From Nitrospinaceae bacterium (GTDB lineage: Bacteria; Nitrospinota; Nitrospinia; Nitrospinales; Nitrospinaceae), in the NCBI GenBank assembly GCA_965223665.1, contig OZ245011.1, forward strand, positions 2,976,001 to 3,040,000: a stretch of DNA of 64,000 nucleotides. The letters are read 5' to 3'. Each line of letters opens with the position of its first letter. The first letter of the stretch is position 1. The notes beneath the pieces were generated by a model. The model was given only the letters and a program-made list of their open reading frames with translations, was not told the DNA's origin and did not search any database. Shown here one piece after another: positions 1 to 64,000 of the stretch. The position numbers were made by a program, and so were the translations under genes.

Positions 1-785
1 GGAATTTTCTCTCCTGAAAGACCTCTTGGGTAACCCCCTCCTCCGAATTCTTCATGATGATTTTCTAAAATTTGGACTACCTTTTCATCCTTGATTCCAA
101 TTTTATCCAAAATTTCTTTTCCATATTGAGTATGCTTTTTTACTTCATTAGTTTCTTCAGGGGTTAAGGGTCCCTGTTTATTAAGAATGTTTTTAGGAAC
201 TTTTGACATCCCAATATCGAACAGCACCCCGCCTAATCCAAGAACTTTTATTTCCTCGGGATCCAACTTAATATGGGTTCCAAAACTCAAACAGTAAAGC
301 CCAACATTAGTGCAGTGTGTATACAAAGAAAAATCTTTTATTAAGGTTTCGGTGATTACCTGACAACCCTGATCTGATTTAAGAATACATTCTTCCATGG
401 TTTCCATGACGCTTTCCATAGAAGTTAAAATATTTTCCGAAGCATGGAATTCGAAAAACCCCTTCATAATGTCATGAGACAGTCCATAAACTTTTTTGGC
501 CTTTTCCTCAGGAGAAATTTGGTCATTATTTTTCCAAGCCGTCAGCTTTTTAGTGGCTTGCTCAAAATAATTTTCCATTTCATTTTTATGGACATACAAA
601 GTTTCCTTAAGGGAATTGTCTTCCAGCATTCCACGGACTTTCTTTTGATGACTTGGGCTTCTACCGGCGAACTTGATAAACAATTCAGGGTTGGTGTTTT
701 TGTCCTTGATATAGAGATCAAAACATTGATCGGTAGAGGTGTTTAAAAACTCGTTACTGATGGGCCAATAAGAAGGAATGTTCAT
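1..785 (-). CDS. HD-GYP domain protein (3'-truncated by window edge), degenerate HD motif
   Basis: Manual translation from ATG at 785 is open to the window edge: MNIPSYWPIS...YTHCTNVG...GGVLFDIGMSKVPKNILNKQGPLTPEE...KHTQYG...HHEEFGGGGYPRGLSGEKI. Not in the ORF track because there is no stop in the window. Confidence 0.85.
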   Translation of the reverse strand, partial: MNIPSYWPISNEFLNTSTDQCFDLYIKDKNTNPELFIKFAGRSPSHQKKVRGMLEDNSLKETLYVHKNEMENYFEQATKKLTAWKNNDQISPEEKAKKVYGLSHDIMKGFFEFHASENILTSMESVMETMEECILKSDQGCQVITETLIKDFSLYTHCTNVGLYCLSFGTHIKLDPEEIKVLGLGGVLFDIGMSKVPKNILNKQGPLTPEETNEVKKHTQYGKEILDKIGIKDEKVVQILENHHEEFGGGGYPRGLSGEKI

Positions 786-971
786 TGAGATCAAAAACTT
801 AAAAACTAAAAAGGTTTTATTACTTTTAGAATAAAGTAAGTTTTTGAAATTGACGCAAACTTTTTGGAAATTAATCTATAAACACCCTTTTATAGGTAAT
901 AAAAGATAGTTATTTTAGTATTGGAGCAATACTTATATAATTTTTAATATTCTATTTCATAGTGAAAAATA

Positions 972-2279
972 TCACCATACACCTTTTAATTTTTGGGATT
1001 CAATTATTTGCTGGGTTTCAGTATTAATTTTACCTGGATTATTGATAAGAATTTCTTCTGCAATAGGTTTTAATTTGGCATCCCCATTAGTCTTAAGGTC
1101 TTCTAAAGCGTCTCTCACCTTTTTATGTATTTTAGCGTTACTGGATAAAGACCATTTGGCGGACGCAGCAGTTAAAAACAGCATTAAATCTTTTCTTTCA
1201 TCTAAGTGTCCAAGTGTCGCGATGATAGCATCTAAATATTTCTGTTCTCCGGTGATAAAGAAACTACTCCAATACATGTCATTTTTTGCAGGTGAGGTTT
1301 CAACATTATTAAGTAATTCATCCGGAGTTTGATTTATAGATCTTAACAAAATTGTTTTGGCGGGTGGGTTCAACTCCAAAATTTTTTCTCTCCATTTTTC
1401 TTTTTGTCCAGAACTGCTCAAATCAAAGATACAACTAAAGGTCATTAGGATTGGAGCTATTGCATTTTCATTGTTAGCTAACCCGGAAGAATTGATAAAC
1501 TGTAACGCACTATCTACTAACTCCGGGTGCGGTTCCATGTAATAAGTTTCTACGAAATAGTTCAACTCATCGTTGTTGGTAACAGAAGTTATTTTTTTGG
1601 GTGCTTCACCTAAATGGGATTTGATTTTCACAAAATCTTCTGCCCTGGATCCATCGGGAAAATAGTATAGGTATTTATCAATTTGTGCATTTGCCTTTGA
1701 AAAATTTTCCTGATACAAATATAAAAAAACATACCCTGCTTCCACTTCAGAATTGAACTCCGGAGAATAAACTTTTCTCAACGTATTTAAACTTTTTTCG
1801 GCTCCACTAAGATTGGGAGGAGCAATTGATAAATACAAATATGACGCAGATAAATTACAAAGTACGGATTTAGGAAAAGGGGATAAGCAGGAATTTAAAT
1901 TTTCTTTTGCTTTATTTGCACTTCCCCGAACATCCATATTGTGACCCTGACGATATAACTCGGCTAAAAGGTAATATCCGCCCTCTTTTTTATCCGTTGT
2001 AGTTGCAAAAGCTTCTGCATCTGCTACAAGATCAAGCCATTTTTGATAGATTACTTCTCTTTCCTCTTCGTTTTTAAATCTGGGAGGATACATTCCAATA
2101 TATTGATTCAAATTGGTTATTTCTTTAAACAATTCCTTGTAATTTCTGGATGATACAGTTTTCTTTTTTACATTTAGTTCAAATATTTTCTGTTCTAAAT
2201 TCGTCCCACGAATTTTTTTGGTTTTCGGCCCACAACCCACCAAATGCATAGCTAGTAAAATAACCAAAAGATATCTCAT
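972..2279 (-). CDS. Putative lipoprotein with TPR-like helical region, unknown function
   Basis: Lipobox-like LVGC after a hydrophobic N-terminus; TPR/BamD-like segment (KANAQIDKYLYYFPDG). Confidence 0.55.
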   Translation of the reverse strand: MRYLLVILLAMHLVGCGPKTKKIRGTNLEQKIFELNVKKKTVSSRNYKELFKEITNLNQYIGMYPPRFKNEEEREVIYQKWLDLVADAEAFATTTDKKEGGYYLLAELYRQGHNMDVRGSANKAKENLNSCLSPFPKSVLCNLSASYLYLSIAPPNLSGAEKSLNTLRKVYSPEFNSEVEAGYVFLYLYQENFSKANAQIDKYLYYFPDGSRAEDFVKIKSHLGEAPKKITSVTNNDELNYFVETYYMEPHPELVDSALQFINSSGLANNENAIAPILMTFSCIFDLSSSGQKEKWREKILELNPPAKTILLRSINQTPDELLNNVETSPAKNDMYWSSFFITGEQKYLDAIIATLGHLDERKDLMLFLTAASAKWSLSSNAKIHKKVRDALEDLKTNGDAKLKPIAEEILINNPGKINTETQQIIESQKLKGVW

Positions 2280-2297
2280 TTTAGTTCCTTATATTTT

Positions 2298-2765
2298 TTA
2301 CTCATCTGGAATTTGTTTTTTGATAATAATCCCAGTTTGATTTGTTAAGTCTATTAAAAGAGAAAACCTATAGTCTTTTTCGCCCAGGCAATAAATTTTA
2401 ATTTTATTTTCTTTTTCTCTCCATTTGTGCTCTGTGGGATAGCAGTATTTTTTAAATTTGATTTTTTTTTCGGCCTCAGAGGTTAAATCAAACATGTATA
2501 AGCGACCATCGCGTGACTTTGTGTAAATAGCATATTTTCCATTTGGGGAAACTGAAAACCCATCCAACATTCCTAAATCTCGCCCTTTGTAAAAAGTTGC
2601 AGAGTAATGCGCTATACTTTCAAATATATGGGGAGGATTTTCTACTGTGTAATGTTTTAAAACAAATCCATTTCCAAGGTCTTTAGACATTCCATAATCT
2701 CTATATTCCGCAAACCCTTGGGTTGTGAATTGAATAACTAATATAATAATTACTGAAGTCCTCAT
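2298..2765 (-). CDS. Hypothetical exported protein
   Basis: 155-aa ORF with signal-peptide-like N-terminus and an SVSPNGKY beta-propeller-like motif; 18 bp from the downstream lipoprotein gene. Confidence 0.55.
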   Translation of the reverse strand: MRTSVIIILVIQFTTQGFAEYRDYGMSKDLGNGFVLKHYTVENPPHIFESIAHYSATFYKGRDLGMLDGFSVSPNGKYAIYTKSRDGRLYMFDLTSEAEKKIKFKKYCYPTEHKWREKENKIKIYCLGEKDYRFSLLIDLTNQTGIIIKKQIPDE

Positions 2766-2910
2766 TTATGGATTCCCTTAGTTTATTTCTATTAGTTTCG
2801 AGTTTAGTCTAATTTAAATAATTGATTAATTCAATTGTTCTATTGTGGATACCTTTGACGAAAGTAAATCTCAAGAGAAATAAATTTTGTATCGCTAGGA
2901 TTCTTAATTT

Positions 2911-3969
2911 TTAAATGAAATATTTTCCGGTGTGAGTTTGTAGAAATTTATCAAGGGAAATGTCTTCCTGTTTGATGAACCCTTTTTTGGAAAGTTGGCC
3001 GTGGGCGACCATTTCTACAACGGCACACACGGAAGCGGCAGTGGTCCAGGAAATGGCCCGCCAGGTTTTCCCGTCGATGTCTTTGGGGTAATAACTGCGT
3101 ACGAATTCTTCTCGTCCTAATTTTTTCCCATTCCACCCTTCCACCGCTGCGTGAACATACACAACATCTTCGTTTACGGGAGGTTTGGCGTGAACTAAAA
3201 TTTCCCCGGCATGCTTCCGGTCGTTTTTCATGTGCAGTTCATCAAAGAAGAACCGCATCAGTTTGCCGTGGCCGGGATAACGAATCGTTTTATAGTTCAG
3301 CGTGTCCACTTTTCCCTCATAAGTCTGGCACATGGTGCCCAGCCCGCCGGAAGTGGTGAATGCCTCTAATTGCACTCCATCGATTACGATGGTTTCAATA
3401 CTTTCCATAGGTGGTACTTTGGCCCGAACCCCATTTTTAATCACTTCACAATCATTCAGGTATTCGTTAACCACTCCTTCCGGAGACCAATTGAAAGCAT
3501 AGCCCAGTAACCCTCGCGGATGTTGTGGCAAGGCACCGACACGTAATTCAATACTGCGGAGCTTATCGAACCGCCGCGCCAGGTCAGCCCCGACAATACC
3601 AATGAAACCCGGGGCCAAACCACATTGGGGAGCCATAACCGCTTTGGAAGTTTTTGACATTTTAAGGATTGCTTCAGTGGTGGGGACATCTTCCGTTAAA
3701 TCAAAGTAATGTTTGCCTGTTTTGTGGGTAATCTCCGCCACCGATTGGTTGAGGTGATAAGGCAGACAGGTGACCACCGCTTGATATTTTTTGATGATTT
3801 CGCGTAAGGATTTTTTATCGGTCACATCCCCCTTGATCGTCTCAAACGGGAGTTTGGGATTTTTTTTAGTGTCAAAACCCGCCACCTTATAATCGTTCAG
3901 ATGTAACAGCGTTGCGACCAGACCGCCCACCTTCCCTAAACCAATGACCAAAACCGATTCGATGTTCAT
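2911..3969 (-). CDS. Saccharopine dehydrogenase / lysine 6-dehydrogenase family oxidoreductase
   Basis: Rossmann GLGKVG, HYFDLTED, CGLAPG, WSPEG, TSGG and YKTIRYPGH motifs. Confidence 0.85.
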   Translation of the reverse strand: MNIESVLVIGLGKVGGLVATLLHLNDYKVAGFDTKKNPKLPFETIKGDVTDKKSLREIIKKYQAVVTCLPYHLNQSVAEITHKTGKHYFDLTEDVPTTEAILKMSKTSKAVMAPQCGLAPGFIGIVGADLARRFDKLRSIELRVGALPQHPRGLLGYAFNWSPEGVVNEYLNDCEVIKNGVRAKVPPMESIETIVIDGVQLEAFTTSGGLGTMCQTYEGKVDTLNYKTIRYPGHGKLMRFFFDELHMKNDRKHAGEILVHAKPPVNEDVVYVHAAVEGWNGKKLGREEFVRSYYPKDIDGKTWRAISWTTAASVCAVVEMVAHGQLSKKGFIKQEDISLDKFLQTHTGKYFI

Positions 3970-4219
3970 AAATTTTTCCTATTGATTTTGTTATATTTAA
4001 AAAAATATTAAATGTTTAGGAATTGAGTTTTTCTAATGAACCATTTGTAAACACTACCTAGTATTTCATATGAAAGTAGCTTTGGTCTATTTTTAATTTA
4101 AATATTGCCCGGATGGGTAAACAAATAATTTGGAAGTGATTTGAAGGTTTAAGAATATGAATCAGAAGAAATTGCAAACAAAATAATTTTTCGGACTTTG
4201 TACATTTTTTATTCTAAGG

Positions 4220-5287
4220 TCAAGATTTTCGGTTCAGTATGCTGCATATCCATAAGCCGTGGGGGTTGACCCATTCATTGAATTTTTCGTAATGGAACCC
4301 GTGGTGCTCGACAAATTGTGCGAGGTCTTCTTCATGGAACCACAGGCTTTGTTTGGAGAGTCCGGATAGATTGTCCCCTCCTTCAGAAAAAATTTCGAAT
4401 GAAAACTTACCTGCATCCAGTGTTACTTCTTTGAAGCGGCGCGGTTCCGGAGAATGTTTGGAAGCCACCTGGCTGGAAAGGATAATGGTGTCGCAGTGAT
4501 TCATACAGGTTTCCAGGAACCACCAGGGTTTTTCAGAATGATAAAGAACTCCAGAACAAAATATAACGTCGAGAGGTTCCGGGACTATAGAGGGAAACAA
4601 ATGCATATCTCCGAACCGCAAAGTGTAATTGTCCCAATCCATATATGCTTTTAACAGAGCAGTTTTAGCATAATTATCAGAGCGTCCTTCCAAACCGATC
4701 ACTCGTTTCGGTTCCTGTTCCATCAGCATCATTGAAAAATGTCCTTCGAAAGGACCAAACTCCAATACCGTTTTATTTTTTAAATTGAAGTCCGGAGGTA
4801 AGTACTGCCAGGGGCTGGGTTTTTCAATTAAGTGTTTACGCCATCCACTCAATAAGAGTTCATTATATTTGTAGTCTAAAGGAATTTTCAAATCATGAAA
4901 GAGAGTGGGAAGATCGAGCAAATGTTCTAAACAGAGAACACGACCCGGAAAAACATTTTGAATTCGTTGTAACGTTTCCTCCAGTTCAATTGAAGAATCT
5001 AAAGAGGCGACCAAGACCACAGGTTGTGGATCAATAGTCGATAGCGCCTGAATCGGTTGCACCTTTTTCCCACCCAGTTCTGTGGGGTGTGGGGTATCGT
5101 CATAAATACCTGTGACTATAATCTCGGCGTCTTTTAGTATTTTAAGAATATGTTTCGAGGAATTTCGGCTTCCGACTATGGCAATGGGAGCTTTCAATGA
5201 TTTGCAACGGTTAGAGATAACGCTTTGAATTTCCGGGTTTGTTAAATTGAGGCTTTCTGACTTTGGAATTGAATGGATGTGATTCAT
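4220..5287 (-). CDS. Class I SAM-dependent methyltransferase (DUF1698/CmoB-like C-terminal part)
   Basis: VLEFGPFEG SAM-binding motif and DVIFCSGVLYH motif. Confidence 0.7.
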   Translation of the reverse strand: MNHIHSIPKSESLNLTNPEIQSVISNRCKSLKAPIAIVGSRNSSKHILKILKDAEIIVTGIYDDTPHPTELGGKKVQPIQALSTIDPQPVVLVASLDSSIELEETLQRIQNVFPGRVLCLEHLLDLPTLFHDLKIPLDYKYNELLLSGWRKHLIEKPSPWQYLPPDFNLKNKTVLEFGPFEGHFSMMLMEQEPKRVIGLEGRSDNYAKTALLKAYMDWDNYTLRFGDMHLFPSIVPEPLDVIFCSGVLYHSEKPWWFLETCMNHCDTIILSSQVASKHSPEPRRFKEVTLDAGKFSFEIFSEGGDNLSGLSKQSLWFHEEDLAQFVEHHGFHYEKFNEWVNPHGLWICSILNRKS

Positions 5288-5966
5288 GTTTAACTCTGAT
5301 ATATAGAGTGGAAGGTTGATTTTAGACTCTTTTGCTTAAATGGAACGGCAAATTCGAAAAATTACTTGAGTCAAAAAGGAGGTGGGTAAGAACCGAGAGA
5401 GTCTCGCCAACAAGGTTAACGACCCATGCCTCAATAAAGAAATCCAACTTAATTTTTAAGCGTGAGGGGTGTCGGGAATAATGGGGCGAATCCTTCGAAT
5501 TTATAGAAGTATAGAGAATGGCAGGTAGTAAAGGAAAGTGAATAAAAAATGATTGTCTTAATGAGAAAACCACTCAAAACCAAACTCCCGGCCCTTAGAG
5601 ACCGAAAATGCCTTATCGATTGATAGGATTCAATAAGATAAAAAACCCCAGATTTATACTAGTGGTTTTAAATTTTTTCGTAATCGATTCCTCGTTTTAT
5701 TCTGGAACTCTATTTTAATATAAATTCACCTGATTCTATTAGATAGAAAAGAGTTCCTTTTCTTCACTTAGATTTACTTCTTCTTTTCAAAAAGATTTAC
5801 ATTCTTGGGTCTTTCACTGACATTAATCGTCACTTTGGGAGTCTGATTCATCCAATCCCTTTGATTTTTTTTAAATTACAAAAAATGTAAATCTGTAAAT
5901 TAATTTTCTTCAAAACCCACATTGTAGCTTAATTTTGAATCTAAACCGAAAGATTCAGACCTTCTA

Positions 5967-5982
5967 TGGTATCGATGTTGCT
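5967..5982 (+). promoter_or_regulatory. Candidate sigma54 (-24/-12) promoter
   Basis: TGGTATCGATGTTGCT: GG-N10-GC spacing, about 105 bp upstream of the PilX-like gene. Confidence 0.5.
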
Positions 5983-6087
5983 CTTCCAACAATTGTCAGG
6001 CAAAGAAAGGAACCGGTAAAGAGGGGTCTAAACCATTTAAGTAAAAAAGCAGTTTAAAAAATTTTGTTAATAAACAGGGATTTAAAC

Positions 6088-7362
6088 ATGAAAATCACCA
6101 GGAAAATCAAAGACGAATCGGGATCCGCTTTAGTGGGTGTCCTTCTTTTTATGCTTGTATTAATGATTCTTATGCCGGCAATTTTGCAGGTCACCGGTTT
6201 GGATATTAAAAAAACAGGAATCTTCACTGAGTCTCGCGAGGCTTTTTATATTGCCGATGCCGGGCTGGAACAAGCGAAGGTAGTTGCCAAAAACCTGCCC
6301 GCAAATGATGTTCTTCAAGGGGCCGATGGGAATGCTACGAACACTTCTGACAACGGACTATTCAGTTCTATTCCGGGAAGTAATACCTACTCCTATAACA
6401 ATGCGAATTATACACAGGTATCTTTTAATGGAGGAACATACAATATTCGCGCTTTTGATAACAAAGATGAAGGAATCGGTATAGATGATCCTTGGGTTGA
6501 TAAGGATAATTCGTATTTTATTGAGTCCACAGGGATTTCCAATGACGGTACCATAAAAACCATTCGCGTTATGGTCCAAAATTACACTCTTCCTCCAAAC
6601 AAGTTTCCCGCAGCAGTTACACTGGTGGGTCCACTGTCGAATATAAACTCTCAGGGTTCTGGATTTGATGTTTTGGGAGGATATGAAAATGGTGGGACCA
6701 TAACTCATGGACTGGCAACAGATGGGACGGAAGATACTAGTTGTGATGGTTCCAGGGCGGTTGCCACAGAATCTCCGGGACCTATAGATGATGATGGATC
6801 CTGTGATTCGGCCACTTGTGTTGACTTTGGCGGAGGGGCTGAAAAGCATTTACAGGGATCAGGAGGAGGACCTCCTGACATCATGTTGGATCAAACCAGT
6901 TTTACCGCGAATGATGCCGAAAAGCTGCATACCTTACTCACCGCTTCGGGTGTCCCCGATTATGTTGATAATGGAAATACTACAATTAATAATAGCGACA
7001 ATGTCCAATGGGGAACCCATAGTGACCCGGACGTAGTTTATGTTAAAGGAGATCTGGATATTCGCGGTGACGTGAATGGTTCCGGGGTACTCATAGTAGA
7101 TGGAGACCTGGATATCTCCGGATCGTTCAACTGGGATGGAATTATATTGGTAGGATCCTGCGCTACCTGTGACGGCGCTTTAGTGGGAACCGGTTCGGCA
7201 ACGGTTTATGGAGCCATGGTGGTGGGTAATAGCGTAGACGCGGCCGTAAACTTTACCGGTAGCGCAACCATTGGTTTTAGTTGTGAAGGAATAGGCTATG
7301 GTAATTTAGCGACCAAAAAGAAATACCCGTTTACCGTCGCCTCGTGGAAAGAGATCAAGTGA
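6088..7362 (+). CDS. PilX-family N-terminal domain protein (minor pilin/pseudopilin-like) with Gly/Asp-rich C-terminal domain
   Basis: ESGSALVGVLLFMLVL prepilin-like N-terminus and AFYIADAGLE PilX motif. ATG at 6088 preferred over the track start at 6064. Confidence 0.7.
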   Translation: MKITRKIKDESGSALVGVLLFMLVLMILMPAILQVTGLDIKKTGIFTESREAFYIADAGLEQAKVVAKNLPANDVLQGADGNATNTSDNGLFSSIPGSNTYSYNNANYTQVSFNGGTYNIRAFDNKDEGIGIDDPWVDKDNSYFIESTGISNDGTIKTIRVMVQNYTLPPNKFPAAVTLVGPLSNINSQGSGFDVLGGYENGGTITHGLATDGTEDTSCDGSRAVATESPGPIDDDGSCDSATCVDFGGGAEKHLQGSGGGPPDIMLDQTSFTANDAEKLHTLLTASGVPDYVDNGNTTINNSDNVQWGTHSDPDVVYVKGDLDIRGDVNGSGVLIVDGDLDISGSFNWDGIILVGSCATCDGALVGTGSATVYGAMVVGNSVDAAVNFTGSATIGFSCEGIGYGNLATKKKYPFTVASWKEIK

Positions 7363-7833
7363 TAATAAAACCAGGTTCGAGGCATGGGAGGTTGCAGTTT
7401 CATTCCATAAAAAAGGGGAGAAGTTGAAATGTTTTCACTTCCAACTCTTGAACAATTCTTTTTGGAAAAAATTGGACGGAGTAAGATTTAGTGGAACCAA
7501 AACATTCAGAAGGTTCTCTATTTGGCTAATATCCCCGAAGAACTCGATCTTATGTCCTCACCTCAAAGGTAATTGACCTTGTCTTCAACAAAGATACTCA
7601 TCCAACCCACCCCAACCCTGGGAAATCAAGAAAGGCTCTTTGGATAAATCTCATTTCAAACCTGATGTAATACGTTTAATGACAATAGAAACATCGTAAG
7701 TACGATATGGGTTTAAAATTCTTTCCCGCATAATCTCACTAAAGTTTTTATAGATCCAATTTCTTTCTCTTGATTTTTAATTTAAAAGGCACAAATAAAA
7801 TCTGTTCAAAGAGTTTTTAAGGGAGGAAATACT

Positions 7834-9123
7834 ATGAGAAAGTCTATCAGTTTATTTATATTTTTTATTGTGTTGTTTGCAAACACATTCTCTCATGCTG
7901 TCACCATCCAATTCACGGCCGTAGAGGACAGTTATATCAGTGAAACCAACCCCAATTCCAACTTTGGGACGGAAACCGTTTTGCTGGCCGATGGAAATGA
8001 TGGGTCAGGTGGAGAGATTGCTGCATTAATTAAATGGGACCTGTCTTCTATTCCACCTGATGCAACGGTTACTTCTGCTTCAATCATATTAAATTTAACG
8101 GACGCAAGTAGTGGGCCTTACAATATAATTCGTCAAAGCACAAATTGGAGTGAGGATACAGTGGACTGGAGTGACTTGTCTGGCTCCGCTACCATTCGTG
8201 GAATCATCCCAGCATTTGCCCAAGGCCAGACCACGATTAATTTAACTGTGGATGGAGTTAATTTAGTGCAGGGCTGGGTTGATGGGGGATTTGCCAATAA
8301 CGGAGTTACCATTCGCACTGCGGGAACCACCAATGGTATTGATATGGACTCCAGAGAGTCGGGAGGATTTTCTCCAATCCTGGAGGTGACTCATTCTGGT
8401 GGCACACCTACACTGGAATCGTTGCAGGCCAGGATTGCTGATTTAGAAGCTTTGTTAGCAGGAGTTGTCCGCAATGGAAATGATCTTCACTTTACCGGAA
8501 TGAACGTTCGTATCGAAAGTGGCTCCGGTGCGACCAATGGCGATACAGGGAGTGGAGGTCGTATTGTTAATGGGTTGGGAAATCTTATCGTTGGTTATGA
8601 TGAACCAAATCCTTTATTTCCACCTAATAAAACAGGTTCTCATAATCTCATTGTAGGCAGTGGGCATAATTATACGAGCTATGGTGGGTTTGCTGCAGGG
8701 GAAAATAATCAACTATTAAATATTTATGCGAGTGCCTGCGGAGGTCATCGCCACACGGTGGAGGGTCGTTGGGGAAGTGTTACCGGGGGTTGGTTCAATA
8801 CCGCAAGCGGGGATTCATCCACTGTCAGCGGAGGTCATTTCAATGAAGCTTCAGGTACTCATTCAATTGTAAGTGGTGGCCAGCAAAACACTGCTTCAGG
8901 GTTATCATCTAGTGTGAGTGGTGGTTGGTCCAACCAGGCCACGGCATTTGCTTCCAGTATTTCCGGAGGATTGGAAGGGATTGCCAGTGGTTTTTATTCC
9001 AGTGTTACTGGAGGTGAAGAGAATACCGCAAGTGGCAGTCGTTCAACTGTGAGCGGAGGACTTAATCGAAGTTCTGTCGGTCTTTATGATTGGAGAGCCG
9101 GAGGGCTTTTTGAAACCCAATAG
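7834..9123 (+). CDS. Secreted protein: DNRLRE/CBM96-like domain, short coiled coil and 15-aa beta-helix repeats (adhesin/fibre-like)
   Basis: Signal peptide; EDSYISETNPNSNFG...LIKWDLSSIP...NNGV...DSRE...PILEV; LESLQARIADLEALL; tandem SVxGGxxNxASGxxS repeats; RBS GGAGG. Confidence 0.7.
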   Translation: MRKSISLFIFFIVLFANTFSHAVTIQFTAVEDSYISETNPNSNFGTETVLLADGNDGSGGEIAALIKWDLSSIPPDATVTSASIILNLTDASSGPYNIIRQSTNWSEDTVDWSDLSGSATIRGIIPAFAQGQTTINLTVDGVNLVQGWVDGGFANNGVTIRTAGTTNGIDMDSRESGGFSPILEVTHSGGTPTLESLQARIADLEALLAGVVRNGNDLHFTGMNVRIESGSGATNGDTGSGGRIVNGLGNLIVGYDEPNPLFPPNKTGSHNLIVGSGHNYTSYGGFAAGENNQLLNIYASACGGHRHTVEGRWGSVTGGWFNTASGDSSTVSGGHFNEASGTHSIVSGGQQNTASGLSSSVSGGWSNQATAFASSISGGLEGIASGFYSSVTGGEENTASGSRSTVSGGLNRSSVGLYDWRAGGLFETQ

Positions 9124-9147
9124 TTTTAATCTATTTATATCTATAAA

Positions 9148-9174
9148 CCCGGGGAGCCTTTTCAGGCTTCCGGG
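9148..9174. terminator. GC-rich hairpin between convergent CDS and tRNA
   Basis: CCCGGGGAGCC-TTTTCA-GGCTTCCGGG. Confidence 0.55.
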
Positions 9175-9282
9175 AGGGAGAATCGAGAAAGAAAAAAATA
9201 CGAAAAGTGGCAAATTGCTTGCGAAAACTTGTGGAAAAATAAAATAGCAAGCAGGAGAATTTCAATAACTTGTATAAAATCA

Positions 9283-9358
9283 TGGAGCCGACGAGCGGGA
9301 TCGAACCGCTGACCTACGGATTACAAATCCGTTGCTCTACCAGCTGAGCTACGTCGGC
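9283..9358 (-). tRNA. tRNA-Thr (anticodon TGT)
   Basis: Minus strand GCCGACGTAGCTCAGCTGGTAGAGCAACGGATTTGTAATCCGTAGGTCAGCGGTTCGATCCCGCTCGTCGGCTCCA; 76 nt cloverleaf with encoded CCA. Confidence 0.97.
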
Positions 9359-10343
9359 TTTGTGGCAGGATTTAGAATTCTAACTTCCTTTCCTTAAAGT
9401 TGCAATCGTAGAAATTTGTCGATTTCAATAAATTTTTCCGAAGAGAAAATAGTCTTAAACCCTCATAAAGGTGAATCACCCCAGCCCGCAGCGTGACTCT
9501 GCACCCGAAATAAATTTTCATCAGGTTTGTCTAAATATCATTTATCCACAAACTTTTGAGAATCCTTATTGCTTCCAACCGCAGGTTGGGGAAAGAGGGA
9601 GCACATCGATCTTTCTAATAGGAGTTACTTCTATGGATCGGATTTGCCAGGTCGATTCCCTTGTTGTCCATTCAAATATTTATTTTAAAATTTCATTGGT
9701 TTAGAAAGACCCCTGGTATATTAAGGGTCTCAGTTTTAAAGGTAGGTAAAAATTCTTTTCTAAATTCATTTTATTTTCCAGGGGGAGATTGGTAGTATGG
9801 GTCAAATTGAATTGGGTCCTTATTAGATATTTCCAATTTGATTGAAAAGTACTTGGACCTTCTTTTTGTCGAGAAATAAAAGTTATGAATCCACCAGAAA
9901 GCAGAGCATTTATTAAAATCCTAATTTCATTGAGTATGGTTTTATGGTTTTTAGCCTGCGGTAACAAAAGAGCACCCACTCCTCCTGATGATAAGGCCAG
10001 TATGGGGAGCCAACAAATTAGCTCCCGAGTTTAGGTTTTTGGATGATCAGAAAAATCAGGAAAATTTTTCTACAATCTTTCCATTTATTAATAAAATCCC
10101 CGGATGCCAAATCATCCTTTTGCAATTAAGAAGCATTATCCCCTTAAATTCAATCAGTTATAAAATAATTTGCGGGACAATGGCAACCTTTTGTGATATA
10201 AATTGAAACAAGGGGCAATCGGTTAAGCCCCAAATAATCAAATAATTATTTCGATTTTGGAAGCCAAGCCGACCCCACCGGCCCGCCGAAGATTTGCCAA
10301 TCGAAACCCAATTGTCTACAAACCCTGCAGAAGGATCGCATTC

Positions 10344-11552
10344 ATGGACAAACATCAAATTGCCCTTTACTTAAGTGAGCATCCCGAATTTTTTAAGGAT
10401 TTTCCGGATCTGTTACAAAAAATCAAAACTATTGAACCCGAAGATTTGCCGGATGAATCCAATAAAACCATCAATATTTCAAATAGAATTCTGGAGCGAG
10501 TGCAGGAGGACAATAAAACCATGAAGATCCAAATCAAATGGTTTTTGGATCTATTGGAAAACAATGAATCACTCCAGGAAAACTTGTTCGAAATTGAAAA
10601 AGTTCTTCTAACAAGCCCCAATATTGTAGAAATGATCCGTCAATTTAGAAAAGAAGTGATTCTTCGATTTAACCTTCCCGCTGTTTTAATTTTCCTTGTA
10701 GACGGACAAGATCACTTTATTCACAATTCTATTCAAGATCGCCTGCAGGAGGATTTGCTGGAGGGCTTGATTTTTATTGAGCAGGATACTTTGGATTCCT
10801 GGTTTGGTTCTAATCAACGGCCGGTATTAAGGGAAGATTTACAAGATGGTTCGGTTTTATTTAAAGCGCATTATCAAAAACCAATTTTGTCAGAAGCTCT
10901 GATTCCCATCATTCGTTATGGAAAATTAGCCGGAGCCCTTTGTTTTGGCAGTACCAAACCGAAGCATTTTTATGAAGGTTTACGAACGGATTACCTTGAA
11001 CGCACTGCGGAAAAATTAGGAATTGGACTGGATAATGTCCTTCTACAAGAAATCCTGAAAACCCAGGAAGCCTGGGAAGGCCCAACAGGTTTTATGAAAA
11101 CTTTGTATTTACGTCCTTTATTAGATCGGTACATGGAATTGGCGAGTAGCACAGAAACACCCCTTTCCTGCATAAAATTGGTCGTTGACTATTCGAGCGA
11201 AGTCCCGGATACTTATGACGAACCCCTTCAAGAGAGCCTAATCGAAGGTGTAGGCGAGGCGTTTCAGCAAAACACCCTACCCGATAAGGATCTCTTATTT
11301 TTTTCTGGGAATAATGTTTTTTGGATGCTCTTACCAAGGGTTCCTTTAGAAGGTGCCCGGCGAAGAGTGAAAAGAATTAGAGAAAGTCTTAAAGATTTAA
11401 GTTCGGGAATTAATAATGGAAAATTCCAATTCAAGTTTGGTGTTTCCGCTGTTCCCGGAGAATTTTCGGAAACTTCGAAAGAATTTTTAGAAGAAGTTTC
11501 GCAGAGTATTTTGAAAACACAAGAGGCTGAAGCCGAAAGTTTAATTTCATGA
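10344..11552 (+). CDS. DUF484/GAF-like domain fused to degenerate GGDEF-like domain
   Basis: IALYLSEHPEFF N-terminus and FGSTKPKHFYEGLRTDYL (DUF484-like). C-terminal cyclase-like segment has SGNNVF at the GGDEF position. ATG at 10344 preferred. Confidence 0.6.
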   Translation: MDKHQIALYLSEHPEFFKDFPDLLQKIKTIEPEDLPDESNKTINISNRILERVQEDNKTMKIQIKWFLDLLENNESLQENLFEIEKVLLTSPNIVEMIRQFRKEVILRFNLPAVLIFLVDGQDHFIHNSIQDRLQEDLLEGLIFIEQDTLDSWFGSNQRPVLREDLQDGSVLFKAHYQKPILSEALIPIIRYGKLAGALCFGSTKPKHFYEGLRTDYLERTAEKLGIGLDNVLLQEILKTQEAWEGPTGFMKTLYLRPLLDRYMELASSTETPLSCIKLVVDYSSEVPDTYDEPLQESLIEGVGEAFQQNTLPDKDLLFFSGNNVFWMLLPRVPLEGARRRVKRIRESLKDLSSGINNGKFQFKFGVSAVPGEFSETSKEFLEEVSQSILKTQEAEAESLIS

Positions 11553-12067
11553 TTCGAACTGCCAACAAAGATGAATCCAATGCCATTTTGGAGCTAATTA
11601 ATTTTCATGCCCAGGATGACCAAATGCTGTTTCGCTCTTTAGAGGAGATTCAATCGCATATTGGGGATTTTTTGGTTTATGTGGCGGAGGAAGATCAAAT
11701 TGTCGGTACCTGCAGCCTGAGTTGGAATATGGGGGGAATGGTTGAAATTCGTTCCTTGGCGGTTCGTCCAGATTTTTACCGGCAAGGGGTAGGCACTGCA
11801 TTAGTTGAGCAATGTATTAAGCGAGCTATTTTGGCGGAAGTCCCCCGGATATTCGTTTTGACCTATGCCGTACCCCTTTTTGAAAAATTAGGGTTTCGTA
11901 TTATTAATATGAACGAACTCCCACAAAAAATTTGGAAAGACTGTCAGGGCTGTCGGAAACAAGATCAGTGCGATGAAACTGCAATGATTCGAGACTTGGT
12001 TCCGGTGGTGGGACAATCCCTCCCGACACCAGATCAACAAGACTCGCAATCGACCGTTCCAGTTTAA
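11549..12067 (+). CDS. GNAT N-acetyltransferase, short ArgA-like (amino-acid acetyltransferase)
   Basis: EIRSLAV...RQGVGTALV, LPQKIWKDC..C....CDETAM. Confidence 0.75.
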   Translation: MIRTANKDESNAILELINFHAQDDQMLFRSLEEIQSHIGDFLVYVAEEDQIVGTCSLSWNMGGMVEIRSLAVRPDFYRQGVGTALVEQCIKRAILAEVPRIFVLTYAVPLFEKLGFRIINMNELPQKIWKDCQGCRKQDQCDETAMIRDLVPVVGQSLPTPDQQDSQSTVPV

Positions 12068-12092
12068 GCACATCCGTTTTAGGAGGTGGATT

Positions 12093-12806
12093 GTGATCGA
12101 TGCATTTTTTAATGCCCTCTCTGGTTTGCGCACCGCAAGCCGTCGCCTGGATATCAGCGCCAACAATACGGCAAACCTGCAGACCCCCGGATTTAAAAAA
12201 AGCCGTCCAGTGATAATGGATATTAAAACGGGTGGGTCGCAAATATTGGGAACCCAGCGTAACAATGCTTCCGGAGCTTTGCTTCCCACAAATGATCCCT
12301 TAAACGTTGCCATTGACGGTCCTGGATATTTTCAGGTAACTTTGCCGGATGGAAGTCCGGGGTTTACTCGGTTTGGTGCGTTTAAGACAGACAATTCCGG
12401 GCGCCTCGTCAATGCAAATGGATATTCTCTGCAACCAGAAATTACGGTCCCGTTAAATGCAGAATCGATTTCGATAAATAGCTCTGGTCAAGTCAACAGT
12501 TTCAGTAACGGTCAATCGGTCACTTTAGGTCAAATCCGTTTATCAGGATTTAATGATCCTTCTGGATTGACTTCTTTAGGTGGAAACATATTTGCCGCAT
12601 CAAATGCTTCCGGTCAACCTCTCTCCGGAAATCCCGGGTCTGGTGGTTTGGGATTAATTCGTTCCGGTGCATTGGAAACTTCTAATGTAGATATTACTGA
12701 AGAAGCGGTGGAGCAAATCCTATCCAAAGCCGCCTTTCGCGCTAATGCAAGTGTCATCCGTACCTCTAATGAAATTGTTGGAACAATTTTAGATATTAAA
12801 GCTTGA
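12093..12806 (+). CDS. Flagellar hook/basal-body rod protein, FlgG-like stand-alone paralogue
   Basis: ANNTANLQTPGFK, LNVAIDGPGYF, TRFGAF, LETSNVD. Confidence 0.8.
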   Translation: MIDAFFNALSGLRTASRRLDISANNTANLQTPGFKKSRPVIMDIKTGGSQILGTQRNNASGALLPTNDPLNVAIDGPGYFQVTLPDGSPGFTRFGAFKTDNSGRLVNANGYSLQPEITVPLNAESISINSSGQVNSFSNGQSVTLGQIRLSGFNDPSGLTSLGGNIFAASNASGQPLSGNPGSGGLGLIRSGALETSNVDITEEAVEQILSKAAFRANASVIRTSNEIVGTILDIKA

Positions 12807-12880
12807 AATTTATCACGCAACAGAGTTAGTATCGCTGTAAATATCTTAGATCCCCAAATTCAACTTGCGTTTATTCCAGC

Positions 12881-13153
12881 ATGAGTTTTCTCAATAAAGA
12901 AAACCTAAATTACCTGACTCGGGTGGAACAGTTTTTTCTATCGCTAAAAGACTCGGGTATGGCCTTATCTGCTAGCGATTATCATTTGATCAGTCAATGG
13001 GAACAACGCAATATTCCGGAAGAGCTTTTGTGCAGATGTATCGAAAAGTGTTACGTGGATTTTATTAAGTCTTCACGGAACCCGGATCCAAAAGTATCCT
13101 TAAGCCAACTGCGAGAATCGATTGAGATAGAATTAAAACAGGTGCCCCAATGA
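12881..13153 (+). CDS. Small hypothetical protein translationally coupled to the DnaC-like ATPase
   Basis: 90-aa ORF overlapping the next start (ATGA). Confidence 0.55.
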   Translation: MSFLNKENLNYLTRVEQFFLSLKDSGMALSASDYHLISQWEQRNIPEELLCRCIEKCYVDFIKSSRNPDPKVSLSQLRESIEIELKQVPQ

Positions 13154-14082
13154 AAAAAACAAAAGCTAAAACTTGCAACGAGTGTAGAGGAGTTCATTAC
13201 ATTTTAATGAATGAATCCGGGAAAGTACACGGGGAAGTATGCTCCTGTTTTGAATGCGAGTTGTGTAATGGTCGTGGCATGGTGTTTTCTGAAGATGAAA
13301 AGGGCATCTCATTTTTGAGTCCCTGTGTCTGCGATGAACTCAAAGAAAATTTGAGTCGTCTCAATCAAAGTGGTATTCCCGGGAAATTTGTCAACGCGCA
13401 ATTTGAAACGTTTCATCCGATGGATGCGTCGCAAAAGCTGGCATTGAAAATTGCCAAAGATTTTGTGAAAGATTTTGGTAAAACCGATCAGGGAATTTTA
13501 TTTATGGGTCGTCCAGGATTGGGAAAAACCCATTTGGCAGTTTCTATTTTAAAACAATTGATTTTTGAAAAAGATGCCGAATGTAAATTCGTCGATTTTT
13601 TTCAATTGTTATCAGACATTCGATTTGGATATAGTCAGGATTTGTCGGAGCAGGCAATAATCAATCCTTATGTTCATGCACCCGTTTTGGTGATTGATGA
13701 ATTGGCAAAGGGTAGAAATACGGAATGGGAATTAACCATGCTCGACCAAATAATATCGAGTCGATATAACTCATCTGATAAGGTCACTCTTTTTACAACT
13801 AATTTTTTAAATGAAATTCCCAATACAAAAGAGAGTTCAAAGTGTGATACCCATGTAGAAATCAATGTGAGGTCTTCACGAAAGACGTTTGCCGGGGAAG
13901 AAACTTTAGAAGATAAAGTAGGAGAAAGAATTTACTCTCGATTGACGGAAATGTGTCGGTTTGTAAAAATTGAGGGGGAAGATTATCGGCATCATGTTCG
14001 GACTCACTCTCCTGGGTCAAGAAGTAGTCCAATTGGTAAAGCAAAGTCCAAATCCAAAATGAAATCTAAAACCAAAAAATAA
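13150..14082 (+). CDS. DnaC/IstB-like AAA+ ATPase with N-terminal Cys clusters
   Basis: CxxC pairs; Walker A GRPGLGKT; Walker B LVIDEL; RYN, TTN, RIYSRL, GEDYR. Confidence 0.8.
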   Translation: MKKTKAKTCNECRGVHYILMNESGKVHGEVCSCFECELCNGRGMVFSEDEKGISFLSPCVCDELKENLSRLNQSGIPGKFVNAQFETFHPMDASQKLALKIAKDFVKDFGKTDQGILFMGRPGLGKTHLAVSILKQLIFEKDAECKFVDFFQLLSDIRFGYSQDLSEQAIINPYVHAPVLVIDELAKGRNTEWELTMLDQIISSRYNSSDKVTLFTTNFLNEIPNTKESSKCDTHVEINVRSSRKTFAGEETLEDKVGERIYSRLTEMCRFVKIEGEDYRHHVRTHSPGSRSSPIGKAKSKSKMKSKTKK

Positions 14083-14413
14083 AGGGTGAGAATCGAATTT
14101 CTCACCCTTTATTCGAATCAGAGGATGCGAACCATTTGTCCAACTCTTGGTGGAGGATTAGGACGGGGTAGCGGACCCCCTGAAGGTCTATTCAATTTTT
14201 TTGGAATTTCGAGACTGATAAGTCCTCAAAATATCCTTTTTGTCCCTGGCAAAGCCGCCTTGCGAAACGGCGCAACTTCCTTTAAACCTGGTAAAACCGG
14301 TTTCCCATGAATCTACTGGGTTGTGGGTTTAATTTTTAATATAATTGATCCAAGAGATCGGATCATTCGGTTTTTAAAGAAATTGCTCATTATCTCTAAA
14401 ACGGAGAATTGAA

Positions 14414-15229
14414 TTGAAAGCTTTAGCGAAATTTTGCTTAATTTTGGGTTTTTTGACATTTTGTGGCTGTGATCGAGATCTAAAAGAACATAAAGTTCCT
14501 CCAGCAACTCTAAAAAAACTTGAACGACAATATGATCCTGCTCTTAAGGAAAAAGAAATTTCTGGCGTCATAACCCTTGAAAACGCGCAAGTTCCTCCCC
14601 CAGAGGGTTCAATGTTATTTTTATTTGTCCGACCGGAGGGGGTAAATTCAGGTCCCCCATTGGCGGCGAAGCGAATTGGCTATTTTGAATTTCCCTACGA
14701 GTTCGCTATAGGCCCCAAAGATATAATGATGCCAGGAGCTCAGTTTGAAGGCAGTTTAAGTGTGACTGCAAGGTTAGACCACGATGGGGATGCCAAAGCA
14801 CGTCCCGGAGATCTGTTAGGAAAGATAATTGCCAAACCTGGAGAAAAGGATGTAAGGATAGTTTTGAACCAGTCTGTTGAGGTGAGGGGCCAAACCATTT
14901 CTGGAACTCTTAAAATTGATAAATCCGTTGAAGCTAAAGTTCCGCCAAATGCTGTATTGTTTATCATTGCTAAGAAAAAAGGTCCAAGAGGAACACCTCC
15001 TATTGCGGTTCAGCGCATGGCCGACGTCCAATTTCCTTTGAAATTTTCCATCGGACAAAAAGATGTGATGATGCCGAACGCTGAGTTTGATGGGGAAATC
15101 TTGCTAATGGCTCGTTTAGACCAGGATGGAAGTGCGATGGGACAACCTGGAGATGTTGAAGGGGTTCTTTCTTCTCAAGCCGGGGAAAAAAATGTGGTGT
15201 TAACTTTGAATCGCGTGGTTGGGGAATAG
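14414..15229 (+). CDS. Lipoprotein with two tandem CcmI/CycH C-terminal-like Ig domains
   Basis: Lipobox FCGC; duplicated module LF..GPPLAAKR..FP.EF.IG.KD.MMP.A.F.G...ARLD.DG.A..PGD. Confidence 0.65.
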   Translation: MKALAKFCLILGFLTFCGCDRDLKEHKVPPATLKKLERQYDPALKEKEISGVITLENAQVPPPEGSMLFLFVRPEGVNSGPPLAAKRIGYFEFPYEFAIGPKDIMMPGAQFEGSLSVTARLDHDGDAKARPGDLLGKIIAKPGEKDVRIVLNQSVEVRGQTISGTLKIDKSVEAKVPPNAVLFIIAKKKGPRGTPPIAVQRMADVQFPLKFSIGQKDVMMPNAEFDGEILLMARLDQDGSAMGQPGDVEGVLSSQAGEKNVVLTLNRVVGE

Positions 15230-15283
15230 GTTCCTTAGTTGAATCAGGATGGGTGTCTTGGTACATCACTGAATTAATCGGCT

Positions 15284-16321
15284 TTATCCATTCGGAAGAC
15301 TTCTTTCGATCATAAACTTAACGTTATCATTTGCGTTAACATATTCGATTTTGATATTGGGATGTTGATTTTGAAATACGCGAAACACTTCATCGACAAA
15401 TCCCTGCCCCACCGATTTAACTCCTTTAAAGTCCAAACAAAGGTTTTTAAATTTTTCCAGGCTGAATAAAATTCTCTTGGCTTGCGAACGGGAAATAAAT
15501 TTGTCTTCTTCTAAATTACTGAGTTCTACAAGGACCTGTGTTTTGTCGAATAGGGGAGTCTCTGCATTAGTTTCTAAAGAGGAGTATTGGCGAAAAATGC
15601 TACCCAATGTTCTTATTGCGTGCATGTTAAGAGTGAAAGCTACGAGGGTGCCTTTATAAATTTCCTTTGTGGAATCGATAGTCCAGTCGTCATTTTCTCT
15701 TTGAAAGATGAGATCAAACGAACGAATAAGAAAAGTATCCACCGCGCGTGAAGTGAAAAAAATGCCTTCACCACTGTGCCGCTCGGGATCTGTCGTCAGT
15801 TTGCCTTTGGATAAATGTAAAATGCTTTCGCGTTGTGTTTCCAAGTTAAAATGAGTTTGAATTTTTCTGAAAATACCCATCCCATTATCTAGAATTTGCA
15901 ACCGCAGGTACTTCCCTTCCATTTTTGAAGTTACCGTGATGCGACTGCCTTCGGAGTGGTCGATGGCGTTATTAAATATTTCACCAAAAGCGTAGCAGCA
16001 AATATCAAAAACACTTTCAGAGTACAGGGACAAGGGCTTTGCAAAATGATCCTTCCATACCTGATCTTCTTTCAAGCCATAAGCTATTTCAAAGTGGATG
16101 ACTTTATCAAGGGAATTAGCTAGGTGGTACGATGCCGCGCGGGTTCGACCGGATTGAATAATTTTGTAGTCTCGCAGCAATCGGCTCAGGTGTCGATGCA
16201 CAGTGGTACGAGTGACGTTAAACTTTTGACCAGTCACGGTGACGATGTCTTTAGGATGTTCGGGTAGGGATTGCAAAATAAATTCTCGTATTTGCTTGGA
16301 GCGCGGCTCGGTTTCAAACAT
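15284..16321 (-). CDS. HTH + HATPase_c + STAS-like (DUF4325) protein, paralogue 1
   Basis: TRTTVHRHL HTH; EIFNNAIDHS, DNGMG, HSGEGIFFTSR; SRSQAKR...DFKGVKSVGQGFVDEVFR. Confidence 0.8.
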   Translation of the reverse strand: MFETEPRSKQIREFILQSLPEHPKDIVTVTGQKFNVTRTTVHRHLSRLLRDYKIIQSGRTRAASYHLANSLDKVIHFEIAYGLKEDQVWKDHFAKPLSLYSESVFDICCYAFGEIFNNAIDHSEGSRITVTSKMEGKYLRLQILDNGMGIFRKIQTHFNLETQRESILHLSKGKLTTDPERHSGEGIFFTSRAVDTFLIRSFDLIFQRENDDWTIDSTKEIYKGTLVAFTLNMHAIRTLGSIFRQYSSLETNAETPLFDKTQVLVELSNLEEDKFISRSQAKRILFSLEKFKNLCLDFKGVKSVGQGFVDEVFRVFQNQHPNIKIEYVNANDNVKFMIERSLPNG

Positions 16322-17023
16322 TTGAAATTTAGCTGAGGGTTATCAGTGAATAAAGGCTTTAGAAACGGATTTTATTCCTTGACTCAAGATAAGCCTATGC
16401 AAAATCGTTAAAATTTACATAACCTTAAGAAATACAATACGTTGTTTTTTGCTAATTTAGAGGATTATAAATAGTTATAAAATAAATTACAACTAGTTAT
16501 AATAATATTTTATTTATAACGAAAAGCTGAAATTTTTATAACTACAAAATATGGCACCCAATTCATTTATTACCTACAAAATGTGGATTTTATGTACTTC
16601 ATCTAATTTCATGCTGAAATGCCTGGCCTTGGACGAATTTATGGTAAAAGTGGAAGAAATGATCAATTATTGAGGTTATTTCAGTGGTTGTGAATTTGTT
16701 TTTTATCAGAATTAAGGAAAATGGTGACGGGAAGTTCGCTCTATTGGGACTACATCTGATTTTCCAAATATTTAATATCTGTGGAATGGATTTTAAAAAG
16801 AATGTTTTTAGAGCTATTAGACTATCTTATAGATTAATAGCACAATAACTCATGTTGCCAACCGAGTGGGTGCCAACCCTAAGGAGGAAAGGGGAAAGGA
16901 TTTGTTACCTTTTTAACTAGGGATAGAAATGTTTGATTGAATTTGAACCCTATGAAAGAAGGAGAAATCTAGGATTATATTTTTCAAAAATGAATCTGGA
17001 AAAACAGCTTGGCACCATTTTTC

Positions 17024-17929
17024 TTAAGTGTTTTCATTCTTTCCGGTGAATAATCCTTTCAACCATTTCCAGGCAAAAATGACGGGGGCAATTAAAATAA
17101 ACCAAAACTTCTTAGCAAAAATGGCAATCATGGCCAATAACCCTGCTCCAACTTTGGCGGCGGCTTTACCTGTAATTAATTTATAAACTAAAGCACCTGC
17201 CCCTACAGCAGCAACAGTATCCACTCCTGGCATAAAATCAGCATAAGTTGATCCTTCTTTATATTGGTAAGCGGCCAATGTAGGTGAAAGAGTGGTTTCT
17301 GCATTGGAAAATTGATCCGATGACCCCACCCATATTATTTCTGTGTAACCTTTTCGCCCCAGTTTTAAAGCTTTTGCATTGACTATGGATTCGCCCAAAC
17401 TGGAATGGGCAGAAATAGCCCAATAAATTATTGCGTTTTTTTTATCCAAATAGGGTTCTTGAACCCATCCGTCTACAAATAGATCAGGGTAGCCTTCACC
17501 TTTTAACTTATTCGCTTCTTTAGTACTTTCCTTGATTTGCTCCAATAATTCGTTTTTATCAATATTTTGCTCCCAATCATCGGTTTTAACATAACCTATT
17601 TCTTGAAAGGTGTAATCCACTTGAGTGTCTTGGTTTGGACCTTGAATCCGAAAAACCACTGCATCGGGTTGAAATCCTTTATGGCCTTCCATAAGATACA
17701 TATATTCGTGTGCATCTTTTCCTTTGACGAGCCATTCATTTTGAGAAATGGTGATTGAAGCGTTGATATCCCCAAGTTCATAGTTACCGGGTTCTTTTTG
17801 CCAGTTCAATGCTCCAATTTTTTCTGCTAGGGAACCATCATCTAGAGCGTATGCCTTTCCGGAAAACAACCCCACAGAGAGTATTAACAAGAAAGCAACG
17901 AAACTTGAATTGAAAGGATTGTTTTTCAT
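17024..17929 (-). CDS. DUF2167 family membrane-anchored protein
   Basis: GYVKTDD, GWVQEPY...YWA, LGRKG, YADF.PG.D.VA, C-terminal AAKVG...KKFW transmembrane segment. Confidence 0.75.
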   Translation of the reverse strand: MKNNPFNSSFVAFLLILSVGLFSGKAYALDDGSLAEKIGALNWQKEPGNYELGDINASITISQNEWLVKGKDAHEYMYLMEGHKGFQPDAVVFRIQGPNQDTQVDYTFQEIGYVKTDDWEQNIDKNELLEQIKESTKEANKLKGEGYPDLFVDGWVQEPYLDKKNAIIYWAISAHSSLGESIVNAKALKLGRKGYTEIIWVGSSDQFSNAETTLSPTLAAYQYKEGSTYADFMPGVDTVAAVGAGALVYKLITGKAAAKVGAGLLAMIAIFAKKFWFILIAPVIFAWKWLKGLFTGKNENT

Positions 17930-18272
17930 GATACAAGCTCCTTGGTTGAAAAAACCAACCTTGTAATAAAAATTTTAATATTGAGTCATAATTTATAACT
18001 TACGAATAGATACATTTTAATTAAAAAATAGATAAAGTAAAATAGATATATTGTTCGGAATTTTTTATTTTTGAATCAAATCTGAATTATTTTGGTTGGT
18101 CAAGAATACTGTTATGCAAATAAATTGCAAATTTGTCGCTTTGAAGAACTAATCTTTAATCTGGTTTCCAAAATAATATTTTTTATGTGAAATGTAGAAC
18201 CTGAAGCCAATTTGAATATAAAATAAAAGAAATGGCTCCATCTTGTATAAAATGATCGAGGTTTCTTAATTT

Positions 18273-19043
18273 ATGAACCAAAAACTTACTTCTTCCCAAA
18301 TAAATACTATAGATGAGCGCAAACCTGGATATTGGGGGTTTTGGGCCACCGTTGGATTAAGCTTGCTCATCATTATTGCTAATATTGCCGTGAGTATCGT
18401 GATGGTTGTGATTTATTCAGGAGTTTTATTAGCGGAAGATCCAGATTTGGATATAGAAGCTTTAGGATCTGGTTTGGAGACGAATGGAATGTTTCTTTCG
18501 CTCTCTACCATTCCTTCCTGTATGATTTGTGTGGGGCTAATGCTTTTGTTTGTCAAAATTCGCAAAGACAATTCCATTCACAACTATTTCAAACTAACTC
18601 CCGTCTCCTCTAATGTATATTTTCAATGGGTGAGTATTTTTCTGTTATTTGAGTTTGGGGTGTTTGTCCTATTTTTGTTAATTAATCGTCCATCCATTCC
18701 ACCATTTATGGAAAAGGTTTATCTATCAGCGGGAAGTCTTCCCTTGTTATGGATAACGATCACGATAGCAGCACCAATTCTGGAAGAGTTTTTTTTCCGC
18801 GGATTTCTTTTTGAGGGGATATTGCATTCGCGGTTGGGTGCATTGGGGGCAATCAGTATCACTACCATTGTTTGGACAATAATTCATACTCAATATGAAA
18901 TACCTGAATTGGCAGTCATAGCTTCTATGGGTGTAGTACTGGGAATTGCAAAGATTAAAACACGGTCCCTTTATGTAACTTTGGTTCTACATTCTCTAGC
19001 CAATACTTTGGCAATGATCGAAGCTACCCTCCGATTATCGTAG
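18273..19043 (+). CDS. CPBP (CAAX protease/Abi) family intramembrane metalloprotease
   Basis: APILEEFFFRG, W..IH, LVLHSLAN motifs; multiple TM helices. Confidence 0.85.
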   Translation: MNQKLTSSQINTIDERKPGYWGFWATVGLSLLIIIANIAVSIVMVVIYSGVLLAEDPDLDIEALGSGLETNGMFLSLSTIPSCMICVGLMLLFVKIRKDNSIHNYFKLTPVSSNVYFQWVSIFLLFEFGVFVLFLLINRPSIPPFMEKVYLSAGSLPLLWITITIAAPILEEFFFRGFLFEGILHSRLGALGAISITTIVWTIIHTQYEIPELAVIASMGVVLGIAKIKTRSLYVTLVLHSLANTLAMIEATLRLS

Positions 19044-19468
19044 GATCCCTAAACCAACTTGCCAACCTCTTTGCTTTCAATAAAATTATTTTTGAAAAGT
19101 ATCTGTTAAAAACGTAGTGAACCGTGAAGAATAAATGAATTTTGCGAATTTGCGCTATACTAGCTATTCGTTTCCGAGGCCGAATAAGTCGTCTTGATAA
19201 AGTTCATCTAGGGCATTTTGATTTTCATTTGCGGGTTCCTTTTCTAAATCGATATCCAGCTGAGCCCATTTTTCTTTGATCCGGGTTTTGCTGAAATAAA
19301 AAGGACGTTTTGGGGTTGGAAATGAGACTTCTTCATTCATGCTCTAATCCTCGCTTATTTAGTCTGGATGAAGTAATGACCTATGCCTATTATAGTCAAT
19401 AGGTCCCAGGAAAACGCAAATTTTTTTTAAGGGTGGACAAAAAAGGACACTTTTATGGGATGGATTAA

Positions 19469-20566
19469 TTACGAGGTTTTTTGATGTAAGGTGTGTTCAA
19501 TCATAAACTTAACATCATCATTGGCATTGGTGTACTTAATCTCGATCTGGGGGTACCTTGCCTGGAAAAGCCGAAACACCTCATCCACAAATCCTTGTGT
19601 AACAGAGTTTACATTTTTGAAGTCCACCAAAACATGTCGATATTTGTGAACCCCCTGCAATAACTTTTTCGCATTTTGCCTGTTACAACGGTTTAAAATT
19701 TCCTTAGAGCAGAGCTCTACCAAAATATGAATCTTATCGAAACGCGGGTCAGAGTCATCCACTAAAGTAGAATACTTTTTAAAAATTTCGGTGATTCGTC
19801 GTCGAGTGTTATAAGCAAGGGAAAGTGATACCGTAGTTCCTGTTAACTGGACTTGATGGGTTTCCAGGGTCCAATCATCTTGTCGATTATTACGGTAGAA
19901 ATGAATATTCCCGGATCGAAGCATAAACTGGTCAACGGCTCGGCTTGTAAAAAACAAACCCTGACCCCCATGTTTTTCCGGGGAGGTCGTAACTTTTTCG
20001 GTTGCCAATCGAATCACGCATTCTCTTTCATTTGAAAGGGATAAAGATTTCTGCATACAATCAAAAATACCAATCCCGTTATCCTGTATTTTTAAAGTCA
20101 ATTCGTCTTTTTCCCAAAGAGTTTGAATTTCTACTTCTGTTGCTTTGGAATGTTCCATTACGTTATTAAAGGTACGGGAAAACGCATAACGAAAAATCTC
20201 GTAAGCATATTTGGGTAATAAACAAAAAGTATCTTCTAAGTAATCAATCCATATTTGAGCTTCACTCAATTCGGGGAAAATATTTACTGAAAACTTTCTA
20301 TTGAGAGATGCCTTCAAAAAATACTGGGCGCTACTCGTGTTTCCAATTTTTATTATTTCCTTTTCATTAAGTAACCATTGCAAGTGCCGAAAAATAGTGG
20401 TTCTTGCTACCAGAAAATTGGAGGTCGCTAATGGAATGATTCCCTTGGGATGATCTGGGATATGTTGTAACAGAAAATCGCGAATGGCAGTGGGTTGATC
20501 TTTTTTGACCAATTGGCAAGGATGGATCAGAGAATCCTTTTCTTGTATCGGTGGATGACTTTTCAT
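19469..20566 (-). CDS. HTH + HATPase_c + STAS-like (DUF4325) protein, paralogue 2
   Basis: Colinear with 15284-16321 (HPK.I, RTT..RHL, DNG.G, G.G.FFTSRAVD, QGFVDEVFR, NAND.VKFMIE). Confidence 0.8.
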   Translation of the reverse strand: MKSHPPIQEKDSLIHPCQLVKKDQPTAIRDFLLQHIPDHPKGIIPLATSNFLVARTTIFRHLQWLLNEKEIIKIGNTSSAQYFLKASLNRKFSVNIFPELSEAQIWIDYLEDTFCLLPKYAYEIFRYAFSRTFNNVMEHSKATEVEIQTLWEKDELTLKIQDNGIGIFDCMQKSLSLSNERECVIRLATEKVTTSPEKHGGQGLFFTSRAVDQFMLRSGNIHFYRNNRQDDWTLETHQVQLTGTTVSLSLAYNTRRRITEIFKKYSTLVDDSDPRFDKIHILVELCSKEILNRCNRQNAKKLLQGVHKYRHVLVDFKNVNSVTQGFVDEVFRLFQARYPQIEIKYTNANDDVKFMIEHTLHQKTS

Positions 20567-20712
20567 AATAGAAAGAAAATAATTGTTAATCTAACCTAGT
20601 TTAATAGGATTTGGAAGGAATTTGAAGGAGAAAATTCTTTGATTTCCAAATACTAAAATAGGAATTTGCAGGCTTTTATTTTGATTTTTTAACTAAAAAA
20701 ACAATGGTGAGT

Positions 20713-22251
20713 TTAGTAGGTTTTTTTGGGAACTTTGGGAGCCAGAATGGCGAGGATCGGAATAAATGCCAGGCAGAGATAACAAAAAATATCCCCAAAT
20801 TGAGCATATAAGGTTGGTCCGCTGGTGGTTGGCAGAATAGAAGTGACTAAATAGGCCTCAGTAAATATATCAGTCGTGGGTACAATTCTGCCCCAGGGGT
20901 CGATAGCCCCAGTAATACCGGTATTTGCAGCACGGACAATGGGAACACGATTTTCGACGGCCCGCAGGGCGGCCATACTAATATGTTGGTAGGAAGCCGC
21001 ACTTTTACCAAACCAGGCATCATTGGTAATATTCACCAGAAAATTCGCGCCATTAGAAACGGGTTGTCGAACTAAATCCGGGAAAGCAATTTCATAACAA
21101 ATGGAAATACCAAATTTATAAAGATTTTCAAAATCGAATACGACTCCCGCGTTTCCACGACCAAAATCCCCAATGCCTTCCACCATTTTATCCAGGAAAA
21201 ACAAAACTTTTCGAAATGGAATGAACTCGCCGAATGGAACGAGATGAATTTTGTCGTAACGTTTAGCTTTTGGTGAAGAGGGAGTTAGAAAATATGCACT
21301 GTTATAACTAATAGGAGTTTGGTTTTTCATTTTAAGAAAAGGACTACCAAAAACTAACGGTGTTTTTGTATCTTTGATAATTTGAGAAATATAAAGAAAA
21401 CCTTTTTCATCCCGCTCATAATAAAACGGTGTGACCGCTTCAGGCCAAACGATTAAATCCGGCTTATTCTTTAAAGAAGCCAATGTGAGATCCCTGTATT
21501 TTTCCATCACATCATTTTTGTATTTGGGATTCCACTTCATTTCTTGAGGAATGTTTCCTTGAATTAAGGCCACCTTAAGCGGGGAACCAAGATTGTGGAA
21601 AGATCTATCTAAGGAGAAATAGCCAAATCCCAAACAAGCTGCAAGGATTAACACCGTGGTGGTGACCACTCTCAATCGATATTGGTCCCAGGGTTTCTCC
21701 ATTGAAATGGCAGGACATAATATATAGAAACAACCCGCGTTAACCAAAACGATTAGTGCTGAGATTCCATAGACTCCCGTAAACTCGGCCATTTGTATTA
21801 TTGGTAAATTTTGAAATTGGGAGTAACCCAGGCCTTGCCATGAAAACCCATATTCAAGATGAGTGGAACGGATGTATTCCAGACCCGTCCAAATCAAAGG
21901 GGCCAGTATGAACCAATACACTGCATTTCCTTTGCTCAATAGATTTACCAAATAAGAAAATAAGCTAATATAAAAAGCTAGATAGACCGATAGAAGCAAC
22001 AAAATGAGCCAACTGATCACCATGGGGATGTTTCCATAGTTAACGAGAGTGTTGTTTATCCAGGAAAGACTAGTGACATAAAATACGGTTCCGGTAATGA
22101 ATCCACAACCTGCTGCTTTTTTAGGAGAGCTTCCATAAATACAGAAAAATAAAGGGATTAGGGCAACCCAACTGAGCCACTCAAAATTATATTTGGGAAA
22201 AGACAGTGAAAGCAAAATTCCACTGAGTGCAGATAAAATTAAAAATTTCAT
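20713..22251 (-). CDS. lnt: Apolipoprotein N-acyltransferase
   Basis: QGNIPQ, WPEA, YDKIHLVPFGE, ICYE, TNDAWFG, RAVENR, RAANTG. Confidence 0.95.
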   Translation of the reverse strand: MKFLILSALSGILLSLSFPKYNFEWLSWVALIPLFFCIYGSSPKKAAGCGFITGTVFYVTSLSWINNTLVNYGNIPMVISWLILLLLSVYLAFYISLFSYLVNLLSKGNAVYWFILAPLIWTGLEYIRSTHLEYGFSWQGLGYSQFQNLPIIQMAEFTGVYGISALIVLVNAGCFYILCPAISMEKPWDQYRLRVVTTTVLILAACLGFGYFSLDRSFHNLGSPLKVALIQGNIPQEMKWNPKYKNDVMEKYRDLTLASLKNKPDLIVWPEAVTPFYYERDEKGFLYISQIIKDTKTPLVFGSPFLKMKNQTPISYNSAYFLTPSSPKAKRYDKIHLVPFGEFIPFRKVLFFLDKMVEGIGDFGRGNAGVVFDFENLYKFGISICYEIAFPDLVRQPVSNGANFLVNITNDAWFGKSAASYQHISMAALRAVENRVPIVRAANTGITGAIDPWGRIVPTTDIFTEAYLVTSILPTTSGPTLYAQFGDIFCYLCLAFIPILAILAPKVPKKTY

Positions 22252-22333
22252 AGAGTTAGGAATAGTGTTCGCTTAATACGGCTAAATCCGATATAGTATA
22301 CAATTTGCGGAAAGAATTCTCAGGAAACTTATT

Positions 22334-22594
22334 GTGGCCTCACAAAAACAAATTTTAGAAAATTTTAAAAAGGTTTGCATTTGCCGTAGCATCACAGGTG
22401 GAACTATTTTAAAGGCCATGAAAGATGGACATCTCACGTTTGAATCTCTGCGCAGAAAAATAAATGTTGGTACCGGAAATTGTAATGCCAAACGTTGCCG
22501 CGAAAAAATTGAAGCCAAGCTTCGCGATTATAAAGCCTCCCTCCCAGAAAACCAAACAAACGATAACCCACCTGTTGCCAAAAAGATAAATTAA
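22334..22594 (+). CDS. BFD-like [2Fe-2S]-binding protein
   Basis: VCICR...GTGNCNAKRC cysteine pattern. Confidence 0.75.
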   Translation: MASQKQILENFKKVCICRSITGGTILKAMKDGHLTFESLRRKINVGTGNCNAKRCREKIEAKLRDYKASLPENQTNDNPPVAKKIN

Positions 22595-22674
22595 AATCGG
22601 CATCAATTATTTAAAAATATTTTCTACGATTTTACAAAAACATTTTTTTGTTTTTAAAGGTAGAATGATTCGCT

Positions 22675-23277
22675 ATGAAAATTAAATCCTGCATTTTAGT
22701 TTTAATATTATGGAATATATTTGTATTAGATCTCAGCGCTCAGGAAATTTCATATACCGATAAGTTTGTTCAAGCAGCCCTCAGGCGTACTCAAGAGCAA
22801 GTAGTTTATGATGGTCGTTATTTTACAATTCCGTATCCGGGTGGTGATGTTCCTGCTAATGTCGGAGTGTGTACCGATGTAATCATCCGCACTTATCGAG
22901 TTCTTGGAATTGATTTACAAAAAAGAGTGCATGAGGATATGAAATCCCATTTTGAACTTTACCCAAAAACCTGGGGATTGAAAAAACCGGATTCTAATAT
23001 TGATCATCGCCGAGTTCCCAACCTACAAGTGTTTTTTACTCGCAAGGGCCAGGCGCTTCCCATTTCAGGGAAAGGTAGCGATTATAAACCTGGTGATATT
23101 GTGACCTGGAATTTGTCAACCCAGAGAATTTTGCCTCATATTGGAATTGTTACGGATTTAAAATCTGAAAATAATAAGCGACCTTTAATAGTTCATAATA
23201 TTGGTCGCGGGCCGGAACTAGAAGATATGTTATTCGATTTCAAAATCACCGGGCACTATCGTTACTTAGAAAAGTAA
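22675..23277 (+). CDS. DUF1287 (YijF-like) protein
   Basis: YPGGDVP..GVCTDV.IR, DSNIDHRRVPNL, PGDIVTW, HIGIV, HNIG. Confidence 0.85.
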   Translation: MKIKSCILVLILWNIFVLDLSAQEISYTDKFVQAALRRTQEQVVYDGRYFTIPYPGGDVPANVGVCTDVIIRTYRVLGIDLQKRVHEDMKSHFELYPKTWGLKKPDSNIDHRRVPNLQVFFTRKGQALPISGKGSDYKPGDIVTWNLSTQRILPHIGIVTDLKSENNKRPLIVHNIGRGPELEDMLFDFKITGHYRYLEK

Positions 23278-23357
23278 AGATATCTAAATCGATTTTTGAG
23301 AAACGAATTTAGTGCATTGTTTGGTAGATTCTGAATTAAATCCCCCTTTCAACTTGG

Positions 23358-23795
23358 ATGTCTTCTCCAAGTTTCCAATCAGCCTTAAAGTTTATGACCG
23401 ACTTTAGAGAAGAAATTATTCGAAATGCTGCCATAATTAACCAACTTCATAAACACATACATTTTACCTTTCAATTTCGTTACGAAAGTGATGAAAAATA
23501 TGAGGAGTGGTCCGCGGCGTGTGAAAATTTCCGTGTCCAATATGACTTGCTTGCTTTTCCGGGGGGTTGGGACGGCGCGTTAATAAAGATCATTAAGGGC
23601 GATCCGGATGCCATGGAAGCGGCAATTTGTTTTTTGGAAATTCGACCTTATTTTTTTCAATCCGGTTACATGTTCAAAGACATTATAAGAAAAGCCAAAA
23701 AAGCTCCCCTATCTGAGAATCAACGCAAAAGATTTGAGACGGTGGTCAAAGCCTATAAGAAATATAGGGCTGCAAGAAATGCGGCGAAACATTAA
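23358..23795 (+). CDS. Hypothetical protein
   Basis: 145-aa ORF filling the intergenic space; FLEIRPYFFQSGY motif. Confidence 0.55.
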   Translation: MSSPSFQSALKFMTDFREEIIRNAAIINQLHKHIHFTFQFRYESDEKYEEWSAACENFRVQYDLLAFPGGWDGALIKIIKGDPDAMEAAICFLEIRPYFFQSGYMFKDIIRKAKKAPLSENQRKRFETVVKAYKKYRAARNAAKH

Positions 23796-23822
23796 AATGT
23801 GGAAGTTTAATAAAAAAAAAGT

Positions 23823-25019
23823 CTAAAGAGATTTAAATGCCTGCTCTATTCTATCAAGTCCTTTTTCCAGGTTTTCCATAGAAGTAGCAAAGGAAAGTCG
23901 GGCATTATTATCTGCACCAAAAGCGACACCGGGAACGATTGCCACTTTAGCTTCTTCTAATAAATATGCGGCCGCATCAAGAGAACCTTTAATTGTTTTC
24001 CCATTCCATTCTTTGCCAAAACAACCCGAGATGTCCGGAAACGAATAAAATGAACCTACCGGTTGATAGCAGGACATTCCTTCGATTTCCTCATATCGTT
24101 TCATTACAAAATTTCTACGTTTTTGGAATTCTTGCACCATGGTTGCAATGACCTGAGGAGTCTCGTTTCCCGTCAGGGCTTCTATGCAAGCGGCTTGGGA
24201 AATAGAAGTGGGATTAGAAGTGGATTGACCCTGTAACTTGCCGACTGCTTTTGCAATTTCTGGTTCTGCTGCTAGGTAACCAATTCGCCATCCTGTCATG
24301 GCAAAACATTTGGATGCTCCGTTGATGACCACACTGTTGCGTTTTATCTCTTCATCTAAAGAAGCGATGCTTACATGTTCAAAATCATCGAATATGATTT
24401 TTTCATAAATTTCATCACTCACAATCAGCAGTTTATTTTTTAAGGCCACTTCTGCAAGTTGTTCTAGTTCTTGTTTAGAATAAGCGGATCCCGTCGGATT
24501 GGACGGGCTGTTAATGACTATCGCTCGAGTATTGGGTGTCACTGCTTCCTGCAATTGTTCCGGTGTCATTTTAAATCCGGAACTTTCATCCGTATTTAAG
24601 ATGACAGGTGTGGCATTGGATAAAGTCACCATATCCGGATACGAGACCCAATACGGTCCGGGAATAATCACTTCATCGCCCGTGTCCCACAACACCTGCG
24701 CCAAATTGTAAAATGAATGTTTCGCCCCGCAAGAAACTACGATTTGGTCTCGCTTGTAATCCAAATGGTTATCGGTTTTAAATTTATGGATGACGGCGTC
24801 TTTGAGAGCAAGGGTTCCCGTGACAACGGTGTAATACGTCTCATTGGCGTCAATCGCTTTTTTGGCAGCTTCCTTAATATTTTCAGGGGTGGAGAAATCC
24901 GGTTCACCCGCACCAAAGCCAATGACATCGATTCCCTGCGACCTCAGTTCGTTGGCCTTTGCGGTAATCGCAAGGGTCATTGAGGGTTGAACTTTCTGAA
25001 TTCGATTGGCAAATTTCAT
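23823..25019 (-). CDS. aspC: Aspartate aminotransferase (class I/II PLP-dependent)
   Basis: GEPDF, NSPSNPTG, SDEIY, SKCFAMTGWRIG, PGVAFG, RLSFA. Confidence 0.85.
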   Translation of the reverse strand: MKFANRIQKVQPSMTLAITAKANELRSQGIDVIGFGAGEPDFSTPENIKEAAKKAIDANETYYTVVTGTLALKDAVIHKFKTDNHLDYKRDQIVVSCGAKHSFYNLAQVLWDTGDEVIIPGPYWVSYPDMVTLSNATPVILNTDESSGFKMTPEQLQEAVTPNTRAIVINSPSNPTGSAYSKQELEQLAEVALKNKLLIVSDEIYEKIIFDDFEHVSIASLDEEIKRNSVVINGASKCFAMTGWRIGYLAAEPEIAKAVGKLQGQSTSNPTSISQAACIEALTGNETPQVIATMVQEFQKRRNFVMKRYEEIEGMSCYQPVGSFYSFPDISGCFGKEWNGKTIKGSLDAAAYLLEEAKVAIVPGVAFGADNNARLSFATSMENLEKGLDRIEQAFKSL

Positions 25020-25501
25020 AGTTTAAGTTTTGAGAAACCTTTAATTACGGGTTTAGGTACCATCTTGGAAACATCCCCACCGTGCTTGGCAATTTCCTTA
25101 ACAAAACTGGAGCTTAAAAAAGAGAACTCCTGGCTGGGAATTAAAAACACAGTTTCTAAAGAGTCGTTTAAATTTCGGTTCATGAGTCCCATTTGTAATT
25201 CATATTCAAAATCTGAAACTGCCCGTAATCCTTTAATAATAATTCTTGCGTCAAATGATTCTGCAAAATCAGTAAGCAAGGTTTCGAATGGTAATACTTC
25301 TATGTTTTCCCAACTTTTGACGGCTGAACTAATAAAACTAACTCTTTCATCAATGGAAAATAAAGGGTTTTTTTTAGGATTATGAGCGACTGCAACCACC
25401 AACCTGTCACAAAAGGTTAGGGCTCGTTTCATAATATCCAAATGACCAAAAGTGACGGGATCAAAAGTTCCAGGATATATGGCGGTTCGCTTATTTTTCA
25501 T
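25016..25501 (-). CDS. coaD: Phosphopantetheine adenylyltransferase
   Basis: YPGTFDPVTFGH, GLRAVSDFEYE, SSSFVKE. Confidence 0.97.
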   Translation of the reverse strand: MKNKRTAIYPGTFDPVTFGHLDIMKRALTFCDRLVVAVAHNPKKNPLFSIDERVSFISSAVKSWENIEVLPFETLLTDFAESFDARIIIKGLRAVSDFEYELQMGLMNRNLNDSLETVFLIPSQEFSFLSSSFVKEIAKHGGDVSKMVPKPVIKGFSKLKL

Positions 25502-26215
25502 AGATCCATAGATAACTTGAGTAAAAAGAACCGGGATTATAACTTTAAAAATATTTGGTGAAAAGTATAAATCTTCGCCTCATTAGGGATATTTATAACT
25601 ATTATGGATACTCACAACTCAATAGATGTTAAACCAGTGTTCTTTCTATATATGGAAGAAAACCTAAGGATTTTCCAAATTTTATGGCTTTTGGATTGAT
25701 TATAGAAACTACCCAAACAGCAACTAATAAAAATTCTTATAAGGGGTAGGATGTCTTTTTTGTTTGCAAGAAGGGGGTTTTATAAAATTTTTTAAGAGAA
25801 TTTTTTAATTATTGTTTGGAAAAATAAAAAAAGTTAAAAATTTTCAATTTGATACCTTAAAATATAAAATTTTTGCAGCAGATGCAGCCTCAAATGGAGA
25901 GCAGTATTTTATATTTTATAGATTTTAATAAATGAAAAAACTAGTGCAATTCTAATTATTTATTTAAAAACAGCAAGTTAGAATTAAATCGATTTAAAAA
26001 ATTCGATTATTTTGAATTTTTTTACCAAATTTTTTATGGTAAAAAATTCAAAAAATCCAAAAAAATACATGAAAAATATTGAATTGTTTGTAGTTATGTT
26101 ATAGATTGGCGGCAATTAAAAAGGGATAAAATTTGTCTTTTTTTATTCCAATTAATTTCCTGTATTGGGCTTCAAAACACGTCAAAAAAATTGCAATTTC
26201 CCTGAAAAAAAGGGT

Positions 26216-26244
26216 TTGACAAGATTTTTATATTCACGTATAAA
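26216..26244 (+). promoter_or_regulatory. Near-consensus sigma70 promoter upstream of nxrA
   Basis: TTGACA-N17-TATAAA, about 385 bp upstream of the nxrA start. Confidence 0.65.
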
Positions 26245-26364
26245 GAGGCATGCTCAAAAGCCCCTGCAGGCAAAAAAACGGTTTTTTTGAATATAAAATT
26301 GTTTTTTCTTGGGATTTATTGTCCATGAAAATTAGTGATACAAATTATATTTTGTCCAAAACTC

Positions 26365-26416
26365 AAACCCCGTTTTGAGGCGTATTTATGCCTTGAGGCG
26401 GGGTTTATTTTTTTTT
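26365..26416 (+). terminator. Intrinsic terminator-like hairpin inside the nxrA upstream region
   Basis: AAACCCCGTTTTGAGGCGT-ATTT-ATGCCTTGAGGCGGGGTTT (19-bp stem including G-U pairs) followed by A and nine T. Confidence 0.65.
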
Positions 26417-26630
26417 GAAGTGTTTGTAATAAATAAGTATTGACCTTTGATATTTCGGGGCACAAATTTAGTTATAAAGTTGGAATTTTTAAGTTCAACA
26501 AAAAAAATTTTTAGATTTCAGAAAGGAGGGTTTTTAGGGTAGCTTCCAATTTGGAGGGGAGCTGCGAAGAAGGAACAGGATTAAATTTTAGGTTGTAAAA
26601 CTTAATTAACCTATAGGGAGGTTTCACTCT

Positions 26631-29600
26631 ATGCGTTTAAATCGAAGAAAATTCTTACAAGTGAGTGCTGGTGTAGCTACGGCTATGGCGCTTTCAAGTA
26701 AGAGAGTCGGAGCTCAATTAAAGCCCGTAGTGAAGGTAGGAAATCCTCTGGAATCCTATCCAGATCGTCGTTGGGAAGAAGTTTACCGAGATCAATATAA
26801 GTATGAGCGTTCTTTTACATACTGTTGTTCTCCTAACGACACTCACCAATGTCGCGTTCGTGGTTTCGTACGTAACGGCATCCTGATGCGTATTGAGCAG
26901 AACTATGACCATCATAAGGTTAAAGATCTGTATGGTAATCAGGCTGACGCTGCTTGGAACCCAAGAATGTGTCTGCGCGGTATGACCTATCCACGACGTG
27001 CTTACGGTCCTTACCGAAACAAGTATCCAATGATCCGCGTTGGTTGGAAACAATGGGCGGACGATGGGTTCCCATACTTGGATAAAGAAAATCGGGAAAA
27101 ATATAAGTTCACAAGCCGAGGTACAGATGAATTCGTTCGTTTGACCTGGGATGATACATTTACCTATCTCGCAAAAGGCCACGTAGCTGTTGGTAAAGCT
27201 TACAGTGGTGCTCGCGGTGCTCAGCGCTTGAAAAACGAAGGTTACCAGCCTGAAATGATCGAAGCGATGGGTGGATCCGGTCCTCGTACTTTTAAGTATC
27301 GTGGTGGAATGGGTCTATTAGGTGTTGTAGGTAAATATGGTATTTATCGACTTGCTAATATGGCTGGTCTGCTCGACGCGATTATTCGTGGTCGTGGTCC
27401 TGGTCAGGTATTAGGTGGTCGTGCATGGTCTAACTACACCTGGCACGGTGACCAAGCTCCTGGTCATTCCTGGACACACGGAATGCAGACTTCTGATATC
27501 GACTTTGCGGATCATCGTTATGCGAAGTTGACCATTCAATGGGGTAAAAACCTCATCGAAAACAAAATGCCTGAAGCGCACTGGTATACAGAAATTATGG
27601 AACGTGGTGGTACCTTGGTTACAGTGTGTCCAGAGTACAATCCTCCTTCCACAAAAGCTGACTACTGGGTGCCTTGTCGTGCAGGTTTGTCAGACATCTC
27701 CGTATTCTTGGGTTGTGCCAAGATTATTATGGACGAAGGTCTGGTAGATGTGCCTTACGTTAAAGATTACACCGATATGCCGTTGTTGGTAAGAACTGAC
27801 AACCTCATGCGGTTGCATCCTGATGATTATATTCCTGGTTATAAAAACCAGCCGCTTCCAAAAGATGGTTTCACCACGAAGTGGATGAAAAACTTCAATC
27901 GGGACAAAATGCCTGACTTTGTTGTGTGGGATACCACCACTGACAAGCCAGTAGCAATCAACCGTGAAGATATCGGCGCAAAAATGCGTAAGAAGAAAAT
28001 CGATCCTGCATTGGACGGTGTTTTCGATATCAAATTGGTAAGTGGTAAAACCATTACGGTTATGCCTCTTTATGAGATGTACAAAATCCATCTGAAGGAT
28101 TATGATCTGGATACAGTTAACCAGATTTCTCATGCTCCTAAAGACTTGGTAGTACGTCTTGCTCGTGATATCGGTACCATTAAGCCAGTTGAAATTCACT
28201 ATGGTGAAGGTATTAACCATTACTTCCATGCAACCATGCACAACCGTGCATCTTATGTTCCTCTTATGTTAACGGGTAACGTTGGACCGAAAGGTTCTGG
28301 TTCTCATACATGGGCAGGTAACTACAAAGCTGGTAACTACCAAGGATCTCACTGGTCTGGACCTGGTTTCGCAGCAATGGTTGCTGAAGATCCTTTCAAC
28401 CCAATTTTAGATCCAGCGAAAAATACTGACTGGGCTAATGTTAAGGGTTATTTGAAAGGTGAGGAAGTTAGTTACTGGGCTCACCGCGATAAAGCTTTGA
28501 TCGTTAATACCCCACGGTATGGACGAAAAGTTTTCACCGGTCGATCTCATATGCCAACACCTACCAAACTGGTTTGGTACGTAAACGTTAACGTAATTAA
28601 CAATGCGAAGTGGTTCTACGAATTGGTATTTAATACCAATAACAATGTAGACATGATCGTAGCTCAGGATATCGAGTTCACTGGTTCTTGTGAATACTCT
28701 GATATCGTTCTTGCCCCGAATTCTTGGGCAGAATTTGAAAGTTATGAAATCACTTCCGCATGTTCAAATCCGTTCCACCAAATTTGGGGTGGCACCGGTA
28801 TTAAACCGATTTTCGATACTATCGACGATAACCTGATCCACAGGGAATTCGCTAAGAGAATGTCGGTTGTAACTGGTGACAAGCGTTTTGCGGATTACTA
28901 TAAGGTTTACGAAGGTGAAGCTCCTAACCGAACAAAAGCGATGATTCGCCGATTGTTCACAACGTCGACCACTGGAATGGGTTACAACATCGATGACATC
29001 ATCAATGGTAAGTACGGTGAGCCAGGATGTTGTTTGATGCTTTTCAGAACCTATCCACGGTCTCCGTTCTGGGAAATGTTCACTGAGTCTAAGCCATACT
29101 ACACTCCTAACGGTCGTATTCAGTTCTATAATGATGAGCCAGAAGCGATTGAATGGGGTGAAAACTTCATCGTTCACAGAGAAGGTCCTGAAGCAACACC
29201 TTATCTGCCGAACGTAATCGTTTCCACAAACCCATATATCCGACCTGACGATTATGGAATTCCTGAAGATGAACAGGATCCAGATCTCCGTCACGTACGG
29301 AATATTAAGAAGCCTTGGTCTTCAGTACGTACGACTAAGAACTTCTTATGGGAAAAAGGTTATCGGTTCTATTGTGTAACTCCTAAGTCCCGACATACCG
29401 CTCATTCGTCCTGGGCGACGACTGACTGGAACATGATCTGGAACAACAACTTTGGTGATCCTTACCGAATGGATAAACGGTCTCCAGGTGTTGGTGAATG
29501 GCAAGTACACATGAACCCATTCCTATGTAAAGACTTGGGAATCAACGATGGTGACTACATCTATTGTGACGCGAATCCTGCGGATCGCCCATACATGGGT

Positions 29601-30092
29601 TGGAAACCATCAGATCCTCGATACAAAGTTGGTCGTTTGATGCTTCGTGCGAAGTATAACCCTGCGTATCCATATCACACCACGATGATGAAACACGCAA
29701 CGTGGATTGGTACAGAGCGTACGGTTAAAGCTCACGAAGAACGACCAGACGGACGTGCTATGTCGATGACGACTCCATATCAGTCTAACTTCCGATATGG
29801 TGGTCAGCAATCGATCACTCGTTCTTGGTTGATGCCTATGCATCAGACTGACAGTCTGTTCCATAAAGCAAAAACCAAAATGAAGTTTAAGCACGGTTAC
29901 GAAGCCGACAACCACGCAGTAAATGCTGTGCCTAAAGAAACTTTAGTTAAGTTCTCTAAGGCAGAGGATGGTGGATTGCACGGTAAGGGATTATGGGAAC
30001 CTGTGCGAACAGGTTACACCCCAGAATCTCCGTTGAAAGACCGTTTTGCTGAGATGTATCTCGCGGGTCAATACACTCGCGTTAAGATTTAA
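26631..30092 (+). CDS. nxrA: Nitrite oxidoreductase alpha subunit (periplasmic type, Mo-bisPGD)
   Basis: Tat motif NRRKFL; CSPNDTHQC...WNPRMC FS0 motif; NYTWHGDQAPG; 1153 aa; typical of the Nitrospina/Nitrospira/anammox NXR clade; RBS GGAGG. Confidence 0.93.
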   Translation: MRLNRRKFLQVSAGVATAMALSSKRVGAQLKPVVKVGNPLESYPDRRWEEVYRDQYKYERSFTYCCSPNDTHQCRVRGFVRNGILMRIEQNYDHHKVKDLYGNQADAAWNPRMCLRGMTYPRRAYGPYRNKYPMIRVGWKQWADDGFPYLDKENREKYKFTSRGTDEFVRLTWDDTFTYLAKGHVAVGKAYSGARGAQRLKNEGYQPEMIEAMGGSGPRTFKYRGGMGLLGVVGKYGIYRLANMAGLLDAIIRGRGPGQVLGGRAWSNYTWHGDQAPGHSWTHGMQTSDIDFADHRYAKLTIQWGKNLIENKMPEAHWYTEIMERGGTLVTVCPEYNPPSTKADYWVPCRAGLSDISVFLGCAKIIMDEGLVDVPYVKDYTDMPLLVRTDNLMRLHPDDYIPGYKNQPLPKDGFTTKWMKNFNRDKMPDFVVWDTTTDKPVAINREDIGAKMRKKKIDPALDGVFDIKLVSGKTITVMPLYEMYKIHLKDYDLDTVNQISHAPKDLVVRLARDIGTIKPVEIHYGEGINHYFHATMHNRASYVPLMLTGNVGPKGSGSHTWAGNYKAGNYQGSHWSGPGFAAMVAEDPFNPILDPAKNTDWANVKGYLKGEEVSYWAHRDKALIVNTPRYGRKVFTGRSHMPTPTKLVWYVNVNVINNAKWFYELVFNTNNNVDMIVAQDIEFTGSCEYSDIVLAPNSWAEFESYEITSACSNPFHQIWGGTGIKPIFDTIDDNLIHREFAKRMSVVTGDKRFADYYKVYEGEAPNRTKAMIRRLFTTSTTGMGYNIDDIINGKYGEPGCCLMLFRTYPRSPFWEMFTESKPYYTPNGRIQFYNDEPEAIEWGENFIVHREGPEATPYLPNVIVSTNPYIRPDDYGIPEDEQDPDLRHVRNIKKPWSSVRTTKNFLWEKGYRFYCVTPKSRHTAHSSWATTDWNMIWNNNFGDPYRMDKRSPGVGEWQVHMNPFLCKDLGINDGDYIYCDANPADRPYMGWKPSDPRYKVGRLMLRAKYNPAYPYHTTMMKHATWIGTERTVKAHEERPDGRAMSMTTPYQSNFRYGGQQSITRSWLMPMHQTDSLFHKAKTKMKFKHGYEADNHAVNAVPKETLVKFSKAEDGGLHGKGLWEPVRTGYTPESPLKDRFAEMYLAGQYTRVKI

Positions 30093-30103
30093 TCACGGTG
30101 ATA

Positions 30104-30131
30104 GATTGCGAGCCTTTTGGGGCTCGCAATC
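30104..30131 (+). other. Intercistronic stem-loop nxrA/nxrB (no U-tract)
   Basis: GATTGCGAGCC-TTTTGG-GGCTCGCAATC, perfect 11-bp stem. Confidence 0.7.
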
Positions 30132-30205
30132 GAAACCCGGTTTTCAACTACTATTAATAACCAGAATCGGGAGATTTGAGCCCCGGTTTTTACGGAGGTA
30201 AAACG

Positions 30206-31483
30206 ATGCCTGAAGTATATAACTGGCAATTGGGTCGAATGGCGACCTATGTATACGAGGAGAAACACCCGAAGGAGCAGTTTACTTTCGTGTTCAACAC
30301 GAACCGTTGTATTGCGTGTCAAACCTGTACGATGGCTCATAAATCCACCTGGACCTTCTCAAAAGGTCAAGAATATATGTGGTGGAACAATGTTGAAACG
30401 AAGCCTTACGGTGGTTACCCTCAATTTTGGGATTGGAAAATCCTGAAAATGTTGGAACAGTCCAATCCTGGGCAAAACGTATGGAACGTACGCCGAACGT
30501 CTAACAAAGCGATTCATGGTGTTTATGAAGGTGTTACCATCTTCGAAGCTCCTGCAAAAATCGGTTTGAACCAACAGGCGATTGGTTATGTACCTACTGA
30601 CGAAGAGTGGCGCTTCCCGAACTTCGGTGAAGATACTGCTCATGGTCGTGAGTTTACCCAGTCTCGTGAAGGAACGTTCGGTGGTGATAACGGATGTAAA
30701 TCTGTATTGCCTGAACATAAAATTTGGTTTTTCTATTTACAACGGATTTGCAACCACTGTACATATCCAGGTTGTTTAGCAGCTTGTCCTCGAAAAGCGA
30801 TCTATAAGCGCCAAGAGGATGGAATTGTTTTAATCGACCAATCACGTTGTCGCGGATATAAAAAGTGTGTTGAGCAATGTCCTTATAAGAAGCCTATGTT
30901 CCGAGGTACAACTCGAATTTCTGAGAAATGTATCGCTTGTTATCCACGGATTGAAGGTCTGGATCCTTTGACTGAAGGTGATCAGATGGAAACCCGTTGT
31001 ATGGCAGCATGCGTAGGTAAAATTCGTTTACAAGGTCTGGTAAAAGTTGGATCTAACGGCGAATGGGCACATGATCCTGATAATCCACAGTACTACTTGA
31101 TTCGGGATCGAAAAGTTGCATTACCATTGTATCCTCAGTTCGGTACTGAGCCTAATGGTTACTATGTGCCTTCTCGACATGTACCACGTGCTTATTCACA
31201 ACAAATGTTTGGTCCTGGTGTTGACCATGCAATTGACCAGTACATGGTACCGGATCGTGATTTATTGGGTATCTTGCAATTATTCCGCACAACACAGCGG
31301 ATCATCTTTAAGTGGAAACGTGAGCCTGGTCCTAAGATTTTTGAGACCAATATCCACGGTAAGAAATTCGAGATGTTCAATGACACGGTTATCGGGTTTA
31401 ACAGAAAAGGTAAAGAAATCATCCGTGTTACGGTTGAAGAGCCTTTCTATGTAAGACCTGAAGAACATCCTGGTGCTATCTAA
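30206..31483 (+). CDS. nxrB: Nitrite oxidoreductase beta subunit (Fe-S)
   Basis: MPEVYNWQLGR start after GGAGG; CIACQTC, WNNVETKP, CNHCTYPGC, CRGYKKC, KCIACYPR. Confidence 0.93.
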   Translation: MPEVYNWQLGRMATYVYEEKHPKEQFTFVFNTNRCIACQTCTMAHKSTWTFSKGQEYMWWNNVETKPYGGYPQFWDWKILKMLEQSNPGQNVWNVRRTSNKAIHGVYEGVTIFEAPAKIGLNQQAIGYVPTDEEWRFPNFGEDTAHGREFTQSREGTFGGDNGCKSVLPEHKIWFFYLQRICNHCTYPGCLAACPRKAIYKRQEDGIVLIDQSRCRGYKKCVEQCPYKKPMFRGTTRISEKCIACYPRIEGLDPLTEGDQMETRCMAACVGKIRLQGLVKVGSNGEWAHDPDNPQYYLIRDRKVALPLYPQFGTEPNGYYVPSRHVPRAYSQQMFGPGVDHAIDQYMVPDRDLLGILQLFRTTQRIIFKWKREPGPKIFETNIHGKKFEMFNDTVIGFNRKGKEIIRVTVEEPFYVRPEEHPGAI

Positions 31484-31503
31484 TCAACTTAGGTATTTTC
31501 CGC

Positions 31504-31533
31504 TCCGGGGGCGGGCTTTGGTCCGCCCCGGGA
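31504..31533 (+). other. Intercistronic GC-rich stem-loop nxrB/nxrC
   Basis: TCCGGGGGCGGGC-TTTG-GTCCGCCCCGGGA. Confidence 0.65.
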
Positions 31534-31600
31534 TTGCGGTTGCCTGGGTCAATTTAGGCTAATATGGTCAACCCAGAAACTGCTAAACAGGAGGAAAACA

Positions 31601-32611
31601 GTGAAGGTTAAAAAATCCATTATTTGGGCATTGGTTGTTGCTTTCGTGCTTGGAAGTACCTTAGTTGCGAGCGCGGCAACTATTAAAGCTTTAAAAGTTA
31701 AAGGAGCGATCCCTACAGATCCTACAGATCCTTTTTGGTCTAATTATGGTCCTACAAAAGGAAAACATGTAGTGGTTGATATGGATCCTCAAATGATTAC
31801 CAATCCGATGTGGCCTAACCCAAGCACCAAGTGGGTTAATGTTAAAGCTGCTCGGAATGATAAAGAAATTGCTGTTCGCTTGGAATGGACTGATCCTGTA
31901 CGTAACGACATTATGATTCAGTCTCAGCAATACAAAGATCAAGCAGCTATCATGTTCCCTGTTAACCAAGGTGGAGAGGAACCTCCTTTCACCATGGGTG
32001 GCGACGGTGAACGTGTAAATATCTGGCAATGGAAAGCTACCTGGAATAAAGAAGGTGCTGGAACTGCTGGAAACACTGGAATGAGTGACATGGAAGATGT
32101 ATATGGTTACATGGGCATGGGTTCTGGTGGTTACTACATGTATGAGCCTGGTGGAAAATTGGCTATGAAATCTGCTTTGAAGCCTGGAACATCTGGAAGT
32201 AAAGATGAGCGTGGTAAAGGTGGAGTTCATACAGGTGGCGTTGGAGATATCAGTAAACGTGGTAGTTATGTAGATTTTGGTATGGGTAAAAACGAAGGTG
32301 TTTTTAATCCTGGCCGAGCTACTGGTAACATGTTATCTGATGCTTCCATGAGACGTTCTCCTGTGGAAGATTTAAATGCTGAAGGTTTCAGTACTTTAAC
32401 CACTCAAGCGCATCAAGATGTTGATGGTGAAGGTAACTGGAGTAACAATCGCTGGTCTGTTGTATTCAAGCGAGCTTTGGCCACCGACGATTCTAACGAT
32501 ACACAGTTTAGCGGCGGGAAAACTCCAATGGCAATCGCTATTTGGAATGGTCAAAATAAAGAAAGAAATGGTCAGAAAGCTGTTACACAATGGCAAACTT
32601 TGGAATATTAA
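31601..32611 (+). CDS. nxrC: Nitrite oxidoreductase gamma subunit candidate (EbdC-like heme b protein)
   Basis: Sec signal; RLEWTD, DQAAIMFP, PPFTMG, VNIWQWKA, AEGFSTLT, IWNG..ERNGQK; directly after nxrB. Confidence 0.85.
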   Translation: MKVKKSIIWALVVAFVLGSTLVASAATIKALKVKGAIPTDPTDPFWSNYGPTKGKHVVVDMDPQMITNPMWPNPSTKWVNVKAARNDKEIAVRLEWTDPVRNDIMIQSQQYKDQAAIMFPVNQGGEEPPFTMGGDGERVNIWQWKATWNKEGAGTAGNTGMSDMEDVYGYMGMGSGGYYMYEPGGKLAMKSALKPGTSGSKDERGKGGVHTGGVGDISKRGSYVDFGMGKNEGVFNPGRATGNMLSDASMRRSPVEDLNAEGFSTLTTQAHQDVDGEGNWSNNRWSVVFKRALATDDSNDTQFSGGKTPMAIAIWNGQNKERNGQKAVTQWQTLEY

Positions 32612-32636
32612 TCCCAAGTATTCTGATCTAAATATT

Positions 32637-32670
32637 AACCCGGAGGCAAATTTGTCTCCGGGTTTTTTTT
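32637..32670 (+). terminator. Rho-independent terminator of nxr operon
   Basis: AACCCGGAGGCAAATTTGTCTCCGGGTTTTTTTT. Confidence 0.85.
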
Positions 32671-32677
32671 ATGGAAA

Positions 32678-32992
32678 TTATTCGGTTTCCCAACCCATTT
32701 CTTCCCACCGGTGCATTCCTCCCTGACTCACGCAAGTAATATTACTTAAACCCGCTTGCGTCAAGGCATCAGAAGCTTTTTGAGCTCGTCCACCCATTTT
32801 GCAATGAACATAAACATTTTTGTATTTTCTTAACTCATCAACAATATCCTGAACTTCATCATGTTTATGGTTTCTTGCTCCTTTAATATGCCCCTCTGCA
32901 AATTCTTCCGGACTCCTGACATCTAAAATTAAATCTTCTTCTCCCAAACTTGGAAGAAGGTCATGAAGCTTATCTATATTTATGTTTTCCAT
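32678..32992 (-). CDS. Rhodanese-like domain protein
   Basis: LDVRSPEEFAEGHIKGA, HCKMGGRA, GGMHRW. Confidence 0.9.
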   Translation of the reverse strand: MENINIDKLHDLLPSLGEEDLILDVRSPEEFAEGHIKGARNHKHDEVQDIVDELRKYKNVYVHCKMGGRAQKASDALTQAGLSNITCVSQGGMHRWEEMGWETE

Positions 32993-33196
32993 ATTTTCCT
33001 CTTTGAAATTTTGTTTCTCGAAAGTTTAAAACTAATTTTTAGAGATAAATTTTCCTTTTTAAGAGAAATTCTTGCCGAAAGCAATTTTTTTTAAAAAAAT
33101 CTCTATATAAATCCCAAATAAAACCAACTGGGCAAAACCCTTTTGAATAAGGCTTTCTACCCCATTCATTCAAAAAATAAGACTTATAAAAAGTTT

Positions 33197-33212
33197 TGGT
33201 ATGGTAATTGCT
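33197..33212 (+). promoter_or_regulatory. Candidate sigma54 promoter of flgF operon
   Basis: TGGTATGGTAATTGCT (GG-N10-GC), 32 bp before flgF. Confidence 0.65.
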
Positions 33213-33244
33213 CTTAACGGAATATCAACAATAGGAGTCTGCCT

Positions 33245-34030
33245 ATGCTCGAAGCTTTATATATAGCATCCTCTGGAGCAGTGAAGCAAGAAAGAAAGTT
33301 GGAACTAATAACCAACAACCTGGCCAATGTGACTACCACAGGTTACAAAAAAGATAGCCTTTTTTATAAAGAAATAACCGCTCCAACATCCGATCCTTTG
33401 ACTTTAAATGAAGGACAATCGCTTTTAGAAATTTCACATGAAAATGATGAAACCTCTTATGTAGCGGTTATGGGATCAATGACCCATTTTTCACAGGGGT
33501 ATTTGCAACCTACAGAAAACCCTTTAGATCTGGCTTTAGAAGGAGATGGATTTTTTGCAATGCAGACTGAAGAAGGAATTCGTTACAGCCGAAAAGGGGC
33601 TTTTCGAATGAGTGACGATGGACAATTGGTTCATCCGGACGGCCACTTGGTTTTATCCGAGGGTGGGGATCCAATATCCATTCCCTCAGGAAGTGGTCAA
33701 TTGACTGTTGATCCTGACGGCAATATTTCTGTAGGAAGTGGAAACAACATATCTCCTGTGGGAAAAATTCAAATTGCACATTTTGCAGATCTCAATAATT
33801 TAATCAAAGATGAACATGGATTTTTTAAACCGATTGATCCAGACATTACTCCCGATACGGAAGGAAACACAAAGTTATTACAGGGTTTTGTTGAATCAAG
33901 TAATGTAAATGTCGCAGAGGAAATGACTCTCATGATTGAAACTCACAGGCTTTTCGAAGCCTATCAAAAGGTAATTCAATCTGCAGATGAGGCGGATGGA
34001 CTTTCAGTGAGTATTTCTAGAGTCATTTAA
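33245..34030 (+). CDS. flgF: Flagellar basal-body rod protein FlgF
   Basis: NNLANVTTTGYK, LDLALEGDGFF, ESSNVN; precedes flgG. Confidence 0.85.
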   Translation: MLEALYIASSGAVKQERKLELITNNLANVTTTGYKKDSLFYKEITAPTSDPLTLNEGQSLLEISHENDETSYVAVMGSMTHFSQGYLQPTENPLDLALEGDGFFAMQTEEGIRYSRKGAFRMSDDGQLVHPDGHLVLSEGGDPISIPSGSGQLTVDPDGNISVGSGNNISPVGKIQIAHFADLNNLIKDEHGFFKPIDPDITPDTEGNTKLLQGFVESSNVNVAEEMTLMIETHRLFEAYQKVIQSADEADGLSVSISRVI

Positions 34031-34071
34031 TAATGAATATTTAAAAACTTTTTTAGATTAGGTGTCTAATA

Positions 34072-34860
34072 ATGATACGTTCGTTGTATACAGCGTCCAC
34101 TGGTATGCAGGCCCAGGATTTAAACGTCAGCGTAATAGCCAATAATCTCTCCAATGTGAATACAGCGGGATTCAAACGAAGCCGTGCAGACTTTCAAGAT
34201 CTTTTGTATCAGAATTTAAGATTAATGGGGACATTATCGAACAATGGAAACCAGGTTCCCACAGGATTTCAACTTGGTTTGGGGGTCAAACCAGCAGCTA
34301 CCCAAAAAGTATTTATCCAAGGAGATTTTGCCCAAACTCAAAATCCATTAGATATTGCAATTGAAGGAAAAGGATTTTTTCAGATTACACAACCCAATGG
34401 TCAAATTGGGTATACACGTTCTGGTGCCTTCAAACTAGATAACGTCGGACAATTAGTCACTTCAGACGGTTTACTCATGCAACCTGCCGTTACCATTCCT
34501 CCCGATGCAATTACTATTTCAATTGATCCCTCTGGGACAGTTTCGGTGACTCAGCCTGGAGCCCCAACTCCTTCCGTCGTCGGGACCATTCAATTAGCCA
34601 CTTTCCAAAACCCAGGGGGATTGAATGCTATAGGAAATAATTTGTTTTTAGAAACAGCTGCATCTGGAACTCCTGTAGTTGGGAATGCTGGATTGGATGA
34701 CAGAGGAACTCTCAGGCAGGGATTTATAGAATTATCTAATGTGAGTGTCGTTGAGGAATTAGTGAACCTTATAACAGCTCAAAGGGCTTATGAGGTAAAT
34801 AGCCGTTCTGTCCAAACTGCGGATGAAATGCTGCAAATTGCAGGGAACCTAAAGCGATAA
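34072..34860 (+). CDS. flgG: Flagellar basal-body rod protein FlgG
   Basis: [25 protein letters not shown]...[20 protein letters not shown]. Confidence 0.95.
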
Positions 34861-34864
34861 CATT

Positions 34865-35614
34865 ATGAAAAAATTAAATTTAGATATTCATCAAGTTGTA
34901 AAAATTTATATTACTTTATTTTTCTCCTTATACTTTTTTGGTTTAAATGCACTTACCGCTGAGGCAAAACGGAATCAGCTTGTAAAGGAAAGGCTAATAG
35001 TTAAAGAAGCTAAACGCTTTCTTGAGAATACATTGATTTGGGATTCCGACCATTTAGAAATGGAAATTTTTTATAGCGGTGGAAATCTGGTGATCCCCAA
35101 GGGAGTGGTGGAATTAGAATACAAAATGCCTGGTAGAAAAAATAGAGCTGGGCGAGTTCCCTTAATCCTGAATGTTCGATTAAATGGGTTGGTGAAGAAG
35201 CGTGTCCGAATGTACGCTGAAGTTATTGTTATATATGATGTACTTACAGCAAGACGTGGATTGAGGCGGAACCAAATTTTAACTGAAAGAGACGTGGAAT
35301 GGACGGAAGTAAGATCTAAACATGTACTTAGAAATGTAGTGACGGATTTAAATGAAGTCATTGGAAGTAAAATTACAAGGAATCTGGATCCAGGTGAAAA
35401 TCTATCACCCTATATGTTGAAAAAGGTTCCTTTGGTAAAACGTGGGGACCGTGTCACTTTAATTGCAATTAAAGGCGCTCTTAAAATTACGGTTCCTGGT
35501 GTAGCCAAAGAGAATGGCTTTAAAGATGCAACGGTTATGGTACAAAATGTTCAATCCAAAAAAATTGTTTATGGAACCGTTGTTAATTCCAGAACTGTGA
35601 TGGTCAATTATTAA
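34865..35614 (+). CDS. flgA: Flagellar P-ring formation chaperone FlgA
   Basis: LVKRGDRVTL...GVAKENG...VQNVQSKKIV SAF/ChapFlgA region; gene order. Confidence 0.85.
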   Translation: MKKLNLDIHQVVKIYITLFFSLYFFGLNALTAEAKRNQLVKERLIVKEAKRFLENTLIWDSDHLEMEIFYSGGNLVIPKGVVELEYKMPGRKNRAGRVPLILNVRLNGLVKKRVRMYAEVIVIYDVLTARRGLRRNQILTERDVEWTEVRSKHVLRNVVTDLNEVIGSKITRNLDPGENLSPYMLKKVPLVKRGDRVTLIAIKGALKITVPGVAKENGFKDATVMVQNVQSKKIVYGTVVNSRTVMVNY

Positions 35615-35631
35615 TTAATGGGAAATCTATT

Positions 35632-36345
35632 TTGAAAAATTTAATTTTGCGTTCATTTTTATTTTTAATAATGATTGTTGGATTAACTGCATGTGTTTCT
35701 GATCCAAAACCACCAAATCCGGCTTCACAGATAGTTACACAAAAAATTTATGAGGATTCTGTTTATATTCCTGAAGAAGGTTCAATTTGGCCAGGAGAAA
35801 CTTCAGAAAACTTATTATTTGCGGATACCAAAGCTAAAGAAGTAGGTGATGTAGTCATAGTAAGGTTAAATGAAGATTTTACTTCTTCCCAAACAGCATC
35901 CACAGATACTTCAAAGGACTCAAGTATAGATATTGAAACGGGGTCGGTTTTTGGTTTACCGACAGATTTTGGAATTTCAAATTTTTTGGGTTCCGGCAAC
36001 AGTTTTAGTCCAAACTTAGAAGCGACTACCTCCCGTTCAACGGCCGGTTCTGGTACTACCTCAAGACAAGGTTCTATGACGGGGACCATGGCTGCTGTAA
36101 TAAAGGGAATTTTACCAAGTGGTAATTTTGTCATTGAAGGAAAGCGTAAAGTAACAATAAATAATGAAGACCAGTTGATGGTGTTGAGTGGTGTCATTCG
36201 ACGAGTTGATATAGGTTTTGATAATTCTATTCCTTCACAAAAAATTGCTGATGCTTCAATTATTTATACAGGTAAAGGTGTTATTGCAGATGAACAGAAA
36301 GTTGGATGGTTCACTCGAATTTTGGCTCATATTTGGCCATTTTAA
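35632..36345 (+). CDS. flgH: Flagellar L-ring lipoprotein FlgH
   Basis: Lipobox LTAC; LFADTKAKEVGD; SGVIRRVDI; C-terminal WPF. Confidence 0.92.
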   Translation: MKNLILRSFLFLIMIVGLTACVSDPKPPNPASQIVTQKIYEDSVYIPEEGSIWPGETSENLLFADTKAKEVGDVVIVRLNEDFTSSQTASTDTSKDSSIDIETGSVFGLPTDFGISNFLGSGNSFSPNLEATTSRSTAGSGTTSRQGSMTGTMAAVIKGILPSGNFVIEGKRKVTINNEDQLMVLSGVIRRVDIGFDNSIPSQKIADASIIYTGKGVIADEQKVGWFTRILAHIWPF

Positions 36346-36447
36346 GAAAAAGTTATCAGTTGAAATATAAAAAATAAGTAATTTCTTTATCAAGTACCAA
36401 ACAAGCATAGATGCTCTTGGCACACTAATACAGTTGGAGATACAAGG

Positions 36448-37572
36448 ATGTTTCAAAACATTTATGGAAAAATGGCGTTATCGGTTTTTATTGTATTGTG
36501 TTTTCTGATTGGAACAGCTCAATCTGCTCGAATTAAAGATATAGCGAATATAAATGGGGTTCGTCACAATCAATTGATCGGTTTTGGATTGGTCATTGGT
36601 CTGGCTAATACCGGTGACCGTGCAACTAACGTTTTCTTTTCCATCCAAACCGTAGTAAATATGCTCCAAAAATTAGGAGTAACTGTCCCTGAAGATCGAG
36701 TGAATCAACTCCAATTCAAAAATGCTGCAACGGTTATGGTCACTGCGGAACTTCCACCCTTTGCCAAACAGGGAGACCGTATTGATGTTATGGTCTCATC
36801 ATTAGGAGATTCTAAAAGTTTGCAAGGAGGAACCCTGTTGATGACTCCTTTAAAGGGTCCTGATTCTGTGATCTACGCAGTAGCTCAAGGACCATTATCC
36901 ATAGGTGGATTTTCAGTTCAGGGGCAAGCACAAGGAGTGCAAAAAAATCACCTAAACGTTGGTCGGATTGTAAATGGAGCTTTTGTTGAAAAAGAATTAA
37001 AGAATGACTTTAAAAATAGAGACGAGTTGCTTCTCTCAATGAAATTAACTGATTTTACAACAGGGTTTAGAATCGCCAAAGTAATAAATACAGAATTAAG
37101 GGATGTAATTGCTACTCCATTAGATGGAAGAACTATTAAAGTAAAAGTGCCCCCATTCTATATACAAAATGTTCCAGCTTTTGTGACTAAAATAGAATCC
37201 TTGCAAGTTGAACCCGATACAGTTGCAAAGGTAATAATTGATGAAAGAACAGGGACCATTGTAATGGGAGAAAATGTGCGTCTGTCCACAGTGGCAGTAG
37301 CACATGGAAATCTTTTTGTTCAAATAACAGAATCTCCGTTGGTTTCGCAACCCCCTCCGTTCTCACCAAATGGAGAAACAGTAATTGTGCCTAGATCTCG
37401 AGTGACAATTGAGGAAGGAGAAGACCGGTTATTGATCGTTCCAAAAGGTGTTGGGATTGGCGAAGTGGTGAACGCGCTTAATGCATTGGGAGTGACTCCA
37501 CGAGATTTAATAGCAATCCTTCAAGCCATAAAAGCTGCCGGTTCTTTACATGCTCAATTGGAAATTATTTAG
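36448..37572 (+). CDS. flgI: Flagellar P-ring protein FlgI
   Basis: RIKDI...GVRHNQLIGFGLVIGL, SLQGGTL, ERTGTIV, LQAIKAAGSL. Confidence 0.95.
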   Translation: MFQNIYGKMALSVFIVLCFLIGTAQSARIKDIANINGVRHNQLIGFGLVIGLANTGDRATNVFFSIQTVVNMLQKLGVTVPEDRVNQLQFKNAATVMVTAELPPFAKQGDRIDVMVSSLGDSKSLQGGTLLMTPLKGPDSVIYAVAQGPLSIGGFSVQGQAQGVQKNHLNVGRIVNGAFVEKELKNDFKNRDELLLSMKLTDFTTGFRIAKVINTELRDVIATPLDGRTIKVKVPPFYIQNVPAFVTKIESLQVEPDTVAKVIIDERTGTIVMGENVRLSTVAVAHGNLFVQITESPLVSQPPPFSPNGETVIVPRSRVTIEEGEDRLLIVPKGVGIGEVVNALNALGVTPRDLIAILQAIKAAGSLHAQLEII

Positions 37573-37715
37573 TAAGTATCAATTTTTAAACAGGAATATT
37601 TTTTATATTTATCAGGGAAAATTTTTCCGACTATATAATCTATTGGTCATTTGCATGCAAGCTTGAGACTTATTACTTATTGTTTTTTGCGCATTTAAAT
37701 TAATGAGGATTTTCA

Positions 37716-37731
37716 TGGCATTGTGTTTGCT
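37716..37731 (+). promoter_or_regulatory. Candidate sigma54 promoter of flgJ-flgN-flgK-flgL
   Basis: TGGCATTGTGTTTGCT (GG-N10-GC). Confidence 0.65.
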
Positions 37732-37808
37732 TAATTTCAGTAGAGCTAAATCTGTTAGTGATTTATTTGCCCTTTAGAGCTATTAAAAATATAGATTGAG
37801 AAACAAGA

Positions 37809-38201
37809 ATGGATATAAGTTTTCCTATTAACCAACCATCAAATATTTTAAATTTTTCTAACCCTTCCCGAGCGGAAGGCTTGTTGAATAGGTTGAAGAA
37901 TTCAAGTTTAGAAAAAAATGGTCCGGCTGAATTAAGTAATTCGGTATCCAGAGAAACAGAATTAAAAGAAGTTGCTCAGCAGTTTGAGGGAATGTTTCTT
38001 CATATTTTGCTTAAATCCATGAGGGCCACAGTTCCCAAATCAGGTTTATTTAAAAGTTTCGCTATGGATCAATATCAATCCATGCTGGATGAAGAAATTG
38101 CTACTGCTGGTTCTAAGCAGGGGGGATTAGGTTTGTCCGAACTATTTTATGATCAATTTAGCCGGTTGGATAAACAACTGCTTAACGAGAAAACAGGATA
38201 A
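37809..38201 (+). CDS. flgJ: FlgJ rod-binding domain protein (no muramidase domain)
   Basis: LKEVAQQFEGMF...KSMRATV...GLGLSE. Confidence 0.85.
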   Translation: MDISFPINQPSNILNFSNPSRAEGLLNRLKNSSLEKNGPAELSNSVSRETELKEVAQQFEGMFLHILLKSMRATVPKSGLFKSFAMDQYQSMLDEEIATAGSKQGGLGLSELFYDQFSRLDKQLLNEKTG

Positions 38202-38238
38202 TTGAAATTCATAAGTATCTCTAAATCTCGAGGAATGT

Positions 38239-38739
38239 ATGGAAAATTCATATAAAATTTTGGACGAGTTATTGTTAAAAAAGACTCAGCTATATACCAA
38301 ATTTATTGATTTGCTAAAAGAAGAGTGGACGGCTGTCACTCAATATATGCTAGAGCGATTGGAAGAAATACTGGAGAAAAAAGAAGTATTAGTCGAAGAA
38401 ATCCAGAAAATTAATGTAATGCGGGAAAAAGTGGTTCAAACAATTGCTGGAAAGCAAAATATTCCTGTAAATGAAATTACATTAAACAAAATTATTGAAT
38501 TGAAAGAAAATCTTTGGTCAGAAAGAATGCAACTGCATAGAGAAAAGTTGCGTGAACAAATAGAATTAATCAATGAATTAAACTTAACGAACAGGAATTT
38601 AATTAATCGTTCGGCTATGACAGCAAAAAAATCCGTTACATGGTTATATCAAGTGGACGCTTCATATTCGCCTTACCACGCTAATGGACAAATCGCCGAT
38701 CCAAAATTTGAAAGCCGTATGGTAAGTACAGACGCTTAA
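38239..38739 (+). CDS. flgN: Flagellar export chaperone FlgN
   Basis: Helical 166-aa protein with NELNLTNRNLI motif, directly upstream of flgK. Confidence 0.75.
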   Translation: MENSYKILDELLLKKTQLYTKFIDLLKEEWTAVTQYMLERLEEILEKKEVLVEEIQKINVMREKVVQTIAGKQNIPVNEITLNKIIELKENLWSERMQLHREKLREQIELINELNLTNRNLINRSAMTAKKSVTWLYQVDASYSPYHANGQIADPKFESRMVSTDA

Positions 38740-38771
38740 GAAAGATTTTTTTCCAAGGATGGGAAAGTAAA

Positions 38772-40451
38772 ATGACAACAAATATTTTTAGTATCCTCAA
38801 TATTGCAAAGTCCAGCCTGTTTGCTCAACAATCTGCTATTGAGGTGACAGGACACAATATATCTAATGTCCAAACCAAAGGTTATACCCGCCAAGAAGTA
38901 AATCTCGAAACTTTTCCCCCAAGACAATCTGGATTAGGTCTTTTAGGAACCGGTGTCAAAATACGAAATATTACGCGAGATTTTGATCAATTTCTGTTTA
39001 ATCAGATTTTAGGAGAAGGAAGCACTACGGGTAACTTCGAAGCCAGACAAAAAATCTTTGAAAAATTGGATATTATTTTTAATGAGACAACAGGCCGCAG
39101 TTTAAACAGTGAGTTTAGCGAATTTTTTAAAGGGTTTGATGATTTAGCTACGAACCCTACTGGACTTCCTGAAAGAAGCACCATAATTGGAAATGCTCAA
39201 TCCTTGGTTTCGGTCTTCAATTTGATGGGTAAATCTTTGTTTCAAGAAAGATTGGACCTCAATGTATTAGTGGAAGACAGAGTTACTGAAATTAATGGTC
39301 TATTAGATGAAATTCAGGAATTGAATGTGGCTATTCACGCAAATGAACCTGGTGATGATGTTGCAAATGATTTGAGAGATCAAAGAGATATTCGAGTTCG
39401 TGAATTATCAGAAAAAATAGATATTAATATTATTGAAGAAAACTCAAATCAAATTAAACTTACGACCACTGATGGAACTCCATTAATTTTAGGAATTGAA
39501 GCTTTTAGATTGAGTACAGCCACAAACGGAAATAATCGAGGGCTAAAGGATGTATTTGTTAGTGATGGAGGATTTGGTACGGTCAATATAACAAATCGTA
39601 TTCAGGGTGGAGAAATTAGAGGTATATTAGATTTACGAGATCGTGAAATTACTTCCGCAATTGATCAATTGGATCGGTTAGCCGCAGGCGTGATTCAAGA
39701 AGTAAATCGAGTGCATCAACAAGGTGTAGGATTAGATGGAAGTACAGGAAATAATTTCTTTGCTCCTCTGGATCCTGTTGTCCATGCAGATGTGAATAAT
39801 ACTGGGTCAGCTAATGTGACTATGATAAATGCAAGCCCTACTTCGGTTTCTGTTGATAAATTCGAACTCCATTTTACAAGTGCGACATCGTTTGATTTAG
39901 TAAATACAACCACGGGAGTGACATCAGGTCCCAATCCATTTGTTGCTGGAAGTACATTTAATCTAGTAAATGGGTTAGCTGTTACGATAAATGGAACTGC
40001 TGCGGCAGGTGATGTTTTCAGATTTTCAGTATCAGAAGATGCAGCATTAAAAATCCAACTCAACGATGCGGTAGTAACAGATACCAGAAAAATGGCTGCT
40101 GGGTTGAATGGTAGTGAAGATGGGGGCAACGCACGTGCCTTATCGGATTTACAAAACAGATTTGTATTTGATGGATCGTCCTATCGCTCTGGATCGGGAT
40201 CGGTGACCTTCAATGCTTTTTATAATGCTTTGGTGAGTAGTATTGGTGTCGCATCAAAAACGGCTCAAACGGTAGTGGAACAACAGGAAGGTGTAATGCT
40301 TCAATTAGATAATCGTAGGCAAAGCATATCTGGTGTATCCATTGATGAGGAAATGATTAATCTAATTAAATTCCAGCAAGCCTATCAAGCAGCGGCGAGA
40401 TTAATAAATGTTGTGGATGAGATGTTTGACATTATTCAGGAACGAATTTAA
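38772..40451 (+). CDS. flgK: Hook-associated protein FlgK
   Basis: GHNISNVQTKGYTRQ, NDLRDQRD, SGVSIDEEMINLIKFQQAYQAAA. Confidence 0.95.
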   Translation: MTTNIFSILNIAKSSLFAQQSAIEVTGHNISNVQTKGYTRQEVNLETFPPRQSGLGLLGTGVKIRNITRDFDQFLFNQILGEGSTTGNFEARQKIFEKLDIIFNETTGRSLNSEFSEFFKGFDDLATNPTGLPERSTIIGNAQSLVSVFNLMGKSLFQERLDLNVLVEDRVTEINGLLDEIQELNVAIHANEPGDDVANDLRDQRDIRVRELSEKIDINIIEENSNQIKLTTTDGTPLILGIEAFRLSTATNGNNRGLKDVFVSDGGFGTVNITNRIQGGEIRGILDLRDREITSAIDQLDRLAAGVIQEVNRVHQQGVGLDGSTGNNFFAPLDPVVHADVNNTGSANVTMINASPTSVSVDKFELHFTSATSFDLVNTTTGVTSGPNPFVAGSTFNLVNGLAVTINGTAAAGDVFRFSVSEDAALKIQLNDAVVTDTRKMAAGLNGSEDGGNARALSDLQNRFVFDGSSYRSGSGSVTFNAFYNALVSSIGVASKTAQTVVEQQEGVMLQLDNRRQSISGVSIDEEMINLIKFQQAYQAAARLINVVDEMFDIIQERI

Positions 40452-40478
40452 ATAAATGCATTTAAGCGGAATTAAATT

Positions 40479-42005
40479 ATGGTAACGCGGGTTACAAATC
40501 AAGCGCAACAAGCCAGTGCTTTGAGAAATATTTTTCGTATTACAGAAGATTTGTTTAAAGCTAACGAAAGAGTTGCAACTGGAAAAAGAATTAATAAACC
40601 ATCGGATGATCCAGCTGGGATACGTGATTCGTTAAGTTTAAAAACCTCAATCGCACAAACAAAACAATTCTTAAAAAATATGGATAATAATGAATTATTT
40701 TTAGAATCTGCGGATTCCTCTCTGGATACTGTTGGACTAAACTTAATTCGGGCAAGAGAACTTGCGATTGGGGCATTGAGTGGCGCAGATACTGCAGAAA
40801 CAAGAAGGTTCGCAGCGGTAGAAATTAGTCAAATCATTAATCAGGTATTTCAATCTGCAAATACTAAAGTAGGAAATCGTTTTATTTTTTCTGGAACACG
40901 ACTTTTAATTGAACCGTTCCAGTTGGACCCCGCTGGTTCGGGTGCTGTTTATTTGGGAAATAGTTCTCGGTTTTCTTTAGAAATAGCCCCTAACCAAACT
41001 GTTGAAATCACTCGCCCCGGTTCAGAAATTTTTGCAACCGATTTGAATCCAATAATCAATCCAAACACGCCCATTGCAGATTTAAATGGTGGGAATGGGG
41101 TTCCTCCAGGTGATATTTCTATTACGGACCGTTCCGGAAATAATGCTGTGATTTCTATCACATCCGGTATGAATTTTAACGATGTGATTAATGCAATAAA
41201 TGGAACTGGTTTAAATGTTACAGCTTCCTTAAATAGTGATCAAACTGGTCTTTTGCTTACAGAATCCAGTACCAATATTTTAAATCCTTTAATTATTAGC
41301 GAGGTGGGTGGCGGGTCTACTGCAGCGGGTTTGGGTATTTTAGGACAACGGGATGGGTCCTTAAAAGGTCGTGATTTAGATCCTATTGTGACGGTCAATA
41401 CCCTTATTTCTAACTTGAATAATGGTAACGGTTTATCCCTCGATCAAATCAATATAGTAAATGGGTCCGCATCTGGAACCATAAGTTTAAGTACTGCCAC
41501 TACCATTGGCGATGTCTTAACCACAATTAATAGCTCTGGATTAAATGTTAATGCAAGTATCAATAGTACAGGTAATGCACTAAGAGTAGTTTCCACAGAT
41601 CCCAATTCTGCTGCAATTATAAGAAATGTAGGATTGGGTACAACCGCAACAGATTTGGGGTTAGGGGGAGGCCGTAACGTTTTCTTGGCACTGGAAAAAT
41701 TACGAGAAGCCCTTCAAAAGGATGACTCGGATGGAATTATTGCGTCGTTAGATAATTTAGAAGCGGTGTTGAATAGTGTCACCAACGCTAGGGCTGATTT
41801 TGGAGCTATATTAAGAAGAACCATCCAAACCAAAAATGTTCACGAAAGTGATGTAGTAGATCAAGAACAACAATTAGCTTCTGTGGAAGATTCCGATATT
41901 ACGAAAGAAGCATCCGAAATACAATTATTGGAATTTGCATTAGAAGCCACTTTAAATACCAGTGCACGGATATTACAACCTACCCTTTTGGATTTTCTAA
42001 GGTAA
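40479..42005 (+). CDS. flgL: Hook-associated protein FlgL
   Basis: TGKRINKPSDDP, ANTKVGNRFIFSG, C-terminal QPTLLDFLR. Confidence 0.9.
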   Translation: MVTRVTNQAQQASALRNIFRITEDLFKANERVATGKRINKPSDDPAGIRDSLSLKTSIAQTKQFLKNMDNNELFLESADSSLDTVGLNLIRARELAIGALSGADTAETRRFAAVEISQIINQVFQSANTKVGNRFIFSGTRLLIEPFQLDPAGSGAVYLGNSSRFSLEIAPNQTVEITRPGSEIFATDLNPIINPNTPIADLNGGNGVPPGDISITDRSGNNAVISITSGMNFNDVINAINGTGLNVTASLNSDQTGLLLTESSTNILNPLIISEVGGGSTAAGLGILGQRDGSLKGRDLDPIVTVNTLISNLNNGNGLSLDQINIVNGSASGTISLSTATTIGDVLTTINSSGLNVNASINSTGNALRVVSTDPNSAAIIRNVGLGTTATDLGLGGGRNVFLALEKLREALQKDDSDGIIASLDNLEAVLNSVTNARADFGAILRRTIQTKNVHESDVVDQEQQLASVEDSDITKEASEIQLLEFALEATLNTSARILQPTLLDFLR

Positions 42006-42030
42006 ACTTCTAAAGATTTAAAATAATTTA

Positions 42031-43326
42031 TTAGAAGTTCTCAAGTTCTTCATTTTCTTCAGAGAAATTACTTTTGATTGGCAGGTCAATAATGAAAGTT
42101 GCTCCTCTTCCATATTCGCTCTCAACACGAATGGTACCTTGATGTTTTTCAATAATGGTATAGCAAACCGAAAGGCCTAATCCGGTGCCTTTATCCTCAG
42201 GTTTGGTAGTAAAAAAGGGATCGAATAATTTCACCATATCTTCTGGTTTAATTCCCGTCCCAGTATCAGATATTTTAATTCGAATCACCCCAATATGCCC
42301 ATTCTCATCAGTATCTAAATATTCAAAATCACTGACTTCATTCGAATGACTCGAGAAATCCTTATCAATAATTTCGGTGCTAACCGTTAAAGTACCAGCT
42401 TTTTCTTCCATTGCATGACGGGCATTGTTTATTAAATTCAGAAATACCTGACGCATTCGATTTGCATCAATTTTAATTTTCGGAATTTTAGGATCAAATG
42501 CACGAGATATATTAATATTGTCTAAAAGTATATCGTTCTCCATAATTGCTAATACAGATTCTAAATCTTCATTCACATTAGAAAATTTCAATTCCATGTC
42601 TTCTTTTCTAGAAAACTTAAGCAATCCGCCAACAATTTTCTCGATGCGTCCTATTTCTTCCATAATAGAATTCATATCTTCATTGAGCCCTGAATCTTCT
42701 CCTCTTTCAAGCATCAATGCTTGAACGTGCCCTGAAATAATATTTAACGGGTTAAGAATTTCATGACACACTCCTGCGGCTAATCGACCAATACTCGCCA
42801 GCTTTTCAGATCGTAAGACCAGATCTTGAGCTTCATGCAACTCCACCATGGAATTTTGTAATTTTTCATTCGCAGCTTTTATATTTTCATTTGATTCTTT
42901 AAGTTGGTCTTCTGCTGTTTTCCGCAATTCCTCTTCTTTATGAAGTTGCATTGCGAAACGAATAGATTGAAAAAGAGATTCAGACGTCAGGTTACTTTTG
43001 GTGCGATAATCAGTGGCGCCACATTTCATCGCCTCAACAGCAATTTCATGATTCCCGTGACCAGTGAGAAAAATAATGGGTATTGTTATTCCCTGCTGGC
43101 GGACACTTCGAAGTAATTCAATTCCATTTGTTTCACCCAGTCTATAATCAAACATGCACAAGTCGTACTTTTCTCGTTCTAGAAGTTCTAAAGTGGATTT
43201 GGGATTTAGGATGTGTTTGATTTTAGGTCGTGGTTCAAAATCTCCTTCGACCATTAAATCTTTAATAAAAAACGCATCATCTTCATCATCTTCGACTAAT
43301 AAAATTTTTAATGATTCTTTATTCAT
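42031..43326 (-). CDS. Hybrid sensor: receiver domain + NtrB-type histidine kinase
   Basis: LLVEDDEDD, FDYRL, LTG receiver; HEILNPL, QVFLNLINNA, DTGTG, FDPFFTTK, GTGLGL. Confidence 0.9.
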   Translation of the reverse strand: MNKESLKILLVEDDEDDAFFIKDLMVEGDFEPRPKIKHILNPKSTLELLEREKYDLCMFDYRLGETNGIELLRSVRQQGITIPIIFLTGHGNHEIAVEAMKCGATDYRTKSNLTSESLFQSIRFAMQLHKEEELRKTAEDQLKESNENIKAANEKLQNSMVELHEAQDLVLRSEKLASIGRLAAGVCHEILNPLNIISGHVQALMLERGEDSGLNEDMNSIMEEIGRIEKIVGGLLKFSRKEDMELKFSNVNEDLESVLAIMENDILLDNINISRAFDPKIPKIKIDANRMRQVFLNLINNARHAMEEKAGTLTVSTEIIDKDFSSHSNEVSDFEYLDTDENGHIGVIRIKISDTGTGIKPEDMVKLFDPFFTTKPEDKGTGLGLSVCYTIIEKHQGTIRVESEYGRGATFIIDLPIKSNFSEENEELENF

Positions 43327-43601
43327 TACCTATTGATGATTTATTGATCAATGAAAAAATTGATTAACCCCAAAACTAAAGTAAAGAGATCAATATGCTC
43401 TTTTCACCAAGTCTTTTTTAAATTGGAGTAAAAGGGTTTTATATCAAATATGCAAAACAATGAAATTCAATCTATTGGAATCCCTATAAATAGTATAAGG
43501 GAATTAAAGAAGGACTAATAGAATATATTGTAAAATGGCGAATTGTGGAAATGAGATTTGAAGAAAGCTCGAAAAAGTGTTGATTTTTAGTACTTTATAA
43601 A

Positions 43602-44168
43602 TCAGGGTTTTCTTTTATGGAGATAGCAATTTTCCGTGTGGTCGTCAACTAAACCCGCAGCCTGCATGAAAGCGTAACAGATGGTACTTCCGACAAATTT
43701 AAACCCATTTTTCTTTAAGTCCTTACTTAAACAATCACTGTCTTTTGTGGTGGCTGGTAAATCTGTAAGTTTTTTAAACTTGTTTTTAATCGGTTTACCA
43801 CCAACAAATGACCAAACATATTGACTAAAAGTTTTGTAATCTTTTTTTATTTTTAGAAATGATTGCGCGTTTTGTCGAACTGAAAAAACTTTAAGTCGAT
43901 TACGAATTATCCCTGGGTCTTTTAAAATTTTTTCAAGTTGTTTGTCAGTTAATTTTGAAAGTTTTACTGGATCAAAATTGTAGAATGCTTTTCGATAGTT
44001 TTCTCGACGTTTCAAAATTGTTTCCCAGGATAATCCCGCCTGAGCCCCTTCCAGGCAAAGCAGCTCGAAAAGTTTTTGGTCATCCTTTAAAGGTCTTCCC
44101 CATTCTTTATCATGGTATTCCACGTACCAGGGTTTATCTAAATTCACCCATTCGCACCGCTTTTTCAC
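43602..44168 (-). CDS. tag: DNA-3-methyladenine glycosylase I
   Basis: RCEW, YHDKEWG, LEGAQAGLSW, IIRNRLK, FKFVGSTICYAFMQAAG..DH...C. Confidence 0.95.
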   Translation of the reverse strand: MKKRCEWVNLDKPWYVEYHDKEWGRPLKDDQKLFELLCLEGAQAGLSWETILKRRENYRKAFYNFDPVKLSKLTDKQLEKILKDPGIIRNRLKVFSVRQNAQSFLKIKKDYKTFSQYVWSFVGGKPIKNKFKKLTDLPATTKDSDCLSKDLKKNGFKFVGSTICYAFMQAAGLVDDHTENCYLHKRKP

Positions 44169-44241
44169 TTGATCCTCAAAAAATTTAGTTATTAAAAAAG
44201 ATAGGCTTCAATAAAACATACTACCAATTAATTTCATAGTA

Positions 44242-44931
44242 TCAGCAGCACCCAAAGTCGGAAGATTCTTCCTTAAGACATTTGATTTTTTCGTAGGTAA
44301 AAGCACCAAGAGCAGCACCTAATATAGTAAATACCAAATAAATCCAGATTTGATGGACATTTCCAGAAATAATAGCGGGTCCTAATGATCTTGCGGGGTT
44401 CATAGAGGCTCCAGTTAAAGGGCCTCCAATAAAAGCGCACAAGGTGACTGTGGATCCTATTGCAATTCCTGCAAATTCACCTATAGCTCGTGTATCGGTG
44501 GCGACGCTAATGATGACAAACATTAAAACAAAACTTAAAATAATTTCTAATCCTGATCCAATTGCCAGAGAAGACTGAACCTGGGTCACTCCAAAACTAT
44601 GGGCCTTACCCCAAATAATCCAATGAATACAGGAAGCGCTCAAAGCCCCAAGTAACTGTCCGCTTATGTAACCGAAAACACGATTCAAAGGAAATTTACG
44701 GGTTAAAGAAAAAGCCACAGTGACTGCGGGGTTGAAATGGGCACCAGAAATATGACCCACCGAATAAATCATAATAGAAATAGTTCCCCCAAAAATTATG
44801 GGAACCATAAAGTTGGGCAGGGCTTGCGGTTGTAACTCACTTAAAATAATCGCTCCACACCCAAAAAATACGAGAAAAAAGGTTCCAATGAATTCTGCAA
44901 TGTACTGAGAAAGTTCGTGATGAGGTTTCAT
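44242..44931 (-). CDS. MIP family channel (aquaporin/NIP-like)
   Basis: AEFIGTF, HISGAHFNPAVT, GASMNPARS; C-terminal GCC. Confidence 0.9.
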   Translation of the reverse strand: MKPHHELSQYIAEFIGTFFLVFFGCGAIILSELQPQALPNFMVPIIFGGTISIMIYSVGHISGAHFNPAVTVAFSLTRKFPLNRVFGYISGQLLGALSASCIHWIIWGKAHSFGVTQVQSSLAIGSGLEIILSFVLMFVIISVATDTRAIGEFAGIAIGSTVTLCAFIGGPLTGASMNPARSLGPAIISGNVHQIWIYLVFTILGAALGAFTYEKIKCLKEESSDFGCC

Positions 44932-45166
44932 ATTTCTAACCCAAAAAAATATTTAATAGTTACATGAGTTCCTTAGATAAGAACCAGTAATCTTCCTACG
45001 GATTTTAAGAAGCATATCAGGTTTAATAATAGGAATAAACCGCTTCTACTCCAGAATAAAAAGTATCAAAAAAAAGTGTTGAAAATCTGGGTCTAGTGAA
45101 AAGAAGTCATTGATTTTTTAAGTTAAAACCGGTTTAATAGAAATTTCCCTAATCTTCAAATAATAA

Positions 45167-45243
<77 letters not shown>

Positions 45244-45286
45244 AAAATCAATGGGTTATGAATTTAGGCTAACTTCAAAACTATCT

Positions 45287-45307
45287 TGGGTAGCGATATG
45301 GGTAGCG
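45287..45307 (+). repeat. Putative integrase arm-type sites (left)
   Basis: TGGGTAGCG twice at 12-bp period; a further GGGTAGC at 45417-45423. Confidence 0.65.
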
Positions 45308-45607
45308 TTTTTATTTATAGAGTTAATTTAGATAATACTAGATTTCCCTAGTTCTATTCTCACTATTCCCTCACTTACCTTAATTCAAAAAATATAGAAA
45401 AAATAGGAAGGGTGTAGGGTAGCTGCTTAAAATTCACACTAGTTGAATGATCTGAGGCAGGGGCAAGTTTACAGAAACTGAACTTTAAATATGGGCTAAA
45501 CTTCGGGGTTTGGTTAGCAGCAAGACTTGAGAAGTTGGAGGTAAGCTCTGAAACACCAGCTTGGTTCTGCCCACAATATTATTGGCAAGTCCTTTGGAGA
45601 ACCAGAC

Positions 45608-46174
45608 ATGATTTGGATACTTAGAGCTACCTACTTCTTATGCCCGATCTTAGCGATCGGATCGGTGATTTGGTTTTTCGTTAGTGATGTTGGTATCTGG
45701 GCCTTAATGCTATTCTTCTTTTTTGGATTCCTCGGAATGTTTGCGGGCGGTGCGACGAAGCAGATAGAAGATCAAAAACGCAAGACATTTACTTTCCACC
45801 CCGATGATCCACTCAGTATTTCACGCGCCGCCTTTTACGAGATCGAAGCCAAGGATGATGTTCCAGGTTTTTCACTTATAAAAGAGGATGTCTTGTCAAT
45901 GCTAAATGATCGGGAAAAGACGACAGCCTCGATAGTTGATGACAAGCTTGATCCAAAAGGACTTATATATCTACTCATTTCAAATGTGGCATACGCCAAT
46001 ATCTGCTCTGGACAGTACCATATTTATCGCGGTACTCTCAGTGCAAACGGAAAGCAACTTATGGCAGGGTTCAAGGTCGCCTCCCGCCAGATGGTGGCCC
46101 ACGGTATCCATGATCAAGCGGCGCACGAACAGGAGATGGCGAGCCTAAAGAAAGAGATTGCCGCTATAGGTTGA
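45608..46174 (+). CDS. Hypothetical membrane protein (element cargo)
   Basis: 188 aa, two N-terminal hydrophobic segments; preceded by GGAGA. Confidence 0.6.
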   Translation: MIWILRATYFLCPILAIGSVIWFFVSDVGIWALMLFFFFGFLGMFAGGATKQIEDQKRKTFTFHPDDPLSISRAAFYEIEAKDDVPGFSLIKEDVLSMLNDREKTTASIVDDKLDPKGLIYLLISNVAYANICSGQYHIYRGTLSANGKQLMAGFKVASRQMVAHGIHDQAAHEQEMASLKKEIAAIG

Positions 46175-46296
46175 ATATGTTGCGCATAACCCACCCATCA
46201 AGTGGCACCCAAAAACTCTATTTTGCTACCTGACCCGACCCTCTGGAATTAGTCTTTCTGTTAAACAAAGAGAAACCTAAAAAACATTTTAGAATT

Positions 46297-46620
46297 TTAT
46301 ATTTTGGTTAATTTCAAATTCCCTATTGACTGAACCATCCGATTCAATTCCCGCCTTACCCTCATGGATTCTTTTCTTTGTTGAATAACTTCTGCAGATC
46401 GGTTCCCGTGTTTCCAGTTAGCTTTCCGACTTCGCTCTAAACCTGCCAATGTGCGGGGTCCTGTGCTCTTGCCCCCATGCAATCGACAGCGTCCATTTTT
46501 CATTGCGGGACTTTGGCAAGGAGTTTGTTTTCTGGTTTTGGCACCACAGCGAGGAGTTTGATTAGCATAGTTTAAACCTATCTTCCAAATGGGCTGATGG
46601 GGTTCATTGACGTTTCTCAT
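46297..46620 (-). CDS. HGGxSTG domain protein
   Basis: RCGAKTRKQTPCQSPAMKNGRCRLHGGKSTGPRT...KHG. Confidence 0.85.
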   Translation of the reverse strand: MRNVNEPHQPIWKIGLNYANQTPRCGAKTRKQTPCQSPAMKNGRCRLHGGKSTGPRTLAGLERSRKANWKHGNRSAEVIQQRKESMRVRRELNRMVQSIGNLKLTKI

Positions 46621-47315
46621 GATTCCCCCCTGGTATCTAAGGCCCCGGTGACTACCGCTTGGCCTCCATCTTTAACATTGATATGCTGCACCGTGATAGT
46701 CTGGTTCCCTCCAGTTCGAAGTTTATGGAGAGCCATTAAACCTTTCTGAAAACTATCCATCATTCGGGCAGAAGCATTGGATGCTCGTATAGACTCTAAT
46801 GAATAATATTCCTTACTATGGAGGGTGATTGCATTATCACTTTCACTCAAATTTTTAAGTGAACGACTGGCAAAAGTCATTGCCAGTTTATGAGCTGCTC
46901 CTAATTGGTGAGCCAACATTTTTTCCAACGAGTTCTTCGCTTGGATAGTTTCAGCCGCATCGAGAGCGAGTCCGGTGCAGTCTGCATCGAATATTAATTG
47001 CAGTCGTTCTTGACTCGCTTCGGCAGTGACATTATCAGGTTTATCAACAGTATTTACTAAAGCGGGTATTTCCTCAGCTCTTTCTTTGGAAAGAGATAAT
47101 TCACCTCCACAACCCACGGTGGGATGTTCATTCTCTGGAATCTTTATGGCTTCCTGAACCTGTTCTTCTAACTCATCAGCATCCAAACGCATAAAGCTTG
47201 CTCCCAAAGTATCTACACAAGGAGGAGATTCCAGTTCATTAGCCGTAGCTCTCAGGTTTTTTACTTCAACTTTATCTCGTAATGCTTTTTTTAATTTATC
47301 TTTAGGCTTTGACAT
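46617..47315 (-). CDS. Hypothetical protein coupled to the HGGxSTG gene
   Basis: 4-bp overlap with the HGGxSTG gene; LEKMLAHQL and QTITVQHINVKDGGQAVV motifs. Confidence 0.65.
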   Translation of the reverse strand: MSKPKDKLKKALRDKVEVKNLRATANELESPPCVDTLGASFMRLDADELEEQVQEAIKIPENEHPTVGCGGELSLSKERAEEIPALVNTVDKPDNVTAEASQERLQLIFDADCTGLALDAAETIQAKNSLEKMLAHQLGAAHKLAMTFASRSLKNLSESDNAITLHSKEYYSLESIRASNASARMMDSFQKGLMALHKLRTGGNQTITVQHINVKDGGQAVVTGALDTRGES

Positions 47316-47349
47316 AATTCATCCAAATAAAATTAGAATTATATGCTTA

Positions 47350-47649
47350 TTAATTTTTCCAATGTTTTTGCAGTTCTTCTCTAATAGCCTTAATTTTCAT
47401 GCTACCTGGTTTCCACCAATGGTACTTTTGATTGCAATCAAAAGGAATTACTAAACTTTTTTGTTCATTGAGATAAGGCTTGGGTGTTGATTTCTTAATT
47501 ATTTGAATTAATTGAGGCTTAAAACACTTTATTTGTTCAATTAAATCTTCCTCAATTGGTTGATTGCCTGCGCACTTTAATTGGTTTCCTTCAACGCTTA
47601 ACTCAAAACCTTTTTTTTGTATTTCTTTCAAAAATTGCTGAGGGGTCAT
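47350..47649 (-). CDS. Small protein, TubC N-terminal docking-domain-like, coupled to primase
   Basis: FLKEIQKKGFELSVEGNQLKC; overlaps the primase stop. Confidence 0.55.
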   Translation of the reverse strand: MTPQQFLKEIQKKGFELSVEGNQLKCAGNQPIEEDLIEQIKCFKPQLIQIIKKSTPKPYLNEQKSLVIPFDCNQKYHWWKPGSMKIKAIREELQKHWKN

Positions 47650-50081
47650 ATCCTTACCTCATGTATAGGAGAATCTGGATTCCTTTTAGATTTATTAGGG
47701 GAAACGCCGTCATCGCCGTCAGGGCCGAACAATTCTTTATTTTTAAAGGTTTTATTTTTTGTCGGTGTCTTGTCGACGTTGGCCTGGGTCGACAAATCGC
47801 CGTCAAGAGCGGACTCTTTATTTGTCAAGGAGTTATCCTCCTTTATAGTGGCTCTGTCGGCCTGATCGGCCTTTTCCGGAACTTTTCTAAATGTGACAAT
47901 TTTTCGACCGGTGCCTGTTTCTCGTTGATCAAAATCGACTTCGATTCCGATTTCAAGCAGGGTAGGAGCCAACCTTCTGATTCGGTTCGAAAGTACGCTT
48001 GGAGATTTAGGCCATTGTCTGGTTCCACCAACTCTGGGGTCTATCTGTTTACCGAGCTCAGAAAGCAAATCTGAAAAACTGCCTTCCCATTTACCCAGCA
48101 TGGCCATCAATTCAATGATGGACTGGGCCAAGACATCTGTTTCCAGATTGTTTTCAATCGCTAAGGCAAGGTTATTCTCATATTCTTTTTGAAATGATCC
48201 GGACTCCCAACCTAGAGAGGATTCAGCGGCCGTCACCCACTTGGTAAAATCCGCCATGCGAGGATATGAATCCAAGGTTATAATTTCATTGACCTTATGG
48301 GCATGGCAAACTGCATCCAAAAGCGCTCCTAAAATTCTGGAACGGGCTTTTTCAAAATCCTTTAATAAAGTTTGTTCGTCTTTCCTTTTTTCTTTTGGGA
48401 TTCTTGGCAGGAATAAAATTAAAGATCTTACTCTAAGATCATCCCGTTTGCAGATGTCATCAATTCCATTCAGAATCAAAGGACGCTGAGATTCAAAGAT
48501 GATCTCTTCGGAATCTGTGTAAAGTTCTCGAGTACCAAGCCCTCCCCCCGTCGACAATCTGCAGAATGCATCCGATAGCCATGGGGAAAGGCCACTCAAG
48601 TTGTCAAAGGCTAATATCCAGGAGTTTTTGGCGCTGATCATCAAGTCTCGACATTCTTTCGGTGTACTTCTCAATGTCGATATTGAAGGATCGACTACAG
48701 AACGGATGATGCGACTGAAGGTAGACTTGGCAGAACCATGTTCGCCTTGAATGACTAATATAGGAAAAGGGCCTTTGGATTTTAAAGCTGCGATCAAATA
48801 ACCCACGACCAATTTTTTCTGGTCCTCACGAATATTAATGAATTGAAACAATTCATCAACCTTACCTCCAGATACTGGATGAGGAATGGGGTTCATTCCC
48901 CTCGCCCGGACAAATTTAACCGGAGATTGGGAAATAACTTTCCAACTTGTGCCAGTGATTTCTACGACTTCCCATTTGTTATTGCACAGATCTAGGTAGA
49001 TGTTTCCATTCGCTTCGCCTATTCGTGTATAAACTGGAATGGTTTTGCCCTCAAATCTAGCTCTACCTTCCAAAATTCCCAAGGCGTCACTTAGAGCTTG
49101 GTTGCCTGGGGGCTTATTGAACTGAGAGAAAAACTTATGACCTAGCCATAATTTGAAACCCTTCGATCGTACTTGACAAGTTTCATTATGGTCCTCTACC
49201 AAATAAGTCACATAGGCCGTCCCATCAGGATTGTGAAAAAATTCGCAACTTGAGGCTAGTTCAATCAACGACTGTGCCTGGGTGGGTTTTTCATCCCCAG
49301 ATAACTCAGAAAAAGAGTCAATAGAGGTGGTGGCGTCCGAATCGGGAATATTTTCTTCACCAAAATACTCTTCATAATTTCCTTGGTATATCGGAGCAGC
49401 ATCGACTAACTTCTTTAATTCTTCAATTGAATTTTCCTCAAGGTAATCAGAAACGTCATAGCCTGATTTGCAATCCTTAAATCGAATGATTTTGATGGAC
49501 TGAACAAAATTAAAAAGATGTTTCGAAACCAATTTGCCATGAGCCCGACCTTTTTCATCATTGTCTTCAATAATCACTACTTCCCGATCTTTAAAGTAGG
49601 GATTGTATTCAGATTTCCATTTTGCTTCGCCATCATAATTTGTGGTTGCGGTAAGTTTGTATTTTAATAAGGTATCGACATCCTTTTCACCTCCCACCAA
49701 ATAAACGGTTCCGGTACTATTTATTAACTCTGGAAGTCGGTAAAGGACCCGTTTTGTGTTGCCAAGTTTCCAAGTCCAGCCTCCTGATCGTTTTGGTTTT
49801 CTAAGTCGAAATTCTTTGGAAGGGTATCTTACCTTTTGAAAAAGGAGATTCCCGGTTTCATCCTGATAAGGGTATTCTTTGATTATGGATTCTGAATTTC
49901 CATCTTCTAGTCTGCCCTTCCAACCACAGTGGTGACAAACCCATACCCGTTTATCTAAATTGACGGACAGGCATGGTGCCGTCTTCTTTTTACGTGTATG
50001 AGAACATTTTGGGCATAATGCGCTTACTTCTCCTGCTTGTTTCTCATCAATCTTAATTCCAAAGTCAGCAAAGGTTAACAT
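47646..50081 (-). CDS. Primase-helicase (Zn-binding + TOPRIM + P-loop ATPase)
   Basis: CPKC...CHHC; LYRLP..GGEKD..EDNDEKG..DVSDY; Walker A GEHGSAKST; RMADF. ATG at 50081 has an AGGAG RBS (track start 50114). Confidence 0.85.
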   Translation of the reverse strand: MLTFADFGIKIDEKQAGEVSALCPKCSHTRKKKTAPCLSVNLDKRVWVCHHCGWKGRLEDGNSESIIKEYPYQDETGNLLFQKVRYPSKEFRLRKPKRSGGWTWKLGNTKRVLYRLPELINSTGTVYLVGGEKDVDTLLKYKLTATTNYDGEAKWKSEYNPYFKDREVVIIEDNDEKGRAHGKLVSKHLFNFVQSIKIIRFKDCKSGYDVSDYLEENSIEELKKLVDAAPIYQGNYEEYFGEENIPDSDATTSIDSFSELSGDEKPTQAQSLIELASSCEFFHNPDGTAYVTYLVEDHNETCQVRSKGFKLWLGHKFFSQFNKPPGNQALSDALGILEGRARFEGKTIPVYTRIGEANGNIYLDLCNNKWEVVEITGTSWKVISQSPVKFVRARGMNPIPHPVSGGKVDELFQFINIREDQKKLVVGYLIAALKSKGPFPILVIQGEHGSAKSTFSRIIRSVVDPSISTLRSTPKECRDLMISAKNSWILAFDNLSGLSPWLSDAFCRLSTGGGLGTRELYTDSEEIIFESQRPLILNGIDDICKRDDLRVRSLILFLPRIPKEKRKDEQTLLKDFEKARSRILGALLDAVCHAHKVNEIITLDSYPRMADFTKWVTAAESSLGWESGSFQKEYENNLALAIENNLETDVLAQSIIELMAMLGKWEGSFSDLLSELGKQIDPRVGGTRQWPKSPSVLSNRIRRLAPTLLEIGIEVDFDQRETGTGRKIVTFRKVPEKADQADRATIKEDNSLTNKESALDGDLSTQANVDKTPTKNKTFKNKELFGPDGDDGVSPNKSKRNPDSPIHEVRI

Positions 50082-50211
50082 TATGACCATCTCCTTTCTT
50101 CCCACCAAAGCCAAATACTGAGGATTAGGAGTATGGCTTGAGGCACAATTTCGTTGAAAAGCAACCGAGAAACTATGACATCGTAACTTAATTTTATTTG
50201 CCTAATTGTCA

Positions 50212-50445
50212 TCATGAGGTTATTCCTCCTTCTTCACCTAAAGTTCCCAAATTTCGTGAAGATCCACCCACCCCGCGAGGTCTTGATTCGATCCAGGCTT
50301 CAACTTCATTTAAATTCCAGCCCACACGATTTGAACTTAGTTGAATACTGAGAGGGAAATTCCCTGCCTTCATCAATCTCCAAATGGTGGACATGGACAG
50401 CCCAGTCATCTCAATAACTGTTTTCCTGGGGATGATTTTTTTCAT
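50212..50445 (-). CDS. AlpA-family transcriptional regulator / excisionase
   Basis: VIEMTGLSMSTIWRLMKAGNFP...LSSNRVGW...EVEAWI; ATG at 50445 preferred. Confidence 0.9.
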   Translation of the reverse strand: MKKIIPRKTVIEMTGLSMSTIWRLMKAGNFPLSIQLSSNRVGWNLNEVEAWIESRPRGVGGSSRNLGTLGEEGGITS

Positions 50446-50473
50446 TTTTCCCTTTTCAAAATTTGTTTTAGTC

Positions 50474-50523
50474 AAAAAAAAACGCTTCAAGGCATCGAGA
50501 AGCGTCTCAATGCCTTGAAGCGT
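50474..50523 (-). terminator. Strong intrinsic terminator immediately upstream of alpA
   Basis: Minus strand ACGCTTCAAGGCATTGAGA-CGCT-TCTCGATGCCTTGAAGCGT followed by a T-run. Confidence 0.75.
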
Positions 50524-51207
50524 CCGGTTCGCACTCCAAGCGTGGTCTGGTTTAGGCGGAAACTAATTCAGTTAATGAAATAGTACAGACCAAATATTGT
50601 GCGTAGCCGCATGGTTTTTCCGACCATTAAATACTTAGTTCCAAAAATGCTTGGTTCCAAAGGTACATGCGACCACTATAAATTTAGGAGAGTTTAATAA
50701 TTATCCTCTCACTAACATAATATAAATTTTCTAATTAAAAGCCAAATATTTTTTTATTCTTTGGACCCTAACAATTGAATCCTTTTAATGAAAGCCCTTG
50801 ATAAAAAAATCTATTCTTTTTATTGATTAATCTAAACCTTAAATTTCAATGGTTTAATAAGGTTTTTATTTTAATCAACTGACTGGAGTAAATATTTTTC
50901 TAAAGGAAATTAAATAGACCATTGAGGCAATATTTGATAACACAAATTAGTTGAATCTGAAGAGATAGAAATGTTTTAGTGAAAAACTAGAATTAAATTA
51001 TTAGTAAGAAACAAAAACAAAGTTTACCATTATTCTTTCTCAAACCTTGGCCATTTGGAAATAGAACCTTTTCACAATTTCTTTACATGATAGATATTTT
51101 GTATTAAAAGAAAAGCATTCATTGCCTAGTTTGGCCATCAAGCTTAGAAGAGGAAGAGATAGCCCTGATAGACTATATCAGATATCAAACGACCGGTTGA
51201 AATGACT

Positions 51208-51223
51208 ACCCATAGCGGACATT
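51208..51223. repeat. Cassette-boundary repeat R1 (half site)
   Basis: ACCCATAGCGGACATT, 18 bp before the helicase start. Confidence 0.7.
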
Positions 51224-51241
51224 CGCATATAGAGTAAAAAT

Positions 51242-53083
51242 ATGGACTTTAAAATAATATTTTATTGGGGTGTTTTAATAGTATTTTTAATCTGGTGGCT
51301 CACAAGAAAAAAAAACGATGCTGAAAACAAAATAGTTGAGTACTCAGGCCCTCAAACTGGTGCGATAAAGAAAGAATTAAAGGAAACTCGTAAACCACAA
51401 AATTGGCTGGTCATAGATAAACCTCAAAGCTTTGAAAAAAATGAGGAAATCGAAGAAGTTCTCAATGCACTTGAAAATACAAACCAGAACATATTCCTAA
51501 CAGGAAAAGCTGGGACAGGAAAATCAACTCTCCTAAGTTATTTCCGTGCCACGTCCAAGAAAAATCCAGTTGTGATAGCTCCAACGGGGGTTGCTGCTGT
51601 CAATGTACAAGGTCAAACAATACATAGTTTCTTTGGTTGGGGAATTGATGTAACCCCAGAAAGAGTAAGAAAGCTTAGTTACGAAAAGTCAAAAATATAT
51701 AAAAAGTTAAAGATGTTGATTGTTGATGAAATTTCTATGGTTCGAGCGGATCTTTTTGAATGCGTCGACAAATTTCTAAGATTAAATGCAGGCAAGAAAA
51801 ATCTTCCTTTTGGAGGTGTGCAGATAGTTGTTATTGGCGATCTGTATCAATTACCTCCCGTTGTTAAAGATCAAGAACGAAAATTATTTGAAGGGATGTA
51901 TTCATCTCCATTCTTTTTTAATACTGCAGCCTTTAATAAAGGTTCTTTCAAAAAGTTTGAACTTAGTAAAGTTTACAGACAAAAAGACCCCAAATTCATA
52001 GCTGCATTAAATGCAATACGCGAGGGTGTTGTAGATGATAGTCATATTGAATTACTAAACCAAACAGTAATTGATGAAGAACCTGAGGATTTCGAAGAAT
52101 ATATTCATCTTGTTACCACCAATAGAATGGCAAAAGAAATAAATGATAACCGGATGCATTGCTTGCCATCAAAACCTGTTGTTTATGAAGGAAAATTATA
52201 TGGGACCTTCAAAGAGGAAAATGCTCCAACAGATTTAAGGTTAGAATTGAAATCAGGCGCTCGGGCAATGTTGTTAAACAATGATCGAAACAGAAAATGG
52301 GTTAATGGTGATGTGGTGAAAGTGTTGGAGACACGATCAGATTCTGTGCTTGTTGAGTTTGAAGATGACACGGTCCATGATGTGGGGTTTCATACATGGG
52401 AGACTGTTCGATTTATTTTTGATGAGGAAGAACAGAAAATTATTCCCAAAAAGATCGGAGGATTCACACAAATTCCAATTAAACCGGCATGGGCTATTAC
52501 TATACATAAGGCACAAGGAAAAACTTTTGAAAAAGTATTTATGGATTTAGGTGCTGGTTCTTTTGCAGAAGGACAAACGTATGTGGCTCTCAGTCGATGC
52601 AAAGCACTTGCAGGTCTAAAGCTTGCATCGCCGTTGATGATTGATGACGTTTTTGTAAACGAAAAAGTAAAGGACTTTATGTCTTTTACTCATGGTCAGA
52701 AAAATGAGACATCCTCTTCTAAGACAAAACAAAACCCAACACAGAAACAAACGAACCCATCTACTAATACTATATTAAAATCAGAAGAAAAGTTATCAGA
52801 GGAAGAATTTGTTCTAAATGCAATCAAAAATTTACGAACAGGAAATTACAAGGGTATTCATGTTGTATACAGTGGATTCAATAAAGCATTTCGCGAGTAC
52901 TTTGACGCTGATCCAGTTGAATCCGTTAAAAAATTAGAAAAAAATGGTGTGGTTGTAACTCGTCCTGTTAAAGGTGGTGTCATGCTTTATAATTCAAAGG
53001 AATACAGTGTTCCAAGCTCAAAAAAGAAAGAAGCGAGCAATACATTGTCTAAGATTTTAGGTGATGGGAGTAAAAAGCGTTAA
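51242..53083 (+). CDS. PIF1/RecD-like SF1B helicase with N-terminal TM anchor and extra C-terminal domain
   Basis: GKAGTGKS, APTGVAA, TIHSFF, VDEISM, FGGVQ..GDLYQLPPV, YRQ, AITIHKAQGKT, QTYVALSR. Confidence 0.88.
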   Translation: MDFKIIFYWGVLIVFLIWWLTRKKNDAENKIVEYSGPQTGAIKKELKETRKPQNWLVIDKPQSFEKNEEIEEVLNALENTNQNIFLTGKAGTGKSTLLSYFRATSKKNPVVIAPTGVAAVNVQGQTIHSFFGWGIDVTPERVRKLSYEKSKIYKKLKMLIVDEISMVRADLFECVDKFLRLNAGKKNLPFGGVQIVVIGDLYQLPPVVKDQERKLFEGMYSSPFFFNTAAFNKGSFKKFELSKVYRQKDPKFIAALNAIREGVVDDSHIELLNQTVIDEEPEDFEEYIHLVTTNRMAKEINDNRMHCLPSKPVVYEGKLYGTFKEENAPTDLRLELKSGARAMLLNNDRNRKWVNGDVVKVLETRSDSVLVEFEDDTVHDVGFHTWETVRFIFDEEEQKIIPKKIGGFTQIPIKPAWAITIHKAQGKTFEKVFMDLGAGSFAEGQTYVALSRCKALAGLKLASPLMIDDVFVNEKVKDFMSFTHGQKNETSSSKTKQNPTQKQTNPSTNTILKSEEKLSEEEFVLNAIKNLRTGNYKGIHVVYSGFNKAFREYFDADPVESVKKLEKNGVVVTRPVKGGVMLYNSKEYSVPSSKKKEASNTLSKILGDGSKKR

Positions 53084-53097
53084 TCGAAACATTAAAT

Positions 53098-53151
53098 AAA
53101 GTCCGCTTTGGGTCGAAATAGACCTGTCTGTCTTCGGCTAAAGCGGACTTT
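53098..53151. repeat. Cassette-boundary repeat R2
   Basis: AAAGTCCGCTTTGGGTCGAAATAGACCTGTCTGTCTTCGGCTAAAGCGGACTTT; perfect 12-bp outer arms. Confidence 0.85.
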
Positions 53152-53239
53152 TGAAAATTCAATTTAAATTTTTCACACACCTAAATTTTATTGTTGTAGG
53201 AGGAGGGTTCCATAACAAGGGTTAATCAACATTCGAATA

Positions 53240-54112
53240 ATGACACAAAATACTTTTCGAACAACAACAATTGAAGAATTTTTTCATCCAATTTCTGGGC
53301 ATATAGTTCCTTTATATACTTTTTCAGGCCAAAATTCTTTCGTAGCTGGAACAGCTGTAATTATTGCTCCAGGTCTAGCTGTGACAGCTTGTCATGTGAT
53401 GGAAGCACTGCTTAATTATTTTGGGAACGATCAGCTAAAAGGTAATTTAGAATTAGATATTTACTTAACACAGCTAAATACAGGGGCGACATGGTATGTC
53501 TGCAATTCCGCTACTTGGGTTGGGACTGACATCACTGTTTTATCTCTTGTTCCAAGAAACTTTAATAAAGAGAAAAATGTTATTGGTTCGCTTCAAATAA
53601 CGGTAGATCCTCCCAATGTAAACGATACCGTTGTTGCCTATGGTTACCCAAAGACAGAATTAAATATTCCCAGAAATGACTCTGAGCAAACAGATTTAAA
53701 ATTTAAAGTATACCCAACATTGTCAGAAGGTTTAGTTTCTGAGATACATAATTCCAAACGAGATTCAGTGTTATGTAGATTTCCATGTTTTGAAGTAGGA
53801 GCAGAATTTAGTAGGGGTATGAGCGGAGGTGCTGTATTTAATCAAGATCGTGAATTATGCGGTCTTGTTTGTTCAGGTGGAGATGGGGACTTAAGAAACT
53901 ATTCCGTAGCAACAAGCATATGGCCGATGTCTATTATTCCTGTAATAATGCCAAGTGGTATAGCCTCTCATGATAGTGTTGTTTCAGGTGCTACATATAA
54001 GGTTCTGGATCTGGCAAAACAAGGTTACATAAAGATGAACGGGCATGAAAGGATTGAGTTCTTTAAACATGAAAATGGTTCGCAAGGGGTAAGACGTTTC
54101 CATAAAACATGA
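53240..54112 (+). CDS. Trypsin-like serine protease, no signal peptide
   Basis: Catalytic triad motifs TACHV, TDI, GMSGG. Confidence 0.8.
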   Translation: MTQNTFRTTTIEEFFHPISGHIVPLYTFSGQNSFVAGTAVIIAPGLAVTACHVMEALLNYFGNDQLKGNLELDIYLTQLNTGATWYVCNSATWVGTDITVLSLVPRNFNKEKNVIGSLQITVDPPNVNDTVVAYGYPKTELNIPRNDSEQTDLKFKVYPTLSEGLVSEIHNSKRDSVLCRFPCFEVGAEFSRGMSGGAVFNQDRELCGLVCSGGDGDLRNYSVATSIWPMSIIPVIMPSGIASHDSVVSGATYKVLDLAKQGYIKMNGHERIEFFKHENGSQGVRRFHKT

Positions 54113-54158
54113 ATATGTTTACTTCAATTCTATGGCAGTAAGGTTAGTATTGTCGTTT

Positions 54159-54210
54159 TGTCCGCTTTTGGCCGAATGTGCACATATTTGTTTTCGACCC
54201 AAGGCGGACA
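54159..54210. repeat. Cassette-boundary repeat R3
   Basis: TGTCCGCTTTTGGCCGAA-N16-TTCGACCCAAGGCGGACA. Confidence 0.85.
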
Positions 54211-54307
54211 TCCGTCCGCATGAAAACCGAACTCCCCATAAGGAAATTTTAGAAAAATTTTTGTGAATTCTGGTGGTGCTTTTTTTGAAATGACCTGCGA
54301 GGTTACA

Positions 54308-55285
54308 CTAGCGACCTCTTTTTCTCCGCAGTTCGACCGTGGAATATTCTTCTGGACCAAACCCTCCTAACTTGATACCCGACTTGACATCCTTATATTT
54401 TTTCCCGAGACGCTCAATTCCTATATCCCTTCGCGGACCAAAAAGAAAGCGGCGCGCAGATACTGAACGTATCTTATTAATTTGCTTCACCATACTCGAT
54501 TTAATCTTAATTTCCCTAGGAAGTTCTTTGTCCCAAGTCGCCATCAAACAGGTTTTCTGTGAAAGCGGGAAAGTAAGTTGCACTTTCTTATGAATAAGTC
54601 CACCACCATAGAAAGGGTGTTGGTAAGCAGGGGGAACATCAAAAAATAATGGATTGTCACTAGTTATAAAATAATGCGGCTCTGGCGCCAGTAATATAGA
54701 CCAACACATTTTATAAAAGATTGGGCAAAATTTTTCGTAAAACTTTAGGGCTTGGAGTGACCATTCCTTGTCCACAGACACAATAAATTTTTGTGGATTA
54801 AGCATACCCTCTTTTAAACTTTTAATTTCTTCCTTAGTTAGAGGCCCTTGATCGCGTTGGTAATCCTTAATAAGGTTTTGAAATGCTCCATCATGTTGTG
54901 CAGTGGCGTACATTTTTAATTGATACGCGTTCATCATTATTTCAGCGTATTGATTCCTGAAGGAATCCGTTCGTAAATACATGAGGGCCATAAAACTAGC
55001 AAATGAGGCACGTTCCTGATCTGTAAGTGGTTTGCTTTCAATTAATTTATTAAAAATTGGGGCCGCTTTTGCTTCAATTTTAGAAAAAAAATCTTCCACT
55101 TCATCGGACCGCTGCCCATTTTCCAGCGTCACACTATAAAGATATTTTTCATAGGCAGTATTTTCGATCGTGGAAGTGCGCCCCTCCTCCAATTCAATGT
55201 CATAGGTCCAGATCTTTTCATCTGGTTCAATAGAAGCGAACCGTCGGAGATAAAATTGTGGAATGAAATGATGTTTTTTCTTCAA
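54308..55285 (-). CDS. DUF4238 domain protein
   Basis: KHHFIPQFYLRRF N-terminus, FITSDNP, FPLS. Confidence 0.8.
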   Translation of the reverse strand: MKKKHHFIPQFYLRRFASIEPDEKIWTYDIELEEGRTSTIENTAYEKYLYSVTLENGQRSDEVEDFFSKIEAKAAPIFNKLIESKPLTDQERASFASFMALMYLRTDSFRNQYAEIMMNAYQLKMYATAQHDGAFQNLIKDYQRDQGPLTKEEIKSLKEGMLNPQKFIVSVDKEWSLQALKFYEKFCPIFYKMCWSILLAPEPHYFITSDNPLFFDVPPAYQHPFYGGGLIHKKVQLTFPLSQKTCLMATWDKELPREIKIKSSMVKQINKIRSVSARRFLFGPRRDIGIERLGKKYKDVKSGIKLGGFGPEEYSTVELRRKRGR

Positions 55286-55551
55286 AATTTTTAATTAAAA
55301 AGATGGTTTGTTTAGCTTTTGGGTGAGGCCTATGAATATGAATTGGAATGTATGGGGAAACTATTTCCTACGGAATCCGGCTCTAAAAGCATGCTCTTGT
55401 ATAATATATGGGATTTTGAAAGAAAAAAGTCAAGATTGCCCGAAAATTCATACTTTTCTGGCGAGCATAGTATTTGATTTTGTTTGGGATTTTTCTGCGG
55501 AAAACTCAAACAAAATGACAGGTTATTGTGCGATCCTTTTTTCTAGCTAAG

Positions 55552-55587
55552 TGTCCGCTTTTGGCCGGAAGGCGACCCAAAGCAGGC
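55552..55587. repeat. Cassette-boundary repeat R4
   Basis: TGTCCGCTTTTGGCCGGAAGGCGACCCAAAGCAGGC. Confidence 0.75.
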
Positions 55588-55697
55588 TTTCGGCACAAGT
55601 TCCCTTAGCAGTCGAACTCGTGGAAGGTATGCTAAATTTTTCTTGATTGCCTAAACGGAAAGGATTAGGGTTGGGGGAACCCACGAAAAAAAGATGT

Positions 55698-55724
55698 GAC
55701 GGCTTTCGACCCATAGCAGACATT
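55698..55724. repeat. Cassette-boundary repeat R4b (minimal single unit)
   Basis: GACGGCTTTCGACCCATAGCAGACATT (reverse complement AATGTCTGCTATGGGTCGAAAGCCGTC). Confidence 0.75.
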
Positions 55725-55771
55725 TTTAAATGACAGAATTTTATCAGGAACATATATACGGTTGGAATTAA

Positions 55772-56770
55772 ATGAAAGCGATAACCTATAAAAATACGCT
55801 AACAACTTTACCTAATTGGGTAAAGGACCTCCACGAAAAAGAACCTCGAGGCATTGCATATGAAACCTCATCACATTTCGTCCATTTTTATTGTAGAGAC
55901 TATGGTTGGTGGGTTCTTTCTCCAGGAATCACAGTTGTTCAAAAAAAGAGTGATTCTTTAAATGACTGGGTCAAACGAACTTTTGGGGCTAAAAATATAT
56001 TAAACATGTCTACTAGGGTTGGTGAAAGCGTTAAAGGGGTATGGCGACCGGGCCTCTATTTTGATGATGAGATTCAGCAGGCTCTTTCGGTAACAACGCC
56101 AGGTAAGCATGAATCCCTCGTTTCAATAGGCCTTCTTCTGGAGTCCCTAGAAATTATTTTCCGTTACATAGAGCCTAGCCCAAATGGAATGTTGACATAT
56201 AGCCACAAAACCAGAGAATTACTGATTATCGCCTGTACAGAAGTTGAAAATCAATTGGCGCAGTATATGAAATTGGCCACTGCAAGGCCTATCAATAAAA
56301 AATTTTTTACCACTCAAGATTATGTTCGGCTATCTGACCCTCTTCATCTCTCTGATTTTGTTCTCAGTTCCAAAGCTTACCCTCACATAGGCACTATACA
56401 TCCGTTTGGAGGGTGGAAAGGAGAGGGAGCCACATCCTCTATCCCTTGGTATGAAGCTTACAACCACACCAAGCACGACCGTCAGTTAAACTTTGACAAA
56501 GCAACATTAAAAAGCTGTATAGATGCCGTATGTGCGAACATTGTTCTATTCTGCGTGAGATATAGTCCTTACGCTCTTGTCCGCGAAAATGGCAATGCCC
56601 AATCTTTATTTGGTCAGCTCTTTAATATAGAAATGAAGAACTGCGATCCAACAAAATTTTATGTGCCTAGAATTGATATATCAGTAAATACACGAACAGA
56701 TTTAATTTGTTACAATAGCTACCAAAAAAAAGACAATTGCCCTTGGAATATTTCCCCACTTATTTTGTAG
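55772..56770 (+). CDS. Hypothetical protein, possibly HEPN-like
   Basis: 332 aa; YIEP...YSHKTRELLIIACTEVE and PWYEAYNHTKHDR motifs; stop codon abuts repeat R5. Confidence 0.6.
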   Translation: MKAITYKNTLTTLPNWVKDLHEKEPRGIAYETSSHFVHFYCRDYGWWVLSPGITVVQKKSDSLNDWVKRTFGAKNILNMSTRVGESVKGVWRPGLYFDDEIQQALSVTTPGKHESLVSIGLLLESLEIIFRYIEPSPNGMLTYSHKTRELLIIACTEVENQLAQYMKLATARPINKKFFTTQDYVRLSDPLHLSDFVLSSKAYPHIGTIHPFGGWKGEGATSSIPWYEAYNHTKHDRQLNFDKATLKSCIDAVCANIVLFCVRYSPYALVRENGNAQSLFGQLFNIEMKNCDPTKFYVPRIDISVNTRTDLICYNSYQKKDNCPWNISPLIL

Positions 56771-56812
56771 TGTCCGCTTATGGCCGGTAGGTGCAATTGA
56801 CCAAAGCGGATA
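56771..56812. repeat. Cassette-boundary repeat R5
   Basis: TGTCCGCTTATGGCCGGTAGGTGCAATTGACCAAAGCGGATA. Confidence 0.8.
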
Positions 56813-56832
56813 ATTACCTAAGGAGATAGAGA

Positions 56833-57702
56833 TTGTATAATTTACTGGTTTCAAGTAATGACGAGGCTTGGGATAGTGACTCATACACCCTAGAGATAGG
56901 CCGTTGTGTTCGTGAATATACAGATGTAAATTTAACTAAAAAGTATGGAGACTTTACTCAAGAGCAAGTTGATTCAATTAGACGTTTTCCTTGCATATTT
57001 GCTTACGAGTCTGGGCACAAAAAAAATCCCAAATTTGGAATTATCAAAGACTTAACAAGTCGCCAAGGAAAAGTTAAGATTGAATACGAATTAATTGAAA
57101 TTGATGATTTTATTTCTCACTCTGATATTAATGAGATGCTATTTGAGTTGGATATCAGTGACTGGGAGATGAATAGAACTCACTGGGCTATTAAAGATGT
57201 TAACCTACCTAAGGAACTTTTATCAAAAGGAGTTCGTCTTCCGAATTGGGCGAGAAGTGAGTCAAAAGCTGTTGATATTACAAAGCACATGTTTGATGTG
57301 GCATTTTCCTTTCCGGGAGAAATTAGGAAATATGTTGAGTCAATAGCGGCAGAATTAGAAAAAGAAATTGGGCCAAATTCATACTTTTATGACAATAATT
57401 ATAAGGCTCAACTAGCAAGGCCTTCTCTTGATACCTTGCTACAAGAAATTTATGGTTGTAGATCTAAACTGGTTGTGATTTTTCTATGCGAAAAGTACCA
57501 AGAAAAAGAGTGGTGTGGCATAGAGTTTAGAGCAATCAGAGAAATTATCATGAATCGAGACCATGAGAAAGTTATGTTCATCAAGATGGACGAAGGTAAG
57601 ATTGATGGTGTCTTCAAAACAGATGGCTACATTGATGGGCGTATCCACAAACCCCATCAGATAGCTGGTTATATTCAAGAGCGTGTTTCATTACTGTCAT
57701 AA
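56833..57702 (+). CDS. TIR domain protein (C-terminal TIR, uncharacterised N-terminal domain)
   Basis: FDVAFSFPGE..YVESIA..FYD..Y..KEWCGIE with the conserved TIR Glu; TTG start after AAGGAG. Confidence 0.8.
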   Translation: MYNLLVSSNDEAWDSDSYTLEIGRCVREYTDVNLTKKYGDFTQEQVDSIRRFPCIFAYESGHKKNPKFGIIKDLTSRQGKVKIEYELIEIDDFISHSDINEMLFELDISDWEMNRTHWAIKDVNLPKELLSKGVRLPNWARSESKAVDITKHMFDVAFSFPGEIRKYVESIAAELEKEIGPNSYFYDNNYKAQLARPSLDTLLQEIYGCRSKLVVIFLCEKYQEKEWCGIEFRAIREIIMNRDHEKVMFIKMDEGKIDGVFKTDGYIDGRIHKPHQIAGYIQERVSLLS

Positions 57703-57759
57703 CAACGCACTGTTGACGGATAAATTCTTTACCCCAAATTTGCCATAAACGCAGTATGA
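57697..57759 (+). other. Decayed integron attC-like site
   Basis: TCATAAC overlapping the stop codon ... GGATAAATT/AATTTGCC inner stem ... GTATGA (GTTATGA minus one T). Confidence 0.55.
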
Positions 57760-57773
57760 ATGTCCGTTTTGGG
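57759..57773. repeat. Cassette-boundary repeat R6 (degenerate half site)
   Basis: AATGTCCGTTTTGGG. Confidence 0.6.
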
Positions 57774-57844
57774 AAAGTGAGAATGGTCCTTATGAAAACT
57801 GAGTGCTGTTCCCTAGCAGTGGAGAGACAAGGAGAGTAGGAATA

Positions 57845-58363
57845 ATGAACGAAAAGAAAAAAAGAAGCCCAAACCAATGGATTTACTTTGGTCTTCCTGA
57901 AGATGAGAAATTGTTGTCAACTCTGGGAATTATGTCCATTAGACATGGTCAGCTTGAACATGTGTTAAAAATGACTATAAAAACACTTGGAAATCTCTCC
58001 ATAGAAGAAGCGTTGGATGCTACATCCCGTGATGGTCCGGCCAAACTGCGAAAACGCATTAGGAAACTTGCTCAGGGCATATTTAGAGAAGGAGAAACTT
58101 TACTAAAATTACAGGCGTTGCTTGCCCGTTCGGAGAGAGTTACTGAGCAAAGAAACGAAATGACGCACAATTTATGGGGTCATGAAATGGATGGTATCCC
58201 TGTGGTAAGGAAAGAGGACCATAGCTGGGAAACTGCACCTACATTTGAAGAGGTAAATAGTCTTTCAAAAAAGATTGAAACTATTACAAAGGAACTTAAT
58301 GACGCGCGCCTGCAAGGTTTTATTTATAAAGAAATTGAAAAAAACAAAAAATCCAATCAATAA
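57845..58363 (+). CDS. Hypothetical protein with HEPN-like RxxxxH motif
   Basis: Helical protein with RNEMTH; ATG at 57845 preferred. Confidence 0.6.
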   Translation: MNEKKKRSPNQWIYFGLPEDEKLLSTLGIMSIRHGQLEHVLKMTIKTLGNLSIEEALDATSRDGPAKLRKRIRKLAQGIFREGETLLKLQALLARSERVTEQRNEMTHNLWGHEMDGIPVVRKEDHSWETAPTFEEVNSLSKKIETITKELNDARLQGFIYKEIEKNKKSNQ

Positions 58364-58468
58364 AACCAAATGTAATAACGCTTATTGTGGAAATGGGTGA
58401 TTGCTCTATCCGATTGAGTTGTCTCTAGGGAATAGATAAAGAATATCCTTTAAACTTTCCTTGGCCGA

Positions 58469-58638
58469 AAGTCCGCTTTTGGCCCAGACTGTGTGAAAAC
58501 TCAAAACCAACTTGAAATTGAGGGTGCCTAACCCCTTCCCCATATAACAATAACAGCTTTACGGGCTTCTGGTGTAGTCGGTTTTCAGTAAGGAACCTTG
58601 CTATCAGAGTTTTCACACAATCTGGGCCGATAGCCGTC
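58469..58638. repeat. Cassette-boundary repeat R7 interrupted by a MITE
   Basis: AAGTCCGCTTTTGGCC[140 bp]GGCCGATAGCCGTC. Confidence 0.8.
58485..58624. mobile_element. 140-bp MITE with 18-bp TIRs (IS1182-like ends), flanked by GGCC
   Basis: CAGACTGTGTGAAAACTC ... GAGTTTTCACACAATCTG (17/18 inverted match); GGCC at 58481-58484 and 58625-58628. Confidence 0.75.
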
Positions 58639-58753
58639 TTTCCAAATTCGAATTCTAAAGTTTAGATAATTACCAACTCCCAAATGATGAACATATGACG
58701 CTCAAGTCCTCTATTGAAGTTGGAGCATGAGAAGGATTTAAGCATTTTCAGAA

Positions 58754-59962
58754 TTACTTTTGATGAATTTTGACTATCTTTTCTTTAGGTTTGCCAGTCA
58801 CAAGGCTTTCAAGATTTCGACCCCATGAGTTTAGGGCCATCCGTTTTTCCCGATCATAGCTATGGCGATCATAAACAGAAGTTACTCCTGATTCAACATG
58901 GTTTAAAATTTTAGAAACTGTGAGTCGGGGGATACCTGAGGCCGTCATCATGCTCGCAGAGGTACGACGAAGGTCATGGGGTGTGAAATGTGCGATCTGG
59001 AAATGATTCGCATTGATTCTTACTGCGTGATCCACTGAGGTTTCGGCGATATGCCTTTCTCCTCTAGGGGAAGGAAAGAGCCATGGAGAGAGGACAGTAA
59101 TTTCTTTTAATTCTTCCAGAATTTGAAGGGCAAAATTAGATAAAGGAACCCGGTGAGGAAAACCATTCTTGGCTTTTTCAGCCGGTATTGTCCACCAACC
59201 TTTTTTTAAGTCAAAATCTTTCCATTCAGCCCCAGTCACTTCACCTTTTCTTTGGGCTGTGACCAATTGGAGCTTTAAGGCTAAAGCTGTGGTTGATTCC
59301 ATTCTGGCCGAATCCAGTTTTTTCCAAAAAATTTGAATTTCTTCTTCGTTAAGTACTCTATCGCGTCTATTTTCTTTTGAAGGAGCAGGAATAGCGACAC
59401 AGGGACTGGAATCCAAAATTCCACGGCCCATGGCAAAGGAATACATTTTGCGAATAGCGGCAAGGGTACGGTTGGCTTGGATCAGAGCTCCACGTTCAAC
59501 AATTTCATCGAGAAGTAGGATGACGTCTCGACGAGTAATATCCTGTGCCTTGCGTTTTCCCCAACGGGTTATTACATCCTTATGCAAAATGCGCTCGTCT
59601 TCTTTCCATGATCTCTTTCTTGGTTTGGCATATTTTTCAATATATTCATCTACCAACCTTTTAACTGTAGGGGAACGACGAGATTCTTCCTTTTCTTCTT
59701 GTTCCACTGTTGCTGGATCAATGACTCTTTCAAGCAGTTGTCGGGCCTTCGCATGGTCGGCATGGGCATCGGCCAAAGACTTTTGGGGATAGTTGCCAAA
59801 TGTCATCCGCCGGGAGGTTCCTTGAAATCGGTATAAGAAGATAAAACTTTTTCTACCGGTAGGGGAAACACGGATTCCAAAACCTTTACCATTATCTTCC
59901 CAAATCTCATATCGTTGGCTTTTAGGTTTAAGTGCTTTAATTTGACGGTCGGTAAACTTCAT
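58754..59962 (-). CDS. int: Tyrosine integrase, P4-like, with N-terminal arm-DNA-binding domain
   Basis: MKFTDRQIKALKP...GFGIRVSPTGRKSF..GNYP.SLADA; AQRKGE, HDLRR, LNH, SVYDR. ATG at 59962 preferred. Confidence 0.92.
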   Translation of the reverse strand: MKFTDRQIKALKPKSQRYEIWEDNGKGFGIRVSPTGRKSFIFLYRFQGTSRRMTFGNYPQKSLADAHADHAKARQLLERVIDPATVEQEEKEESRRSPTVKRLVDEYIEKYAKPRKRSWKEDERILHKDVITRWGKRKAQDITRRDVILLLDEIVERGALIQANRTLAAIRKMYSFAMGRGILDSSPCVAIPAPSKENRRDRVLNEEEIQIFWKKLDSARMESTTALALKLQLVTAQRKGEVTGAEWKDFDLKKGWWTIPAEKAKNGFPHRVPLSNFALQILEELKEITVLSPWLFPSPRGERHIAETSVDHAVRINANHFQIAHFTPHDLRRTSASMMTASGIPRLTVSKILNHVESGVTSVYDRHSYDREKRMALNSWGRNLESLVTGKPKEKIVKIHQK

Positions 59963-60049
59963 AAAATTCTGACTTTCAATCAGTTGGTTTAATGCAGCAA
60001 TTTCTGGTACAAAATTTTTTAACTCATTCCTCCACAAAATGAATTATCT

Positions 60050-60085
60050 GCTACCCATGAGCTTGGGGGTAGCATTGTGGGTAGC
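60050..60085. repeat. Putative integrase arm-type sites (right)
   Basis: GCTACCCA (inverted) at 60050; GGGTAGC at 60067 and 60079 (12-bp period). Confidence 0.65.
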
Positions 60086-60241
60086 AAAATTGACCTGGCA
60101 ATGGGTGAAACAGAGTGAAATAATCTGATTAAGAAAATAGCATAAAAACTGTTTAAATACAATTAATTATGATATTAATGGTAGGTGTTCAGGGTGTTTC
60201 AGGAGGGGTCACCAATATTCAGCATATTTCAAACATGGACC

Positions 60242-60289
60242 GATTCGTAATCAGTAGGTCAGCGGTTCAATTCCGCTCGGTGGCTCCAT
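60242..60289 (+). repeat. att core, right copy (duplicated tRNA 3' end)
   Basis: 48-bp identity with 45196-45243. Confidence 0.95.
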
Positions 60290-60501
60290 TAAATCCCTAA
60301 AAATTTAAATATATATAGACCATTGTCTTATTAATTGGAAACGCCTGTTTAAAAATAATAAAGTGAAAATAAGGGTTGGAATCCAATAAAATAATTGGAC
60401 CGTAGCGGGAGTAATACAATACAAATCAACTTCATATGAAAGTAGGTTAAACACCACCATGAAATTATATAAATTTCTGGAACAAGCCATGTGGAGAACA
60501 T

Positions 60502-60731
60502 ATGGATATTAATATTATTCTTGCACTAAATTTTTAGCAATTACTCTTTTAGAGACCTTATCACCTGGACCCACATTTGCCTTAGTCGTACAAGCTAGAA
60601 TAAGTGAAAAAGAATCTGATATTAATAAGCTTTTAAGTGGAATAACTTTAGCAAATCTATTATGGGTCATTCTTGTTATTAATGAATACGAATGGTTTTT
60701 AACTTTAGGAATTGAAATTAAAAAAATATAA
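60502..60731 (+). pseudogene. LysE/RhtB-family translocator remnant
   Basis: GGAGA-ATG frame stops after 11 codons; a shifted frame reads FLAITLLETLSPGPTFALVVQA...SGITLANLLWVIL, then stops at 60731. Confidence 0.55.
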
Positions 60732-61481
60732 TCAATCAAATTCCAATAACTCTACCTAACAGTCATAAGAATAGAATTAATATTTCTTTAATCTCATTAA
60801 GGGTATCAACCATTTTCCTGGATTATGTTTATTGGCGAAAAGGGGTATACTTCTTGTTTGTTATTATCATATTATTACCAATAAACCCCTGAAATTTTTT
60901 TATTAAAATTATACTTTTCAAAGTTTATCCATTTTACTCGACCACTTAAGGCCAAAGTTTTAATTCATGTGATTTAGAAACATATTGGATTAGAGATGAT
61001 TATTATAGGTAAGAAGTGTTATATAGTTTCGAGTAATTCCAGGTGATGTTTCGTTAAAGGGAGGTTTGGTTTTAAAGGGCCAATGTAAACAAGAAGTCTC
61101 ACAGAGTCTTAATTAATTACCAAAAAATCTGCAATTTATTTTTTTCTTTCCAAAGCTCAAAGTAACAACAATTCAAATTTATAACGTTTTCTACTTGTTC
61201 TCACCCTCTAAAAACGTCAATAAATTTTTAAAAATTTTTAACTTTACTTATGGAACACCTTTCTTAGGTGAAGCGGTCAATTAGGAACGGTATGAATTTA
61301 AATTTTGAGTTTGTATTCCTTTTTTATTGGAACTTTAAGGCATGAAAAAATCAGCTTAATTAAATCATTAAAAATAAACTTGTTAATCCATTTTCGATAC
61401 CAATCTTTCTTTCCTACGATTTTTCCTACTTTAAATTGGCTAGTTTTAGCCCAATACTTTCAAGTACTTAAAAAAAAGTAT

Positions 61482-61510
61482 TTGACAATTTTGACTTATT
61501 TCCCTAGTGT
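61482..61510 (+). promoter_or_regulatory. Candidate sigma70 promoter
   Basis: TTGACA-N17-TAGTGT, about 200 bp upstream of the large secreted-protein gene. Confidence 0.4.
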
Positions 61511-61716
61511 TTGGCTTACTGAATTAATTTTCGCTATATAGAATTTTAATTTGTATTTTTATTCCGCTAATGAAGTTCAATGGGAGGGAGAGATAGGTCT
61601 TAACTATTTATAATATAGTTGATTATGGCCATTGAGCTCCTGGGTTGCAAAGTGCATCCTGTTTCCCTCCTCACAAAATATATTTTTACTATTTCCTAAT
61701 TTATAGGTGATTCCAA

Positions 61717-64000
61717 ATGAATAAAAGGCTGATGTATCCGTTTCTTTTCCTTTGTTTGTTGATTCAAACTTTAGGATCTCCTTTTGAAAGTTTTGCCCAG
61801 ACCCTCAAGCGTGGTCCTTATTTACAGCAGGGAACATCCAACAGCATGATCATTAAATGGCGGGTGCCGAGTGATCAATCGGACTTTAATACAGTCTATT
61901 ATGGAACGTCTCAAAACAGTCTTTTGAGTTCTGCTGTATCTGTTAGCCCCACAAACCTGAGTTTGGATGGGACTGCACTCACCGAAATGGAAACCACCTT
62001 ATCTGGTTTGGCCGAGAATTCGGTGTATCACTACGCTATCGGAAACGCTGCCGGTCCGTTGCCGAAAACATCGGCTCGTGGAAGCTTTATCACCGCACCT
62101 GCCAACGGAACCTCGCAAGCCACGCGTATTTGGGTACTGGGGAATTCCGGAATAGAAAATAACAACTCTGAAAATGTGAAGAACGGATTTCGCACGTATT
62201 CCCAATTGCGTTCGCCCAATTTACTTTTGATGTTGGGCGACAATGGGATGACGGAGGGAACCGATTCGGAATATCAAGTGGCTGTGTTTGATCAATATGG
62301 GAACTATTTGCGCGATGCTCCCCTATGGCCGACATTGGGAGATGCTGAAGGTAACAGTTCAGATGCATCAGCCCAAACCGGAGCATATTTTAATATTTTT
62401 AATCTGCCCAAAAATGCGGAAGCGGGTGGAGTGGCTTCCGGAACAGAGTCGTATTACTCCTACAATTATGCCAACATTCATTTTGTCGTATTAAATTCCG
62501 CCGGCGCTGATCGGTCTCCGGGCAGTCCTATGTTGACTTGGCTGAACAGCGACCTGGCGGTTAACTCTCAGGAATGGACCATCGCCTACTGGCACCATCC
62601 GCCTTATTCGAAGGGGGACCACGATTCCGATACCGAGATTGAATCGAAAGAGATGCGGGAAAACGTTCTTCCCATTTTGGAAAAGTATGGAGTCGATCTT
62701 GTATTATCAGGACGCAGTCACTCTTATGAGCGCTCGGCGTTTTTAAAAAATCATAATGGCGATTCCGGAACGTTCAATGAAATCACACATCAGATCAACG
62801 GGGGAAACGGACGATCTCTTCCCGAAGAAGGAGCCGATGGCTCTTATAGTAAATCCTTCGTCGATGGCCAAAAAGAGTCCAACAGCGGAACGGTTTATTC
62901 CGTGGTGGGGAGCTCCAGTTTGCTGGAAGAGGGTTCTTTGAACCATCCGGCGATGGTCGTTTCTCTTAAAAAGTTAGGTTCCATGGTATTAGATATTACC
63001 GGAAACCGCCTGGAAGCAATTTTTCTCGATTCCATGGCGCAAGTTGAAGACAAGTTTTCAATTGTACATACCCCGGATGCTCAAGCTCCGCAAATTTTTG
63101 GAGCGCAGTCTTTAAATACTTCCACCGTGAACATTCAGTTCTCCGAGCCTGTGGAAAAAGATTCTGCCGAGGATATTTCTAATTATTCTTTAAACAACGA
63201 AGCGACCCTCGTTTCTGCTACCCGATTGGACGACCCGCGTGTAGTGCAGTTGGTGACATCGGAGCTAGATCCAAACGTCATCCATATATTAAATGTGGTT
63301 AACGTCAAAGATGAAACTGCCCAGGTTGGTATTGCCGCTCCCGGCATTAAAATTAAATTTGTTCCCAATATTTCCACGTCAATGCAGCAAGGGGTTCTGC
63401 CGGATGAAAATTACTCAGGAGCACAGGACGCATACGTAAACTCGTCAGACCCGGAAACGAATTATGGTGAGACGACTTCTCTTTCCGCATGGAACAGCGT
63501 GGACGAAACCGGGGATGCTTCTCGATCACTTGCTCTATTGCAGTGGGATTTATCCTCAGTGCCCGAAGATTCTGTGGTTCAATTCGCCAACCTTTCAGTC
63601 AATGTGACCGAAGCCAGTTCCGGACAAAGTTTTCTTTACGAAGCAAAAACATCCTGGAAGGAAGGAACGGTGAATTGGAACACCTTTGCGGATCCGGCCA
63701 CGAAAGGCGATACCATTTTGGGCACCCTGGAGCCGGGTGAAGCAGGCAGCCATACTATTCACTTGAATCAAGCGGGACGACAACTGGTTCAGGATTGGAT
63801 TGACGGTAACATTGCCAATAACGGATTTATTTTGCAGGGAGACGCAACGGAAGATCTATTAAGTTTCGATTCCAGTGAAGTGGCCACGCCGGAGGATCGG
63901 CCTCGATTGCAGGTTTTGGTGACCACGGCTCAAGGAGATGAAATCTCCAAGGAACTTGGGTTGGATCAAACCATCGATCATGAAGAAGGTGATGGTTCTG
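61717..64000 (+). CDS. Large secreted protein: purple-acid-phosphatase-like domain (degenerate) + Ig-like + DNRLRE domain; continues beyond window
   Basis: Manual translation open from ATG 61717 to the window end: signal peptide, RGPYLQ, RIWVLGNSG, LGDNG, WHHPPY, SGRSHSYER, QFSEPV, DAYV..LLQWDLSSVP..NNGF..RPRL. Absent from the ORF track because there is no stop in the window. Confidence 0.85.
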   Translation, partial: MNKRLMYPFLFLCLLIQTLGSPFESFAQTLKRGPYLQQGTSNSMIIKWRVPSDQSDFNTVYYGTSQNSLLSSAVSVSPTNLSLDGTALTEMETTLSGLAENSVYHYAIGNAAGPLPKTSARGSFITAPANGTSQATRIWVLGNSGIENNNSENVKNGFRTYSQLRSPNLLLMLGDNGMTEGTDSEYQVAVFDQYGNYLRDAPLWPTLGDAEGNSSDASAQTGAYFNIFNLPKNAEAGGVASGTESYYSYNYANIHFVVLNSAGADRSPGSPMLTWLNSDLAVNSQEWTIAYWHHPPYSKGDHDSDTEIESKEMRENVLPILEKYGVDLVLSGRSHSYERSAFLKNHNGDSGTFNEITHQINGGNGRSLPEEGADGSYSKSFVDGQKESNSGTVYSVVGSSSLLEEGSLNHPAMVVSLKKLGSMVLDITGNRLEAIFLDSMAQVEDKFSIVHTPDAQAPQIFGAQSLNTSTVNIQFSEPVEKDSAEDISNYSLNNEATLVSATRLDDPRVVQLVTSELDPNVIHILNVVNVKDETAQVGIAAPGIKIKFVPNISTSMQQGVLPDENYSGAQDAYVNSSDPETNYGETTSLSAWNSVDETGDASRSLALLQWDLSSVPEDSVVQFANLSVNVTEASSGQSFLYEAKTSWKEGTVNWNTFADPATKGDTILGTLEPGEAGSHTIHLNQAGRQLVQDWIDGNIANNGFILQGDATEDLLSFDSSEVATPEDRPRLQVLVTTAQGDEISKELGLDQTIDHEEGDGS

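Follow-up and report, generated by a model that had tools for sequence, protein, structure and literature searches.

The repeat array described here has its closest analogues in three systems: integrons, the REP/BIME elements and the dif modules of Acinetobacter plasmids. Integrons (IntI with its attI and attC sites) and CALINs: in these arrays imperfect palindromes separate small genes that are mostly single, unrelated to one another and in many cases without a promoter; each attC consists of two halves, and the cargo of integrons is known to include defence genes. REP/BIME elements and the RAYT/Y1-mobilised REPINs: these are short imperfect palindromes, strictly intergenic and often in doublets of fixed spacing, which reach hundreds of copies in some genomes, show a chromosomal orientation bias and belong to families that are normally lineage-specific. 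The Acinetobacter dif modules: these plasmid modules are bounded by pdif (XerC-XerD) sites (PMC13141974; PMC6449649; PMC12907356). As described there, a pdif site has 28 bp, with two 11-bp arms, one of them better conserved, and a 6-bp spacer of several classes (PMC13141974); the discrete gene modules, some without an ORF, shuffle between replicons and are bracketed by inversely oriented sites, so that site orientation alternates along the array. The PeSL motifs of T4-type phages are conserved intergenic motifs with a promoter-like part and a stem-loop, which flank variable ORFs of hyperplastic regions and for which modular shuffling has been proposed (PMC2839356; PMC4122927).

The window that we analysed is a stretch of 64,000 nt from a Nitrospinaceae bacterium (source genome G000, assembly GCA_965223665.1, contig OZ245011.1, positions 2,976,001-3,040,000, forward strand). 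A 15-kb phage satellite, which is integrated at a tRNA-Thr gene and has an integrase, an excisionase and a primase/helicase, contains the array. P4-like and PICI-like phage satellites carry defence hotspots, and the present element resembles them in its gene content, in its location at a tRNA gene and in placing defence-type cargo between int on one side and the genes for regulation and replication on the other; it differs in that a conserved site family, also found outside satellites, divides the cargo gene by gene. A 57-nt direct repeat (45193-45249 and 60239-60295, 96% identity) bounds the element: its left copy, attL, lies in the tRNA-Thr(cgt) gene (45167..45249, + strand, by ARAGORN), and the right copy of this tRNA-Thr 3' repeat is attR (60239..60295, +). 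Between these are found the DNA primase/helicase (822 aa; 47646..50114, -; phrog_239, E 1.5e-22), the excisionase or AlpA-like regulator (92 aa; 50212..50490, -; phrog_2790, E 5.4e-14) and, beyond the array, the P4-type tyrosine integrase (427 aa; 58754..60037, -), with the Pfam domains Arm-DNA-bind_3, Phage_int_M and Phage_integrase. Backbone homology to a second satellite (on contig C4) stops at 46236..46250 (+), where C4 has a full composite site and the alignment weakly suggests a degenerate remnant of a CGACCC-type site.

The unit of the family is a 28-30-bp site, in which inverted arms of 11-12 bp flank an asymmetric 6-bp core (…GTCCGCTTT, then CGACCC or TGGCCG, then AAAGCGGAC…; consensus AATGTCCGCTTT, YSRCCS, AAAGCGGACATT). 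Of the two arms, the one 3' of the core shows strong conservation and its partner is loose; in stretches that had not been selected by the motif, 102 sites were anchored by the core with the right arm and 30 by the left arm with the core. The core matches the arms in conservation: 265 distinct sites include the classes CGACCC (130, a count inflated because the exact search pattern contained CGACCC), TGGCCG (54) and CCACCC (35), and 95-96% have CC at core positions 4-5. Only one arm pair varies, and its changes are not compensatory (odds ratio 0.85, p 0.84, n 286), which fits separate protein contacts and not a selected hairpin. Tyrosine recombinases have simple core sites (dif, pdif, lox) with this same 11-6-11 layout.

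The repeats of the window are copies, mostly compacted or half-decayed, of this widespread site. The 15-nt pattern GTCCGCTWTKGGYCG has 9 matches at up to 2 mismatches in the 64-kb window against 0.22 expected (the shuffle control gave at most 2 matches, and 0 of 100 shuffles reached 9), all within 51206-58485 and at gene boundaries; AGCGGAC has 11 matches in the window against 2.22 expected, 7 of them inside the array. Outside the array neither this pattern search nor nhmmer found a copy in the window, in agreement with an earlier note on this DNA, which had also said, correctly, that the repeats are not attC; nor are they chance occurrences. Of the eight copies that it listed, seven are present (51208, 53098, 54159, 55552, 55698, 56771 and 58469) and the eighth, at 57759, is weak, consisting of ATGTCCGTTTTGGG alone and absent at up to 2 mismatches.

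The array opens with R1 (51206..51222, +), a single half-site with the core CTACCC and the conserved arm ATAGCGGACAT, directed at the gene of a PIF1/RecD-like helicase (cargo 1, 613 aa; 51242..53083, +; Pfam PIF1, E 3.6e-32; PADLOC PDC-S68 and RecD-like). R2 (53098..53151), a flipped composite junction (arm and GGGTCG ... CGGCT and arm), precedes a trypsin-like protease (cargo 2, 290 aa; 53240..54112, +; Pfam Trypsin_2, E 2.7e-12, with weak PADLOC matches). Next come the composite junction R3 (54158..54211; arm and TGGCCG, 20 nt, CGACCC and arm), a DUF4238 protein (cargo 3, 325 aa; 54308..55285, -; Pfam DUF4238, E 1.4e-50; PADLOC DUF4238-Pers, E 5.5e-8) and the compact junction R4 (55551..55589; arm and TGGCCG, 5 nt, CGACCC and a decayed arm). 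R5 (55694..55723, +) is a single 28-30-bp site with a variant left arm GACGGCTTT, the core CGACCC and the right arm ATAGCAGACAT; it is followed by a 332-aa protein of the phage family phrog_19461 (cargo 4; 55772..56770, +; E 1.4e-92), which has no match in Pfam or PADLOC. The composite junction R6 (56771..56811) starts, as had been noted, one base past the TAG stop codon of that gene at 56768-56770 and is followed by a TIR-domain protein (cargo 5, 289 aa; 56833..57702, +; Pfam TIR_2, E 2.7e-7). R7 (57760..57773, +) is a decayed left arm alone and a doubtful copy. Cargo 6 (57803..58363, +), a 186-aa protein, has no family in Pfam or PADLOC, and its earlier description as HEPN-like could not be confirmed. 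R8 (58467..58642) is a long composite with inverted 36-nt arms, 86% complementary and 104 nt apart, each of which opens with a site arm and core; the 3' end of the integrase gene is 112 nt away.

The window sites alternate in orientation, and two inward-pointing conserved arms bracket each gene: as reported, ...AGCGGAC stands to the left and GTCCGC... to the right of five of the six genes, and the exception is the 186-aa gene, which has no left arm. The window junctions of 36-54 nt are the fused cores and decayed arms of neighbouring sites; a TGGCCG-type half is paired with a CGACCC-type half in 4/4 of these junctions and in 4/4 junctions seen in relatives. At most window sites there is no room for the second arm (for instance, 5 nt separate the two cores of R4), and hence they may be dead as double-stranded simple sites. 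Of the bulged hairpins proposed earlier, four of seven copies fold as single strands better than shuffles (z = -6.8 at 53096, R2; -2.8 at 54156, R3; -2.2 at 56768, R6; -4.8 at 58465, R8); those at 55549, 55694 and 57757 fold no better (z = -0.6, +0.1 and 0.05), and the copies at 51208 and 55698 are a single half and a short site, not long hairpins.

In the source genome the family is sparse and clustered: 22 of 23 matches at up to 1 mismatch, and 23 of 24 half-sites of at least 10.3 bits, fall in five mostly mobile loci, namely the window satellite, the second satellite, a phage-like contig and two islands. In three of the four loci other than the window the site-flanked gene is a Shedu SduA (one on an island and one on the phage-like contig, which has portal, protease and tail J proteins; E 2.6e-130 and 4e-34) or a restriction-like protein (second satellite). 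Sites that flank single defence genes thus recur elsewhere in this genome; the family is nevertheless specific neither to satellites nor to defence, for in other genomes it sits between ordinary metabolic genes. It spans Nitrospina-like bacteria to Proteobacteria and brackets apparently swappable genes: of 41 genomes in the order, 30 contain an 18-mer of the site (reversed control, 0-1 matches per genome), and named genomes gave more than 116 stretches, distributed over Alpha-, Beta- and Gammaproteobacteria, Nitrospinota and Nitrospirota, with 17 bases identical across phyla. In the genome G042 only 4 of 86 oriented sites lie inside ORFs, as against 74% of random positions. Sites adjoin the integrase in elements of G042 (with a primase-helicase) and of G043; these integrases are 54-57% identical to that of the second satellite of the source genome. 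No Rfam family matches the site, and we found no published description of it in the literature.

The explanation that we favour, and to which we give an even chance, is that the sites delimit gene modules that can be exchanged and that move by recombination at them. Such modules would pass between phages, satellites and chromosomal islands, most likely by site-specific recombination with the recombinase supplied in trans, or failing this by short-homology exchange; the int-xis interval of the tRNA-Thr satellite would thereby have been filled with single-gene defence modules in this lineage. The comparison with the Acinetobacter dif modules extends to arm and spacer lengths, to the better conservation of one arm, to several core classes and to the bracketing of genes by inverted sites. 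The present sites differ, as far as the cited accounts go, in their setting (chromosomal satellites, phages and islands of Nitrospina-like bacteria and many Proteobacteria instead of Rep_3 plasmids) and in their mostly direct, not alternating, orientation in G042; furthermore, 'C-type' modules in the window are down to 5-21 nt, so that neighbouring sites are fused. Evidence for movement comes from G042, where modules of 496 bp and 884 bp, 100% identical in two different arrays, end at site edges or within 6 nt of them; of 60 repeat-segment ends there, 16 come to within 7 nt of a site edge, where 1.2 would be expected (maximum 6 in 2000 randomisations). Module ends coincide with sites in G042, as the earlier note expected, but breakpoints seldom do so between the source genome and its congener G001, where a site was present within 30 nt of only 3/72 and 4/74 synteny-block ends, a result that counts against our proposal. 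It also counts against the proposal that both identical modules contain their two flanking sites whole, a picture closer to a terminal-repeat unit or a conversion tract than to crossing-over within the core. Capture in action, of an integron-like kind, was not seen: no excision was found in the source genome, and the assembled contigs of four public runs from one study, which cannot show rare forms, have no joint at any repeat. The site family, with its anatomy, distribution and avoidance of ORFs, is established, as is the coincidence of module ends with sites in one other genome; that recombination at the sites built the window array, and what kind of enzyme acted, we infer. The earlier reading of them as gene-capture recombination sites is partly supported.

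The recombinase invoked by both readings could not be tied to the sites among the candidates examined (IntI, RAYT, serine recombinases and C4-type integrases). No serine recombinase was found in the source genome. Of the 41 relatives, 30 have the site and only 6 a C4-type integrase, which again weighs against our proposal. Across some 126 loci the genes next to the site show no recurrent protein family; the biggest cluster, of histidine kinases, takes in 7 loci. The site has no sequence relationship to the candidate dif site of the host near the skew maximum, and XerCD is thus unlikely as the enzyme, a further difference from pdif. A tyrosine recombinase would suit the layout of the site.

Several observations would suit a selfish palindrome of the REP/BIME kind, which we regard as possible though on the whole unlikely. 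An enzyme would then copy the short palindrome itself into intergenic DNA, the copies piling up in gene-poor joints of mobile elements, and the genes would look like cassettes because every joint has been colonised; module exchange, if any, would go through ordinary homologous recombination at the repeats, a mechanism proposed for the PeSL motifs and likewise for the Neisseria intergenic mosaic elements. G041, G042 and G044 have 203-264 copies at up to 2 mismatches, and copy number is patchy in the order of G042 (27-172 in 17 of 56 genomes, 0-14 in the remainder). Tandem doublets or triplets occur at fixed spacings of 35, 39-40, 59 or 83 nt; sites adjoin housekeeping-type genes in many Proteobacteria, and doublets lie between ordinary genes there and on Pantoea plasmids, which also counts against module exchange. 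Orientation in G042 tracks the two chromosome halves ('+' in 34/36 at 0.60-1.77 Mb; '-' in 25/25 at 2.16-2.69 and 0.13-0.43 Mb), and the synteny breaks between G000 and G001 are mostly away from sites. Genome-wide REP-like scatter had been set by the earlier note against its own reading; the family does look REP/BIME-like where there are 200-260 copies, but in the source genome the copies are few and confined to five loci. Y1/RAYT transposases were not found in G000, G041, G042 or G044, three of them high-copy genomes; the 17 bases kept across phyla depart from the lineage-specific norm of REP families; the core, or loop, is as conserved as the arms, which lack covariation; and the unit duplicated in G042 is a whole gene module, ending at sites, and not a bare palindrome.

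It is improbable, in our estimate, that the site is instead a regulatory hairpin or operator (a terminator, an RNA-processing or stabilising stem-loop, or a regulator binding site) travelling with 'moron'-type genes and insulating them from neighbouring transcription, with no role in DNA movement. Sites abut gene ends, as R6 does, and in G042 64 of 85 upstream ORFs are co-oriented with the site, 17 of these 64 ending inside it or within 30 nt; in an E. coli prophage a related hairpin separates xis from a gene of the dGTPase family, and 944 of 5426 E. coli genomes have a match. The stem, however, has no following T-run, three of seven window copies fold no better than shuffles, compensatory arm changes and an Rfam match are absent, the neighbouring genes share no function, and module ends at sites would be left unexplained. 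Far more remote still is the idea of unusual attC sites of an integron whose integrase is elsewhere or lost, that is, a CALIN-type array. Imperfect palindromes do separate the single-gene units, and their total length, 36-54 nt here and 87-111 nt in the composites of G042, is like that of attC; a composite site folds as one bulged hairpin (z = -5.2) and, like attC with its two halves, comprises two simple sites and a variable middle. Yet the RYYYAAC/GTTRRRY boxes, with their AAC/GTT, are not seen at the repeat ends and the adjacent integrase is not IntI, both as the earlier note stated, its score being far short of the IntI cut-off of 265 bits; no protein of G000 scores above 82.8 bits with the IntI model, and none of G041-G044 has an IntI over the cut-off. 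Unlike an integron beside its intI, the present arrays are many and dispersed, with genes in both orientations; and five IntI-bearing genomes of the order of G042 have 0 site copies beside intI (five stretches of 9-16 kb each, with typical small co-oriented ORFs), although one of them, G065, has 99 copies elsewhere.

A conserved block precedes R5 (55628..55693, +; TTGATT, 17 nt, TAGGGT; from BLAST copies and alignment) and, judged by these motifs, may act as a promoter, which would also suit a regulatory role. Its copies stand before different genes, other cargo genes among them, in the source genome. The likeness to PeSLs lies in this promoter-like part and stem-loop beside variable ORFs; PeSLs, in the accounts cited above, are limited to one phage group and thought to act via homologous recombination, whereas the present stem-loop is common to several phyla and a site follows 3 of the 6 copies of the block.

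The array of six cargo genes (51208-58638) sits within a 15-kb integrated element, the two ends of which carry the tRNA-Thr(cgt) 3' end as a 57-nt direct repeat (45193-45249 and 60239-60295, 96% identical). Among the products of this element are an integrase of the P4 type, an AlpA-like excisionase and a primase/helicase, along with a weak small-terminase-like match, and the array occupies its excisionase-integrase interval. An integrase, an excisionase, a replication gene and a directly repeated tRNA 3' end, which together characterise tRNA-integrated satellites and integrative elements, are all present, and the element is of the phage-satellite type; the earlier note was right to assign the adjacent integrase to the P4 type and not to IntI. 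The cargo genes code for: a PIF1/RecD-like helicase; a trypsin-like protease; a DUF4238 protein, also recovered as PADLOC 'DUF4238-Pers' (E 5.5e-8); a 332-aa protein of the phage family phrog_19461; a TIR protein; and a 186-aa orphan, whose previous label 'HEPN-like' found no confirmation. Three minor observations concern the setting of the element. One contig of the public sequencing run X2 has a weak joint from 45259 to 61416 (16,156 bases skipped, at a depth of 3.9 and with a shorter side of only 44 letters), which may represent an element-free allele, or a relative; its right end lies ~1.1 kb past attR, the right copy of the tRNA-Thr repeat. A contig from run X4 (second sample, same study) matches the window only at 58471-58502, the left arm of the eighth repeat copy (R8), with flanks that differ on both sides; hence the same 32-nt R8 arm is present there in another context. 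The GC-skew minimum of C1, the contig holding the window, is at 2.92 Mb, which places the window ~60-120 kb from the probable origin.

The repeat family that punctuates the array is real: the note's 15-nt pattern with up to two mismatches has nine matches in the 64-kb window, all within 51206-58485, against a mean of 0.22 in dinucleotide-preserving shuffles, none of 100 of which attained nine. The AGCGGAC heptamer is similarly enriched in the window (11 matches versus 2.22 expected), with seven of the matches inside the array. All window copies are intergenic. A copy is found at each boundary of the six ORFs, as had been claimed, except that the one at 57759 is a decayed left arm only. In line with the earlier description, conserved arms point inward on both sides of five of the six genes. 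At 51208 and 55698 the repeat is a lone short site and not a long palindrome, and folding as single-stranded DNA beats shuffled sequences in four of seven copies (z -6.8, -2.8, -2.2 and -4.8) and fails to do so in the other three. An Rfam scan yielded no family, only four weak matches (E 0.04-2.5) far under the gathering scores, of which the sole one overlapping a repeat is a coronavirus 5'UTR model (17 bits) over the second copy, R2.

Alignment of the window copies with copies from elsewhere defines the unit as a 28-30-bp site with the consensus AATGTCCGCTTT, a 6-bp core and AAAGCGGACATT. Among 265 distinct sites the core is CGACCC in 130 (a count inflated by the inclusion of CGACCC in the exact search pattern), TGGCCG in 54 and CCACCC in 35, with a few others; core positions 4-5 are CC in 95-96% of them, a conservation equal to that of the arms. 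The site is asymmetric: 102 sites could be anchored on the core and right arm versus only 30 on the left arm and core, in a sample not selected by motif that comprised this whole genome and 16 long stretches of two other site-bearing genomes, G042 (a complete high-copy gammaproteobacterial chromosome) and G043. The 36-54-nt structures at the window boundaries, which look like long hairpins, are fused neighbouring sites: each junction consists of a left arm with TGGCCG, 5-21 nt, and CGACCC with a right arm, R2 being a flipped version of this arrangement. A TGGCCG-type half is paired with a CGACCC-type half in all four window junctions (R2, R3, R4, R6), as it is in all four that were observed elsewhere in the order. 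In G042 both site types are complete and lie 59 or 83 nt apart in direct orientation, and such a composite folds into one long bulged hairpin (z -5.2). A CRISPR-like reading of the 59-nt spacing was dropped, as the 'spacers' belong to repeated families.

Within the genome holding the window, 22 of the 23 matches with at most one mismatch, and 23 of the 24 half-sites scoring at least 10.3 bits in an nhmmer scan, are confined to five loci: the window (nine half-sites), C1 1.50-1.563 Mb (seven), C1 2.242-2.244 Mb (four), contig C2 (two) and contig C4 (one). In this genome, then, the repeats are not genome-wide REP elements, the outcome that would have told against the earlier proposal. C2 (36,972 bp) is a phage genome of the lambda-like kind that encodes portal, head protease and tail J proteins, and a Shedu-type gene (SduA, C2:33435-34643, E 4e-34) lies between two sites at its accessory end; a search of C2 for tyrosine recombinases found none. 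A second satellite, C4, has a backbone 90% identical to window 46334-50071 (3.7 kb) and a different cargo located on the opposite side of the backbone, including a site-bracketed restriction-like protein. A further Shedu SduA gene is bracketed at C1:2242217-2243380 (E 2.6e-130). Thus, in this genome single defence genes are enclosed by the sites on one phage, on two satellites and on an island. Contigs C6 and C3 have shorter stretches in common with the window and are further satellite copies or relatives. A seeming 17-kb similarity between contig C5 and the 2.23-Mb island proved to be an internally repetitive gene.

Two other repeated sequences were observed in this genome. The first is a promoter-like conserved block (TTGATT, 17 nt, TAGGGT, A/T-rich upstream), copies of which are 81-94% identical and occur at window 55628-55693, C1:2242090-2242186, and C2:34683-34775, 33304-33354, 31397-31440 and 29885-29917; it stands upstream of unrelated or only 26%-identical genes (the two Shedu genes, the 332-aa phrog_19461 gene and others on C2), and a site follows three of the six copies. 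The other is a ~110-nt sequence with a terminal CGACCC-type site, present in two copies ~4 kb apart (C1:1554737-1554846 and 1558681-1558790) that enclose two genes, a composite site and a tRNA-Thr(tgt) at C1:1557151-1557223, with a partial tRNA-like 3' end near C1 1558400; the congener G001 has a single copy of it.

The sites extend far beyond this genome. An 18-mer of core and arm (up to two mismatches) is present in 30 of 41 genomes of the order and in 11 of 14 genera, while the reversed 18-mer gives 0-1 matches per genome. An exact 17-mer occurs in at least 116 stretches of named genomes, the taxa among the matches listed being Sphingomonadales, Caulobacterales, Xanthomonadales/Lysobacterales, Burkholderiales, Thiotrichales, Nitrospinaceae and others, and also in 10 viral contigs; many of these genomes have the perfect-palindrome form, often in tandem at a 35-nt period. 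Within the order to which G042 belongs, 36 of 56 genomes have the site, with 27-172 copies (at most one mismatch) in 17 genomes and 0-14 in the other 39. In G042 itself the orientation follows the two chromosome halves: 34 of 36 sites are on '+' at 0.60-1.77 Mb and 25 of 25 on '-' at 2.16-2.69 Mb plus 0.13-0.43 Mb, with a mixed stretch at 1.78-2.02 Mb. The upstream gene is co-oriented with the site in 64 of 85 cases. The G042 arrays carry metabolic cargo (DUF1840, cupin, cyclase, sulfatase, flavin reductase and DJ-1 proteins) and no defence genes.

It is in G042 that the sites mark module ends. One unit of 496 bp, made up of a 117-aa ORF with a site on either side, has two copies with 100% identity (1765787-1766282 and 1807506-1808001), and the identity ends 2 nt beyond both sites; another, of 884 bp, is repeated with 100% identity at 973368-974251 and 1330590-1331473, where the identity begins 6 nt within one site and stops at the last base of another. 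Across 15 repeated pairs in 172 kb of G042, 16 of 60 segment ends are no more than 7 nt from the edge of a site, whereas randomised sites gave a mean of 1.2 and never more than 6 in 2000 trials. The mutual similarity of sites should carry alignments to their outer edges, which is what this test probes but which also inflates the count. Comparison of this genome with G001 over a mosaic 130-kb region gives a weak signal of the same kind, with block ends within 30 nt of a site in 3 of 72 cases versus 0.63 expected and in 4 of 74 versus 0.86. As regards MITEs and transposons with terminal inverted repeats, the gene units bear inverted 17-nt ends, and the two identical G042 modules include both sites whole; an inspection by eye of occupied sites only, at the window copies and at those modules, showed no flanking target-site duplication. 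Contigs covering 44500-62500 from four public runs (one study, two samples) contain no repeat joints, a result uninformative either way as contigs are blind to rare excision products. As a side observation, a 397-bp repeat in G042 (C1:970423-970819 and 1763275-1763671, 99.7% identical) precedes the first site of two arrays by an equal distance of ~740-1140 nt; it opens with a terminator-like hairpin and has no long ORF, only a ~45-aa hydrophobic-peptide ORF.

No recombining enzyme for the sites was found among the candidates examined. The window integrase was set aside, its own att being the tRNA-Thr repeat; it is only ~26% identical to the C4-type integrase. The latter is 54-57% identical to site-adjacent integrases in G042 and G043, but was likewise rejected, being present in 6 of 41 relatives versus sites in 30 of 41. 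This genome has no serine recombinase. RAYT/IS200-type transposases were rejected too, PF01797 having no match in this genome or in G041, G042 and G044 (all site-bearing) and one in G043. Nor does any protein family recur beside the site among 931 ORFs from ~126 site-bearing loci. The proposal of a gene-capture system made in the earlier note is partly supported, by the module ends at sites in G042, and no recombinase could be linked to the sites.

With respect to integrons, the note's view of the repeats as non-attC is sustained. By inspection, the RYYYAAC ... GTTRRRY boxes are absent from the 265 sites, which have the ends AATGTCCGC ... GCGGACATT, and from the window copies. The best TIGR02249 (IntI) match in this genome scores 82.8 bits versus a cut-off of 265, and none exceeds the cut-off in G041-G044. 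True IntI genes are found in five genomes of G042's order (G045, G058, G065, G075 and G079; 387-490 bits), where the surrounding stretches (L180-L184) are classical integrons with arrays of small co-oriented ORFs: in these five stretches there are no sites beside intI, and G065 has 99 copies elsewhere. As true integron arrays do not use the site, attC membership is excluded and we give hardly any credence to the site being an attC.

We consider it about an even chance that the sites are module boundaries where recombination exchanges genes. In such a mechanism, recombination at the sites would swap gene modules, and the likely agent would be a trans-acting recombinase that recognises the dif/lox-shaped site. 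Two observations go against a simple crossover in the core: the identical G042 modules contain both sites whole, and most window sites do not have room for a second arm. A selfish palindrome of the REP/BIME kind, mobilised by some enzyme and with module exchange as a by-product of homology, is a lesser but serious possibility. The sites are, like those elements, short imperfect palindromes in intergenic positions (4 of 86 oriented G042 sites are inside ORFs versus 74% of random positions), and G041, G042 and G044, three gammaproteobacterial genomes, have 203-264 copies each; against this, the genome at hand has few copies, clustered as described, and the Y1 (RAYT) gene is absent from it and from those three. 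That the site is a regulatory hairpin or operator travelling with moron-type genes appears improbable. At the one arm pair testable (C/T versus G/A; the sample was collected with the right arm fixed) the two positions do not change in concert (odds ratio 0.85, p 0.84, n=286), and the lack of covariation at this single pair argues for conserved arms that reflect protein contacts on duplex DNA, and against a selected hairpin.

The nearest known systems are dif modules, integrons, REP/BIME elements and PeSL motifs. The family shares features with all of these, and for each it fails a defining feature that could be tested; hence, we class it as short-site-bounded gene modules. Integrons have an IntI in the genome, normally beside the array, and R''/R' boxes, both missing here; REP/BIME-RAYT systems have intergenic palindromes in common with it, but the cognate RAYT was not found in this genome, G041, G042 or G044. 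With dif modules and other simple tyrosine-recombinase sites (dif, pdif), the site shares a 28-bp length, an 11-6-11 layout of arms and spacer, one better-conserved and one loose arm, and several core classes. However, Xer sites resemble the host chromosome's dif and are recombined by XerCD, whereas the repeat is unrelated in sequence to the candidate dif-like site at C1:720379 near the GC-skew maximum (0.67 Mb), which has 5/25 mismatches to a generic consensus. In Acinetobacter, 'D modules' are described as alternating with 'C modules', the 28-bp sites that bound them being inversely oriented, and some of the modules reported there have no ORF (PMC13141974). If the window junctions are taken to be sites in half-decayed form, successive sites of the array alternate in orientation in the same grammar, with C-type modules shrunken almost to nothing; in G042, by contrast, most sites are direct. 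Searches of open-access article texts, motif strings included, turned up no published description of the family.

A broader reading, which we put forward tentatively, is that of a second, integron-independent gene-cassette system: a 28-bp dif/lox-shaped site with a trans-acting recombinase, by which single genes, here for phage defence, would be shuttled among phages, satellites, plasmids and chromosomes. On this account the site would have stayed almost unchanged in sequence between Nitrospinota and the Alpha-, Beta- and Gammaproteobacteria, and in some gammaproteobacterial lineages it would have expanded to hundreds of sites in what may be dozens of arrays. Such near-identity in different phyla implies that the site has a protein partner which is either conserved or travels widely, and the genomes with hundreds of copies offer material for finding it. 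If these are true recombination sites, phages, satellites and hosts would have a broad, unnoticed, integron-free means of exchanging single genes, those of defence systems (Shedu, TIR and DUF4238 proteins, for example) among them, and the sites would provide a simple sequence tag to find mobile accessory genes in metagenomes. If they are instead REP-like selfish palindromes, they would form an unusually widespread family without the usual transposase and bear on how such repeats spread.

Pantoea megaplasmids have site doublets between ordinary genes. On the Pantoea vagans plasmid NZ_CP028350.1, ten sites lie in 12 kb between ordinary plasmid genes, eight of them in doublets 39-40 nt from start to start, with cores of the TGGCAC and GAGCGA types. 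Of 5426 complete E. coli genomes, 944 contain a match to the Pantoea copy, and in most of these it is a single one. In E. coli NZ_AP018802.1 a related hairpin (9012-9038) with 9-bp stems of the same arm sequence and a 7-nt loop lies between xis-like and dGTPase-family genes, beside a lambdoid prophage integrase.
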